Positions 1 through 64,000 of a stretch of DNA of 64,000 nt are shown here, piece after piece (positions within the stretch are counted from its first letter, which is position 1; each line of letters starts with the position of its first letter). The stretch is taken from IMG/VR virus record IMGVR_UViG_3300037067_005614, positions 111 to 64,110 of that record, one strand, 5' to 3'. The notes under the pieces were generated by a model. It was not told the origin of the DNA. It made no database searches and saw nothing but the letters and a program-made list of their open reading frames with translations. The position numbers were made by a program, and so were the translations under genes. The stretch is from a virus (lineage: Duplodnaviria > Caudoviricetes).

Positions 1-771
1 AAAGGGGACGGAGGCCCTCGCGATAACTTCGCTAGCAAGCCTGGGCGCGAAGACTCTTGGTATCGATTCCTGGACCACGTGGACGACGAGGGCGGAATGC
101 TCGACTTGACTGGGGATGTGCTTGATCTGTCTCAGTGTTACCTGGGAGCAGTAATCGAATCCTCAGAAATCTTTATTGATCGTACTAATGCCGTACTACG
201 TAAGTGGGTATTAGGAAACCATGATTGGCATCTGCACGGACTGAATGAGGCTGATTGTGGCTTAGTCCATCCTATCTTCCGTAAGTGCTGCAATCAATTT
301 ACGGAAACGGTAGGTGACAGAAAATTCCTGGTGATGCACGGGCACGAAGTCGATCCTTATTGCTCCAGCTCTGCCCCAGGTGTCGGTGAGATTACAGCAA
401 TTGTCTGGGGCCTAAAGGAAGACAAGAACGGTAACCCCTTCCTAAAGGATGGTAGGGCAGTTGAAGGGTTGACAGCCGAACGATTTGGAGACATCGCAAA
501 CTTCTGGCATAAAATTTGGCGCAGCGAGTCTCGTAGCGAACAACTGATTTCAGCTGTTGAAGACTACCGAATGTCCAAGGAGTTTGATGTTGTCCGCTGT
601 GGACACACGCACAATCCTGGTCGTATTGGCAACTACCACTACAACTCTGGAACTTGGTCTACCAACCGAGACACTTTCCTACGCATCGAGGAAGACGGTA
701 CTGTGCTTGTACAAGAGTGGGATGGGCATCGTGCTATTGCCTGCGATGTTGTATTAAGAGAGGCTTTATAG
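1..771 (+). CDS. Calcineurin-like metallophosphoesterase (5' partial)
   Basis: Frame is open from base 1 (KGDGGPRDNF...). Motifs GDVLD, GNHD, MHGH and GHTH occur in canonical order. Confidence 0.75.
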   Translation, partial: KGDGGPRDNFASKPGREDSWYRFLDHVDDEGGMLDLTGDVLDLSQCYLGAVIESSEIFIDRTNAVLRKWVLGNHDWHLHGLNEADCGLVHPIFRKCCNQFTETVGDRKFLVMHGHEVDPYCSSSAPGVGEITAIVWGLKEDKNGNPFLKDGRAVEGLTAERFGDIANFWHKIWRSESRSEQLISAVEDYRMSKEFDVVRCGHTHNPGRIGNYHYNSGTWSTNRDTFLRIEEDGTVLVQEWDGHRAIACDVVLREAL

Positions 772-772
772 C

Positions 773-1801
773 ATGGGTGTTAGAAAGATGGTTGTCGTTC
801 CGTCCTTCATAAGCACTACGCTTACAGACTTTCCTCTAATTGTCAAGATGGATGACGAGGACATTGGTAGTGTGTGCGAGTCAGATGGTAGCGACATCGT
901 GTTTTACGACACGGACAACAACATTATTCCATTTGAACGTGACTCGTTTGCCATATCATCCGGAAAGGCTAATGGCATCTGGGTGTTAAAGAGGACTTGC
1001 AGCGCAACACCCCACTACATCTATGTTCGCGCTGGATTCGGAGACTCTGACCAAGAAGATGCAACTGCGGTGTGGGGAACCACCTGCAAGTTGCGGCTGA
1101 GCATGGACGAAGCTAGCGGATTGCTGTACGACTCGACCAGCAACGCCCACAACATGACTGCATCCGGGTCTCCGACCTATGGAGTAACAGCTAAAGTTGG
1201 AAAAGGGGTTGGCACAGCAGGCGGCTTCTTCTATGTTGCTGACCATCCTGATTGGGATTTGTCAACTAACGATCTTACTCTATCTTTGTGGATTTACGCG
1301 AATTCGTGGGGATATTGGTGGGAGCGCGCTCCGATTTGCCAAGACGAGGGGCCTGGCGACTACAACAAGTGGTTCTTTTCGTACGACCCGTCCACAGGTA
1401 AGTTGATCTTCCACCTGCAAGCCATTTCACCAGGAGAGCAGGCCGATCTATACAGTTCCGTTCTGAATCTTGCTACGGGAGTATGGCACCATATCGCAGT
1501 TACGCGAAGTGGAACGACGTTTACGTTTTACCACAATGGTGTGGCAGTCGGTACAGCCACAGACGACATTGCAGTTCCGAGCGTGGCCGCGCCGTTACGG
1601 ATTGGGTGGGGAGAAAACCCCGCGTACACTTTTGACGGATCGCTGGACGACTTGGTGTTTTACAACGGCACATGCCAGTCGGCAGACTGGATGCTGTGGA
1701 GATATCTCAATAGCAACTACAGCAGCGCTGGGCTAGCAATCCTCTCTCCTCCAAGTTCTAGAGGCAGTGGATCATTAATAGACGGAGGCTTGGTATCGTG
1801 A
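773..1801 (+). CDS. DUF2341-like N-terminus + LamG/concanavalin A-like domain protein (putative virion accessory)
   Basis: TLTDFPLIV...DGSDIVF N-terminus; LamG signatures TLSLWI, WHHIAVTRSG, FYHNG, LRIG, FDGSLDDL. Confidence 0.75.
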   Translation: MGVRKMVVVPSFISTTLTDFPLIVKMDDEDIGSVCESDGSDIVFYDTDNNIIPFERDSFAISSGKANGIWVLKRTCSATPHYIYVRAGFGDSDQEDATAVWGTTCKLRLSMDEASGLLYDSTSNAHNMTASGSPTYGVTAKVGKGVGTAGGFFYVADHPDWDLSTNDLTLSLWIYANSWGYWWERAPICQDEGPGDYNKWFFSYDPSTGKLIFHLQAISPGEQADLYSSVLNLATGVWHHIAVTRSGTTFTFYHNGVAVGTATDDIAVPSVAAPLRIGWGENPAYTFDGSLDDLVFYNGTCQSADWMLWRYLNSNYSSAGLAILSPPSSRGSGSLIDGGLVS

Positions 1802-3084
1802 GTAAATACCTAGGTGATATTACGCCAAGCAAAATCATACGCTTCTACTTCAACACGCACGACTCTACTGGCGCAGCCATTACACTAGCTGGCAGCCCTG
1901 CGATCACTGTCTATAAGGACGATGGTACAGACCAGAGCGATACGGGAGTTACGCTGACTGTTGATTTTGATTTAGGTACTGCCTCACCTGGTCTAGTTGG
2001 TTTGCACCTGGTAGAAATTGACACTTCTGCTGATGGTACTTTCTACAGTGCTGGATCAGACTTCAGTGTCGTATTGACCTCTGGAACTGTGGACGGCAAT
2101 TCTGTAGTACCCAGGGCATTACGGTCGTTTTCTATCAACAATCGATCTGCTCTTCGTCCTACAGTCGCTGATAGGACTCTTGACGTAACCGCTACCGGTG
2201 AAGCCGGTATTGACTTCGCTAACATTGGCAGCCCAACCACTATGGTAAATCTCAGTGGAACCACAATTGCCACGACGCAGAAAGTGGATGTAGAGACGAT
2301 CAAAACGCAGGCTGTCGTATGCGGGGCTGGCGTTACGATCGGGGCCTACGTGGGCAACGCGACGGCAGCTATCGCCGTCAACGGTAGTGGCTATGTTACA
2401 TATGCCAACGCAGCACCGCCGAGCGCTGCGGACGTAGTGACTGCTCTGGGGACAGGCAGCACGTTGACTGCCTGCCTCACGGCCACAGGGTTCAGCACGC
2501 ACTCAGCGGCCGATGTTGCTGCTTTGGTACTTGCCACACCCGCCAACAAGTTGGCCACTGATACCAGCGGCTACGTCACGTTTGCCAACGCATCAATTGC
2601 AACTGTCACCGACCTTACCAACCTGCCCGCAATAACCACTGACTGGCTGACCGCCGACGGGGTTAAGGCCGACGCGGTAACCAAGATCCAAACTGGATTG
2701 AGCACTTACGACGGTAGTGATACGTCTGGGACTACTACCCTACTGAGCCGAGTCGTGGGAACAATCGCCACCGGAACACACTACCCACAGTCTGGTGATA
2801 CTTATGCGTTCAATAAGTCCATCACACTTGTCGGGGTTGTTAATGCTGTCACAAACAACGGGCAGTTCTCACTGACCAGCACTGACCTATCCACAAACGA
2901 CAGCGACTATGTTGGAATGTGGCTGGTATTCACAGCAGGAAATAACAAGGGCATTCTGCGTAGAATCGGAGCTTACACTGGCTCTACCAAGACAGTTCAA
3001 TTCACTGGATCTGGTCTACTAGGGGCATTTCCTCAGACTGTTCAAGCTGATGACTCCTGGCAAATACTTGCAGGGAGCCCTTGA
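1798..3084 (+). CDS. Thr/Ala/Gly-rich putative virion structural/fibre protein
   Basis: 428-aa ORF within the structural operon; shares internal blocks and a C-terminal domain with 3730..5016. Confidence 0.55.
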   Translation: MSKYLGDITPSKIIRFYFNTHDSTGAAITLAGSPAITVYKDDGTDQSDTGVTLTVDFDLGTASPGLVGLHLVEIDTSADGTFYSAGSDFSVVLTSGTVDGNSVVPRALRSFSINNRSALRPTVADRTLDVTATGEAGIDFANIGSPTTMVNLSGTTIATTQKVDVETIKTQAVVCGAGVTIGAYVGNATAAIAVNGSGYVTYANAAPPSAADVVTALGTGSTLTACLTATGFSTHSAADVAALVLATPANKLATDTSGYVTFANASIATVTDLTNLPAITTDWLTADGVKADAVTKIQTGLSTYDGSDTSGTTTLLSRVVGTIATGTHYPQSGDTYAFNKSITLVGVVNAVTNNGQFSLTSTDLSTNDSDYVGMWLVFTAGNNKGILRRIGAYTGSTKTVQFTGSGLLGAFPQTVQADDSWQILAGSP

Positions 3085-3097
3085 TAGGGATTGGTCC

Positions 3098-3745
3098 GTG
3101 ACTACAGCAAACCTACCAGCCATTGCTGATACTTGGCTAGATTGGTTCGAGCCATCGACTAACTATGGTGGCAATACGCAACTGTATTTGGCTTCCTATA
3201 CCACACAGATGATACTGGTTAGATTCGATTTGTCTTCTATACCTGATGAAAAGCTGATTAACTCATTAAAACTCAATCTTCATGTACATACTGGAAGCAA
3301 TGAGACGCGGGAGATTTATGCCTACAAGATGGCAGAAGAATGGGTTGAATTAGAAGCTACGTTTGATGAAAAATCGTCTGGAGTAAGCTGGGAAAACATA
3401 TATACCATTCCCAAAATCGGTACAGTAACCTCTTCAGTAGCATCAGGAACATGGATACAGATTCCAATCGATGTTGCTACGACTACTGACCTCAAGAGTT
3501 TTCATACATTCCAAATTCGTTCTCAGATTAAGGACGTCTTATATATCACCATAGACTCCAGAGAAGCGGATTCATATACACCTAGCCTAGACATTGATTA
3601 CTCGGATGTGGCGACTGATGACTACACCAAGAACGTAAGGTGGTTTTACTTCGCCTCTGGTACTCCCCGCTCCACCACTCCGATATTCAGAAGAACAATA
3701 AGTCGTCGCACAGGATCAAGAGGGGTGCTATGCCACTTGAACTGA
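3098..3745 (+). CDS. DNRLRE/CBM96-like domain protein
   Basis: ADTWL...PSTNYGG..L...ILVRFDLSSIP...LKLNL...W.E..ATF...SRE...PSL pattern. GTG start chosen after the upstream stop. Confidence 0.6.
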   Translation: MTTANLPAIADTWLDWFEPSTNYGGNTQLYLASYTTQMILVRFDLSSIPDEKLINSLKLNLHVHTGSNETREIYAYKMAEEWVELEATFDEKSSGVSWENIYTIPKIGTVTSSVASGTWIQIPIDVATTTDLKSFHTFQIRSQIKDVLYITIDSREADSYTPSLDIDYSDVATDDYTKNVRWFYFASGTPRSTTPIFRRTISRRTGSRGVLCHLN

Positions 3746-5016
3746 CACAAGGTCAAACAGCTGAACCCCTAGTGTTCCTTATGGTGGATTCTTCAGACCA
3801 CATAACTGGGAAAACAGGGCTGTCGCCAACTGTTACCTTGAGTAAAAATGGAGCCTCTTTTGCATCGCCTGCTGGCGAGGTGACGGAGATCGGCAGTGGG
3901 TGGTATAAAGTGGCTGGTAATGCTACTGATAGCGAAACTCTTGGTTCTCTGATTCTGCATGCTGAAGCTACGGGAGCCGATCCTGTAGACCTTTTGTATC
4001 AGATTGTGAAGCAAAATCGGCGAACAGCCTCGATGGATCTAGTCTTAGCAAAAACCACCAACCTCACAGACCTCAATGATATTGCTGCTGCCGATGTCGT
4101 GACAGCAATGGAGACCAACGGATCGAAGCTGGATCACCTGTGGGAAACAACAGAGGACGATGGCGGAGTGCGACGATTTACTCAGAATGCCCTAGAGCAA
4201 GGGCCTTCTAGCGATGCAACGGCAGCTAACCAAACAACAATTATCACTCATCTAACCGACATTAAGGGTACTGGATTTGTTAAGGATACTCACTCACTTC
4301 CCCAATGTTTGACTGCCACTGGATTCAGCACTCATAGTGCCTCAGATGTAGCTACTGCCATCCTAGTTACCCCAGCCAACAAGCTAGCTACTGATGTTAG
4401 TGGTTACGTCACGTATGCAAACGATGCACCTCCGGCTGTTGGAGATATTGCTACAGCAGTATGGCAAGACGCGACTGCTGGTGACTTCACAGTAGACAAT
4501 TCCATTGGCAAATCGGTGTACACTTCTGGTAATGCCCCAGGTGCAGCGAGCGGCTTACTGATTGCTGGAACCAATGCCTCAACTACATTCGATTCTCTGT
4601 GGATCACTTCAGATAGTGGTGATGCTCTAACGATCAGCGCTACTGGAACTGGCACTGGGTTTGTTGATGTGAGGTTGGGTGGGTCAGGCACGATGGTAGG
4701 AACCATTTCTGGAATTACCGGCACAATCGAAACTCTCGATGCTCTATTGGCAAACCTAGCTATTATGAATGACACTGGAGCAGTGGTTGCTGATGTATCC
4801 AACACAACCTCTACTTTCAAAACTGACTTAGCTGGTGATGATTCTGCCATGTATGTCGGTCGAATGCTGGTGTTGACTTCTGGGCTTGGCGCTAAGCAAC
4901 CCCGTCGTATCACAGGTTTTGATACAGGTACGAAGTTTGTGACTCTGGCTTCTGCTTTGTCTGATGCCCCTTCTGGTAGTGACGCATTTACGATCCTAGG
5001 CTTTATCGAGGTTTAA
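3730..5016 (+). CDS. Putative virion structural/fibre protein, paralog of 1798..3084
   Basis: DHITGKTGLSPTVTLSKNG...VTEIGSGWY N-terminus; shared CLTATGFSTHSA.DVA...TPANKLATD.SGYVT block. Confidence 0.55.
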   Translation: MPLELTQGQTAEPLVFLMVDSSDHITGKTGLSPTVTLSKNGASFASPAGEVTEIGSGWYKVAGNATDSETLGSLILHAEATGADPVDLLYQIVKQNRRTASMDLVLAKTTNLTDLNDIAAADVVTAMETNGSKLDHLWETTEDDGGVRRFTQNALEQGPSSDATAANQTTIITHLTDIKGTGFVKDTHSLPQCLTATGFSTHSASDVATAILVTPANKLATDVSGYVTYANDAPPAVGDIATAVWQDATAGDFTVDNSIGKSVYTSGNAPGAASGLLIAGTNASTTFDSLWITSDSGDALTISATGTGTGFVDVRLGGSGTMVGTISGITGTIETLDALLANLAIMNDTGAVVADVSNTTSTFKTDLAGDDSAMYVGRMLVLTSGLGAKQPRRITGFDTGTKFVTLASALSDAPSGSDAFTILGFIEV

Positions 5017-5017
5017 C

Positions 5018-5464
5018 ATGAGTGCTTCTAACTCCTTAGAAAACAGCATTCTTCTACTTCTGTTCAACAACACTGCCTTCGCCAATATTGGTGACGCCAG
5101 TGGTTTGCAGCCATCAGCTACGGCTGGCAGTTTCTATGTGTCCTTGCATACGGCAGATCCCGGGGAAGCTGGCAACCAAACTTCTAGCGAGTGCGACTAT
5201 GCAAACTATGCTAGGGTTGCTGTAGCCCGCACTAGCGGAGGCTGGACGGTCTCTACCAACTCGGTTACGAATACGGCTACTATTTCTTTCCCAAAAGCCG
5301 CTGTAGGGGCCACCCCAGACGTTGCTACTCATTTTGGTGTCGGTACGGCTGATTCTGGTGCTGGAGTGTTGCTATTCAGTGGGGAATTGACGGATTCGTT
5401 AACGATCAGCCAGAATATTACCCCACAGATTCCTGCCAGCAACCTAACGATCACTAACGACTGA
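5018..5464 (+). CDS. Phage structural protein (fibre-associated type)
   Basis: YVSLHTADPGEAG...YARVAV...NTATISFP...THFGV motif seen in small phage virion proteins. Confidence 0.55.
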   Translation: MSASNSLENSILLLLFNNTAFANIGDASGLQPSATAGSFYVSLHTADPGEAGNQTSSECDYANYARVAVARTSGGWTVSTNSVTNTATISFPKAAVGATPDVATHFGVGTADSGAGVLLFSGELTDSLTISQNITPQIPASNLTITND

Positions 5465-5475
5465 TAGGGACTATC

Positions 5476-6741
5476 GTGTTGTATTGGGATTGGTTCTACT
5501 ATAGCCACGTTCTCAGCCAAACTTCTGACCTATCTGGCTCAGTGTCCTGGAGTTGGTCTACAGTCGTTGGCATGGAAGGTGATGCTGAAACCACCTACAG
5601 TGCGACGTGGAGCTATGACCAATCCGGTGTGGCAGAAGGCTACGGAGATGGGGCTTCTGTAGAGCCTTGGACTTGGACAGTCACCGTCTCTATCAATGGT
5701 TACGGGGAATCTTCTGCTTCCGCTACTTATGTATGGTCAACTGAGGTTAATGCAGAGGGCTCAGGCACTTGCAACGCGAGTGAGACCTTCACCTGGTCTT
5801 GCAATACGGCAGTAGATGGGTCAGCCCAAACTAATGCCACGGAGGACTGGGCTTGGTCTCACATCGTTAGTAGCCAAGGCGAAGGGACAGTTGTTTCTTC
5901 TATCGATCAGGTATGGTCTACTGAAGTAAGTATTGATGGATTTGGTGATGTCCAATCCTCAACTAGCCTGACTTGGGTAACTGAGTCTACATCGGAAGGG
6001 GAGGCTTCTGCTCAAGGGCTATCAGACTGGACTTATGCAAACTCTTCTTCTGTGGAAGCTGTAGGAGAAACCCAAGGCGCTGAGTCTTGGAGCTGGCAGC
6101 TAACTTCGCCCGTAGAGGGTTATTCCACAGACGGAGCTAGTGCAGCCTGGTCTTGGTCTGCTTCAGGTACGGTTTACGTATCTGGGGCTTTACTTAATGG
6201 TGCATCGGCTTGGGGTTGGTCGGCTTCTTCTGTTGCTGAAGGTGCAGGAGATCAATCTTCTGCTATTACGTGGAGTTGGTCAGATGCTTCTTATGCTAAC
6301 GGAGTTGGTGAAGCTTCTGCCACACAAGCTTGGACGTGGGAACTAGTAGGCTCGGGGCTTGCCTTACTATTACTAGCAGGAACTACTGAGTGGAATTGGT
6401 TGCCAACCGGTTCAACCGACGGAATCGGTGCAGTATCAGGATTTACAGGCTATGTTTGGCAGCACAGTACTTCACTCGAAGGGAGAGCAACTACAGAAGC
6501 CAATACAACGTGGACTTGGGTTTGCTCAACCCTGTCTCAGAATGTATTGGTGTGGTTGGTTACCGCAGAAACATGCTCTACTCCTGCTCTAACTAATGAG
6601 TCCACCTCAACTCCAACCTTGGCTTCTGAAAGTCTACTGATAAGCAACTTGAGTGCTGAGTCGATAATCGAGGGTCTAGTGGAAGACGACAGTTTGGTGG
6701 AAGCTGATCTGCAACAAGAATCGTTGCTTACTGGAGGTTAA
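5476..6741 (+). CDS. Ser/Thr/Trp-rich 20-aa repeat protein, putative fibre
   Basis: About 17 W-x-W-type motifs at ~20-residue spacing; acidic composition. Confidence 0.55.
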   Translation: MLYWDWFYYSHVLSQTSDLSGSVSWSWSTVVGMEGDAETTYSATWSYDQSGVAEGYGDGASVEPWTWTVTVSINGYGESSASATYVWSTEVNAEGSGTCNASETFTWSCNTAVDGSAQTNATEDWAWSHIVSSQGEGTVVSSIDQVWSTEVSIDGFGDVQSSTSLTWVTESTSEGEASAQGLSDWTYANSSSVEAVGETQGAESWSWQLTSPVEGYSTDGASAAWSWSASGTVYVSGALLNGASAWGWSASSVAEGAGDQSSAITWSWSDASYANGVGEASATQAWTWELVGSGLALLLLAGTTEWNWLPTGSTDGIGAVSGFTGYVWQHSTSLEGRATTEANTTWTWVCSTLSQNVLVWLVTAETCSTPALTNESTSTPTLASESLLISNLSAESIIEGLVEDDSLVEADLQQESLLTGG

Positions 6742-6742
6742 T

Positions 6743-7129
6743 ATGGCTTTGACAGCAGATCAACGTAGAGTGAAGGAGCAGTGCACGGCAGTCTATATTG
6801 CCACAATCAAAGATGAGAATGGGACAGCCCTTACCTCTGGTGATTTATCTACTCTAACTCTGACTCTCTATGATAAAGACACTGAGGCCATTATCAATAG
6901 CAGAGACAGCCAAGACGTTCTCAATAAGAACGGCGTGACTGTAGGCGCAGCCGGGGCCCTTACTTGGGTGATGACACCAGACGACAACGTCATCGTAACT
7001 ACCACGTCCTATGCTCCTGGGCAATGGGAATCTCATATTGCTCTGTTTGAGTGGACCTGGAGTAGCAGTACTAAAGCTGGCAAGTATCAGGTGCAAATTG
7101 ATGTTGAGCAAATGGCGAAAGTGACTTGA
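6743..7129 (+). CDS. Putative virion adaptor (BppU-like Ig fold)
   Basis: 128-aa beta-rich ORF, tightly packed in the structural operon. Confidence 0.4.
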   Translation: MALTADQRRVKEQCTAVYIATIKDENGTALTSGDLSTLTLTLYDKDTEAIINSRDSQDVLNKNGVTVGAAGALTWVMTPDDNVIVTTTSYAPGQWESHIALFEWTWSSSTKAGKYQVQIDVEQMAKVT

Positions 7130-7132
7130 TCC

Positions 7133-7636
7133 ATGGCTTCAATCAACAACTTGAGATCATTAGAAGCAAAGATCAAAGCGTTAGCTGACCGCTATGGCAG
7201 TAAGAATCCTGTGGTAGTTGTTGGATTCACTCAGAGCTATGCAGTCCACGTCCACGAGAATACCCAAGCCCATCATCAAGTTGGACAAGCCAAGTTTTTA
7301 GAACAGCCGGCCCGCCAGTTACAGAAGCAATTAGGAACCATTGTAGAGCAAGTGACTTCCAAGTCAAAAGACCTAGAGAAGGGGTTGTTGACAGCAGGTA
7401 TGCGATTGCAGCGAGAGGCACAGCTACTGACTCCGGTGGATACCAGCGCTTTGAAGGCTAGTGCTTTCACCGATTTGGAAGAGAACCTGGAGGCAGCATC
7501 TAGCAAAGCCTATCGTTACTCCGAAGCAATTAAGGCTGGTAAGCAAGCCTATCGGATGCGTAAGCATCAGGAGATGATTGCGGCAGTTAAGGCCAAGGCA
7601 TGGAAGGCTGCAAAGCGCAAGCGAGGTAAGGCATGA
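7133..7636 (+). CDS. HK97 gp10-like neck/tail-completion protein
   Basis: YAVHVHE...QAKFLEQPA and AQLLTPVDTSALKAS motifs; lies before the terminator and tube genes. Confidence 0.55.
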   Translation: MASINNLRSLEAKIKALADRYGSKNPVVVVGFTQSYAVHVHENTQAHHQVGQAKFLEQPARQLQKQLGTIVEQVTSKSKDLEKGLLTAGMRLQREAQLLTPVDTSALKASAFTDLEENLEAASSKAYRYSEAIKAGKQAYRMRKHQEMIAAVKAKAWKAAKRKRGKA

Positions 7637-8082
7637 GCGGCAGTCTAACTCACACCCCCGCGAACGTACTGCAATACCTGATGGTCGATTTAGGATTAGG
7701 TACGCTACCTACCAGTAGCGGCAATTGGCCAATTTACAATGCCAATGAACCAGACACCCCTGATAACTGTATCACCCTAAGAGACGTGGCAGGAGTCACT
7801 CACGGTAGAGAACAAATTACAGGGGTTATTCAAGAGCATGAAGGAATCCAAATAAGGATTAGGTCGACAGACCATGCAACAGGTTGGACTAAAGCCAATG
7901 CCATCAAAGTTGCTTTGGATAGTAGCATTGCAATGAACAGTGTGTCAATCACAACCTCTACCTATATGGTTCATGCTGTGACGAGGAAGAGCGGGCCATT
8001 TGATATCGGTACAGAGAGCCCTAGCAGTAAGCGTAGGTTATTTACGATTAACGCCGTAGTTAGTCTGCGGCAAGTTAGCTAG
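7633..8082 (+). CDS. Tail terminator / minor capsid-type protein
   Basis: EPDTPDNCITLRD..G, IQIRIRS and FTIN motifs; synteny. Confidence 0.6.
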   Translation: MSGSLTHTPANVLQYLMVDLGLGTLPTSSGNWPIYNANEPDTPDNCITLRDVAGVTHGREQITGVIQEHEGIQIRIRSTDHATGWTKANAIKVALDSSIAMNSVSITTSTYMVHAVTRKSGPFDIGTESPSSKRRLFTINAVVSLRQVS

Positions 8083-8097
8083 CCATAGGAGACCATT

Positions 8098-8574
8098 ATG
8101 ACAGTGCCAGCTACCACAGCTAGAACCACTCCTAGCGGAATTAAGTTGGATGACGGCTTTTCTACCAAGATTGCCCCCGCGGCAGACCCGGATGTTTCCT
8201 TCTGGGAGAAGACCGTGCAGCCACCGGGGGATGATGGTGGTGATCCAATTCCTACCACGACGATGCACAATACACTGTATCGTACTAAGGCTGCAAGGCA
8301 GCTAATTGATAGTACAGATTGCGTTATTGTTGGGGCTTATGACCCAGCCGTAAAGACGCAGATCAAGTCTCTCATCAACGTAGAAACTAGTTGGACCATC
8401 GCCTATCCCGATGGTTCAACGGAAGACTTCTACGGGTATTTGAGGACGGCCGAGTATGCCGCACTGGCCGAAGGTGAACAGCCAGAAGGGACGTTCACCA
8501 TCACAGTAACCAACTGGGATCCAACTGCTAATGTCGAGCAAGGATCTGTGATTACTGAAGTTGCTGGAACCTGA
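8098..8574 (+). CDS. Major tail tube protein
   Basis: PPG.DGGDPI.TTTM...YDP...WTIAYPDGS...F.G (gpV-like); strong RBS; precedes chaperones and tape measure. Confidence 0.7.
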   Translation: MTVPATTARTTPSGIKLDDGFSTKIAPAADPDVSFWEKTVQPPGDDGGDPIPTTTMHNTLYRTKAARQLIDSTDCVIVGAYDPAVKTQIKSLINVETSWTIAYPDGSTEDFYGYLRTAEYAALAEGEQPEGTFTITVTNWDPTANVEQGSVITEVAGT

Positions 8575-8649
8575 CCCTAATCCAGCGACCTTAAGCAGCC
8601 CACAACACATATCTCAATTACTGTTACGTTACTTATTAGGAGCGAGCTG

Positions 8650-9102
8650 ATGTCTGAAGAATTGAATTTTGATGACCTGACTACCATTGTCATTCCGGTC
8701 AAGTATCAGGGCAAGTCCTACACACTTAGGGAAGCCGATGAGGCTGCCGCTTGTCAGTATGAGGGGGCTAAGTCTGAATGCTTGAAGCTGGCCAATGGTG
8801 AATTCTCCGGTGTTGATCACAAGAGCATGGCCGCCACTGAACCTCTGTTGGTGTCTCTATGCTTGTTCGATGAGGCAAGCAATAACGTCCCGGTGGAGGT
8901 GGTGCGCAGTTGGCCTAGCCGTATGGTGAAGAAGCTGTTTGAGAAGGCTAAGGAAATCAGTGAGATTGATGTACAAGACGAAGAGACTGTCGTCAAGCAA
9001 GTTGAATTGCTGACCAAACAACTCAACAAGATGCGTAAGGGGAACCCCTCAAAAAACGCGCTAAGCAATACCACAACCAACTCCGCCTCGCCAGCCACCT
9101 GA
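8650..9102 (+). CDS. Tail assembly chaperone (gpG-like)
   Basis: Lies between tail tube and tape measure; slippery heptamer near the 3' end. Confidence 0.75.
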   Translation: MSEELNFDDLTTIVIPVKYQGKSYTLREADEAAACQYEGAKSECLKLANGEFSGVDHKSMAATEPLLVSLCLFDEASNNVPVEVVRSWPSRMVKKLFEKAKEISEIDVQDEETVVKQVELLTKQLNKMRKGNPSKNALSNTTTNSASPAT

Positions 9103-9449
9103 AAGTCAAGGGTCCCTTGCTCAAGTATCTTAAGACTATCTCCCACAGAGAATTCCTCACGTGGATCGAGTGGTTAGAAGAGGAATACAATGAGCCTAGT
9201 CGGTCGGATTACTACTTGATGCAAATCGCCAAACGTGTGCATCAAGGTTGGGCGAAGAATGCTCGTAGCATTGACCTAAAGACTGAGAAGCTAAGGTTCA
9301 AGCCAGCTAACCAGAAGCCTACTGCGGACAGCCGAAGGGCAGCCACGGCTATTTCCAAAGCCGTATGGGCAATGCGGTTGAGCGCTGCTAGGGAAGCCAT
9401 GCGAAAGCAAAAAGAAGCAGAAGCCAGGAGAAGTAAGCGTGGCAAGTGA
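9051..9449 (+). CDS. -1 frameshift extension of tail chaperone (gpGT-like); slippery site A AAA AAC at 9051-9057
   Basis: TCA AAA AAC in the frame of the 8650 ORF; the -1 frame is open (KRAKQYHNQLRL...LLKYLK...) to 9449. Confidence 0.85.
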   Translation, partial: KKRAKQYHNQLRLASHLKVKGPLLKYLKTISHREFLTWIEWLEEEYNEPSRSDYYLMQIAKRVHQGWAKNARSIDLKTEKLRFKPANQKPTADSRRAATAISKAVWAMRLSAAREAMRKQKEAEARRSKRGK

Positions 9450-12400
9450 AACTGAAATTGAACGCCTAGTAGTCCGCCTGGTTGGTGACGTTTCCAAATA
9501 CCAGAAGATGGTAGAGGAGGTGTCATCTTCTACTAGAGAATTCACTAAACTCGAACAGCGAATCAACCACTTAGAGGATTCTCTGAAGCGGAGTAATGAT
9601 GGTGTTGGCAATCTTAACAGTTCTCTTGCCCGAAGTGCTCAGGCTTCAGACATGGCTGGCATCAAGCTTACTGCCTTAGGATACAGTCTAAGTCAGATTG
9701 GCTCAACAATTAGGGGTTTAGGTGGCGGCCTTGGTACGGAGATGCTGAGGGCAGCTAAGGACTTTGAAAAGACCAGCATTTCAATGCGAGCTTTGGTTGG
9801 TAATGCAGAGGATGCCGACAGGCTGCTAAGAAACCTGACTGACTTTGCTGCGAAAACGCCCTTTGAGATGCCCACCCTGCTCGGTGCCACGAAGATGCTG
9901 ATGCAGTATGGCACTAAGGCAGATGAAATCCTGCCAATCCTAAAGAGCATCGGCGATGTTACCGGCGGGGTGGACGCTCAGAAGGTTATGCAGATGTCCT
10001 ACGCCTTTGGTCAGATGTCATCGTCTGGCCGATTGATGGGGCAGGACCTACTACAAATGATCAATGCGGGATTCAATCCTCTAAGCGAAATCGCTAAGAA
10101 GACAGGTAAGTCCGTAGCCACATTGAAGAAGGAGATGGAGTCTGGACGTATTACTGTTACGATGGTAAAAGAAGCATTTGCTAGCGCTAGCGGTAAACTC
10201 GATTTGATGAACAAGCAGTCCAAGTCTCTAGAGGGATTACAGTCAACTCTCAATGATAACATTGGTATCTTCAAGCGCAAACTTGGTGATGAGTTGGTGC
10301 CGGCAGCCAAGGCTTTTGTCGATTGGCAAGGGAGAATGACTGAAGGCTTTGACAACCTCAGCAAGTCTAGCAAAACAGCGATTGCCTATTCTGCTGGGGC
10401 AGTCGAAGTGTTTGGCATTGGAATGGAGAAGCTGTCTAGCGTAGCGATGACCCTCGCTGCAATAAAGCTCTCTGGCATGGGTACTGCCCTCTTAAGCATA
10501 GCTCCAGCCACTATTGCTGCCAGTAAGGCCACAGCAACGTGGCTAAACACCCTCCATAGCGTTGCAGGCACAACCCAGCTAATGACAGGCAGTGCTATTG
10601 CCTACGCAGTAGCCTGGCGGGTAGGGGTTTATGGGGCCATTACGGCCGTTACCTTATCTATCCTAGACGCGGCTTCTGCCCAGGACAAATTGAATGCCGC
10701 CTTTGCAGAGGGAGAATTGCTGTCCAGCAAGTTTAGGAAGTTTGAATCTCAACGTCATGAATTCTACATGCAGATGCCAGCTGGAGCAACTGAAATCCAG
10801 AAGAGGGAAGTCTACCAGAGAGAATCTGAGAGACTAGGTGGTAAAATAAAGGGCAGCCAAAAATCAGTCGGAGCCAAAGAATCCCGCTTGGCTAGGATGG
10901 AAGGGTCATTCGAGGAGGTTTGGTTTTGGAATGAAAAGAACATCAACCAGCTTAAGAATGAAATCAAGAATGACAGGGCAGAGTTAGAGCACCTGCAAGG
11001 CATGGCTGCGGAAGTGTCCAAGCTGCTGAATCCTACTCCAGAAGCTACGGCTGCTGGCGCTGAGATGATTAAACAGCTGGATTTACGGGAGGCTTCTCTT
11101 CGTAAGACAACCACTGAAACAAAAATGCTTGAGGCAGCTAACAAGGGTCTGTCAAAAGCTGAGATGGATATTGTTAGGAATAGAGAACCTCAGGTCTTGG
11201 CAGCTGAAATGATTGCCAAGTTAGAGGAAGAAGCAGAGCAGTATGGCCTGACTGAAAAAGAACTGGAGAAGTACAAACTGAGCTTGGCTGGATTGCCACC
11301 AGCTCTACGTCAAGCTGTAGATGCACATATCGACCTGAAGTACGCAGCCAAGGAATCAGGAAAGATTATTGCTGATATTGAATCCACCATCAAATCTCTT
11401 ACTGAGGAGATTGGGGTCCTGCGGGCTGGATCGAAAGAACAGTATTTGTTGAATCGCGGCTTGGAAGAGCATGCCTCGGCTTCCAGTTTAGATCTACTGA
11501 CCAGAAAAAGGCTGGAGAAGCAAATAGTTGAATCTGAAGCAAACGTACGTAAGGCAATTGAAACTCTTAACGAAGAGGCTGAATCCCTACGCGCCGGTGG
11601 TAAAGCCCAGGCTGAGTTGAATTATGCTATGGAGAACGGGACTGACGCCACTTTAGGATTTGCCTTAGCACAAGCAGAAGCCAATAAAAAATCAGCTGAA
11701 CTAGAAAGTAGTACACAAAAGGCTACCGAAGCCTTCAAAGAAGAGGCTCGGACGGAAAGCTACTTCATGAAGGATCGGGCAGCAGCCGTCGAACGATTGA
11801 CTATTGCTGAAAGAGAATTAGCCAGAGTAAGAAGCCAAGCCAACCAGAGCAAAGTAGAGGCTGCTAGGAAAGCCCTGGAAAACTTAGATAAAGCCAACGT
11901 CAAGAACTACAACCTAGCTAAGCAAGCAGAAAAAGCCAACCTCCCGGGGGCCAAGGAATTTGCCGCACAAGCTAAGATGAATGAAATGCGTGATAGAGAG
12001 CAGAAAGGACGAGAAGAGGCTTTGCGTTTGGCTGAGAAACTGCTCACCCCAGAGCAGAGATTTGCCAAAGCCCAAGAATTTGCTCGTGAGATGCTTGAGA
12101 AGAACATCTACACCTACGAGCAATACAAGAAGGCCATTGAAGAGGCCCGTGCTGAGAAAGCCAAGTTTGACGCTAGCGGAATCAAGCCCTCTCTGATGGG
12201 TAGTGCTGAGTCGATGTGGCGTTTGGCTGAGTACCAAACTGGCATAAGCCAAACCGCCTCCCGTGCCACTAAGGCTTCGGATAACTTCTTAATGATGTCG
12301 CCAGAAGAGTTAGCTAACCCCAAGAACCAGCAACGGTTGCGGGCTCTTCAGGCTAGACTCACTCCACAAGCCTCTAGAGCAGCCTGGCAACAGAACCAGC

Positions 12401-12600
12401 TGATTGAAGGGATTCGAGTCAATAACCAAGGTCGGGACGCTGAGGCAAGACAAGCCCGAGAATTCTTCGGGTCTGATATTGTCTCTAACGAATCCACTGA
12501 CATTCTCAAGGAGATTAGGGACTTGAACCAGAAGCAACTGAGTAAAGACCTTCTGGAAGGTATACAAATAACAAACGCTAGCAATGGGGGAGGCCTATAG
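9439..12600 (+). CDS. Tape measure protein
   Basis: 1053 aa, helical; FAAKTPFE...GQM.SSGRLMGQDLLQMINAGFNPL tape-measure domain. Confidence 0.92.
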   Translation: MASETEIERLVVRLVGDVSKYQKMVEEVSSSTREFTKLEQRINHLEDSLKRSNDGVGNLNSSLARSAQASDMAGIKLTALGYSLSQIGSTIRGLGGGLGTEMLRAAKDFEKTSISMRALVGNAEDADRLLRNLTDFAAKTPFEMPTLLGATKMLMQYGTKADEILPILKSIGDVTGGVDAQKVMQMSYAFGQMSSSGRLMGQDLLQMINAGFNPLSEIAKKTGKSVATLKKEMESGRITVTMVKEAFASASGKLDLMNKQSKSLEGLQSTLNDNIGIFKRKLGDELVPAAKAFVDWQGRMTEGFDNLSKSSKTAIAYSAGAVEVFGIGMEKLSSVAMTLAAIKLSGMGTALLSIAPATIAASKATATWLNTLHSVAGTTQLMTGSAIAYAVAWRVGVYGAITAVTLSILDAASAQDKLNAAFAEGELLSSKFRKFESQRHEFYMQMPAGATEIQKREVYQRESERLGGKIKGSQKSVGAKESRLARMEGSFEEVWFWNEKNINQLKNEIKNDRAELEHLQGMAAEVSKLLNPTPEATAAGAEMIKQLDLREASLRKTTTETKMLEAANKGLSKAEMDIVRNREPQVLAAEMIAKLEEEAEQYGLTEKELEKYKLSLAGLPPALRQAVDAHIDLKYAAKESGKIIADIESTIKSLTEEIGVLRAGSKEQYLLNRGLEEHASASSLDLLTRKRLEKQIVESEANVRKAIETLNEEAESLRAGGKAQAELNYAMENGTDATLGFALAQAEANKKSAELESSTQKATEAFKEEARTESYFMKDRAAAVERLTIAERELARVRSQANQSKVEAARKALENLDKANVKNYNLAKQAEKANLPGAKEFAAQAKMNEMRDREQKGREEALRLAEKLLTPEQRFAKAQEFAREMLEKNIYTYEQYKKAIEEARAEKAKFDASGIKPSLMGSAESMWRLAEYQTGISQTASRATKASDNFLMMSPEELANPKNQQRLRALQARLTPQASRAAWQQNQLIEGIRVNNQGRDAEARQAREFFGSDIVSNESTDILKEIRDLNQKQLSKDLLEGIQITNASNGGGL

Positions 12601-12601
12601 T

Positions 12602-13621
12602 ATGGCAGCCTCAGTACACGGCGGACCTAGGACTTGGAGCGGTGGCAGAGATGAAGAAGGCTACCGAGAATTCAAGGTCCAGCACCTAGTCAAAACCACT
12701 GATACTAATGACGGCCCCATGGCAGTAATGAGTGCTGCCGGGTTACCTGAAATAGGTTCTACATGGCAGTTTGGCAACGACAATGATCCTTGGGCTTTCT
12801 GTTACCCTTGGATTAGCATTGAACCTCATGAAGCTAAAGATGGAGAGAAGCACAAGTGGTGGATTGTTGATCAGAAGTTCTCTACAAAGCCACTACATCG
12901 TTGTCAAGACACTCCCATTGAAGATCCCCTACTAGAGCCCCAGAAGATAAGTGGTTCATTCGTTAAGTACTCCAGAGAAGCCTGGATTGATCGTAACGGT
13001 AACCTACTGAAGAACACAGCACATGAGCCCTTCCGTGGACCAGAGGTGGAGTTTGATTGCAATCGGCCTACTGTCAAAATAGAGCAGAACGTAGCTAGCC
13101 TAGGGCTAGAAACATTCTCGATGATGATTGACACCCTCAACGATGATACCCTATGGGGCTTGGCTAAGCGTTGTATCAAGCTGTCAAACGTGTCTTGGCA
13201 GCGACAGGTCTGGGGGTCTTGCGATTACTACTACACCAGAACCTTTGACTTTGATATTCGCTATGGCACCTTCGATGTGACCATTCCTGACGAAGGAACA
13301 AAGGTACTGAACGGTCGATGGGTGAAAGACACTACCAATTCTAACGTGTCAAAGTATGAAGTGTTGGCTCTCAAAGGCGGCGGAGTGCCCAGCTACCTTA
13401 ACCCTCAACATTTCATCCAATATGTGGACATGCAAGGGAATTTAGGCCGAGTATTTTTGAATGGTAAGGGGCTACCGGCCAACACAACGGCAGCAAGCTA
13501 CACGGCTTCTGCAACTGTACCAACTACAGGGACAGTAGCTTCAGGCAACATCTACCTACACAAGTTTGAGTTCTATGGCGAGAGCAACTTCCTGACTCTC
13601 GGCATTCCAACGCAATTATAG
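12602..13621 (+). CDS. Putative distal tail/tail-tip protein
   Basis: Immediately follows tape measure; ~340 aa. Confidence 0.5.
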   Translation: MAASVHGGPRTWSGGRDEEGYREFKVQHLVKTTDTNDGPMAVMSAAGLPEIGSTWQFGNDNDPWAFCYPWISIEPHEAKDGEKHKWWIVDQKFSTKPLHRCQDTPIEDPLLEPQKISGSFVKYSREAWIDRNGNLLKNTAHEPFRGPEVEFDCNRPTVKIEQNVASLGLETFSMMIDTLNDDTLWGLAKRCIKLSNVSWQRQVWGSCDYYYTRTFDFDIRYGTFDVTIPDEGTKVLNGRWVKDTTNSNVSKYEVLALKGGGVPSYLNPQHFIQYVDMQGNLGRVFLNGKGLPANTTAASYTASATVPTTGTVASGNIYLHKFEFYGESNFLTLGIPTQL

Positions 13622-13633
13622 TGAGTGACTAAC

Positions 13634-14056
13634 ATGGCCAACGAAGCCACTATCCGCTCCAGCTTGCAGATCCGTAAGGGTGAGATTGATTATCAAAGCC
13701 GGCCTACCTCTCACCACGAGGATGTGACAGGCACTAACGGCCCTTGCCCTGGTGCTGTTACGGCGACGGTAGCTGGAGTAAACGTGGACTTTAGTCCACT
13801 GGTTACTCCAGGATTGGTGACCATTCACAACTTAGACTCTACCAACTTTGTCGAATATGGGGCTTGGGACCCTGTCACCAGTACCTTCTTTCCTATTGGC
13901 GAAGTGCCAGCCGGTGCCGCCTACAGCTTCCGGCTGTCTCGTAACCTGGGGGAGTCCTATGGCACTGGGACAAGTACGACAGGGACTGGACATGCTTTGC
14001 GAGTCAAGGCCGATACGGCCAGCGTTAACGTCGTAATCGAAGCGTTTGAGGCATAA
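13634..14056 (+). CDS. Putative tail-associated structural protein
   Basis: Beta-rich ORF in the tail operon (IHNLDSTNFVEYG). Confidence 0.45.
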   Translation: MANEATIRSSLQIRKGEIDYQSRPTSHHEDVTGTNGPCPGAVTATVAGVNVDFSPLVTPGLVTIHNLDSTNFVEYGAWDPVTSTFFPIGEVPAGAAYSFRLSRNLGESYGTGTSTTGTGHALRVKADTASVNVVIEAFEA

Positions 14057-14089
14057 CGATCTACAGTCTTTAACTGGTAGGAGCGACCA

Positions 14090-14653
14090 GTGGAGCCACA
14101 AGAAAATACCGAATTCAATGAAGAGAATCCAACCAAGTCTGAGGCAACCCGAGAATCTCCACCTTCAATGGGACCGGTTGCTGACCCAGACGATTCTCAA
14201 GTCCAGCGGTTAATCAACCCGCCTATCCCTATTATCAACCCTAAGGACCGCCTGACGGTTGTTCAAAGCTTCTATCACAGCGTAGTAGGTGAGGAAGCTA
14301 CACGCGCTGATGGTGGGTTCTCCAGGTTTCTGAAGACGAGTGAGCAGTGCTATACGCGATGGCTCAAGGTTGCAGAAGAATGGATTCCTCTGGATACGGG
14401 GTGGGTCACCGAAGTGGGGTTGGTTGTCATTAAGAATGTGAACACTAAGTTCACGCAGCGACAACCTACTGAAGAGCAGAAAGCTGAAGCAGCGAAGAAG
14501 GTCTTGGAAGTATCCTACACTAAGGATTCCAATCGCAGCTTTCTAATTCCCCCAGGTGAGTGCTATCCATTCTACCCTAGTTCACCTGGTGAATTGTTCT
14601 TGCGTTGCCAGCACGGGCAAACGCGATTTGACCTGTGGGTTTACCCAGGCTAG
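14090..14653 (+). CDS. Hypothetical tail-region protein
   Basis: AGGAG RBS, 187 aa. Confidence 0.45.
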   Translation: MEPQENTEFNEENPTKSEATRESPPSMGPVADPDDSQVQRLINPPIPIINPKDRLTVVQSFYHSVVGEEATRADGGFSRFLKTSEQCYTRWLKVAEEWIPLDTGWVTEVGLVVIKNVNTKFTQRQPTEEQKAEAAKKVLEVSYTKDSNRSFLIPPGECYPFYPSSPGELFLRCQHGQTRFDLWVYPG

Positions 14654-14676
14654 TTTCTAGCGTAATCGAGGCTATT

Positions 14677-15459
14677 ATGCCTAAAGGCTACTTGATTTCT
14701 GAAGACGATTACAAAATCTTTCAGCAATTGATCGCTCGGGAGAAGGCCCGTACTCAGAATACCAGGAATCGTCCTAAACTTTGGCTGCCTGGACAAGACT
14801 ACTCATCTCCTGAGGTCTACATCACCAAACCTACTGAATCTATCAGTGCCTTATCCGGTGGTAACCCAGGCGAAGGTGAGTTAGAGGTTTATGAAATCCA
14901 AGAGAATAGCGGAGGCACTCCAGAATTATTCACCTCTGGCTGTGAAAATAAGATTGGCTACAACCTCTCCAGTTCTGCCTTATCAACCAATACCTACTAC
15001 ATCACAGTCAAAGACAAATTCGGCCGTCACTTCCCTATAGTCGGCGGTTCTATGGATGTTAGGGCTTTTGTATTACGTACTCCGTTGGATGCGGGTGGGT
15101 CCGCGGTTGCCCAACAACTTAGCTATAAGACGTTTGGTAATTGCACCAGTGAAGAATCAGGCACTGGGACATCCTCTGATGCTAAGGTTCTATGTTACAC
15201 CAAGGACAGTAATGGCAATGCTGTGTTCTTTATTGTGTATGATAGGCTTGGAGAGTTTTATGGGTGGGCTGACCCTCAGAGTGAAACCTATAGTTGCGGT
15301 ATCGCCTGGAAGCTTTCAGATACCCCAACTTTTGACGAACTTTGTTTACAGCCTTATGATCAACCATACGATGATGTGACTGAAGTTCTTGAAATTAACA
15401 GAATGTCATGTTCTAGCTTCCTTAACTGCCCTTGCCAAACTGCTGATTGCGGAGAATAG
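14677..15459 (+). CDS. Putative tail-tip protein with Cys-rich C-terminus
   Basis: ORF track; ends CSSFLNCPCQTADCGE. Confidence 0.45.
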   Translation: MPKGYLISEDDYKIFQQLIAREKARTQNTRNRPKLWLPGQDYSSPEVYITKPTESISALSGGNPGEGELEVYEIQENSGGTPELFTSGCENKIGYNLSSSALSTNTYYITVKDKFGRHFPIVGGSMDVRAFVLRTPLDAGGSAVAQQLSYKTFGNCTSEESGTGTSSDAKVLCYTKDSNGNAVFFIVYDRLGEFYGWADPQSETYSCGIAWKLSDTPTFDELCLQPYDQPYDDVTEVLEINRMSCSSFLNCPCQTADCGE

Positions 15460-15466
15460 ATAAGCC

Positions 15467-17035
15467 ATGAGCAATGGGACGGGTGGATGGTATTGCTGTT
15501 GTCCAGAAGGATGCTTTACATTCGTAGATGACTTTTGCCGTGATCCAGAGGCTTGTCCTCGTCTTGGACCACATTGGCATGTTGTGAGCCCGAGCGTTAG
15601 CGGAATACCAGAATGTGAGTATCCATATTGGCCTTGGTGGATCGACGTGGCCCAGTGTCCCGTCCCTCCCGGATTCCTTATGGAAGATGGGCATCCTGGG
15701 GCAATCATCATCAACACCGACAGAGTTCCAGCAGGCCCAAAAAACCGGAACAGCGGGTCGTTCTCCAAGTACATGAAAGCAGGATACACTGTCTACTACG
15801 ATCAAATTGGAGACAGTTACTCGTTGCTGCTGGATTTTCAACAGTGCAGGGACGGCGAGGGCTACGACTACTTTGAGTTCAAGTACACACGTGTGTCTGT
15901 TGGCGAAGCAACACTGCAATGGCTGGCGGTCATGGGTGGCACAACAACCGTACTGAAAACTTGCACGGTGACCGATGGACTGCAAGATGTTGGCACTCAC
16001 TTTGAAATTTACGGGTGTTACACCGGCGACATGCTTTATGGAGTGGTCCCGTGTGGCACGATCATCGTCGATCTATTGGACGTTGAAGGGTTCTCCGTTG
16101 GGGACATGGGAGGCTATGATTGCGACAAAGAGGCCGGATGGCACGCAGGGATCAAGCACGGAAACAGCCACCAGTGCTACTTCTCATACTGGTTCATCGA
16201 ACAGACGATCGACGACCGCGACGACTGCAACGGCTGCAACTGGTGCTTTTGTAACTTCAGCCCATTTTCTCAAGAGGAAGATCGCAACGTCGTCATACCG
16301 CCGAAGCTGCTCCTGACATTCACAGATGCAGGCGGTGCCTGTGCTGACTTGGACGGGGCGTCTATGTTGTTGACAGGCAAAGGCTGCTCGCCTGGGGAAT
16401 GGACTGGGTGGATATTGAACAACTGCCACGCATGCCTGTCGCCGTACCACGCGAATGATTACACCGAGGACTTCTGTTTGCAGGCCACTCTACAGTGCTC
16501 GGACGTATGCGAGCCGATTGACGAGGGCTACTACGAACGCGCCTTGCGCCTTTACTTGGCATACCATCAACCAACTCCGTACGGTGTTAGCGCCAGCCCT
16601 GGCCACGCGGTTATCAACTCTAGCTGCTATGCTTCTCCGTTTTACATTGGCCAGGGAGCTGCAACCTTTGTAGACAGCCCAGATATGATTGACGACTGCG
16701 TCTACGGGCTGCTTGGGCCGTACAACGGCCCTGGGCTGCTTAGGGTAAAGTTGGAGGAGTCGACATGCAGGCCCATTCTGTTCAAGTTCGCTTACGGAGG
16801 GACTTTGAACAATGTAGGGTGTTCAATCAACCAACAGACGGGAGAAGACTACACGGATACTTACTGCACGCAGAATGATGGCGAGGTTCCTTGCTGTTAC
16901 CCCGCGACGAAAACCATCTACTACGATGAAGACTTGTTCATATGGGTGTGCGAAGTCACCACGTCTGTGGCGTTTTCCATTTTAATCACCGAGGCACCAA
17001 AGGACTACATTGACCCGTGTCGAGAGTACGATTAA
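15467..17035 (+). CDS. Cys-rich acidic protein (putative tail-tip/receptor-binding)
   Basis: Begins WYCCCPEGC; Cys-rich throughout its 522 aa. Confidence 0.55.
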   Translation: MSNGTGGWYCCCPEGCFTFVDDFCRDPEACPRLGPHWHVVSPSVSGIPECEYPYWPWWIDVAQCPVPPGFLMEDGHPGAIIINTDRVPAGPKNRNSGSFSKYMKAGYTVYYDQIGDSYSLLLDFQQCRDGEGYDYFEFKYTRVSVGEATLQWLAVMGGTTTVLKTCTVTDGLQDVGTHFEIYGCYTGDMLYGVVPCGTIIVDLLDVEGFSVGDMGGYDCDKEAGWHAGIKHGNSHQCYFSYWFIEQTIDDRDDCNGCNWCFCNFSPFSQEEDRNVVIPPKLLLTFTDAGGACADLDGASMLLTGKGCSPGEWTGWILNNCHACLSPYHANDYTEDFCLQATLQCSDVCEPIDEGYYERALRLYLAYHQPTPYGVSASPGHAVINSSCYASPFYIGQGAATFVDSPDMIDDCVYGLLGPYNGPGLLRVKLEESTCRPILFKFAYGGTLNNVGCSINQQTGEDYTDTYCTQNDGEVPCCYPATKTIYYDEDLFIWVCEVTTSVAFSILITEAPKDYIDPCREYD

Positions 17036-17044
17036 TCCACAACA

Positions 17045-17437
17045 TCAAGGCAGATCGGTCCGGTATAGCCAGAAACGCTGCCGAAGTTTATGTAGACGAT
17101 TCTGGACCTTGGAGCAGTTTATGGAATCATCCAACCCTTTCTTAGATTCCGACAGGATAGGTCTTTCGATGTCTGAGTACAGACCAGACAACGCTGCTTC
17201 TAGTCTCGCGTCATGCGAACGGGAAACCACAGCAAGACGCTCAACGACTTCACGCAACTGCTTGACAACCCCGCTGCGTTTCGCCGTCGATACATCAAGA
17301 GCCATGTAGATAGTGAGCCCTTCTAATTCGTTAAACAACCCGACCAGTTCCGCCTTATCATCTTTCATGCCGGGGGCTGTGACTCTGCTTGGCTGCATGG
17401 CAGGACTGATCCACAGCAATATCGCTAGCAATAGCAT
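17045..17437 (-). CDS. Lone antisense hypothetical protein with N-terminal hydrophobic segment
   Basis: Fills the 440-bp gap between + strand genes; the + frames look like shadow ORFs. Start uncertain. Confidence 0.35.
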   Translation of the reverse strand: MLLLAILLWISPAMQPSRVTAPGMKDDKAELVGLFNELEGLTIYMALDVSTAKRSGVVKQLREVVERLAVVSRSHDARLEAALSGLYSDIERPILSESKKGLDDSINCSKVQNRLHKLRQRFWLYRTDLP

Positions 17438-17473
17438 AACTAAGATCAACAGAACACCAAGGACGTTGGGCCA

Positions 17474-18508
17474 ATGCGAATAGGTACGATCTGCCTGTCC
17501 ACGCTTTCCGGGACTATTCCCAGGGACTTCCACAGAAACGGAATCATCACCGACGTGTTGGTGGTGAGCAAACCAGGAGACTTTTCTAAGAGCTGGTATC
17601 CAGGATCGTCTCTTGCTACTGCAAACAACATCCAGAAGATGCTTGACGAGGTGGATGCCGTTCTGCTGTTTGAAGGAGTCATGAACCACGATCTTGTCGT
17701 TGGCGCGCATGATAGGAACCTCCCCATTGCTTACATGCCGATATACGGCTGGTCTAATCCAAACCTCTTAATCCACGCAGACCTCTTTCTGTGTCCTTCT
17801 CCAGTTGAGTATGCCCAGTATAGCAGCACAACCACACGGACTGTGCAAGTAACCGTACCTGTCTCTCAAATGTGGCGACTCAGAAACAACGCCCGATCAT
17901 TCGTACACAACGCAGGATCGCAGACCAGAAGCGGGACGCCTGAGATCCTCCAGTCAATGCAGTTTGTCAAAAGCCCAATCGCCCTGACCATCTTCGGGCG
18001 ACCTACCGTCCAGACCGGCAAGTACGACGACAACAAGCCGATTTTGTCGCAGAGCATCATCGCCAAGTTGGCAGAGTCTTTTACCACGGATAATCGCGTT
18101 ACGTTCGTGCTCAATGAACCAGAGCCCGAGAATTTCAGCCTGTACGACCGAGGGGACGTGTTCCTCCAGCTTCCAAAATTCGGCGGGTTATCTCTTCCGT
18201 TGCAGGAGGCTTTCTCCAGCGGGATGCTAGTGCTCACCACCGATCGGAAGCCGTTCACCGACTGGTTGCCGAATAGACCCATGGTATCCACCAACGGCTC
18301 AACGCACGGCCAAGGTGCAGTAGCACTCACGCAAGACGTGCTTGACCCAGCGGGAATTGCCACTGCCATAGATGCTTGGTATGAACGCGACATCGACGCG
18401 TTTTCGCTCGCGGGGCAGCAATGGGCAGAAGAAAACAGTTGGACAGTATGGAAGCCGCGATACATAGAGATTTTGGACGACCTCATTAGACGCCATCGCA
18501 GAAGGTGA
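17474..18508 (+). CDS. GT-B (GT4-like) glycosyltransferase
   Basis: GDVFLQLPKFGGLSLPLQEAFSSGMLVL resembles the GT4 D.F..PS..EG..L...EA...G motif. Confidence 0.75.
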   Translation: MRIGTICLSTLSGTIPRDFHRNGIITDVLVVSKPGDFSKSWYPGSSLATANNIQKMLDEVDAVLLFEGVMNHDLVVGAHDRNLPIAYMPIYGWSNPNLLIHADLFLCPSPVEYAQYSSTTTRTVQVTVPVSQMWRLRNNARSFVHNAGSQTRSGTPEILQSMQFVKSPIALTIFGRPTVQTGKYDDNKPILSQSIIAKLAESFTTDNRVTFVLNEPEPENFSLYDRGDVFLQLPKFGGLSLPLQEAFSSGMLVLTTDRKPFTDWLPNRPMVSTNGSTHGQGAVALTQDVLDPAGIATAIDAWYERDIDAFSLAGQQWAEENSWTVWKPRYIEILDDLIRRHRRR

Positions 18509-18514
18509 GACACT

Positions 18515-19003
18515 ATGCCTCCAGTCGACCTAAGCCGCTATCCCAACCTTCAGAAGTTGGTCAACACAAATCCCCGTTATCGACAGGCTTGGTTGGAAGA
18601 CAGGTTTCCACTCAAGTCTATCGCTGAGAGGTTGCCTGTCGTTGCCTCTAGTGCAAGCCCCCCTATCCCAAAGGCTGCCCAAGCCAATAAAGGGGGGGCG
18701 GGCACTGAGTTAAGCAAGTTGCTAGCCAAGTGGCATATCAAGGCTCATGCAGGGTGTAAGTGCAAGTCTCGTGCCTTGGAGATGGACCGTCGTGGCATCG
18801 AGTGGTGCGATAAGAATATTGAGTTGATTGTAGATTGGCTAGAGGAAGAAGCAACAAAGCGTCACCTACCTTTTGTAAGATCGCTTGGTAAATCATTAGT
18901 CAACAAAGCAATCCGCAACGCCAAGACTACGGCTAAGCAGGCGATACCCAATGACCCAATACGCCAGCTAGCCAATACCTTCGAGATGCGTCCTGCGACC
19001 TAA
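18515..19003 (+). CDS. Hypothetical protein (GTEL...CxC...MD..G..WC motif)
   Basis: 162-aa ORF tightly packed in the operon. Confidence 0.5.
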   Translation: MPPVDLSRYPNLQKLVNTNPRYRQAWLEDRFPLKSIAERLPVVASSASPPIPKAAQANKGGAGTELSKLLAKWHIKAHAGCKCKSRALEMDRRGIEWCDKNIELIVDWLEEEATKRHLPFVRSLGKSLVNKAIRNAKTTAKQAIPNDPIRQLANTFEMRPAT

Positions 19004-19045
19004 CATTATCTGTTACGGCAACAAAACCTAACCTAATTATATTCT

Positions 19046-19732
19046 ATGGAATGGGCTTACGGCATAACCACAGTACCCACCAGGCGGGACTCGTTGCTAG
19101 TCAAGACAGTTGCCTCGCTAGCCAAGGCAGGTTTCGAGTGTCCAAGGTTATTCGTAGATGGGGTTGAGAACAACACCGGTTACGAAAGATTTGACTTGGA
19201 AATAACAACCAGGTCACCAAGTATTCGCACCTTCGGCAATTGGATTTTGGGCCTAGCTGAGTTGTATATTCGTAATCCAATTGCTGACCGCTATGCCATG
19301 TTTCAGGATGACTTCGTGACCTATCGCAACCTCAGGCAATACTTGGAGCAATTGCCTTACCCAGAGCGCGGTTATTGTAACCTATACACCTTCCCTCGCA
19401 ACCAAGCCTTATGCAAAAGTGGAGTTGGCTGGTACTTGTCAGACCAGTTGGGCAAAGGTGCAGTTGCTTTAGTATTCAGCCATGAAGCAGTAATGACCTT
19501 ACTGTGCCATGAACATATTGTCAAGAGACCACAAGATTCACAGCGGGGTTGGAGAGCAATTGATGGCGGGATTGTTACTGCCTTCAAGAAAGCAGGGTGG
19601 AAAGAATACGTCCACAATCCTAGTCTGGTCCAACACACTGGTATTTTCAGTTCGATGGGCAATGCCAAGCAAGCGCAGGCAATGAGTTTCCGTGGTGAGA
19701 GCTTTGATGCTCTTACTCTTTTGGGTAAATAG
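19046..19732 (+). CDS. GT-A-like glycosyltransferase
   Basis: MFQDD (DxD-like) and PSLVQHTG..S motif typical of GT25-like enzymes. Confidence 0.65.
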   Translation: MEWAYGITTVPTRRDSLLVKTVASLAKAGFECPRLFVDGVENNTGYERFDLEITTRSPSIRTFGNWILGLAELYIRNPIADRYAMFQDDFVTYRNLRQYLEQLPYPERGYCNLYTFPRNQALCKSGVGWYLSDQLGKGAVALVFSHEAVMTLLCHEHIVKRPQDSQRGWRAIDGGIVTAFKKAGWKEYVHNPSLVQHTGIFSSMGNAKQAQAMSFRGESFDALTLLGK

Positions 19733-19746
19733 CAAAGGGCAGGTCA

Positions 19747-20769
19747 ATGAAAGTAGGATCGATTGGTTGGGCGACTCAATCAGGACTGGGCATCCTGGCC
19801 AAGGCTTTCTACGACCATGGAGTTGTCAATAGAATGTTGGTTATCCAACACCCACACTATGACACTCACTGGGATTGGTATCCAACCCAGGTTGGTGTTG
19901 ACCGATTCTTGGATGAGTTAAATGTTCTACTGCTGTTTGAAACGGCTATCGATTGGAATGTGGCTAAGAAGGCAAAGGCCAAGAGCATTCCTATTGTGCT
20001 AATGCCGATGTATGAGTGGACCCCTCCCAGTTTGCCTGTACCAATTGACCTATACTTATGCCCCTCGCTGCTAGACCTGCGTTACTATGAGCACAAGCCC
20101 AGCCGATTAGGAGCAAAATTCATTCCAGTGCCAGTAGAAAAGCCCTGGAAGCTTAGAACCAAAGCCCTACACTTTGTCCACAATGCTGGCCACGGCGGTA
20201 GCGGGTTTCGTAACGGCACGCCTGAGCTACTGCAAGCCCTGCCATTGGTCGGTAGCCCTATACGCCTGACCGTACGGGGGCAACCAGGCATCCGAGGTCC
20301 TAAGCGCGCAAGGGCCTCTGAAGACCGTGTGTCAGCCCTATTCCGACAAGCTAAGGATGACCCAAGGTTGGATTTGCAATTAGGCGACTTCCCATACGAT
20401 TCGATGTTTGAAGAAGGAGACGTGTTTGTCTTTCCTGAGAAGTTCAATGGGCTTAGCTTGCCACTCCAAGAGGCTCACGCTAGCGGTATGTTGGTCATGG
20501 CCAGCAATCGGTTTCCTTCCAATACGTGGTTGCCTACTGACCCGCTGATACCCATCCATCGCTACCGGGAGGAGCAAATCGCTGTACTAGTTGAGTCAGC
20601 CATAGTAGAGCCTAGAGAGATTGCCTACTGCATTGACACTTGGTACAACCGCAACATCGAAGAATATTCCATCAAGGGCAAGCAGTGGGCTGAAGCAAAC
20701 AGTTGGGAAGTACTGAAGCCCCAATACCTATCTGCACTGGAGCAAGTCTGTGGCATTGCTACTAAATAG
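19747..20769 (+). CDS. GT-B (GT4-like) glycosyltransferase, paralog of 17474..18508
   Basis: GDVFVFPEKFNGLSLPLQEAHASGMLVM; FVHNAG; QWAE.NSW shared. Confidence 0.75.
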   Translation: MKVGSIGWATQSGLGILAKAFYDHGVVNRMLVIQHPHYDTHWDWYPTQVGVDRFLDELNVLLLFETAIDWNVAKKAKAKSIPIVLMPMYEWTPPSLPVPIDLYLCPSLLDLRYYEHKPSRLGAKFIPVPVEKPWKLRTKALHFVHNAGHGGSGFRNGTPELLQALPLVGSPIRLTVRGQPGIRGPKRARASEDRVSALFRQAKDDPRLDLQLGDFPYDSMFEEGDVFVFPEKFNGLSLPLQEAHASGMLVMASNRFPSNTWLPTDPLIPIHRYREEQIAVLVESAIVEPREIAYCIDTWYNRNIEEYSIKGKQWAEANSWEVLKPQYLSALEQVCGIATK

Positions 20770-21406
20770 TGGGTTGGTGTTCTTGCATGTGCCGAAGACA
20801 GGTGGACAAACCATTCGTCATGTGCTTAGAGAATACCAATTGTTGGCTAACGAGGATGATTTGCCTGTGGTCAATTCTGTCGATTGGCCTTTTCGTAAGG
20901 ACACGACTGACCCAAACATCATTCCCCATGCTAACTACAGTACCTTGGGCATTGACCCATCTGTCTGCTTTGCCTTCGTACGTCACCCGCTGGATTGGTA
21001 TCGCTCCCAATGGGCCTTTACGATGACCAAGCGAGGTAGCCTGGAAACCTTCCTTGCTACTAAGCCAGGGCCAGATGAGATTGATTCGATTGGGACAGGC
21101 AACTTTGTGGATTGGGTGACGATGCGCCTGCAAGCCTACCCAGAAGGGATGGTGTCAAGGCTGTACAGTCGCTATACCGAAGGGATTAAGTTTGTTGGTA
21201 AGTTTGAATACTTGAAAGACGATTTGGAGTGGATTTTGGATCTGCCAAATCTGCAATTGCCCAAAGTCAACAGTAGTGACCCGCGATTCTTAGCCCAAGC
21301 CATTTATCCTAGAGATTTAGCCATACGAACAGCGGAGACTGAGAAGCAGGCAATGGAGCAATTTGGTTACGATCTGTCGCAAGCCAGCAGTTATATTGAG
21401 CCGTGA
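20750..21406 (+). CDS. Sulfotransferase family 2 protein
   Basis: FLHVPKTGG (5'-PSB) and FVRHPLDWYRS (3'-PB); FVGKFE.L..D. Confidence 0.8.
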   Translation: MALLLNSGLVFLHVPKTGGQTIRHVLREYQLLANEDDLPVVNSVDWPFRKDTTDPNIIPHANYSTLGIDPSVCFAFVRHPLDWYRSQWAFTMTKRGSLETFLATKPGPDEIDSIGTGNFVDWVTMRLQAYPEGMVSRLYSRYTEGIKFVGKFEYLKDDLEWILDLPNLQLPKVNSSDPRFLAQAIYPRDLAIRTAETEKQAMEQFGYDLSQASSYIEP

Positions 21407-22299
21407 GCGAGGGGGATATGTCAGTAATGTTGTGTACGCTCTGTCTCAATGAGATGGAGCACTTGCAAAATCTGTATGACCAGCATCAAGACTGGCCTAA
21501 GATGCGTCAGTGGGTGTTCGTTGAATCAGCCGACCGTTACTATGCTAAGGCTAACCCAACAATGGTCACTGAGGCTGGGCTGAGCGTAGATGGCACTAGT
21601 CAGTTCCTTAAGGAGTTATCAGAAAAAGACCCACGGGTCATCTACATCCCATTTGGCTTCTCTTCCAATAAAGACCCCGCCCAGGGAAAGGTTGAGTCTA
21701 GACAGCAGTACTTGAACGTAGCTAACGAGTCAAGACCAGACTTCCTATTCATACTAGACGCAGATGAGTTTTATACATGCGCTGACCAAGACAGAATAAC
21801 CAGCTTGATGGGCAGTTCATCTAGGAATGCAACAGGATTTCGCTTCAAGCATCGTTATCCCTGGCGTCCTGGTTCAATACGAGATTGGTCTTTGTTTGGA
21901 TTGGAAGCAGTTGGGGCTTATTGGGATATCCCCCATATCAGAGGTTGGCGGTATTTTCCTGGGTTATCGTACGCTTCCAACCACAACTGGCCAGAGGTTA
22001 ATGGTAAGCTACTATCCAAATCTGTCATCCGCTACGATTCAATGCCTGGAGATTATCCAGAATGCGCTCACTTGGCTTTCGCTTCCGTACATAAAATACG
22101 GGCCGCTAAGCACAAATACTACATCACTCGTGGTGAAGGCGTTAGTGACGGGCGGCAGATGTATGTTGATTGTCGGGCCGCGTTTGAGACATGGAAGCCC
22201 GGTAAGAAACTACCACATGGGGCATCCATCATTAAGTACACAGGACCTATTCCAGAAGTGCTACAACAAGACACAGAAGCTCGATTTTGGTGTATTTAG
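21403..22299 (+). CDS. GT2-like glycosyltransferase
   Basis: LNEMEHL, SVDGT and ILDADEFY motifs. Confidence 0.7.
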   Translation: MSEGDMSVMLCTLCLNEMEHLQNLYDQHQDWPKMRQWVFVESADRYYAKANPTMVTEAGLSVDGTSQFLKELSEKDPRVIYIPFGFSSNKDPAQGKVESRQQYLNVANESRPDFLFILDADEFYTCADQDRITSLMGSSSRNATGFRFKHRYPWRPGSIRDWSLFGLEAVGAYWDIPHIRGWRYFPGLSYASNHNWPEVNGKLLSKSVIRYDSMPGDYPECAHLAFASVHKIRAAKHKYYITRGEGVSDGRQMYVDCRAAFETWKPGKKLPHGASIIKYTGPIPEVLQQDTEARFWCI

Positions 22300-22325
22300 C
22301 TATCATCTAGAGTAGGGAATCATCT

Positions 22326-22649
22326 GTGATTACAGTAAGGAAAGTAGGAATGTGCATTGAGTTGACTATTTCTGGTGGTAAGGCTTTATATCACAGTAAA
22401 CCTGGTGGAGTAACTGAGATTGTAGATGTCATTGTTGATGAACCAATGCGTAGAAGAGGCTTAGGCACTCAACTAATCAAAACAGTCAAGTCAAGAATCG
22501 ACAAAGACTCAGTCATTCACGTGTTTACCCGTAGAACAAATGGAATAGCTAGGCTATTCTATAAGAGCCTGGGTATGTATGAGATCGTCATCCCTGGTTT
22601 CTATCCTAACGACGATGCCTGTCTTTTTATTGACAAGGAAAGACCATGA
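22326..22649 (+). CDS. GNAT acetyltransferase
   Basis: VDEPMRRRGLGTQLI acetyl-CoA motif; N..A..FYKSLG. Confidence 0.75.
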   Translation: MITVRKVGMCIELTISGGKALYHSKPGGVTEIVDVIVDEPMRRRGLGTQLIKTVKSRIDKDSVIHVFTRRTNGIARLFYKSLGMYEIVIPGFYPNDDACLFIDKERP

Positions 22650-23383
22650 TACTTAGCAATCCTCTACCTGTCGCGTCAGAGACTTTCTGGGAGAATCGTC
22701 TGGAGAAAGTCAAGCAAGACCCGAAAAATCTACATCGTTGTATTTACGAAGTGGACCGTCCTGTTTGGGACGACATCCAAATGTGGCATAAGAGGACACT
22801 AGAATCGCTACTGGTCAACACAAAGGTATTGGATGCCGGTTGTGGCTATGGGGCCATGACTGAAATCCTACCTCAGGTGCAGAAGTATGTTGGTGTTGAT
22901 CAATCTAAAGCTTTACTCAAAGCCATGGATTCCCTCTACCCTAGCTACGCCAACATTCAAGCAAAGCTAGATAACTTGCCGTTTGAGGACTACGAATTTG
23001 ATTGGGTAGTTTGCCGGTCTATCAAGAAGATGATACTCGACAACGTGGGCGAGGAGGCCTGGCTACGAATTGAAATTGAGTTGCTGCGAGTTGCTAGGAA
23101 GCTACTGATTCTTGAGTACGAAGACCCTCAAGGCTTTTCTATTGTTAGGAGCGGACATGCGAGACATAAGAAGCTGTTGCGTTTGCGTGATCGGTGGAGC
23201 GGGGTTTCTAGGATCGCACCTAGTGAACTACCTGATCGACAAGAGAAACTGTCAAGTGCTAGTGTTAGACAACCTGATCAGCGGGTTGAAGAAGCACATC
23301 CACAAAAAGGCGACGTTCCTGTGGTACGATATTCGGGAGAACTACCAGGAACTAGCGAAGATTCTGAGGCAGTACCAGGTTGA
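22646..23383 (+). CDS. Class I SAM-dependent methyltransferase
   Basis: VLDAGCGYG, GVDQS, LPFED..FD, ELLRVA. The tail overlaps the next gene by ~225 bp. Confidence 0.8.
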   Translation: MILSNPLPVASETFWENRLEKVKQDPKNLHRCIYEVDRPVWDDIQMWHKRTLESLLVNTKVLDAGCGYGAMTEILPQVQKYVGVDQSKALLKAMDSLYPSYANIQAKLDNLPFEDYEFDWVVCRSIKKMILDNVGEEAWLRIEIELLRVARKLLILEYEDPQGFSIVRSGHARHKKLLRLRDRWSGVSRIAPSELPDRQEKLSSASVRQPDQRVEEAHPQKGDVPVVRYSGELPGTSEDSEAVPG

Positions 23384-24158
23384 ATACGTATTCAACTATG
23401 CCGCTGAACCTTACGTGCCAGATTGCTTTGAGAGGCCACTGCACTTCTTCACGATCAATGCCGTAGCTGCCCTCAACGTATTGAATGCTTGCCAGGAAGC
23501 CAATATCAAGGCAGTACTGCAAGTTAGCTCAGCTGAGATTTACGGTGAAGCAAAGGGCAAGATTGCTGAGGATGCCCCAGTTATCCCCCACAGCACCTAC
23601 GGCGTTAGCAAGGTAGCTGCTGATGGATTGGTACAGGTGCGCTGGCGGGAGGCTAAGGTGCCCGCCATTGCCATGCGACAGTTTAACTGTGTGGGTGAAC
23701 GCGAAACCCACGAGTATGTTATCCCAGAGATCATCAGCCAACTCAACGACCAAGAGCCTGGACAAAGTAGAGATGGCCTTGGGAATGTAGACGTTTGGAG
23801 AACTGTACATCTAGGCAACAATAGCGAGCGAGACTTTCAGTATGCTGGCGATGCTGTGAGGATGGCTGTTGAGTTGTTGGAGAAGGGCCAGTTTGGCGAA
23901 GTCTACAACATGGGCTCAGAATCAACTATCAAGATTTATGACTTGGCCAAACTAATTGGGCATGTCATGTTCGACTACGGTAGAGTAGAGATTGAGCAAG
24001 ACCCAAAGCGAGTGAGGCCCTGGGAAATTTGGCATCTGCAAAGTGACAATCTAAAACTCTACACAACCATCGAAGCTAGACCAGCAGTGTTACTCTATGA
24101 TGCCTTGAAGAGAACTGTGGATTACTACCGAGTCAATGGATGCAAGTGGGATTGGTAG
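23157..24158 (+). CDS. NAD-dependent NDP-sugar epimerase/4,6-dehydratase (extended SDR)
   Basis: GGAGFLG, SSAEIYG, YGVSK, RDFQY, EVYNMGS; AGGAG RBS. Confidence 0.88.
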   Translation: MRDIRSCCVCVIGGAGFLGSHLVNYLIDKRNCQVLVLDNLISGLKKHIHKKATFLWYDIRENYQELAKILRQYQVEYVFNYAAEPYVPDCFERPLHFFTINAVAALNVLNACQEANIKAVLQVSSAEIYGEAKGKIAEDAPVIPHSTYGVSKVAADGLVQVRWREAKVPAIAMRQFNCVGERETHEYVIPEIISQLNDQEPGQSRDGLGNVDVWRTVHLGNNSERDFQYAGDAVRMAVELLEKGQFGEVYNMGSESTIKIYDLAKLIGHVMFDYGRVEIEQDPKRVRPWEIWHLQSDNLKLYTTIEARPAVLLYDALKRTVDYYRVNGCKWDW

Positions 24159-24159
24159 T

Positions 24160-24894
24160 ATGGCTCAAACAATGAAGTATGTTATCGGCAGTGGTTGGTA
24201 TTGTGCCAAGGGACGTAGCTTCCCTAATGGTGGTAACGTCTACTCTAGGTCAAGGCAGTTCCATGAATTATGGAAGCATTGTGTCTTCAAGTACTCCAAC
24301 CCTGCCGGTGTATTAATTGTTGACTCAGCCTCTCCACTGCTACCTAACCCAGACCCTAGGGAGCAAGTGCTACGGTTGGACGCCAACTACCAGAATACTG
24401 ACTATCTGCTGAGTGGTTGGGGTCGTAGCTTCATCATCAGTGCTATGTATGCGTACAGTTGCATGGCTGACTTGTTCTACGTGGAGCAAGACTGCCTGGC
24501 TATGGGCAATTGGGTAGGGGACTGCTACAAGCAATCAACAGAGTACCCCAACCGCTTCTTGGCTGGCAAGCCTTACGAGGATGAACGCAAGGTCAAACAC
24601 CATGCCTTACAGATGAGTTTGGTGTTTGTGCCCAGGACTATCATCCTAGACCTGGTAAAGGCATTTCCTAATGGACCGCTCGACAAAGGCCGCGATGAGT
24701 CACAGTTAGGCTTGTGTGGTGTGCCGTTAGCCTTCCATACCTTCGGCTCCGGCCGCACTAGACCCTACGACCTAAAAGCCCCTACCTGCGAGGTTCAGCA
24801 CTGGACTGACCCAGAGATACTAGAAGTGGCAGACCACTTGGGGCTAGGTGACCAGGTGCATAACGACTACCAACACCGAGAGGATTGGGAATAA
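24160..24894 (+). CDS. Putative glycosyltransferase-like protein
   Basis: IVDSASP and YVEQDCL (DxD-like) motifs; cluster context. Confidence 0.45.
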   Translation: MAQTMKYVIGSGWYCAKGRSFPNGGNVYSRSRQFHELWKHCVFKYSNPAGVLIVDSASPLLPNPDPREQVLRLDANYQNTDYLLSGWGRSFIISAMYAYSCMADLFYVEQDCLAMGNWVGDCYKQSTEYPNRFLAGKPYEDERKVKHHALQMSLVFVPRTIILDLVKAFPNGPLDKGRDESQLGLCGVPLAFHTFGSGRTRPYDLKAPTCEVQHWTDPEILEVADHLGLGDQVHNDYQHREDWE

Positions 24895-24896
24895 CC

Positions 24897-25619
24897 ATGA
24901 AGCTCTTGTATGCTTCCTCAATACCAATCGACGCTCCACCTAACCGGGGTGGCCCTAACCGTTGGATGTTTCGTGAGTCTCTTACCAAGTACAGTATTCC
25001 GGCTGAAAACTTTACGTTGGGATGCAATTTCAACCATGATGGCAATGATACCTGGTGGCGATTGCTGAAAGTATTGGAACACCAAGCCACAGACGAGATT
25101 GTGTTGGTGACTGATGCTTGGGATGTATTCTTCACAACCGGGCTAGAGCAGATTGAGCAAGCCTTCTTGGAATTCAATTCGCCAATTGTATTCGCTATGG
25201 AGACCAATCTGTTTCCACCGGAGGTTGCCGGCTTCGGTACATTGCCTGAGGCCCCTACTCGCTGGCGATACATCAATGGTGGACAGATCATTGGTAGGGC
25301 AGGGGTTCTACTCGATCTGTTTAATGAACCTGATTTCTGGCCCAAGCCTCTGTGCTGGTGCAACCAGTCTGCCTACAATCGCTGGTGGATCAACCACCCC
25401 GACAGCAAGGATTTTGCCCTAGACTTCTACTGCCGTCTGTTCTGCAACCTCTATGACAACCACAAGATGGAACGTCCCGTGTTAGATGCCATCGAAGTCC
25501 ACTGCACTACAGAAGGCAAGCGATTGTATAACAACGAAACGAAAACCCACCCCTGCTCATTCCACGGCAATGGCGGTTGGGCTCCCGCTGCTGCCAAGTT
25601 ATGGAGGATGATAAGCTAA
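24897..25619 (+). CDS. PLOD/procollagen galactosyltransferase-like GT domain protein
   Basis: VLVTDAWDVFF, IVFAME.N.FP, RYINGG..IG, LD..C.LF.NL and HGNG match the PLOD GT-domain pattern. Confidence 0.75.
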   Translation: MKLLYASSIPIDAPPNRGGPNRWMFRESLTKYSIPAENFTLGCNFNHDGNDTWWRLLKVLEHQATDEIVLVTDAWDVFFTTGLEQIEQAFLEFNSPIVFAMETNLFPPEVAGFGTLPEAPTRWRYINGGQIIGRAGVLLDLFNEPDFWPKPLCWCNQSAYNRWWINHPDSKDFALDFYCRLFCNLYDNHKMERPVLDAIEVHCTTEGKRLYNNETKTHPCSFHGNGGWAPAAAKLWRMIS

Positions 25620-26197
25620 TGTCCCTACAAGACTATGATTACCAGCAATTCCCCTATGTGTTCGCTACTTTGCCTGGCTATGGCACGGATATGACTAGTG
25701 CCTTACGTCTTGCTGTCCGTAAGACGTTGACTGACGTGGTTGGTGCACCCCTACAATACCTAGAGATCGGTATTTGGGAGGGTCGCAGTGGGTGTTGGAT
25801 GCTCGATAACGTGTTGACCCACCCAGACTCTCACTACCTTGGTATCGACAACTGGACTAGCCCGTCACAAGTACCCATCTTAGCCCGCAAACACCTGGGC
25901 TACCACGGAATCAAGTCTGAGATACTAGATGGTGACTCCAAGAAAATTGTGCCCCAACTGACACGAACCTTCGATATTGGTTTTGTCGATGGGGATCACA
26001 CTGAGAATGGATGCTACATAGACCTCTGCAACGTTTGGAATAAGCTGAATGTAGGTGGCACTTTGATTGCTGATGATTACAAGTATCCCAACCTACCAGG
26101 AGTCCACGCTGCAATTGACAGGTTTGAGGCAGAACACACCGATGATGCTGTATTGCTTTTCAAAGAAATGGCTGTTGTCTATCGAAAGGTCAAATAA
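25619..26197 (+). CDS. Class I SAM methyltransferase (Methyltransf_24-like)
   Basis: YLEIGIWEGRS, GDS, FVDGDH, GG.LI.DDY. Confidence 0.82.
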   Translation: MSLQDYDYQQFPYVFATLPGYGTDMTSALRLAVRKTLTDVVGAPLQYLEIGIWEGRSGCWMLDNVLTHPDSHYLGIDNWTSPSQVPILARKHLGYHGIKSEILDGDSKKIVPQLTRTFDIGFVDGDHTENGCYIDLCNVWNKLNVGGTLIADDYKYPNLPGVHAAIDRFEAEHTDDAVLLFKEMAVVYRKVK

Positions 26198-26487
26198 TGG
26201 ATGTACCTGCTGAACGGGTTTATGATTTTGATGACTTGAAGAAGCCCGGACAATTCCAATTCACTACACGAGTTGGTATGGAAGGCCATACAGGCATGAT
26301 CTTCGTCTGCCCATGTGGGTGTGGTTCAATATCTGGTATACCATTCAGAAAGAAAGAGGGGGAGCCTGGTCCATGCTGGCACTGGAATGGCAGAGCCGAC
26401 AAACCTACACTAACTCCAAGCATTCGTAAGTTAGATGGTTGCCAGTGGCATGGTTTCCTGACTGATGGTAATTTCCAGGAGTGTTAG
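26197..26487 (+). CDS. Small Cys/His protein (DUF6527-like)
   Basis: CPCGCG...W.WNG...PTLTPSI...C.WHGFL.DG. Confidence 0.6.
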   Translation: MDVPAERVYDFDDLKKPGQFQFTTRVGMEGHTGMIFVCPCGCGSISGIPFRKKEGEPGPCWHWNGRADKPTLTPSIRKLDGCQWHGFLTDGNFQEC

Positions 26488-27479
26488 CTTTGGAACCCTA
26501 CCAAGAATTAGAACTGAGGTTTGGTGAGTGGATTGGCAATCCTAATGCAGTGGCTTGCTCCAGCGGTACAGCAGCCTTGCACTTAGCCTTAGAGTCCCTG
26601 CAACCACCGATGCACAGTTGTGTCATGGTGCCTGAGTTCACCATGGTGGCTTGCGCTAGAGCGGTTACGATGGCTGGGCTACACCCCATCTTCGTGGATT
26701 GTGACAATGACTTGCTGATTGACCCGGCTCTGATACGTAGCAAGACAGTAAGACACCTGTCTGCTATCATGCCAGTCCACATCTATGGTCGCAGATGCAA
26801 CATGAATGCAATCATCGACCACGCCAAGACCAACCACTTGCTGGTGATCGAGGATATGGCGGAGATTCACTGTGTTAACCCCCACCCCGAGAGCGATGCT
26901 GCCTGCTGGTCCTTCTACAAGAATAAGGTGGTTCATGGGGAAGAAGGTGGGATGGTGGTATTCAATGAAGCCAAGTATGCTGACAAGGCAAGGCAGCTAC
27001 GCAACCTTGGCTTTACGAATGCGCACAACTTCAGTCACATACCGCGAGGGCACAATTACCGGCTAGCCAACCTACTGGCAGAACCGGTTCTAGCTAGCCT
27101 AGCCAAGGCTGAGAGCCATTTGGAGTGGCGTAGACAACAGGTCGACGATTGTGACGCGGTGTTGCCTAATGAATGGAAGATGCCCCCAAGGCTATCCAAT
27201 TGGGTGTACGACCTACGAATCCCAGGCATGAAAGAAGAGACGCAAGACAAGCTAGTTGCTTCACTCAACTCCCAAGGTATTGCTGCCAGGCATGGATTCA
27301 AGCCAATGAGCAGTCAGCGAGAGTACCGCAACGGCAGCTATCGGCATCTTAACGCTCACCGGCTATCCCAAGAGGTTATCTACCTGCCGTTGTACGAAGA
27401 GTCAAGCTTGCAAGATGCTGCTAACAACGTTCACGCTCTGGTAGACACCTACCAAACCCTAACAGCAGTGCAGAAGTGA
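26481..27479 (+). CDS. DegT/DnrJ/EryC1/StrS PLP-dependent sugar aminotransferase
   Basis: SSGTAALHLAL, PVHIYG, IEDMAE, SFYKNK....EGG, GHNYR. Confidence 0.9.
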   Translation: MLALEPYQELELRFGEWIGNPNAVACSSGTAALHLALESLQPPMHSCVMVPEFTMVACARAVTMAGLHPIFVDCDNDLLIDPALIRSKTVRHLSAIMPVHIYGRRCNMNAIIDHAKTNHLLVIEDMAEIHCVNPHPESDAACWSFYKNKVVHGEEGGMVVFNEAKYADKARQLRNLGFTNAHNFSHIPRGHNYRLANLLAEPVLASLAKAESHLEWRRQQVDDCDAVLPNEWKMPPRLSNWVYDLRIPGMKEETQDKLVASLNSQGIAARHGFKPMSSQREYRNGSYRHLNAHRLSQEVIYLPLYEESSLQDAANNVHALVDTYQTLTAVQK

Positions 27480-27488
27480 TTGTGTAGG

Positions 27489-27544
27489 CCCCTAGTCCTG
27501 CTGGTTGTGGCTGTTCGCTCCCGGCCACACCAGCAGGCTAGGGG
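27489..27544. terminator. Long hairpin at the convergence of late and early operons
   Basis: CCCCTAG-T-CCTGCTGG-T-TGTGGC ... GCCACA-CCAGCAGG-CTAGGGG inverted repeat. Confidence 0.6.
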
Positions 27545-27554
27545 ATCTATCTGG

Positions 27555-28104
27555 TTAAGTTTGAGCAGGTGAATCCTCACTCTTGTCTTCTTTCTCAGCA
27601 AAGTAGGGCTTTCCGGTTGCCCTAGCAATTTGGTTGTCAATGCGGGTTAGGATCGTTGGATCGTAGACTATACCATCCTTGGTGTGAGCCAGATGAATCT
27701 CCCGCCTGGCTTGCACAAGCATCGACAGCAGACCAGTATGATTTTCTGCCTCTTGCAGAAATAACTTGACACCACCGATAGCAGATTCAAAATTGCCAGC
27801 TACCCACTCGGTAGGGCTTTCCTGTTGCCCTAGCAATTTGGTTGTCGATGCGGGTTAAGATGGTTGGGTCGTAGACTACTCCATCCTTGGAATGCGCAAG
27901 GTAGATTTCTCTTCTTGCCTGCACAAGCATCGACAGCAGACCAGTATGATTTTCTGCCTCTTGCAGAAATAACTTGACACCACCGATAGCAGATTCAAAA
28001 TTGCCAGCTACCCACTCGGTAGCTCGCAGTCGTTGCTCAATCAGAGCAAACTGCTTCCTAGCGGCTTCTAATTTGGCTTTCATTTGGGTTGCCTCGCTTG
28101 ACAA
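27555..28104 (-). pseudogene. Hypothetical gene frameshifted by the 208-bp duplication
   Basis: ORFs 27787..28104 and 27555..27836 encode the same TEWVAGNF...ATGKPY segment in different frames. Confidence 0.6.
27603..28022. repeat. 208-bp tandem duplication (27603-27810 / 27811-28018)
   Basis: Second halves identical; first halves differ mostly at synonymous sites. Confidence 0.95.
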
Positions 28105-28128
28105 TAGGGGTTGGGGGAATTGTACTTT

Positions 28129-28623
28129 CTACTCTACTGAATCTGCAATTGCTTCACGCAGTTCTTTCATTGCTTGACAATAGGCCGACTGCGACATGCC
28201 TGTTGCTTCGATGCAGGCTATACCAAACTTCGCTTGCAGTGATTCGATAATGACTACAGCCTTCCTGGCTGCCCTAACCAAAGCTGGGTCTGGTAGCTGT
28301 CTATCTGTCATGACAGCAGGCACGTATTTGCTGGCTATCAGACAGCGGCAATTCACTTGTGGGTGATGCTCGATTATGGGGTCTGGTATTAACGCTAGAA
28401 ACTCTCTTGCTTTCTGGTCTGCATCATCAACTACCATTTCAGCCATGCGCACGACGGTTTCAAATTTCTCCATCTGGTGTGAGCCAAGAGGGCCAGCTCG
28501 CTTCCATGTGTCCAGTAATTTGCGGCACACATCGAGGGGTGTTGGGATGGGGTCGGTTTTGGGTTGCTCTGACACAATTATGGCTCCGTACTGTAGTGGG
28601 TAATGGCTAGGGGGTAACGACAC
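28129..28623 (-). CDS. Hypothetical protein
   Basis: ORF in the leftward operon. Confidence 0.5.
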   Translation of the reverse strand: MSLPPSHYPLQYGAIIVSEQPKTDPIPTPLDVCRKLLDTWKRAGPLGSHQMEKFETVVRMAEMVVDDADQKAREFLALIPDPIIEHHPQVNCRCLIASKYVPAVMTDRQLPDPALVRAARKAVVIIESLQAKFGIACIEATGMSQSAYCQAMKELREAIADSVE

Positions 28624-28742
28624 CGTAGAGGGCTCTGGCTTGCGCTAGGTTGCGTCGTAGCAGCCAAAAGCCCCTACGGGTACTAGTTTACTCCGTAACG
28701 CAACCTAAAGCAACGTAGGGGCTTTAGCAACATGCCCCCTAC

Positions 28743-28985
28743 TTAGGTTGGTTTATGGGTTGGTGGTAGGTTGTTAGCCTGTTTATCGGCTTCCCGTTGG
28801 GCTTCCATTCCTAATTCAATCCCCTTGTTCATCGCGAGTCGGTATTCATGCGTGAGCCACTCTGCGAATTTGTAGCTGTGAACACTCTCGGGAATTGATT
28901 CTCGCAATATACTGCGGCGTGTCGTGTCAACCTGATACCACTGACACGCAAACTCCCATGGAGTCATGTTTTCAATCTTTGTCAT
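28743..28985 (-). CDS. Hypothetical protein
   Basis: GGAG RBS, 80 aa. Confidence 0.5.
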   Translation of the reverse strand: MTKIENMTPWEFACQWYQVDTTRRSILRESIPESVHSYKFAEWLTHEYRLAMNKGIELGMEAQREADKQANNLPPTHKPT

Positions 28986-29013
28986 CGAAATGGGTCTCCG
29001 ACTTGTTTAGGGG

Positions 29014-29349
29014 TTAATGCCACCATAATACTACGGGGGTAGTGGGTGGCAGGGCTTGCAGGAAGGTCAGCACTGCGAAGTTCCAACCCTTGTAGTAGGA
29101 CAAGTCAATCTTACGAAAATGACCAGCATGAGTAAAGGTTAGTGAATTTCCTTTTGAGTCAATCACCTGCTTTTTCACCCCATCGTCCTCATACCAATCA
29201 AAGTCAACCTCGTGTGGCAGAGGTAATACAGGTAACTGCTTAACCAAGTCATACAGATCATTGTCGTTATTGAATTTCAACCGATTGTAGCCAAGCCACC
29301 AGGATGTTCCATTGCCTATGATTGGACAAACAGTAAGGTCAATTCCCAC
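29014..29349 (-). CDS. Hypothetical protein
   Basis: AGGAG RBS; MGIDL...VVLWWH. Confidence 0.55.
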   Translation of the reverse strand: MGIDLTVCPIIGNGTSWWLGYNRLKFNNDNDLYDLVKQLPVLPLPHEVDFDWYEDDGVKKQVIDSKGNSLTFTHAGHFRKIDLSYYKGWNFAVLTFLQALPPTTPVVLWWH

Positions 29350-29516
29350 GGGTTATCTCCTGTGAACATGGTGTTGGGGGAGTTCGGCTGATTCACATTC
29401 TTCTTTAGCCTGTTGCCTTGCCTTTTTCTTGTTAGGAGGCTTAGTGGCTTTGCACAAATAACACTCGTCAGCGCTGTGGATTTTGTATCTGATTTTCGGC
29501 TGTTCTCCATAAGTCC

Positions 29517-29747
29517 TCATGTCTGTCTCCTACGTAAGGCGCGACGTTCGGTAACCAAATCCTTGAGGGACTTTTTACGTGGTCGAACGAAGCGGGGGTG
29601 AAAGATGTTGTCTCGGTCATAGCTGTAACTTGGTATAGGCTCAAACCCACACTTGATGCAGGTAGTTCGCTTACCTAAGTCTTCCTGTTTGGTATGACAC
29701 ATCAAGCATGTAACAATTGGGTTCTCTTTGATTACAGGCATGGCCAA
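29517..29747 (-). CDS. Small zinc-ribbon protein
   Basis: CLMC...CIKC. Confidence 0.45.
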   Translation of the reverse strand: MAMPVIKENPIVTCLMCHTKQEDLGKRTTCIKCGFEPIPSYSYDRDNIFHPRFVRPRKKSLKDLVTERRALRRRQT

Positions 29748-29801
29748 CCTTTCTAGTTTGAGAGTTACGAGACGTAGATTAGATTACTTCGCTCTAGCAA
29801 T

Positions 29802-30350
29802 TCAATCGACGTGCGTCCATCTTCTCTTATAGGCTATTGTTCTTATCCAGCTTTGTCTGACACCAAATTCTAAGGCTAATGCATAGCTGCTGTTTGGACC
29901 CCTGCGATTACCTTTTATATACCTTCTGCGTATCTCTAATACATCATTCTCTGTTAGTTTTGCCATAGGGTTCTTAGACCCATCTTTGGCTGTAGATAGC
30001 ATACCCTTTAAGGAGGCATCATGTAGGTTTTCTTGGTGGGTGCCAAGAAATAGATGAGCAGGATTAACACAGGATGGATTATCCCCACCAGGACAATTAT
30101 GACACACAAGTTTCCCTTTTGGGATCTTGCCGAAGTGAATCTCCCAAGAAAGCTTATGGGCTGGGTAGTTTCTGCCATTCAGCCATATCAACCCATAACT
30201 ACCTCCTCCAAGAGCCCCAGTCCAAATCCAACAGGATTTTGTTTTATGGACTTTCTCCCAGAATCTAACTAAAACTGGGCGGTGATTGGTTCGATAAACA
30301 CCATGTTCTGATGGAATACTAGTAGCAATTGGCCTAGTCGTAATTGACAT
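29802..30350 (-). CDS. HNH homing endonuclease
   Basis: RFWEKV...CWIWTG...YG...AHK.SW...VCH.C...DNPSCVNPAHLFLGT..EN; C-terminal AKLTE..V.EIR HTH. Confidence 0.9.
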   Translation of the reverse strand: MSITTRPIATSIPSEHGVYRTNHRPVLVRFWEKVHKTKSCWIWTGALGGGSYGLIWLNGRNYPAHKLSWEIHFGKIPKGKLVCHNCPGGDNPSCVNPAHLFLGTHQENLHDASLKGMLSTAKDGSKNPMAKLTENDVLEIRRRYIKGNRRGPNSSYALALEFGVRQSWIRTIAYKRRWTHVD

Positions 30351-30354
30351 AGAT

Positions 30355-30449
30355 GCTGTCCTCTAACAGCCCCCATAATAAAAATGGCGGCAGACTGGTG
30401 AGGTGCCAGCTTTTCGGAAGCTAACCTAGCCGCCATTCCTATTATACCT
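30355..30449 (-). promoter_or_regulatory. AGGTATAAT promoter and structured leader RNA of the HNH gene
   Basis: -10 at 30441-30446; AATGGCGGC/GCCGCCATT closing stem; GCTGT-TAGAGG-ACAGC hairpin around the RBS. Confidence 0.6.
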
Positions 30450-32575
30450 TAGCCGGTAACCCAGATTAGTTCCTCGATTGCTCTGGTAATTCCGACGTAG
30501 TAGAGGTGTTCTTCTTCGGCTCTCTGCCAAGCAGTTTTTGCCATGGGGTGTGGGCAAGGGGCTTCCTTGGTGCAAATAAAGAAAACCCGCTTTGCCTCTA
30601 ACCCTTTAGCGCGGTGTATTGAGCTAAGCCTAATGCCCTGGCTTTGGCTATCGTCGGTGAAGAGAGATTCAATCTTGGTCACAACCTGGGCTGCTGTTTG
30701 CTGCCCATCGGTGAAGGCCAGGATACAGTCGTGCCTATCTTGTAGACCGATGATCTTTGCCTCATCGGGGTTGCGCTTGGCGTTCTCTCGCTTGGTTTCC
30801 TCGTGCAACCAAGTGTCTACCCCAGCAATCAGTTGTACTGCGCTGTAACAGGCTAGGCTGTCGCCTTCCTTAATTCCGAAGATCTTCTTGATAGTCTTGA
30901 TTAGCCCAGCACCAACATCTATCCCTTGGATGTTTGCCTTCCGGCCTTGCCTAATGAATCTGAAGCACTCACCGACTAGTGGCGCATTGCATCGGCAGAG
31001 CACCATGTCACCAGGTAATACCAAGTCATGATAGCTGCACACGGGAGCCCCAGAAGACCAATGCGCACCAGGATATAGGCTATCGCACTTAAATGTGGCG
31101 TGACCTACTTTTCCTTCGGGGTTGGTCTCGAATGCCTCGAAGTCAGGCACATACTTCTGGGCTTCACGGACGATTGCCTTGCCACAACGGCGGGTAACGG
31201 TGAGAGGTAGGTGCAAGCAACCGCGTTCGGTTTGCTTGAGTTCAGCTTCCAGTCGTGACATGCTTTGTGAATCTGCCCCTGCCCAGCCATAGATCGCCTG
31301 AAGAGGATCACCGCAGTAAATCAACCGTTTGCCAGCCATCTTCGTTAACATCTGCTGAGCCTTGTTCAAATCTTGACTCTCGTCGATTAAGAGCAGATCG
31401 TATTTGAAGACGGGTAGATTTAGTGTAACAGGTAAGTAGATCATGTCGTTGAAGTCAATGCAGTTGTCCTTAGCGACATCCTTGCATCGCTCCAATACGC
31501 GGGGCACTAAGGCAAACGCCTCCTCTGATTGGCCATTGACGTCGATGTCGTAGTAAGAGGCTATGTTCTGTAGTGTACCCACCCAATCAAGCTCACCTGC
31601 GGGGTAAGATTCGCAATGCCCATCCATCTCAACCATGTTCATTTTGCACAAACCGACCAATTCCTCGGTAGCCTTGAGCAGTGTGGGTTTCTTTGCACGC
31701 AAGACACGAATGTCCTCTTCAAGCAACTCACAGATGATGTCCTGTACGCGGTAGGAGTTTGGGGCCCCAAGGTTGGGAAAGGCATTACGGATTGCGCGAT
31801 AGCCCAAACCGTGCATCGTCATGGCATCACAACCAAGCGGCACTCGATTCTTCAGCTCAGCGGCAATCGACTTGTTGAATGCCGCAAAGCAAACTGTCTT
31901 GGCTCCTTTAGATAACTCCATGGATTCCCAAATGGCTGCCTGTTGGGGACTAGGAATCAAATCGCTGGGTAATCCCTTGATTCGCTTAAGACCTTCAATC
32001 AAAGTCGTCGTCTTTCCAGTACCTGCACGCGCCTCGATGATCAAGTGTGGGGCATTATCTTCGTGTTGAACTGACTTGGATTTCAACTTGTTGGCTAACG
32101 ATGTTGAGGCTAAAGCAAACCCCTTAGTGATCGACTCAGTGGCTTCTGTAATTACCTTGCTTAGCTTTTTGGTTTGGTTGATTTGAACCTCAACAACTGG
32201 CTTGCTTGGTTTTCGATTGTTTTCCAGAATCTGCTGGGTTACCTTCTGGGCGTTGCTGAGGGGTTTGGTTGATTTCAAACTCATACTTGCCGTTTGTTTT
32301 TCGATATCGTCCAGTAAATCCAAAGCTTCTTGCTTCGACACAGGCACGACAGTTACACTTGGTTCTGCCGAATTTGACTGTGTGTCTGAAGAACGTCGGC
32401 TCAAACCAGTTGTAACCGATGTACAGTGAATAGGGCGCGTGGGCTGCTTGGCTGCCCCTTTCTTGGTTGCCTTCTTTACTGGAGTCTTCGTGTTTTTCTT
32501 GGTGGCCTTTGGCTTACGGGCCGTCTTGCGAGCTACCTTGGCGGGAGTCTTGGGCTTGGGAGTCTTACGGGTCAT
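30449..32575 (-). CDS. UvrD/Rep-like SF1 helicase with Lys-rich N-terminal extension
   Basis: ARAGTGKTT, AFNK, IDESQD, GDPLQAIYGW, LTVTRRC, SIHRAKGLE, YVGITRA. Confidence 0.9.
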   Translation of the reverse strand: MTRKTPKPKTPAKVARKTARKPKATKKNTKTPVKKATKKGAAKQPTRPIHCTSVTTGLSRRSSDTQSNSAEPSVTVVPVSKQEALDLLDDIEKQTASMSLKSTKPLSNAQKVTQQILENNRKPSKPVVEVQINQTKKLSKVITEATESITKGFALASTSLANKLKSKSVQHEDNAPHLIIEARAGTGKTTTLIEGLKRIKGLPSDLIPSPQQAAIWESMELSKGAKTVCFAAFNKSIAAELKNRVPLGCDAMTMHGLGYRAIRNAFPNLGAPNSYRVQDIICELLEEDIRVLRAKKPTLLKATEELVGLCKMNMVEMDGHCESYPAGELDWVGTLQNIASYYDIDVNGQSEEAFALVPRVLERCKDVAKDNCIDFNDMIYLPVTLNLPVFKYDLLLIDESQDLNKAQQMLTKMAGKRLIYCGDPLQAIYGWAGADSQSMSRLEAELKQTERGCLHLPLTVTRRCGKAIVREAQKYVPDFEAFETNPEGKVGHATFKCDSLYPGAHWSSGAPVCSYHDLVLPGDMVLCRCNAPLVGECFRFIRQGRKANIQGIDVGAGLIKTIKKIFGIKEGDSLACYSAVQLIAGVDTWLHEETKRENAKRNPDEAKIIGLQDRHDCILAFTDGQQTAAQVVTKIESLFTDDSQSQGIRLSSIHRAKGLEAKRVFFICTKEAPCPHPMAKTAWQRAEEEHLYYVGITRAIEELIWVTG

Positions 32576-32858
32576 GCTTAGTTCCTTAGTATGGTTACAG
32601 CTAATTACCAGTTGGTTTCGCCTTTGCCGGCGCAAACTGTGCACGTTGAATACACTAGAGGATCATCTGGTCCGGTCATCATGCCTGAGTTAACCCCATG
32701 GGCTTGCTGTCCAGAGCCTCTGCAAGTAGGGCAGATGTTCTTGTGATTTTGGCAGTAAGGAAACCCTTCCATAGCTTTCCCCAGACAACGCCCTGCATAC
32801 AAGTACACGAACGCACACTGACGACTTATACTTCCTTCACACATGGATACACCTCTTG

Positions 32859-33113
32859 TCACTCTTGATCGTTTTGTTCTTCTCTAAGGCGAGCCTCAGC
32901 TTCAGGCTCAGCCTTGAGAGTGGAATATCCCCACTCAGAGATTGATATACTTGGGGTGTTTTGTGCACCCAGAACAAAACTAATGGAGCCAGCGTCAGGG
33001 ATAGAGATCTTTTCATCTAATTTCAACTTTCCTTGACCAATTTCCTGATGGTTCATACCATACAGGATGTATCTGAGAGGTTTGCTGCCTTCATTAAGGG
33101 TTTTGTCAGCCAT
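32859..33113 (-). CDS. Hypothetical protein
   Basis: GGGAG RBS, 84 aa. Confidence 0.45.
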   Translation of the reverse strand: MADKTLNEGSKPLRYILYGMNHQEIGQGKLKLDEKISIPDAGSISFVLGAQNTPSISISEWGYSTLKAEPEAEARLREEQNDQE

Positions 33114-33189
33114 AGTCTCTCCCTTATGATTCGATTTTGATTCTGATAGATGGTCTCACACCATTGACACTAAAAGTGCAAACTTTGCC

Positions 33190-33396
33190 TCACTTAGATG
33201 ATTGGCTGCAATCGAATAGGGGTAGGGCAAATTGGCAGTAATCACGATGATTGTCGCCATCCTTGTTGATAGCCCCAACTGCAAATAGAGCTTCTTCATA
33301 GGTGTCAAAATCTACAACAAGGGTATGACAACTGCGACCGCCTTCGTTGCTCAAGGTGCTCTTCGTTGTTGTTACTAGGATTTTCCAAGTCTTCAT
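33190..33396 (-). CDS. Hypothetical protein
   Basis: AAGGA RBS, 68 aa. Confidence 0.45.
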   Translation of the reverse strand: MKTWKILVTTTKSTLSNEGGRSCHTLVVDFDTYEEALFAVGAINKDGDNHRDYCQFALPLFDCSQSSK

Positions 33397-33407
33397 GTTT
33401 TATTCCT

Positions 33408-33836
33408 TTATGTTGTGGGCCAGTAATAAGGTAATCGTCCGTTCTCGTCTGGTACAGCAGATTTCTCAGACCATCCAAATTTGCTGTACCAATCATAGTT
33501 CTTGTAGAGCAGAGCTGCTCGATGGCTGCTATGCAATCGGTCATCGCCAAGCCAGGGAGGCAACACTAGATTGGTTGAGATGAGCTTTTCTACAACTAAG
33601 ACTGCCCAATCTCGCTGTCTGTAGTCGTAACCCCTGTCTAGCAATTCGAAAATCCCAAACTTCATGTATCTAGCCAGGGCCCCTTCGTAGCCTCGCCACA
33701 TCCTGGAAGCTGGGTGATTAGGCCAGCCACCACGAATCAGCGTGAGGCACTCTCGATAGACTTGGTTACCTAATCGCTTAGGGTCTAGGCGCCTAACGCT
33801 CTTTTCCAAGTCTGGGTATGGAAGGAAGACCTGCAT
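33408..33836 (-). CDS. MSMEG_6728 / pyrimidine-dimer glycosylase (DenV-like) family protein
   Basis: MQVFLPYPD...LD.KRLG.Q..E...GW.NHPA..MWRGYE.AL...PPWLG...H.SH...L...Y.WP. Confidence 0.8.
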   Translation of the reverse strand: MQVFLPYPDLEKSVRRLDPKRLGNQVYRECLTLIRGGWPNHPASRMWRGYEGALARYMKFGIFELLDRGYDYRQRDWAVLVVEKLISTNLVLPPWLGDDRLHSSHRAALLYKNYDWYSKFGWSEKSAVPDENGRLPYYWPTT

Positions 33837-33881
33837 CGTGTCCTCAACTGTTTGGTTACCTGCCGTAGTAGTTTAGTATAC

Positions 33882-34085
33882 CTATTTAGCTGGCAGTACG
33901 TGGCCCCGACCGTCGCGGGGAGAAGCCACGTATTGACTAAGTTGCTGGGGCGTTACGTCGTAGACAAAACCAGATCCCCAGCCTGGGGTTTCTATGCGAT
34001 TGGCTTGCATGTAGCCCTTGCGTATCAGCCATCGCACTTGCTGGGGGCTGATGCCCAGTTGCTTTGATGTTTGTTTGGGAGTCAC
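33882..34085 (-). CDS. Excisionase-like HTH DNA-binding protein
   Basis: TPKQ.S..LGIS...VR.LIR.G pattern. Confidence 0.6.
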   Translation of the reverse strand: MTPKQTSKQLGISPQQVRWLIRKGYMQANRIETPGWGSGFVYDVTPQQLSQYVASPRDGRGHVLPAK

Positions 34086-34471
34086 GGAAGTTCCTTCGTC
34101 TGTATGCTGGTGAATGTAACTACATGGCAGCCGTTGTACCAAGCGCGTTCAAGTGCATCACGCCTGGCGGCTAACTCACTGTTGGCAGTGCAGTGATGTT
34201 TGACTTCAACGCCACCGCGGTACTCGCCTTCGTTAGCCACGACCAACTTCATTCGGTATTGTCTGGCAGTAGCTTTGCATTTCGTTGGTATAGGCGTGTT
34301 GGTCCGTTGGATTGCCTCCACCCAACCGCCACTGTCTACGATCCGTCGTATGACAACGTTTTTCGCCTCTTCCTCTGAATCAGCAATAGCCCATTCATAC
34401 GCCGTTCCCTTGCTGATACTCCCATCAGGTAGGTTGCTACGGATTACCACGTAGAAATCATATCGAGACAT
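34082..34471 (-). CDS. Hypothetical protein
   Basis: GGGGG RBS; GTGA overlap with the next gene. Confidence 0.5.
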   Translation of the reverse strand: MSRYDFYVVIRSNLPDGSISKGTAYEWAIADSEEEAKNVVIRRIVDSGGWVEAIQRTNTPIPTKCKATARQYRMKLVVANEGEYRGGVEVKHHCTANSELAARRDALERAWYNGCHVVTFTSIQTKELP

Positions 34472-35146
34472 TGTGAATCCCCCTTGATTCGTGTCTACTT
34501 ATCACAAAGAGACTTGATAGCGGCATACTCTTCGCAATCTGACCACTCGGCGCTTATGTGGGTTGTCAATGGTACTGCGCCCCGCATTCGGGGCAGGGAA
34601 TCGTCAGTCCGAGGTTGCGGTGCCATGGGTGGTCGCAAAACGGTTGGCTAGCTAGTTCACGTTGCAGATACGGAACGGGATCGGCCATCGGGTAATCCGA
34701 AACGATTGGTCCTTCGTCCGGCACTTCAAGCGGAATGAGATTCCCGTTGACTACCACGAGAACTGGGCGCTCTCGCAGGATGCGGCATCGCTCGCTGTTC
34801 TTGACGGTCTCCTGGTCCTAAAAATGCCAAGCGACCCAACCGTGAGGCAGGCCATTGGCGGTCAATTCCTAGAATTCATCTCCATCGAATTGCTTGGTAA
34901 ACCTGCAAAGTTGACCAAGCAGACGCACGCCGAAGTAATGCTTTGTCATTTCTAATTCTCCAAATTGTCCCCGTGCCGCACGTTCTGGATGCGAAAACGC
35001 TTGTTGAAAGTTGGGGCGAGTCTGGGTCTTGCTTTGTACCATTAGCCACTTTCCAGCCTACTCGCCCCATGTTCGTTCTGCTGGACCATTTTGTTGACGT
35101 TACCGAAATGGTCGCCCGTGTCCGCACGTTCTGGGTGCGGTGGGGG

Positions 35147-35500
35147 TCAGGCGTTGTCATCCACGGCCGCCGCAAGAATCTCTTCACGCCGCGCCACCAT
35201 GGCGTCCGCGATTCGCTCGACAATTGCCTCTATGCCGTCCTGGAGCACTTTCGGTGCGTCCTTTTTGCCGACCCACTCCCAATCCGTGTAGCCCTGGTCA
35301 TCCTCGCCCAACGCCTCGGGCTCCCGGTGATAGAGTTCGGCCGCAACCATTCCCGCGCCGTACGTGGCTCCAGCGCAGGTCCCGCCATTCCAGTCGCGGA
35401 AATTGCTGTTCACGTCAGCGGCTTCGCGGTGCGGAGCCCAGTCGGTCACTACTTTTTGTCCCGCGTCCACCACGTCGACAGCCGCCTCTTCGGCAGTCAA
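35147..35500 (-). CDS. Hypothetical acidic protein
   Basis: 117-aa ORF in the GC-richer segment. Confidence 0.45.
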   Translation of the reverse strand: MTAEEAAVDVVDAGQKVVTDWAPHREAADVNSNFRDWNGGTCAGATYGAGMVAAELYHREPEALGEDDQGYTDWEWVGKKDAPKVLQDGIEAIVERIADAMVARREEILAAAVDDNA

Positions 35501-35566
35501 TCCGCCCGTGTTGTCGTCGTGCAGGCCGAGATGCTCGGCATTGCCGCAGAGTGTGATGCTCGCCGC

Positions 35567-35749
35567 CTAACTAAACTGCCTGCTGACCCAATCGTTCCAT
35601 CCTCGCGTCCACGCCTTACCCCGTACTGTGCGCGCACCGTACGGATTACGGCATTTAGACGGATCGCCGTCATGTTGTCTTGCCGCCTCCTCTCCATCCC
35701 TGTATGCGCGGTTGGTTTCTTCTGGTTGAATCGTCCTGAACGCCATCAT
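35567..35749 (-). CDS. Rmf/CrpP-fold-like small protein
   Basis: AYRDG..A.......CRNPY.......AWTRGW motif; AGGAG RBS. Confidence 0.6.
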   Translation of the reverse strand: MMAFRTIQPEETNRAYRDGEEAARQHDGDPSKCRNPYGARTVRGKAWTRGWNDWVSRQFS

Positions 35750-36308
35750 TGCGTCTCCTGCAAAAGAATTGGTTTGTTCCAAAGGCTGGCCCGCCGCCAG
35801 ACGGCCACACGTGGTTAGGCTCGGACTACGCTCTCGCGCCGTTCCCTCGCCCCGCCGGTACGCGGTCTCCGTCCCCTTTGCGCCAAGGTGGGACGGCGGG
35901 CCAGGAGAGTGTCGGTTACTCCGCGTCGGTCGGGATTCCGGCCGCGCCAAGTTCGTACTGCCGCCGAGACTCGGCGGCGAGCGATTGCCAGTCCTCCCAA
36001 GATCCAGTGAATCCCTGGTTGTCGCGGGCCCAGGCGAAAACCTCACGTTCGCTGCATTTGATGGTGTATCCCGCTGCCATCCAACAAGAAAACCTGGCCG
36101 TCTTCTTCAATTCCGACAGAGGAAAACGTGTCCGGCAAACTTACTGCCGTCCCTGTTGCTCGCAAATCAAATCCCACATCGAGGGACGACAGCCGCACCT
36201 CTCCCACAGGTGCAGCGAATCCACATGGCATGGTTTCCCAAAAAGCCCCGTTGGACCGCTCGGGAAACATGCGCCGCCACGGGGTCACAGCGGCGCAATA
36301 GCGCTCGG

Positions 36309-36653
36309 CTACTCCGCGACCGAGTCCTCGACTTCTGCGACGGCCTCCTTTAGTTTGCGGCGCAGTGTCTCGGCCTCATCGCGTGAGAGCCCCGGCAGGC
36401 TGTGGCTGTATCTGTAGCCGGCGTGAAATTCGTCCTTTCTCCCGCTGACGATGGCCATCTCAATCATGCGATCAATGGCCTCGTCAGGTGTGTCGCCACG
36501 CCCGCACACCTCATGGTGTGCGTGTTCGCTGCAGGCGGCCTGTTCGCTGTGCCACTCGTACCCATGGGCTCGATACTGCGATCCCTTGCGGCCCACGTCG
36601 TAGCTGCCTACGTGAGCAATTTGCATGTACCCCAGTTCCTGATTCGTTTTCAT
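36309..36653 (-). CDS. Hypothetical protein
   Basis: GAGGA RBS, 114 aa. Confidence 0.5.
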   Translation of the reverse strand: MKTNQELGYMQIAHVGSYDVGRKGSQYRAHGYEWHSEQAACSEHAHHEVCGRGDTPDEAIDRMIEMAIVSGRKDEFHAGYRYSHSLPGLSRDEAETLRRKLKEAVAEVEDSVAE

Positions 36654-36778
36654 GGCTCAAGTCCTCAACCGGATTTCTGCCGGTCCAGGACACTGTAGAT
36701 CGGGCAGCGTCTCCCGTGCGGACGGTCCGCTCCGTCGGGCTCCGCAGAGCCCTTGGGGCCGGGCCGGCGGTTAGGCTG

Positions 36779-36988
36779 TCAGCACGTTCGCAGGTCTATT
36801 TGTTCCGCCACATAGGCTTTGGGAAAGCAATCGTGGACTTGGGCTTCCTTCATGATGCAATCTGCTTGCTTCTTGGTGGCAAAACGATTGTGCGGAACCA
36901 ACGATCTCAACAGCTCCAAATTCGCGCGATGGTCCGCAATGCTCATGTCCTTCGGCTTCGGTCCCAGCGTGATAACAAATCGCGACAT
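36779..36988 (-). CDS. Hypothetical protein
   Basis: GAGGAG RBS, 69 aa. Confidence 0.5.
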   Translation of the reverse strand: MSRFVITLGPKPKDMSIADHRANLELLRSLVPHNRFATKKQADCIMKEAQVHDCFPKAYVAEQIDLRTC

Positions 36989-37060
36989 GATTCTCTCCTC
37001 GGGTTAGGGTAACGTCACATCCCGTTCCCCTGGGGTGAGCCAGGGGTGAGGGGCAGGGCG

Positions 37061-37435
37061 TCAGGCGCCGACGCGACAGACATAAAAATCAGGCTCTGAT
37101 GTAGCAAACTGCTGCATAATCTGAAATGCAGATTCAGCCATAACCGCACGACGATTGGATTTACCACGCATGGTGATGCCCAAGCGATACCACCTGTAGC
37201 CTTGGATGCCTGTAATTGGTGTGATAGCCAGACCAGCAGCCTTAGCAGCAGCGAGGATAACTGAGGCTGGGCAGTGCTCCACTCGGAAGACTGGGACATA
37301 GACATGCTTGACAGGCTTGTCTGCTTTTTCGCCAGGGTCACTACAGACAGCGGAGTCATCTGCCTCACGAAACATGTCAGCCAGCCTAGTGACTAACGGT
37401 GAGTTACGGGATGTCTTGGGGGATTGCTTTGTCAT
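37061..37435 (-). CDS. Hypothetical protein
   Basis: AAGGAG RBS, 124 aa. Confidence 0.5.
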   Translation of the reverse strand: MTKQSPKTSRNSPLVTRLADMFREADDSAVCSDPGEKADKPVKHVYVPVFRVEHCPASVILAAAKAAGLAITPITGIQGYRWYRLGITMRGKSNRRAVMAESAFQIMQQFATSEPDFYVCRVGA

Positions 37436-37502
37436 GACTGACTCCTTGCTTAAGGGTTGGGGATTAGCGTTGGAAGTTAGAAAATCTTAGGGTAGTCTGC
37501 TG

Positions 37503-37700
37503 TTACTGATCACAAAATGAGTGGATACCCTCATTAGTTGCAACTACCGCAAGCAGGGCGAGCAATTTACTGTCTGATACAGTCCCCCACTGCACCGAGT
37601 AGTAAGTGGCAAATACTTCCCCGACTCGGTTAGCCTGGCTGTTAGACAGGTCGTGAGCCTTAGCGAATTTCGGTAGTAGAGATTCGATTCTTGGATGCAT
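37503..37700 (-). CDS. Hypothetical protein
   Basis: 65-aa ORF directly downstream of the hammerhead. Confidence 0.45.
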   Translation of the reverse strand: MHPRIESLLPKFAKAHDLSNSQANRVGEVFATYYSVQWGTVSDSKLLALLAVVATNEGIHSFCDQ

Positions 37701-37730
37701 GTCTAATCTCTCATTGCTTGGGGTTAGGTT

Positions 37731-37796
37731 CGGCTTGACTCATCAGCATTACGGTAGCCATCCGTAGTGGACCCAGCAAGGTCGCTGGGTTTCGTC
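37731..37796 (-). ncRNA. Type II hammerhead ribozyme
   Basis: Minus strand: GAC-GAAAC-CCAGC(GACCUU)GCUGG-GUC^-CACUACGG(AUGGCUA)CCGUAAUG-CUGAUGA-GUC-AAGCCG. Complete catalytic core and three stems. Confidence 0.9.
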
Positions 37797-38474
37797 TTGT
37801 GTCTATCGGGGATAAGAAATTTGGGCCTTGATTCTCGCTTTCTCTTTACGCCATGCTAGCTGGTAGACCCGACCTTGCATTTCTTTCTGATGGATATCTT
37901 CGGCGATGCTAGTTAACTGGGCCAGAATTTCTGCCACAGACCAAGTGGGGAAGCCTGCCCACGATTGCTGATGATACTTATCTTGCAGTAGGTTAGCGGC
38001 TTCAGCGACAATCCGCTTGGACCATCCAGTATTGCGACGCAATTCAGACATCGCCCCCAACAACTTCTGTCCGCCTTAGTAACTACCAAATTCCGGTTGC
38101 GTTTTGCTAGACATAGCTTAATTCCTCATGCTTGGGACTGAGAAAGGAAACTAAGGGCCCCTTACCAGAGTTGCACTGGTGCGCTGTTAGGGGCTCGGCA
38201 TTTGTTGTGGTGTTGCCATCACCAATTATGTTGGGTGCCTACTAGATTCTTCGGGCGTCCCGCCAACTGCTTTTCGCTGCGCCACATCCCACCGGGCGTT
38301 GTACCGGTCACCGCTTGGGTTGAGGGCCGTTGGTCTGGCCCTCGTAAGCGGGTGGGTATTTACGGCTGCCAGCCATCCTGTGATCTAGCCTTGCATCGCA
38401 CTGCCATTTGCCGGGCATTTGGTAGGCGGGGCAAGGGGTTTCCCCAGGCTTGGCCACGCGGCAACCGTTCGACT

Positions 38475-38486
38475 TGTCAAAGAGCA
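38475..38486 (-). promoter_or_regulatory. boxA-like antitermination element
   Basis: TGCTCTTTGACA vs rrn boxA TGCTCTTTAACA, just downstream of the promoter. Confidence 0.6.
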
Positions 38487-38503
38487 TTGCTTTACTACCC
38501 TCT

Positions 38504-38531
38504 ATTATAATCGGCCCCGACTACGATACAA
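38504..38531 (-). promoter_or_regulatory. Sigma70-like early promoter
   Basis: TTGTAT-N16-TATAAT with AT-rich upstream sequence. Confidence 0.65.
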
Positions 38532-38600
38532 GCCCAATTCCGTTTGGATTTCGGAAATATTTTGGTCCAGAGTACCCTAGTTATACTAGTAGTACCAACA

Positions 38601-38624
38601 GAAAAGCCCCCTAGGGAGGGGGCT
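38601..38624 (-). terminator. Rho-independent terminator after ParB-like gene
   Basis: AGCCCCCT-CCCT-AGGGGGCT-TTTC on the minus strand. Confidence 0.6.
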
Positions 38625-38694
38625 AAGTGGTTTGGGATAGTTTGTGATGGTATGACTACTATATAGTAGTCAGCCAAAGCGGCTTTGGCGGGGA

Positions 38695-40440
38695 CTAACG
38701 GGGCTGGGCCTGACGCAGATCGGCTACGGCTACCACTTGCACGTTGCCGGCACCGCGGAAGCCTGTGTCCACCTTGACTCGCACCACCTTGTCGTTGCTT
38801 TCGACGATGCGACCCCGCCAGTGCTCTCCATCCCTGTCGAACACCCACGTGAGTGTGCCAACCTTGGCCTTTGGCTTGCTAGTGGGTAGCTTCTTGGTCT
38901 TCTCGGGGGCTTTGCTCTTGGGAAATTTGGCCTTGGTTGCAGGCTTGGGGGCAGATGTTGGTTTGGCGAGGGTTAGCTGCGATAGGTCAACCTCCCAATC
39001 CCCATCTTGGCTGTGAACCATTACCTTCTCTTGGCCGTTGTTGCACTTGTACGGGTCATCTAGTAGTTTGCCTAGGTAATGGTCACCATCGGATTCTTCG
39101 ATCCAGGCCACATCATCTTTCGACCACATCTTGCCGGCACGCTTTGGGTTAAGGACTAGCTTCTCAGCCTTGGGTTTGCGAACCTCTTTCTTGCTCTCTT
39201 CGATTTCCTCTGGGGTTGGGTCGGTCTCAACCGTGGTTTCTTCCTCATCTTCGTCTGGGCAACCCAGGTCAATACCGCCCACGGCTGGATAGTCCAACAA
39301 CTCCTTCTGCCCTGCGTCGTTGATGTGGTAGTCAGGCGTTAGGGCACTGACGGAGAGCTTGTCTCCATTCATAAGAGCCGTCCAAGCATTGGCGAAGATG
39401 CTGGTCTTTTCGGCTGCTGACCCTGTGCCTTCCATTCTGGCCTTGACTAAGGTATCCCTCAGGGGCTGCAACGCCTTGGATCCCCCAGCTAGCTCTACCC
39501 AGAAGTCCCTAGCTTTGTCCCACAGACTCCAGTCCAGCAAACCTTCGTGTGGAACGTCTGCCAATCGATAGTCACTATTGCTGTAGTCAGTGTGGGACTG
39601 CCCCATTAGGTAGCACAAGCAGGCAGCGTAGCCAGGGCTGACCCATTGGCCGATACGGAATACCCGCTCTCCATCCTCTGTGGTGTCTGTCGTGTTCTCT
39701 TCGAAGATGTGTTTGACGCATTCGAGTAACCGTTCATGCCTGGCGAGCAGGTCTAGGGAGTCAGCGTGACTGCGCTTGTTGCTGTAGTTGCCTAGGGAGG
39801 CTCTGGTACGATCCCAAAGCAGTTGGAGAGCATAGTGAGTCATGCGGGCCAGTATCTTGCGGCCCTTCTCTGGCACTGCCGCGAAGTACTCGCTGCGGCA
39901 GATGACCTCCCACAATGTACGTGGTTTGCCGGTGTCGATGGTGTTGACAGTAGCATCATCCTCATCGACACCCAAGATCATGCAGGTTTCCAATACCGGT
40001 TCGGTTGGCCAGTACTTAGCCCATCGTTCCTTATTCTTTGCCCACTCTTGCCATGCCAATACCAAACCAATCAGCCTATGCTGAGCACTGACGGTAACCC
40101 CAGTCTTACCAATAATGAGAGTCTCACCATTGAGCTTCCACCTGTGATGGAGAATCTCGCTGCACCATTTACGGGCTGTCGCCATGTCGAAAGGCCGATT
40201 GCCAATGTTGTTCCAGAGCCGTACCTTCTTGCCGTAGCGATCGACTAGGGTATAGTTGCCGTCGGCTACGTCGCTGTCGTCCCAATCAAGCAGATCCTTG
40301 GCTTGGGATACGGTGAGAGCATCCTTACCCATACAGATGCGCGCTTGGGGTTCAGGATACAGCACTGCGCGGGACTTGGTCTTGCTGGGGTTCGAGGACT
40401 TGGCGGAAACAGCATTATCGGTCTTGTGGATCTTGGGCAT
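38695..40440 (-). CDS. ParB/Srx-like N-terminal domain protein with acidic linker and putative SH3/Tudor-like C-terminal domains
   Basis: NRP...W.LNGETLII.......SAQHRL...IDTGKPRT pattern (variant of DGQHRL). Confidence 0.6.
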   Translation of the reverse strand: MPKIHKTDNAVSAKSSNPSKTKSRAVLYPEPQARICMGKDALTVSQAKDLLDWDDSDVADGNYTLVDRYGKKVRLWNNIGNRPFDMATARKWCSEILHHRWKLNGETLIIGKTGVTVSAQHRLIGLVLAWQEWAKNKERWAKYWPTEPVLETCMILGVDEDDATVNTIDTGKPRTLWEVICRSEYFAAVPEKGRKILARMTHYALQLLWDRTRASLGNYSNKRSHADSLDLLARHERLLECVKHIFEENTTDTTEDGERVFRIGQWVSPGYAACLCYLMGQSHTDYSNSDYRLADVPHEGLLDWSLWDKARDFWVELAGGSKALQPLRDTLVKARMEGTGSAAEKTSIFANAWTALMNGDKLSVSALTPDYHINDAGQKELLDYPAVGGIDLGCPDEDEEETTVETDPTPEEIEESKKEVRKPKAEKLVLNPKRAGKMWSKDDVAWIEESDGDHYLGKLLDDPYKCNNGQEKVMVHSQDGDWEVDLSQLTLAKPTSAPKPATKAKFPKSKAPEKTKKLPTSKPKAKVGTLTWVFDRDGEHWRGRIVESNDKVVRVKVDTGFRGAGNVQVVAVADLRQAQPR

Positions 40441-40838
40441 TGCATCTCTCTCCTAATTCGTGGCTTCCTAGCACAACTACCGCTAGGTGGTTTACCTAGG
40501 TAGTAGTACTAATTTACCGGGTGCCGCAGTAAAGTAAACCCCGGTTTACCAAATTGGGAGAGAGTCCAATTTAGACGATAATTTTGCCCTAACCCTTTAC
40601 TATATAATACTTTACTTAATATACTACTATAGTAGTAGTATAGTAGGTAGGGGGCTCCAGTATATCAGTATAATGGTTTTGGCCTAGTAGGTAAAGGGGC
40701 GCGCCAAAATAATTTTTGGCACCTTATATAGGCGCGCCGTACAAGCGGCAAACCACGATGAACTTCGATCCAGTCTTGGTTGCAAACCCTAAGCGCGCTT
40801 ATTTACCGACTGTAGCGCGCAGGGTCGTAGTAGTAACT

Positions 40839-40848
40839 AGGTATAATA
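40839..40848 (+). promoter_or_regulatory. AGGTATAATA promoter (-10) of the replication operon
   Basis: Identical 10-mer at 43092 (+) and 30440-30449 (-). Confidence 0.55.
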
Positions 40849-40893
40849 GGCTTCTGCGACAACTGCTTGCTCTAACCTTCAATTGGAGAAACT

Positions 40894-41094
40894 ATGAGAC
40901 GTTTATCTAAAAAGAGACGCCGGTATCCATGGAATGCTTGGTTCAAGAAGAGACGAGTGTTGATTAAGCACAAGAAGGACTTCGACTGCCAACCCCATGG
41001 TATGGCGCAGCAAATCCGTAATGAGGCCTGTAAGCGCGGCATCAGCGTTAGCATCAGCATTGATAATGGATTTATCGCCTTTGAAAGGGTTTGA
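40894..41094 (+). CDS. Small basic putative DNA-binding protein
   Basis: RYPW..WF motif; GGAG RBS. Confidence 0.5.
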   Translation: MRRLSKKRRRYPWNAWFKKRRVLIKHKKDFDCQPHGMAQQIRNEACKRGISVSISIDNGFIAFERV

Positions 41095-41095
41095 T

Positions 41096-41683
41096 ATGCC
41101 AAGGATTAACCAACAACAGCGCGCGCCTATCTACTACCTAGGCATTGACCCAGGCAAGAATGGGGGATTGTGTTGTTTAAGAAGAAATAGTGATCAAAAG
41201 CCTGCCCATCGCGTAATGCCTGACTCTATGTTTGATATTTGGCGGTGGATAGAAGTCTGGTCCGCTGTGCCTGGCGCTAGGCTTTATGCAGTCATTGAAC
41301 AGGTATACACATCCCCACAGATGGGAGTGGTTAGCGCTGGCACGTTCATGAAGGGTTATGGCGCGCTGCTAATGGCTCTTACCGCAGCCGGTATCCCTTA
41401 TGAAGAGATTCGTCCTCAGGTGTGGCAGAAGGCACTTAACATTCCACCTAGAAAGCCGGGCAAGAAAATCAAAGTGCCCAACCCTAAGAAGTCTGGCAAG
41501 ATGAAAACGGTAACTAAGGGAGGAGAGACGGACACTCAATGGAAGAAGCGATTGCGCAATAAGGCTCAGCAATTGTTTCCTTCCCTAGAAGTCTGGCGGG
41601 GCCCCATCGGTAAGCAATTGGCTGTTGCAGATGCAATTTTGATTGCTGAGTACTGTCGTCGTAAACACCAAGGAACTATGTAG
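41096..41683 (+). CDS. RuvC-like Holliday junction resolvase
   Basis: LGIDPGKNGG, VIEQV, P..WQK, ADAILIA.Y. Confidence 0.8.
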   Translation: MPRINQQQRAPIYYLGIDPGKNGGLCCLRRNSDQKPAHRVMPDSMFDIWRWIEVWSAVPGARLYAVIEQVYTSPQMGVVSAGTFMKGYGALLMALTAAGIPYEEIRPQVWQKALNIPPRKPGKKIKVPNPKKSGKMKTVTKGGETDTQWKKRLRNKAQQLFPSLEVWRGPIGKQLAVADAILIAEYCRRKHQGTM

Positions 41684-41695
41684 GGGTATTCTCTT

Positions 41696-42088
41696 ATGAG
41701 TTACGACATCAGCTTGTTGGATCCGGTTACGAAGGACTGCATCGGATTCGATGCGCCGCACGACATGGCTGGAGGGGTATACGCACTGGGAGGTACGAAG
41801 GCAGCGCGGCTCAACGTCACGTACAACTACGCAGATTGCTTTTATCGTGTCATGGGATTGAGGGGTATTCGTAGCATCTACGGGCTGACTGGGGCCGAGA
41901 GCATTCCGGTACTGAGTCGCGCGATTGAGCAACTCGCCGACGATATTGACGAGGACTACTGGAAGGCTACCGAAGGCAACATTCTCCTCTGTGTTGAATT
42001 CACGCTCTTGGGCAACGTCAAGCGAGCGTTAATGCAACTGCGGGACATGGCCCAGATGCGCCCAGATGGTATTTGGTCTGGCGATTAG
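41696..42088 (+). CDS. Hypothetical protein with a possible 36-bp in-frame insertion
   Basis: MSYDI...LNVTYNY...YWKATEGN[ILLCVEFTLLGN]VKRAL...PDG.W. Confidence 0.6.
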   Translation: MSYDISLLDPVTKDCIGFDAPHDMAGGVYALGGTKAARLNVTYNYADCFYRVMGLRGIRSIYGLTGAESIPVLSRAIEQLADDIDEDYWKATEGNILLCVEFTLLGNVKRALMQLRDMAQMRPDGIWSGD

Positions 42089-42125
42089 TCACAGCTATGT
42101 CCTTCTTCACTAGGATTCCCCAGCA

Positions 42126-42692
42126 ATGTCTAGATACACCGACCATGTAGCGAAGTGGCGTAATTGCAGGAGATGTAACCTCTGTAAGAGCAGACACAAT
42201 GTTGTTCTGCTAAGAGGTCATGTGCCTTGCCAAGTGTTGTTTGTGGGCGAGGCACCTGGGACATCAGAAAATTTACTTGGTAAACCCTTCAGCGGTCCTG
42301 CCGGCAACTTGCTGAATCGTATGCTAGCTGAAGCCCTACCTCCCTCTGTTACCTATGCCATTACCAACCTCGTTGGCTGCATCCCCAAGGATACGGAGGA
42401 AGGGGCCGGTAAGAACAAACTAGGGGAACCACCAACCTATGCGATTGAAGCTTGCAAACCAAGGCTGGTTGAGATTGTGCAGATATGCCAACCTAAGATC
42501 ATCATCAGTGTAGGCAAGCTGGCTAAGAAGTGGTTGCCTATCCTACTAGCTGATACTTACCGTCTAGGCGAGGATTACAAGACTGCCGATATCATTCACC
42601 CGGCTGCTATACTGCGCGCAGATGTTAGCCAGCAAGGCTTAGCTATCCAGCGCAGCCTCGTTACTATCCAAGATGCCGTAGAAGATTTGTAG
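42126..42692 (+). CDS. Family 4 uracil-DNA glycosylase
   Basis: C..C.L, VGEAPG..E...GKPF.GPAG.LL, TNLV.C.P, HPAA.LR. Confidence 0.88.
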   Translation: MSRYTDHVAKWRNCRRCNLCKSRHNVVLLRGHVPCQVLFVGEAPGTSENLLGKPFSGPAGNLLNRMLAEALPPSVTYAITNLVGCIPKDTEEGAGKNKLGEPPTYAIEACKPRLVEIVQICQPKIIISVGKLAKKWLPILLADTYRLGEDYKTADIIHPAAILRADVSQQGLAIQRSLVTIQDAVEDL

Positions 42693-42725
42693 CAACATCA
42701 TTCCCCAAGCGACAGGATACTAACC

Positions 42726-43055
42726 GTGATCTACGTACATTGCCGAACAAACCTCGATGACGTGATGCGAATTGAGCAATGGCCAGAAGAATTGCCAGAA
42801 CGCCCCATGCTAGGAGATAGGATTCTGTCCCTAACAGATCATTACGGATATTCGATAGAATTAGAGGTATTCGGCTTGACTTGGAAGAAACCAAAAGCAG
42901 GAACCTGGGCTCCAGTAGTCGATCACCGTAAGTGTAGCGAGGATTGGTATCTGGAAGTCGAATTGCACATACCGTCTTGGCAGAAAAGCCTATCTATCAA
43001 AGACTGGCAGGAGTGGTATAAGAAGGTTAGAATGCCACCATCTCACCGTACCTAA
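42726..43055 (+). CDS. Hypothetical protein
   Basis: AGGA RBS, 109 aa. Confidence 0.45.
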   Translation: MIYVHCRTNLDDVMRIEQWPEELPERPMLGDRILSLTDHYGYSIELEVFGLTWKKPKAGTWAPVVDHRKCSEDWYLEVELHIPSWQKSLSIKDWQEWYKKVRMPPSHRT

Positions 43056-43091
43056 AGCCGGCTTTGCTTAGGCAACTACTTTCGGCTAATT

Positions 43092-43101
43092 AGGTATAAT
43101 A
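43092..43101 (+). promoter_or_regulatory. AGGTATAATA promoter (-10)
   Basis: Intergenic; repeated motif. Confidence 0.55.
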
Positions 43102-43263
43102 AAGCCTGCATTGCACGTACCGACACTACGTCCGGTGGTTCATAGGCAACTGAGGTTGCCTTAACCCGTAATGCAGCTATGGCTGTAAGGGAGGTAAACC
43201 ATGCCCCAAACAGTCAGCTAACGGCTGACACGACAATTTATTCCTACCTACGTCCTCGGTAGG

Positions 43264-43337
43264 ACTGCTGGATGGGTTAATTGATTCCAGAGATTCCACA
43301 TTAATCAATTGCCTGGTTCGACTCCAGGCTCAGCAGT
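43264..43337 (+). ncRNA. tRNA-like (acceptor + T-arm) element
   Basis: ACTGCTG/CAGCAGT closing stem, AATTGATT/AATCAATT stem, GCCTGG-TTCGACT-CCAGGC T-arm. Confidence 0.55.
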
Positions 43338-43363
43338 TTTCTGTTAAAAATTGGAGTTGCCCA

Positions 43364-44059
43364 ATGGACATATTCTTCAGTGAAATTGACGGATTACCCG
43401 TAGAGACATCCCCACCACTTATTTTCCAAGTAGTTGGACAACACACTTCACCAGGATGTGACTGTCAGGGAGGAGCGAGATTTGAATTCGATCTAGGTTT
43501 GGAAGAGTGGGTAATCTATGATTACCTAGTCCCTAGATGCTGGGGTTATGCTGGATACCCACATGAACGAGGTCACATACCCTTAAATCTAGCTGTGGAT
43601 TTGTTTGAACAAGACATTGGCATCAAACTACTATACGCAGGAAGCATAAGAGACAATCAGATTAGTGGCCCCTGTGTTGTAGATTTCAGCGAGGTGCGAT
43701 GCTGTATAAGAAGAGGACAGTCAGCCTATATTGTTGAGGCTTGGTATGATGATTGGCTGGCGAAGACACAATGTAAATATTGCAAAAGGAGAATGTCTAG
43801 AAGTAATGTAGGTCTTGCCAAAGGCAAGATCCTATCTTGGACAAGGTCTAGGGGTAATTGGTTTTGTTCTGAAAATTGTATAGTAAAGGAGAAAGAGCGA
43901 TGGCTACGAGAGACAATGCAAAGCGATCAATCACAAGCAAGAGCAAAAAGGCTTCTAAGTCTGACGTCCAAGGCGTTGCAAGCCGCACGTCGCCGAAAGC
44001 CAGATGCCTTAAAGTTGCTGAAGAAGGAATTCGATCGGGAAGCGATTTTGCCAAGTTGA
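43364..44059 (+). CDS. Hypothetical protein with Cys motifs
   Basis: GGAG RBS; CKYC...FCS..C. Confidence 0.45.
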   Translation: MDIFFSEIDGLPVETSPPLIFQVVGQHTSPGCDCQGGARFEFDLGLEEWVIYDYLVPRCWGYAGYPHERGHIPLNLAVDLFEQDIGIKLLYAGSIRDNQISGPCVVDFSEVRCCIRRGQSAYIVEAWYDDWLAKTQCKYCKRRMSRSNVGLAKGKILSWTRSRGNWFCSENCIVKEKERWLRETMQSDQSQARAKRLLSLTSKALQAARRRKPDALKLLKKEFDREAILPS

Positions 44060-44211
44060 TGTCGGCAATGATGACTGACCTGATCAAAGGCGATATACCA
44101 GCTCAGATAGCAAATGCCACGATCAGCAGTGGGAATGCTATGCTAAGGGTTGTGGTCATGCAGTACAAGTATGGCAAGCCTTCCAATGATGGATTCAACC
44201 TATTGAAGTAA
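43900..44211 (+). CDS. Hypothetical protein
   Basis: AAGGAG RBS; overlaps the upstream ORF end. Confidence 0.4.
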   Translation: MATRDNAKRSITSKSKKASKSDVQGVASRTSPKARCLKVAEEGIRSGSDFAKLMSAMMTDLIKGDIPAQIANATISSGNAMLRVVVMQYKYGKPSNDGFNLLK

Positions 44212-44223
44212 GGGAACTAGGCA

Positions 44224-45402
44224 ATGCCTACCATTAAAACCAAGAAACTAGCTTCTGTGCTGAAGAAGGCCAATACGATTAGCAAAGCGAAGTCAAAGAG
44301 GAAAGATCCAGTGTGGGCTGGACCTTGTGACCCTAGTAACAGGGGCGGCATTACCCAATCACTGCTGTGTCAGTTCTTGGTGTGCCGTGAGCGATTCAGA
44401 TTGCGAGTGGTTGAAGGATTGAGGTCTGCTGACTCTTTCAACCATCGCCTTGAATATGGGCAGATGTGGCACACGTGCGAAGAGTTTCTCGCAAAGCATC
44501 ATGCTGCTATTTGGAAACAAGGTGAAAACCCGTGGGACCCTGCTCTTCGCTTTTATTGCCAGAATCTTTGCAAACAATATCGACTACAGCAAGAGCAGAT
44601 ACAGCACTGGTACAATGTCTGCAAGGTGCAGTTCCCCAGCTACGTGAAGTATTGGGCTAAACATCCAGACGTGAAGGCGCGCAATCCTCTGTTCCAAGAG
44701 GAAGTATTCAACGTGCCTTATCTGTTACCATCCGGTCGCACAGTCTACTTGCGCGGGAAGTTTGACAGTGTTGACTTAATCGGTAAGGGCAAGTCTGCCC
44801 GTATCTACCTCCAAGAAAACAAGACCAAGGGAGACATCGATGAGGTTCAGTTGAAACGACAGCTGCAATTTGACCTGCAAACGATGCTCTATCTGACTGC
44901 CTTATGGAAGCAGTATTGCCCAACAGGCAAGGGTGGGTCTACGCTTGGTGCCCCTATCTTCGGTATTTGCTACAATGTAGTTCGTCGCCCATTGAGCGGT
45001 GGTAAGGGGTCTATTGTCCAACGCAAGGGCAATGGTAAATCAACCAAGCCAGAGACCAATGAGGAATTCTACAAGCGACTGGGTGAGGTAATTGAAGAGC
45101 AGCCGGAATTGTTCTTCATGCGATGGAAGGTAGAGGTGCTGCCTTCCGATATTGAGAGATTCAAGCGAGAATTTCTCAACCCAGTACTAGAGCAGTTGTG
45201 TGACTGGTGGGCAGTTGTTGGTGGAAACAAAACCCAATCCCAGTTTGACACAGAAGTAAACGGGGGCATTCATTGGCGTATGCCTTATGGGGTCTATTCA
45301 CCGCTGCTGGATGGAGGATCTACCGAGATAGATGAGTATCTAACTTCTGGTTCCACATTAGGGCTAGAGAAAGCCTCTGAGTTGTTCCCTGAACTAAGGT
45401 GA
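44224..45402 (+). CDS. PD-(D/E)XK exonuclease
   Basis: ITQS.L..F..C...F, G...H, RGKFD.V...ENKT, Q...Y. Confidence 0.8.
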   Translation: MPTIKTKKLASVLKKANTISKAKSKRKDPVWAGPCDPSNRGGITQSLLCQFLVCRERFRLRVVEGLRSADSFNHRLEYGQMWHTCEEFLAKHHAAIWKQGENPWDPALRFYCQNLCKQYRLQQEQIQHWYNVCKVQFPSYVKYWAKHPDVKARNPLFQEEVFNVPYLLPSGRTVYLRGKFDSVDLIGKGKSARIYLQENKTKGDIDEVQLKRQLQFDLQTMLYLTALWKQYCPTGKGGSTLGAPIFGICYNVVRRPLSGGKGSIVQRKGNGKSTKPETNEEFYKRLGEVIEEQPELFFMRWKVEVLPSDIERFKREFLNPVLEQLCDWWAVVGGNKTQSQFDTEVNGGIHWRMPYGVYSPLLDGGSTEIDEYLTSGSTLGLEKASELFPELR

Positions 45403-46346
45403 TTGGAGGTAATCATGGGAGATAAGTTACTGCGTTGGCTAGTAGAGCATAACGCAACTATCAGTTTCCACAATGCTGAAGAGTTTCATTGGACAGCTAT
45501 TGATGTTCGTATTGGCGCAAGTAGCGTTACTCCGCCTTTATACGCTGGTTGCCGGCTTAGAGAACATGATTTGGCTAAACCCCAAGCCATACTTGATGCT
45601 GTAGAGAGGCTAGTTGAGCAAATCGAGAGACAGTTAAGGAGTGATTCGCTATGATGGTGTCAATCCAAGAATTGTGGATGATGACTGCTATATGGGTAGC
45701 CTACTCATTAGTCTATGCCTACTTTGGGAAACCAGCCAATGTAAGCATTCGTTTCAAAGAAGTGATCGACTCATTGGCCTTCACTCTGATGGTGACAATA
45801 GTTGCTTGGTCAAGTAATTAGTTGAAAGGACCAGCATGATCTTATCTAGCATCGAATTAGCCGACGTAGATCGATTACTAACCAAGCTCGCTGAATATGA
45901 TGGATCAATCCGCCTCAAAAAACTATCTCCTGGCCTTGCCGTAGTCACAGTTAGTATCAGCCAAGACGAGGTAGGTAATCCCGTCCGCTTGTCGGTACAA
46001 CGGTGTGTCTTGCAAAAAGACGTACCTTCGGTATTGCCGGCTGGTAGTTTTGTGTGTGTGAGATTGTAGAGGCGATTGAAGAACTAGAGGTCATCCTAAA
46101 TGCCAAAAATTCCCCGCAGCATTAAGATTAGGAAGCCAACTAAGACAGTTGCTCAGTTGGTGGAAGAGAAGAAGCTGCCCTCGCTAAACGAAATTACAAC
46201 TGAGTTAGAGGAAATTCGTCTTGCTATGGACGCCTGTTCAAAACGGTTGCTAGACCTAACCACCAAGGTAATGTGCTTTGGGCTTAAGACTCCGACAGGT
46301 AACTTACAGCCAGTTGATGATATTCCTTTCTAGTAAGTAAAGGTAG

Positions 46347-46802
46347 ATGGTTATGACTTTCTCATATGTTCACTATGTCTACATTGGGCGTGACCCGTCG
46401 CTAGTTGGAAAGTCAGCATATGGTATTCTGATGAATTCAAAACCAGAAGAGCCAACTCTTAGAATTCAGGTAGACCAGAAAAATCATGCTTGGTCTTCTG
46501 GCTGGCATGACTCTCCAATAGAAGATTGGGCTGAATTAGTAGAAAGCTTAAGGTCACTATCCCAACTGGCTAAAGACAAGAAGAGTGTCTGCATCCTAGC
46601 CCCAGGTTGGACCGGGTATCGAGGCTACATTCCTGCCTCTAGGGCAATCAACTTCACTGGAGATACGCTACTACGTCTGTTTGAAGGAAAGAAAATCTGC
46701 ATTTATAGACCGAAGAAAACTAAGCAACAACCTAAACAATCAGGAGAAGCAGATGCCGAAAGTTGTTCAGCAGTCAGCGAAGGTGAAACCCAAGGTAGCT
46801 AA
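46347..46802 (+). CDS. Hypothetical protein
   Basis: 151-aa ORF. Confidence 0.4.
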   Translation: MVMTFSYVHYVYIGRDPSLVGKSAYGILMNSKPEEPTLRIQVDQKNHAWSSGWHDSPIEDWAELVESLRSLSQLAKDKKSVCILAPGWTGYRGYIPASRAINFTGDTLLRLFEGKKICIYRPKKTKQQPKQSGEADAESCSAVSEGETQGS

Positions 46803-47595
46803 ACTTAGCAAAACTGATTCTGTGTGGGACCGTATTCGTCCTGTGGAATTAGGAAAGAAGGGGCTGACGGTAAATTTGTATGGACGTAGTGGTACTGGTA
46901 AGACGATACTGGCTTGCACTTTTCCTAAACCCCTACTTATCATTGGATTAGAAGACGGCACCAATTCAGTACACAATGTTGAAGGCGCTGAGTTTGTCTA
47001 CATTAGCAGTAGTGAAGAAATGGGCGAATTGACTGAGAGAGCGGCTTCCACTAGGCGATTCAAGACGGTAGTTCTTGATACAGCTAGTATGCTCCAAGAT
47101 CTGATTCTCAGAGAGATTCTTGGTCTGGAAGAATTGCCGGCACAAAAATTTTGGGGTATGGCAACACGAGAACAATACGGCCAGTGTTCTCTACAGACAA
47201 AAGAGAGGTTGCGAGCTTTGCTGGATCTTTCCACCAAAGCGGCTATAAACGTGGTTATTGTGGCCCAAGAACGTGAATTCAATACGGAGGACACCAGTAA
47301 TTTGCTTATGCCGTTCGTAGCCAGCTCGCTTACTCCGAGTGTTGTAGGCTGGCTGAATCCAGCCTGTGATTACATCGGGCAAATGTTCATACGACAGAAG
47401 GAGGTAATCCAGAAATTCAAGGTTGCCGGCAAGGAGAAAGTGAAGCGAGTGGTTAAGGGGGTTGAGTATTGCCTGCGCACTGCTCCTGATCCAACCTTCA
47501 CCACCAAGTTCCGCCTTCCAAAAGGCACACCCATCCCAGACGTTATTGTTGACCCAGACTATGACAAAATCTATGCTCTAATCAAAGGGAGATGA
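46753..47595 (+). CDS. AAA (Sak4-like) ATPase / recombinase
   Basis: YGRSGTGKT..A.TFPKPL, TVVLDT; context between exonuclease and SSB-like gene. Confidence 0.8.
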   Translation: MPKVVQQSAKVKPKVAKLSKTDSVWDRIRPVELGKKGLTVNLYGRSGTGKTILACTFPKPLLIIGLEDGTNSVHNVEGAEFVYISSSEEMGELTERAASTRRFKTVVLDTASMLQDLILREILGLEELPAQKFWGMATREQYGQCSLQTKERLRALLDLSTKAAINVVIVAQEREFNTEDTSNLLMPFVASSLTPSVVGWLNPACDYIGQMFIRQKEVIQKFKVAGKEKVKRVVKGVEYCLRTAPDPTFTTKFRLPKGTPIPDVIVDPDYDKIYALIKGR

Positions 47596-47602
47596 GACGG
47601 CT

Positions 47603-47989
47603 ATGGATCAGAACCAGAAACTCTATGCAATGGCCCGTGTTAAGGAAGTGTTGGAGACAAGAACCAAGGAACTGAAAGTGAAGTTCACTTCTTGTGTGAA
47701 GGAGGCTTCTGACAGGGCTAAGTTAGATGCGATTCGTGACAATGATGTAGAATTGCGGGGTGGGGCTAAGCTTACAATGACTTTGGCTGAAGCCTTCTAC
47801 TTTGGTGACTTGGTTCCTGCTGAAGTGTTAGACGCTGACAAATACGAAAAGGCGTTAGCTGAGCTGAATGAAAGGGCAGCCAAAGTCAAAGACCGAATCA
47901 TGCTAGGAGATAGTCGTATTGCATTACAAGAGTTACAGGCCTTCTTAGAGGAGAACAACATTGCTGATTCTAAGTCGAAAGCAGGGTGA
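47603..47989 (+). CDS. Hypothetical helical protein
   Basis: 128-aa ORF. Confidence 0.45.
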   Translation: MDQNQKLYAMARVKEVLETRTKELKVKFTSCVKEASDRAKLDAIRDNDVELRGGAKLTMTLAEAFYFGDLVPAEVLDADKYEKALAELNERAAKVKDRIMLGDSRIALQELQAFLEENNIADSKSKAG

Positions 47990-48152
47990 GACAATCTGTA
48001 TCGGTAATGAAATCGAAGTTCAGGTGTTGTCGATTACAGGCAATCGGGTTAGCTTAGGGGTGGCTGGTCCTACAACAGCTAAAGCGGCACCAGGAGAACG
48101 GCCTAAAGCGACAGCGAGCCTGTCACCTGGCTTGCCTAAGCTGGTTAGGTAG
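47961..48152 (+). CDS. csrA: CsrA/RsmA-like protein with divergent C-terminus
   Basis: MLILSRKQGETICIGNEIEVQVL.I.GNRVSLGV..P; GAGGAG RBS. Confidence 0.75.
   Translation: MLILSRKQGETICIGNEIEVQVLSITGNRVSLGVAGPTTAKAAPGERPKATASLSPGLPKLVR

Positions 48153-64000: not shown

Follow-up and report, generated by a model that had tools for sequence, protein, structure and literature searches.

What would an uncultured tailed phage build with a set of sugar-active genes lying behind its tail genes, and onto what would it place the product? The window, by which we mean the whole 64-kb stretch of phage DNA analyzed here (64,000 nucleotides), carries 14 tightly packed open reading frames (ORFs) on the plus strand between positions 17474 and 27479. 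The initial annotation read them as the source of a methylated and sulfated amino-sugar glycan on the phage's own virion. The pathway part of that claim stood, as the block encodes what appears to be a soluble amino-sugar, multi-glycosyltransferase, and tailoring pathway, whereas the virion is favored as acceptor on the strength of synteny. We regard the virion as the best reading of the acceptor, with a probability of roughly 0.5, based on conserved gene order in two unrelated structural contexts.

Gene content and layout of the cassette

Neighboring ORFs are separated by gaps of at most 42 bases or overlap by 1 to 43 bases, the exception being a 227-base overlap between a methyltransferase gene and the gene for a short-chain dehydrogenase/reductase (SDR). 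Translational coupling and a shared orientation mark all 14 ORFs, 12 of which could be assigned to a sugar pathway: two GT-B paralogs, four GT-A-type glycosyltransferases, a PAPS-type sulfotransferase, two methyltransferases, a mini-GNAT, the SDR, and a DegT aminotransferase; the other two have no functional assignment. In Pfam, 11 of the 14 ORFs (named here by their start positions) had a family match at an E value of ≤0.01, with scores above the curated cutoff for seven (22326, 22646, 23157, 24885, 25577, 26197, and 26481) and below it for four (17474, 19747, 20750, and 21403). The genes listed in the initial annotation were all confirmed in position and strand, and its glycosyltransferase-like set (two GT-B, one GT25-like, one GT2-like, one PLOD-like, and one possible) was upheld by profile, motif, and structure searches. 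Two ORFs, 18515 to 19003 and 26197 to 26487, were absent from its gene list. The former encodes a basic protein of 162 amino acids (aa) with three Cys residues, which had no match in Pfam, PHROG, or NCBIfam and has homologs at the same place in loci L002 and L003; the latter encodes a DUF6527 protein of 96 aa with six Cys residues (PF20137, 1e-18; phrog_15183, 3.2e-22), of which no counterpart was detected in L002.

The block had been described as appended to the tail operon. It does lie behind the tail genes, but a spacer of 438 bases separates it from the last of them, and because this spacer holds a probable minus-strand (antisense) gene (17045 to 17473), the operon label needs a caveat. 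The block is probably expressed with the late genes; consensus scans for promoters and terminators did no better than shuffles, and no run among the RNA runs searched for the window sequence gave a match. None of the 14 proteins has a membrane segment (maximal Kyte-Doolittle 19-mer value, 1.56), and across 80 related loci only 5 of 620 cassette ORFs reach 1.8, two of the five being the GT-B and the SDR themselves. The block also lacks an initiating phosphoglycosyltransferase, a flippase, a polymerase, a ligase, and any Gtr-type protein, in agreement with the earlier observation that no flippase or polymerase is present. In our reading, the block would work in the cytoplasm as a glycan-making unit complete in itself.

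Predicted enzymes and their product

The extended SDR (23157 to 24158), a putative 4-keto-forming enzyme acting on an NDP-sugar, matches Pfam Epimerase (8e-47) and GDP_Man_Dehyd (2.3e-43), and its best PDB match is 6zl6 (1.8e-24). Its SSAEIYG and YxxxK motifs are invariant, and the S-A-E triad aligns to T-S-E in the GDP-mannose 4,6-dehydratase (GMD) of locus L014; RmlB carries T-D-E at this position. All NCBIfam scores were below cutoff, with the best matches, LegB and dTDP-Glc dehydratase, falling far short. With this triad and the missed cutoffs, the earlier reading of this enzyme as a 4,6-dehydratase stays putative. A true GMD often fills the same slot in relatives (27 of the 80 loci); the SDR is most likely a dehydratase, with decarboxylase or epimerase as alternatives. 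SDR and GMD are largely alternative to each other (SDR only, 37 loci; GMD only, 23; both, 4; neither, 16; n = 80). The DegT-family PLP-dependent sugar aminotransferase (26481 to 27479; PF01041, 3.1e-57) has an SFYKNK lysine motif and homologs in 68 of the 80 loci, and its best PDB matches are the perosamine synthetases 3bn1, 3dr7, and 3dr4 (7.7e-39 to 6e-38; next match, 1e-29). The GNAT N-acetyltransferase (22326 to 22649; PF00583, 7.6e-9) is short, at 107 aa, and homologs in type A cassettes measure 94 to 99 aa.

Judging from these families, the SDR would act first, oxidizing C4 of an NDP-hexose taken from the host and most likely carrying out 4,6-dehydration; DegT would then transaminate C4 to give a 4-amino sugar of the perosamine or viosamine type, and the small GNAT would N-acetylate it. 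The dehydratase-DegT-acetyltransferase route proposed earlier draws support from its aminotransferase, which is nearest to perosamine synthases, and from the commonness of GMD in the relatives' SDR slot. With the GDP-perosamine pathway (GMD, perosamine synthase, and N-acetyltransferase), the window shares an aminotransferase nearest to the solved perosamine synthetases, but it has a distinct S-A-E SDR, far from the NCBIfam equivalog cutoffs, instead of GMD, and a mini-GNAT instead of an acetyltransferase of the left-handed beta-helix type.

The two GT-B proteins, which are 38% identical, are members of a single family whose GT4-like motifs are strongly conserved. The core enzyme (19747 to 20769), which anchors the cassette in all lineages, scores 17 bits against a Pfam cutoff of 27 and has no PDB sequence relative at an E value of ≤0.1. 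The near-invariant Glu of the FPEKFNG motif is missing from its divergent paralog (17474 to 18508; Glycos_transf_1, 5.3e-5; 23.3 bits against a cutoff of 26.4), as are three residues of the HNAGNGG..GRNGT loop, and this protein is possibly noncatalytic; no such paralog is present in L002, the closest relative. Among the GT-A enzymes, the GT25-like protein (19046 to 19732), a marker of post-tail cassettes, has invariant FQDD and HNPSLVQHTG motifs, no Pfam match, and a predicted GT-A fold (AF2 pLDDT, 80.6) whose top Foldseek matches are POMGnT1 (1e-8), KfiA, COLGALT1, Mimivirus R655 and R699, and LH3; in the Atlas it falls in viral clusters, one of them auto-named GT25. Because these matches include protein O-glycosyltransferases as well as the two Mimivirus proteins, they support the virion as acceptor. 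The GT2/GmaR-like protein (21403 to 22299; PF13704 [GT2_4], 0.0011; 19.8 bits against a cutoff of 27.5) has an invariant DxD motif, LDADEFY. Its own profile has no PDB match and is linked to GmaR through a type A cassette glycosyltransferase (hhalign, 93.3%; E = 2.8e-7), whose sole PDB match is GmaR (3.2e-10). In Listeria, the cytoplasmic O-GlcNAc transferase GmaR uses a GT2-type domain to modify flagellin, a self-assembling filament protein (PMC9638930), and this match to a flagellin-modifying enzyme likewise supports the virion, although the anti-repressor domain of GmaR is absent from the cassette protein. A GT-A-like protein of no named family (24136 to 24894) has no Pfam match and was found only in the window and L002; an Atlas structure search placed its model at TM scores of 0.58 to 0.71 to GT2, GT34, and Nucleotid_trans clusters. 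The PLOD-type enzyme (24885 to 25619; PF25342 GT_PLOD, 4.7e-18) shares stretches of 24 to 32% identity with proteins of Synechococcus myophages and Roseobacter phage CRP-6, four of the nine Synechococcus myophage matches being annotated as 2OG-Fe(II) oxygenase proteins.

The earlier sulfotransferase assignment (20750 to 21406) held, and the enzyme is probably one that acts on carbohydrates: the protein has an HVPKTGGQT motif and matches PHROG_3347 (1.8e-8), PF03567 (Sulfotransfer_2) is reached by 10 of its 36 homologs, the protein itself scoring 18.7 against a cutoff of 22 (0.002), and its profile matches heparan sulfate (HS) 6-O-sulfotransferase 5t03 (1.4e-3) on the PKTGG motif. For its predicted structure (AF2 pLDDT, 85), Foldseek gave nothing at an E value of ≤1e-3 (best, 3e-3), and all listed top matches are PAPS sulfotransferases. 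Of the methyltransferases, the class I SAM enzyme (22646 to 23383; Methyltransf_25/11, about 7e-10) has homologs in 60 of the 80 loci and a C-terminal stretch of 75 aa that overlaps the SDR gene, its relatives measuring 155 to 175 aa; the Methyltransf_24/TylF-like enzyme (25577 to 26197; PF13578, 7.5e-18; TylF, 1.7e-4) would act in sugar O-methylation. We suggest that the conserved GT-B transfers the amino sugar, that the four GT-A enzymes start or extend the chain, and that the methyltransferases and sulfotransferase decorate it, yielding a glycan that is probably methylated and sulfated.

Distribution and placement of related cassettes

The core GT-B had no match in 50,697 cultured-phage records and at least 1,412 metagenomic homologs (E ≤ 1e-5) among 2,829 candidates, and it anchors a swappable cassette in the 80 viral loci. 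The cassette lies in the head module in 37 of these, and in all 28 of the 37 that have both markers the order on one strand is major head protein, GT-B, and SU10-type head-tail adaptor. In 26 loci (type B) it lies behind tail genes, as in the window; 19046 has a homolog in all 26, its presence being itself among the criteria for type B. Nine loci in large phages (type C) lack clear structural neighbors, which counts against the virion as acceptor. In a complete 36.7-kb head-type genome (G017), the cassette sits midway in a one-directional structural operon, and a GT2+TPR gene of GmaR-like build adjoins a collagen-like tail fiber gene. Cassette and structural module stay together even where the modules for replication and lysogeny differ (G002 is temperate and has RecT; G006 and G000 have PolA). 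In G002, the cassette lies between the tail genes and the immunity/integrase region, the usual site of conversion genes, and this too counts against the virion.

We favor the virion because the cassette keeps its place in the structural modules of unrelated phages. From gene position, one or more phage structural proteins would receive the glycan while still in the cytoplasm, either ahead of assembly or as it proceeds, and the released particle would then bear a strain-variable, partly anionic sugar coat. Cyanophage auxiliary genes also occur among structural genes, and late-operon position by itself is no proof of a virion role. No conserved candidate acceptor emerged from the searches for S/T-rich repeat proteins in 17 records, where the one at 5476 to 6741 occurs in this genome only, or for collagen-like repeats in the 80 loci, of which only five have them and the window none.

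Precedents and alternative acceptors

Mycobacteriophages that glycosylate themselves carry between two and four glycosyltransferases and few genes for making sugar nucleotides; the window adds a predicted route to an amino sugar along with three tailoring enzymes (two methyltransferases and a sulfotransferase). The mycobacteriophage enzymes show no sequence relation to the core GT-B, which had no match among the 50,697 cultured-phage records. Precedent for glycans on virions is given by the C termini of mycobacteriophage capsid and tail-tube proteins (PMC12619734). Che8, Corndog, and Myrna (Freeman et al. 2023, Cell Host Microbe; via PMC12619734 and PMC11256854) resemble the window in having soluble glycosyltransferases beside structural genes; there the glycans were detected on capsid and tail-tube subunits, whereas the window cassette is known from its genes. 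The Megavirinae, Mimivirus among them, encode a dehydratase, a DegT-type aminotransferase, an acetyltransferase, a methyltransferase, and glycosyltransferases for their surface fibrils (PMC10117803, PMC8456856). The route predicted here resembles theirs, which leads to viosamine- or bacillosamine-type sugars, but Mimivirus is a giant eukaryotic virus whose glycan chemistry has been solved. We know of no sulfation in Mimivirus fibril glycans.

Glycosyltransferases of such families can also use DNA or lipid-linked molecules as acceptors, which counts against the virion (bioRxiv 10.1101/2023.12.21.572611; PMC13326640). The amino sugar, later methylated or sulfated, might be placed on 5-hydroxymethyl-deoxyuridine (5-hmdU) or another modified base and so block restriction, which we consider very unlikely; DNA was nonetheless a serious rival at the outset, and a stronger one than the initial annotation implied, because 5-hmdU DNA kinase domains are encoded elsewhere in this genome (58801 to 59715, PF18723, 4.7e-52; and 59766 to 60314, weak). 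It also encodes a thymidylate-synthase homolog (63146 to 64000), UDG-like proteins, and NT5C, and by its genes the phage appears to modify its thymidine. Phage clusters that pair a glycosyltransferase with an epimerase, or several GT-B enzymes with NDP-sugar enzymes, glycosylate DNA, including 5hmC and 5hoC, and DNA can serve as substrate for enzymes of either fold, GT-A or GT-B (bioRxiv 10.1101/2023.12.21.572611; PMC13326640 for the clusters). Such clusters adjoin 5mYOX, C5-methyltransferase, or thymidylate-synthase homologs and replication genes, whereas cassettes of the window type lie in or behind structural genes, also in genomes without such partners. About 31 kb separate the block from the hmdU genes. 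Of 17 records with the cassette, only 6 have the kinase, as do 3 of the 6 records that are ≥90% complete. Two kinase-free genomes, G002 and G006, also lack the thymidylate-synthase homolog and, in whole-genome Pfam scans, any other hydroxymethyl-pyrimidine gene, and none of five head-type genomes has that homolog. These comparisons weaken the case for DNA, as do the lack of Pfam matches to T4 glucosyltransferase families in the block and the neutral-to-acidic charge of the glycosyltransferases, 19046 being slightly basic. Tet_JBP was found in none of the 17 records, a weak result since the control was also silent.

Perosamine-type sugars and GT25, GT4, and GT2 enzymes are classical components of O-antigen and lipooligosaccharide (LOS) synthesis, and the amino sugar could instead be loaded onto lipid-linked O-antigen, capsule, or S-layer intermediates at the cytoplasmic face, with the host's flippase, polymerase, and ligase completing export. 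An altered surface could then bring superinfection exclusion, lysogenic conversion, or less progeny loss on debris. Peripheral GT-B enzymes can do without a membrane segment, close relatives exchange cassette content in the manner of O-antigen loci, and in the temperate G002 the cassette adjoins a superinfection-immunity protein and an integrase. We nevertheless think host remodeling rather unlikely, given the missing export and Gtr-type functions, the near absence of membrane proteins from the cassettes, and the 28 of 28 informative head-type loci, in small phages, where the cassette lies between head protein and adaptor. No integrase was found among the scanned window ORFs or in the single annotated complete head-type genome, and the window genome itself encodes PolA, a helicase, and enzymes of DNA modification. 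There is also little to recommend a different soluble acceptor, be it a small molecule or a nonstructural protein of either phage or host, or a draining of host NDP-sugar pools against envelope synthesis, even though SDR, DegT, methyltransferase, and GT-B form the standard set for antibiotic deoxyamino-sugar tailoring and 25577 is TylF-like. No PKS, NRPS, or cyclitol scaffold genes occur among the scanned window ORFs, placement in structural operons is conserved, and there are six glycosyltransferases, so that an oligosaccharide is likelier than a single sugar on an aglycone.

Gene content and genomic setting of the block

The gene content of the block (17474-27479) is certain. It consists of 14 plus-strand ORFs, named here by their start positions; neighbors overlap slightly or lie no more than 42 bases apart. 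Clear Pfam matches were obtained for the GNAT (22326), both methyltransferases (22646 and 25577), the SDR (23157), the PLOD-type glycosyltransferase (24885), the DUF6527 protein (26197), and the DegT aminotransferase (26481), and sub-threshold matches for the two GT-B proteins (17474 and 19747), the sulfotransferase (20750), and the GT2-like protein (21403). Together with separate tests of the weak or missing assignments, these matches bear out the gene list of the initial annotation, which had counted at least five glycosyltransferase (GT)-like genes; we count six.

The IMG/VR record, of which the window covers bases 111 to 64110, is linear, 64,110 bases long, and about 90% complete, and its gene layout reads as that of a siphophage. 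The plus strand carries a tail terminator (7633-8082), a tape measure gene (9439-12600), and five unnamed tail-module ORFs reaching 17035, with a tail tube candidate at 8098-8574, and from 27.5 kb the minus strand carries a helicase, an HNH endonuclease, and small ORFs, followed by a replication block with DNA polymerase A. No terminase, portal, or recognizable capsid gene was found within the window, and these genes are probably located in the missing tenth of the genome. The block had been described as appended to the tail operon; its strand and proximity agree with this, as it has the orientation of the tail module and begins 438 bases after the final ORF of that module, but strict contiguity does not hold, because the spacer (17036-17473) bears a probable antisense gene. 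This minus-strand ORF (17045-17473), predicted to encode a membrane anchor (a hydrophobic N-terminal segment) followed by a coiled-coil-like tail, has codon-position GC contents of 0.57/0.38/0.55, the pattern of real genes, and has no homolog in the related loci L002 to L025. A scan of 16500-28500 for consensus promoters and terminators returned sites no commoner than in shuffled sequences.

The last tail-module ORF (15467-17035), whose 522-aa product contains 34 cysteines and matches no family, is missing from the closest relative, L002. The region 34001-40000 is richer in G+C than the rest of the window (0.55-0.57 versus 0.45-0.52 elsewhere); its AT skew is strongly negative, and both strands show ambiguous, overlapping ORFs. 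The window sequence is present in sequencing runs from landfill and groundwater metagenomes belonging to five studies, all listed holders being DNA runs, two of which may be the source. Searches of genome collections did not yield a credible host: the 15 loci retrieved were all on short MAG contigs, none from an isolate, and their taxa were discordant (Opitutaceae, Caulobacter, Pirellulales, archaea, and others).

Enzymes of the putative glycan pathway

Several of the GT assignments rest on structure or profile comparison. The GT25-like ORF 19046-19732 had no family match, and its motifs FQDD and HNPSLVQHTG are invariant; its predicted model (pLDDT 80.6) adopts a GT-A fold, with POMGnT1, KfiA, the collagen galactosyltransferase COLGALT1, Mimivirus R655/R699, and LH3 as the best solved structural matches. 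ORF 24136-24894 matched GT2, GT34, and nucleotide-diphospho-sugar transferase clusters in structure (TM 0.58-0.71). The 21403 protein aligned with the first cassette gene of the head-type (type A) relatives described below (hhalign, 93%, E = 2.8e-7) over 95 columns that include the DxD motif. That gene is always present with the cassette, and its profile has a single PDB match, GmaR (3.2e-10), whose N-terminal domain places GlcNAc on flagellin (PMC9638930). Searching PDB sequences with profiles of 19046, 21403, and the GT-B family returned nothing useful, leaving 21403 without a solved relative, and 19046, considered as a relative of the type A cassette GT, proved unrelated by hhalign. From the first GT-B paralog (17474), one nearly invariant Glu is missing, as is part of the glycine-rich loop. 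This paralog may be a non-catalytic partner; complex prediction for the two paralogs gave a score of 0.00, which counts neither for nor against binding. Methyltransferase ORF 22646-23383 extends 227 bases into the SDR gene (23157-24158) in a different frame, a long form also seen in the related loci L002 and L010; relatives elsewhere are methyltransferases of 155 to 175 aa.

An amino-sugar route in the block is likely. The 26481 product is a DegT-fold protein (PF01041, 3.1e-57) with the sequence SFYKNK, an instance of the SFxxxK motif that we take to contain the PLP lysine, and sequence comparison places perosamine synthases as its nearest relatives: the top three PDB matches are all perosamine synthetases (7.7e-39 to 6e-38), and the next structure follows nine orders of magnitude behind (1e-29). 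In NCBIfam, LegC and PseC were closest, all below their equivalog cut-offs, and the identity of the substrate therefore stays inferred. The SDR likewise scored only a quarter to a third of the NCBIfam cut-offs (LegB, 132.8 bits versus 475; dTDP-glucose 4,6-dehydratase, 128.4 versus 365), and its best solved relative, 6zl6, is named only "epimerase domain-containing protein". Across ten homologs, QVSSAEIYG and YxxxK are kept and the Glu is invariant, giving a triad of S-A-E versus the T-(D/S)-E of RmlB, GDP-mannose 4,6-dehydratase (GMD), and LegB. QVSSAEIYG aligns with QASTSEMF of a true GMD that occupies the same slot in locus L014, and SDR and GMD are mostly alternatives in the cassette: of 80 related loci, 37 have only the SDR, 23 only the GMD, 4 both, and 16 neither. 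Because of this alternation, the SDR motifs, and the relatives of the DegT protein, the SDR-DegT pair reads as one that would produce first a 4-keto sugar and then a 4-amino sugar, the product likely being a 6-deoxy sugar. The SDR may also belong to a UDP-glucuronate route, since some relatives carry a UDP-glucose dehydrogenase. No nucleotidyltransferase was found in the block, and host NDP-sugars, PAPS, SAM, and acetyl-CoA would therefore be required.

The 218-aa product of 20750, a putative PAPS-dependent carbohydrate sulfotransferase, has the PKTGG-type motif of a 5'-phosphosulfate binding loop, which is nearly invariant in 36 aligned homologs, 10 of which match PF03567; a search of the representative library with this protein recovered 731 relatives at E ≤ 1e-3. 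The window protein itself falls below the Pfam cut-off and matches PHROG at 1.8e-8, and the family profile matches heparan sulfate 6-O-sulfotransferase (HS6ST) at the HiPKTGGt loop (1.4e-3). Foldseek matches listed for its model (pLDDT 85) were all sulfotransferases (best E 3e-3, TM 0.25-0.44), none reaching E ≤ 1e-3, and phmmer against the PDB gave chance matches only. Sulfation genes occur in 5 of the 80 related loci.

Related cassettes in uncultured phages

For the core GT-B (19747-20769), scoring of 2,829 candidates identified at least 1,412 homologs at E ≤ 1e-5, nearly all of them unnamed metagenome proteins on contigs of up to about 100 kb. It showed no sequence relation to the characterized phage GTs of mycobacteriophage type, as tblastn against 50,697 cultured phage records gave no match (E ≤ 1e-5). 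Cultured phages likewise gave no match to the block at the DNA level (megablast), and the PLOD-type GT (24885), the other GT searched in this way, matched only cyanophages and a roseophage.

A pattern scan of IMG/VR built on a 22-sequence alignment found 90 relatives, of which 80 loci were kept and mapped with marker proteins by tblastn. They fall into three architectures (type A, 37; type B, 26; type C, 9), the remaining 8 being cut off or ambiguous. In type A, terminase, portal, major head protein, and small ORFs precede the cassette, which is followed by an SU10-type head-tail adaptor and LamG proteins; the cassette comprises GT_1_2, a methyltransferase, an optional GNAT, formyltransferase, or APS kinase, the GT-B, an SDR or GMD, and DegT. 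Head protein and adaptor are both present in 28 of the 37 type A loci, and in all 28 the three genes share a strand, with the GT-B after the head protein and before the adaptor; in the other 9, the contig ends cut the locus short. Type B, to which the window belongs, runs from tail-module genes through a GT25-like gene and the cassette to a helicase or nuclease, with a tail homolog visible in 15 of 26 loci. Type C loci come from large phages and add GT4, LbH, or FkbM genes, UDP-glucose dehydrogenase, and APS kinase; structural neighbors are not evident in them. One GT-B family is thus common to tail-end, head-embedded, and large-phage cassettes, and the window cassette (14 ORFs, 10 kb) is at the upper end of the size range (median, 7.5 ORFs and 6.6 kb).

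A second scan, anchored on the type A head protein, gave 116 relatives, of which 80 were kept (81 loci mapped including L077). Head protein and adaptor occurred together in 22 loci, with a GT-B cassette in 12, other sugar genes without GT-B in 5, and no sugar genes in 5; the slot is therefore filled in most of the lineage and is not obligatory. All five sugar-gene-free loci have distant head proteins, and in four the head-to-adaptor gap measures 1.2 to 2.8 kb. In a complete type A genome (G017; 36,666 bases, terminal repeats), which is transcribed in one direction, the cassette lies mid-operon; the head-type lineage, with genomes of 36 to 39 kb, is abundant. The same genome has a GT2+TPR gene of GmaR-like build (L201:11799-13784) outside the main cassette, between the adaptor and a collagen-like tail fiber gene. 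HNH homing-endonuclease genes lie in or at the edge of glycan cassettes in L054, L081, L093, L096, and L201 (14690-15256), which fits a recombination-prone, swappable slot. We found no published description of the cassette in the literature on phage virion glycosylation and perosamine/GDP-mannose genes, although this does not prove that none exists.

Candidate acceptors of the glycan

That viruses make their own glycan coats is established for giant viruses and a few mycobacteriophages. In its predicted function, the block is like mycobacteriophage virion glycosylation and the pathways by which Megavirinae glycosylate their fibrils; by sequence, it is a member of neither group. Its GT genes stand beside a structural operon on the same strand, as in mycobacteriophage-type virion glycosylation, and virion proteins are the best-supported acceptor, a reading to which we assign a probability of about 0.5.

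The case also illustrates the need to exclude DNA as an acceptor: a phage with predicted thymidine hypermodification has the cassette, and relatives lacking that pathway have retained it. We took seriously the idea that the block GTs glycosylate phage DNA because the window holds hmdU kinase, thymidylate-synthase, and UDG-like genes in the same genome as the block. Positions 57896-64000 encode a predicted thymidine hypermodification gene set, comprising a UDG-like ORF (57896-58291, weak match), a 5-hmdU DNA kinase helical domain (58801-59715, 4.7e-52), an HMUD1 domain (59766-60314, weak match), the 5'-nucleotidase NT5C (61905-62456), and a thymidylate-synthase homolog truncated where the contig stops (63146-64000). 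Positions 42126-42692 hold another ORF of the UDG superfamily. Phage clusters that glycosylate DNA likewise pair GTs with sugar-nucleotide enzymes (bioRxiv 10.1101/2023.12.21.572611; PMC13326640). However, the block and the hmdU genes are 31 kb apart, and neither the adjacency to nor the co-occurrence with hydroxylated-pyrimidine genes that marks DNA-GT clusters was found. Of 17 cassette-bearing records, 6 have the kinase and 7 the thymidylate-synthase homolog; among the six records with a completeness of 90% or more, three have the kinase. The thymidylate-synthase homolog is absent from each of five type A genomes, of which four have terminal repeats. Kinase and thymidylate-synthase homolog are both missing from two records, G002 (92% complete) and G006 (100%), in which whole-genome Pfam scans of ORFs of at least 110 aa found only ordinary DNA methyltransferases and a Mom homolog. 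Tet_JBP was found in 0 of the 17 records, a search that gave no signal in the control genomes either. G002 is temperate and has RecT, whereas G000 and G006 have polymerase A, and all three have the tail module and the cassette in common; the cassette therefore travels with structural genes rather than with replication or DNA-modification genes. As it does not track the hmdU genes, we regard glycosylation of DNA as improbable.

Alternatively, host machinery could export an altered lipid-linked glycan to the cell surface. In the temperate relative G002, a superinfection-immunity gene and an integrase lie next to the cassette, but the window ORFs scanned include no integrase and none of the Wzx/Wzy/WaaL or GtrABC-type families of an O-antigen or lysogenic-conversion locus. 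The block encodes no membrane segment, the highest hydrophobic 19-mer being 1.56, in agreement with the original observation that flippase and polymerase genes are lacking. Across the 80 loci, a value of 1.8 is reached by only 5 of 620 cassette ORFs, two of them the GT-B and SDR themselves; the cassettes therefore lack flippases, polymerases, ligases, and Gtr proteins. Lysogenic conversion is also difficult to reconcile with the type A cassettes, embedded as they are among head genes.

Beyond attachment to virion proteins as such, we tentatively propose, as a possible though doubtful extension, a modular "glyco-slot" of structural operons in at least three uncultured-phage lineages, which here would place a methylated, sulfated N-acyl-4-amino-6-deoxyhexose oligosaccharide on virion proteins. 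If so, this would be the first case of a bacterial virus making a sulfated glycoconjugate, and self-glycosylated particles would be common in environmental phages instead of a mycobacteriophage peculiarity, making virion glycosylation a widespread, rapidly diversifying trait. Such coats would have a bearing on the stability and adhesion of particles, on receptor masking, and on how therapeutic phages are recognized by the immune system, and the cassette could be a source of compact soluble enzymes, such as the 107-aa GNAT and the putative sulfotransferase, for rare amino-sugar, methyl, and sulfate chemistry.

Directly downstream of a gp80-like head-fiber gene (5018-5464), ORF 5476-6741 encodes an acidic protein of 421 aa (1 Lys+Arg versus 50 Asp+Glu) with about a dozen S/T-rich WSW/WTW repeats and no match in cultured phages (tblastn). 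It is possibly a fiber or decoration protein and, more speculatively, the glycan acceptor of this phage; as a conserved acceptor it was rejected, being present in 1 of 17 related records, this genome alone. Collagen-like fibers, suggested as a general acceptor by the PLOD- and GT25-like enzymes, were also discarded, since the repeats occur in 5 of the 80 loci and not in the window. Upstream of the head-fiber-like gene, two ORFs encode lectin-type domains (773-1801, Laminin_G_3, 9.5e-24; 3050-3745, CBM96, 3.6e-15), and LamG proteins also lie downstream of the adaptor in the head-type relatives.

Follow-up and report, generated by a model that had tools for sequence, protein, structure and literature searches.

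A predicted type II hammerhead ribozyme in a short intergenic spacer of an uncultured tailed phage

The first natural type II hammerhead ribozymes were described by Perreault et al. (2011; PMC3088659). According to this report most of them have a pseudoknot of at least four pairs between loop I and the 3' tail, and stem II may be as short as two pairs. They are frequent near prophage genes, with clusters that flank single genes. Three polycistronic fragments were cleaved in vitro, and it was proposed that long phage transcripts are cut into gene-length mRNAs. Candidates were accepted when the pairs 10.1-11.1, 1.1-2.1 and 15.1-16.1 were intact and the short stems had no multiple mispairs. A 2019 review calls the purpose of such ribozymes undefined (PMC6765202). 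The class, the pseudoknot and the gene-flanking habit are already published (PMC3088659); the element reported here is an ordinary, newly found member of this family.

The DNA analyzed (the window, 64,000 nt) is nearly all of an IMG/VR record of 64,110 bases with an estimated completeness of about 90%. The source is an uncultured tailed phage with genes arranged in three blocks. The blocks and the genes of interest are:

1-27 kb, plus strand: structural genes, with the tape-measure protein at 9439-12600
about 28-40.5 kb, minus strand: block which contains the hammerhead operon and the next seven entries
29802-30350, minus strand: HNH endonuclease
30449-32644, minus strand: UvrD-like helicase
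33408-33836, minus strand: pyrimidine-dimer glycosylase
37503-37700, minus strand: 65-aa ORF downstream of the hammerhead, without family; begins with ATG at 37700, 27 nt past the ribozyme tail
37712-37708, minus strand: GAGAG, a Shine-Dalgarno-like run which precedes the ATG at 37700
37803-38063, minus strand: 86-aa ORF upstream of the hammerhead, without family; ends in TAG (37805-37803), 5 nt ahead of the ribozyme
38695-40440, minus strand: 581-aa protein, unnamed PHROG
41-64 kb, plus strand: replication genes, among them a Sak4-like annealing protein, an exonuclease, DNA polymerase (53411-55705) and thymidylate synthase

About ten small ORFs without family are also present in the minus-strand block. 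The label 'early' for the minus-strand genes is plausible, judged from gene content. Phage DNA is present in landfill and groundwater metagenome runs; a search of sequencing runs listed no RNA run with this phage. With a 2.5-kb query around the hammerhead, blastn against GenBank phages gave no match, and no relatives were found in viral contigs via the 581-aa and 86-aa neighbor proteins. Two other RNAs were seen. A tRNA-Pro gene (anticodon UGG; 50046-50120, plus strand), the only tRNA gene of the phage, is located within the replication-gene block. An int-alpA RNA (Rfam RF02996; 53.1 bits, cut-off 35.8) at 30370-30436 (minus) sits between the helicase and HNH endonuclease genes on their strand.

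A preliminary description of this DNA, made from the letters alone, had claimed a type II hammerhead between early genes. Indeed, a 102-nt spacer runs from the TAG stop of the 86-aa ORF to the ATG of the 65-aa ORF, separates these two co-directional small ORFs and is mostly filled by the hammerhead. Its parts, all on the minus strand, are:

37728-37797: whole type II hammerhead including the 3' tail; full-length matches to Rfam RF02276 (34.1 bits) and to model R1 introduced below (68.7 bits)
37794-37796: stem II, 5' strand GAC (11.3-11.1), pairs with GUC at 37737-37739; family covariation in helix 1
37791-37793: core G12-A13-A14, from sequence; invariant columns in alignment A1 (below)
37771-37790: stem III hairpin, 7 bp including A15.1-U16.1 (37790-37784/37777-37771) and a 6-nt loop (37778-37783); present in the minimum free energy fold, family covariation in helix 2
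37769-37770: predicted cleavage site after C17 (37770), placed by the GUC triplet and by aligning the site with the two models
37747-37769: stem I hairpin, 8 positions (37769-37762/37754-37747) with one C·A mismatch at the third pair (37767/37749) and a 7-nt loop (37755-37761); family covariation in helix 3
37756-37760: pseudoknot, loop-I strand UGGCU, pairs with 37731-37735
37740-37746: core CUGAUGA (C3-A9), from sequence; invariant columns in A1
37737-37739: stem II, 3' strand GUC (10.1-10.3), from sequence
37731-37735: pseudoknot, 3'-tail strand AGCCG, pairs with loop I; a feature described for type II (PMC3088659)

All positions of the catalytic core are consensus (37746-37740, 37793-37791 and GUC at 37772-37770) and the core-adjacent pairs G37739-C37794, C37769-G37747 and A37790-U37771 are intact. 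Loops close stems I and III and the RNA enters and leaves through the open stem II, which is the type II permutation. The anatomy claimed in the preliminary description was recovered throughout. The complete core of GAAAC, GUC and CUGAUGA is on the minus strand where it had been placed; stem III agrees and has seven pairs once A15.1-U16.1 is counted; the single mismatch announced for the eight positions of stem I is the C·A; and the GAC/GUC pairing of stem II (37796-37794 with 37739-37737) is as proposed. The suggested contact between loop I and the tail amounts to five complementary pairs, one of them G·U, and these pairs covary in the family. The cut predicted between 37770 and 37769 agrees with C17 at 37770, and the distance to the next start codon (ATG at 37700), put at about 70 nt, is 69 nt by count. 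The sequence can adopt the full hammerhead fold: the nested hammerhead structure has -18.8 kcal/mol vs -19.2 kcal/mol for the minimum free energy fold with the pseudoknot uncounted, the 3' half having a slightly more stable alternative in nested-structure folding, and the fold of 76 nt is not unusually stable (z = -1.55; 18 of 200 shuffles were equally good).

Taken with the family and the related phages considered below, the comparison of sequences makes it very probable that this is a functional type II hammerhead in the 102-nt spacer between two co-directional small genes of a minus-strand phage operon. From hammerhead chemistry the following course can be predicted. Once the 3' half is transcribed, stems I to III and the pseudoknot of loop I and tail would fold, and the RNA would cut itself after C17. 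The upstream fragment would end with the stem III hairpin and a 2',3'-cyclic phosphate, while the downstream fragment would carry a 5'-OH and the stem I hairpin at its start, with 69 nt between the cut and the next start codon. Both kinds of ends follow from hammerhead chemistry (PMC6765202). The cut would split the operon transcript into separate mRNAs, and the hairpin-capped, non-monophosphate ends may confer independent stability and translation on each side, a role of the kind proposed by Perreault et al. (PMC3088659).

The family was collected by scanning viral contigs for CGAAAC and GTC, followed by CTGATGAG plus three free bases and AGCC. This yielded at least 122 loci. Among the matches listed 94 were unique and 79 of these had acceptable stems I, II and III by a simple criterion; the 15 failures were mostly parser artefacts caused by an internal GTC, and many of them scored well against the model. 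The 79 were aligned (A1), and the covariance model R1 was built from them with the window excluded. With filters off, R1 scored 68.7 bits at the window site (E about 4e-15, a rough value). The next best of the 31 hits listed for both strands of the 64 kb had 11.6 bits. Part of the 68.7 bits is built in because the window also fits the pattern that collected the training set; the pattern did not cover the stems, the sequence of loop I or the stem II preferences at positions 1 and 2. The score is mid-range among 135 matches (the window and 99 loci), and the loop-I sequence is identical to that of L028 over 13 nt.

The second-best R1 hit (36650-36717, minus strand; 11.6 bits, E = 0.6) has GAGAC for GAAAC and UUGAGGA for CUGAUGA and was set aside. 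It is located on the same strand in a different gap between genes of this operon and ends with AGCC followed by AUG. The UUGAGGA doubles as the Shine-Dalgarno sequence of the next gene. Either this is chance or it is a decayed hammerhead in which a core strand has turned into a ribosome-binding site.

Covariation was examined in an alignment of the 135 matches (A2; 120 distinct rows) in which the three nested helices and a hand-added pseudoknot were counted. In A2, which was fitted to the nested structure and so leans that way, with the pseudoknot outside of the model, 95.3% of the cells were paired vs 68.0% in shuffles. Two-sided changes were observed in 20 of 22 pairs, all five pseudoknot pairs among them, and the covariation score was 0.664 vs 0.155 in shuffles. 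None of 500 shuffles reached the observed values, and slid controls paired to 42.3% at most. Extra copies in the flanks, which were not chosen by the pattern, have loop/tail pairs such as GGUU/AACC, GACC/GGUC and AGCC/GGCU.

Here we also examined where such hammerheads reside relative to genes. From the matches listed 95 distinct viral contexts were used, the window included, each with 300 nt or more on either side. In 76 of the 95 a same-strand frame of at least 50 codons stops within -15 to +9 nt of the ribozyme 5' end; at random positions this was the case in 208 of 1900 (11%), and for antisense ORFs at the 3' side in 5 of 95. For 67 of the 76 the stop codon has its last base no more than 3 nt from ribozyme position 1 (-3 to +3), so that it overlaps or abuts stem II. 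The outer stem II pair is often formed by the G of UAG, or by the base after UGA or UAA. A literature search, not specific to this point, brought up no description of the tight juxtaposition of stop codon and hammerhead. On the other side, 92 of the 95 contexts have a same-strand ORF of 40 aa or more whose start is no further than 50 nt downstream. This statistic is less discriminating because 1035 of 1880 random positions (55%) share the property. The downstream start codons are mostly 13-20 nt after the tail. The layout of the window, stop 5 nt before and start 27 nt after the ribozyme, matches that of the family. A greedy longest-ORF caller was discarded for these counts as too crude and replaced by the stop and start counts; the AUG within CUGAUGA led it to extend ORFs, and in contigs rich in GC it chose long antisense frames that are spurious. 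The counts sharpen the published picture of intercistronic processing sites which begin at the upstream stop and have the next start a few tens of nt further on.

Such proximity might mean that the element is a regulated, translation-coupled switch. A terminating ribosome or a downstream 30S subunit would unfold stem II or the pseudoknot, and cleavage would report translation. The stop codons at position 1 of the ribozyme, with the window's own stop 5 nt upstream, and the starts closely behind the tail are in line with this. However, compact phage genomes are expected to pack tightly anyway. Further, hammerheads fold and cut quickly, and since this single cut is irreversible, masking by a ribosome can only delay cleavage. 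In the window the ribosome-binding site is clear of the ribozyme as well: the tail ends at 37728 and the Shine-Dalgarno-like run is at 37712-37708. We consider a switch unlikely. An influence of translation is also conceivable for the functional intercistronic hammerhead which we prefer. Stem II and the core GAA would be covered when a ribosome terminates at the TAG upstream, and translation may on this account delay or modulate cleavage, which is speculation.

What kind of genes follow the hammerheads was asked by scanning 81 distinct complete downstream ORFs against PHROGs. Two entries of L075 were omitted because they had the same coordinates as those of L069; the L075 locus has the hammerhead pair of L069, and the omission was by coordinates, not by protein sequence. 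No PHROG family was assigned to 55 ORFs. The 26 which belong to some family include eight ATPases (phrog_1297), four RusA-like resolvases, two HNH endonucleases and one each of a DNA methyltransferase, an anti-restriction protein, an SSB and a transcriptional regulator, i.e. family-assigned downstream genes are of the early or DNA-metabolism kind. Many phage contigs carry arrays of two to four co-oriented copies 300-700 nt apart, one per small-gene gap (three or four copies in L021, L047, L053 and L060; further examples are L067, L042, L069/L075 and L109). Copies within a contig are often identical or nearly so; in L042 two 66-nt copies bracket a 137-aa ORF. By R1 the window phage has a single hammerhead in its 64 kb. 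A sub-threshold twister-P1 match was noted in L007 (1943-2001, minus strand; 40.8 bits, cut-off 67.2), about 380 nt upstream of a type II hammerhead on the same strand.

The pattern-derived hammerhead loci showed no synteny with the window, and in a tblastn search with 14 window proteins against the hammerhead loci only the HNH endonuclease matched (three loci). A lineage-specific pattern had no matches in the genome and the viral contigs and was uninformative because it likewise missed L124, which fits the pattern. Relatives were identified by the helicase, which is 71% identical in L124 and 58% in L125. Both carry a hammerhead upstream of the helicase gene and on its strand, L124 at 7932-8002 (R1, 55.2 bits) and L125 at 8591-8655 (R1, 41.9 bits). 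The 581-aa gene, an intergenic leader, a 129-aa ORF, the helicase and the genes beyond are common to L124 and the window. The hammerhead of L124 is in the same interval as that of the window, between the leader and the homologue of the 129-aa ORF. The layout around it is the same as in the window, with a 101-aa ORF that ends 3 nt ahead of the ribozyme and a 152-aa ORF that begins 21 nt behind it. Positions 1-2 of the L125 ribozyme are shared with the stop codon of a 77-aa ORF. Comparison of the window with L124 gave seven two-sided compensatory changes and no disruptions, and no pair was lost. Stem II is identical. In stem III one G-C is changed to A-U. Five two-sided changes are in stem I, where an A-U replaces the C·A mismatch. 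In the pseudoknot one C-G has become U-A, and one G·U has become A-U. The core is identical except for U7, which is C in L124. Position 7 is a variable position in hammerheads. The seven compensatory changes argue for ongoing selection on the hammerhead fold in this phage lineage. The type II identity claimed at the outset finds support from several sides: RF02276 matches end to end, R1 scores 68.7 bits, the pairs of the Perreault rule are intact, and compensatory changes are present in two relatives. Variation at the site within contigs of four DNA runs was looked for as well; X4 and X6 cover the ribozyme and show no differences, X5 and X7 are without coverage.

The ORFs which flank the hammerhead in the window and in L124 are not homologous (BLASTP upstream, E = 17; downstream, E = 0.001 over 17 residues only). 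Judged from these alignments, the hammerhead appears to be the conserved element of a slot in which the flanking genes were exchanged. That two related phages keep the ribozyme while the genes around it are unrelated fits the intercistronic-processing picture. Possibly the role is a double one: at the RNA level the hammerheads might insulate new genes, and at the DNA level they might serve as homology 'linkers' for swaps of small early genes. In other phages near-identical copies are present on both sides of single small genes. If the insulator role is true, a newly acquired gene would be expressed independently of its neighbors. We regard the double role as distinctly unlikely.

Next, the window element might be a decayed or slow relic, descended from an active ribozyme, inefficient in cleavage and kept only as a spacer. 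The C·A mismatch in stem I, the minimal stem II of 3 bp and an Rfam score below the gathering cut-off point in this direction. Yet the core is all consensus and the three core-adjacent pairs, which constitute the acceptance rule, are intact; a stem II of 2-3 bp is common according to the same report (PMC3088659). The alignment columns of the mismatch (70/106 in A2) are unpaired in 8 of 119 family rows. The seven compensatory changes in L124 are at odds with decay. Overall, a relic is very unlikely.

The Rfam score deserves comment. The check with hammerhead covariance models that the preliminary description had suggested came out divided: RF02276 (Hammerhead_II) matched end to end, but its 34.1 bits are under the gathering score of 37 bits. 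Accordingly, no hammerhead was listed in an Rfam gathering scan over the window, and the site surfaced only with E-value thresholds. The E-value was 2.2e-5 in a search of 351 nt, 9.6e-7 with RF02276 alone over the 64-kb record and 0.004 for the whole window against all 4227 Rfam families, where it was one of three hits with E ≤ 1. The score is 2.9 bits under the cut-off because the Rfam model treats two traits of the phage subclass, a stem II of 3 bp and a single linker A ahead of AGCC, as insertions. A scan of 20 sister loci gave 23 type II hits, 16 of them above 37 bits and seven at 32.8-36.8 bits. As those seven are below 37 bits too, 34.1 bits is normal for the phage subclass. The gathering score of 37 is an operational cut-off which reflects no structural feature and bisects this subclass; with it, a considerable part of the genuine type II hammerheads of phages goes unlisted (7 of 23 sampled). 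On its own 34.1 bits is only borderline across about 250,000 windows scanned, and certainty consequently rests on the family model and the related phages. A core-only pattern, CGAAAC-N12-24-GTC-N22-40-CTGATGAG, occurred once in the window, vs 0.01 times on average in 100 shuffles. That the match is due to chance, or that the hairpin does something else, with stem III for instance serving as a plus-strand terminator, has a negligible probability and is effectively refuted by the R1 score and the related phages: one 34.1-bit hit is conceivable over billions of bases and a scan for terminator-like structures lists 37769-37792 (plus), which is stem III read on the other strand with a T-rich run behind it, but no plus-strand genes are nearby, 68.7 bits stand against 11.6 for the next best hit with 0.01 core-only matches expected per window, the full motif beyond the hairpin is conserved in two related phages, and the matches in these phages differ at many positions, unlike assembly duplicates.

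The operon which carries the functional hammerhead proposed here seems to begin with a conserved leader. The stretch which separates the 581-aa gene from the 86-aa ORF (38165-38360, minus strand) is poor in ORFs and has 83% DNA identity to L124, and the first 80 nt of the leader are nearly identical in both (L124 7007-7212). A perfect TATAAT at 38509-38504 (minus) marks the apparent operon start. About 20 nt past it is GCTCTTTGACAA (38485-38474, minus), which we take to resemble the consensus of the boxA antitermination signal. L124 keeps the TATAAT and the boxA-like motif at 6955-6997, the latter with one T-to-C change. Among 125 loci an exact match to the boxA-like motif is present only in the window's own DNA and in L124; for this reason it is not a general companion of hammerheads within 1.5 kb. 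The leader fold (38160-38500, minus) is not unusually stable overall (z = -0.05). L124 has an additional 71-aa gene bracketed by a repeated 63-nt piece of the leader (7479-7541), which looks like the insertion of this gene as a cassette. Run X5 contains a variant of 38300-38486 in another context, which is L124-like. Behind the 581-aa gene, about 70 nt past its stop (38695), there is a terminator-like hairpin with a T-run (38605-38624, minus). It is kept in L124 (6772-6803) with changes only in the loop, and this conservation suggests that the hammerhead operon is a transcription unit separate from the 581-aa gene. Cleavage might sever the leader RNA from the elongating polymerase and so limit the reach of antitermination.

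How does the element compare with known systems? It shares core, topology, pseudoknot and place in phage polycistronic units with the type II hammerheads of RF02276 as described by Perreault et al. (PMC3088659). Nothing of substance differs; the window element is 2.9 bits below the gathering cut-off. The prophage clusters reported for Clostridium scindens, Azorhizobium caulinodans and the ardA locus of Agrobacterium tumefaciens are intercistronic and on the same strand like the window element (PMC3088659). Among the sister loci, one downstream gene codes for an anti-restriction protein, others for ATPases, RusA-like resolvases and HNH endonucleases. In contrast to the prophage clusters there is only one ribozyme in the window, and for this reason it could split a transcript but could not excise a single gene. 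Its flanking genes are without family. Similarly, the single copy sets the window phage apart from phages with arrays of three or four copies. The element is one more well-supported example of a known family and as such of modest weight, and the context data could help to design an experiment on what hammerheads do for phages. A man-made counterpart exists in the synthetic insulators of the RiboJ type, which were engineered from satellite-RNA hammerheads and are placed between a promoter or upstream cistron and a gene. Their self-cleavage leaves a defined 5'-OH end and a hairpin on the downstream mRNA and uncouples expression from the upstream sequence. The window element differs in being a natural phage hammerhead and, by analogy, would be expected to work alike.
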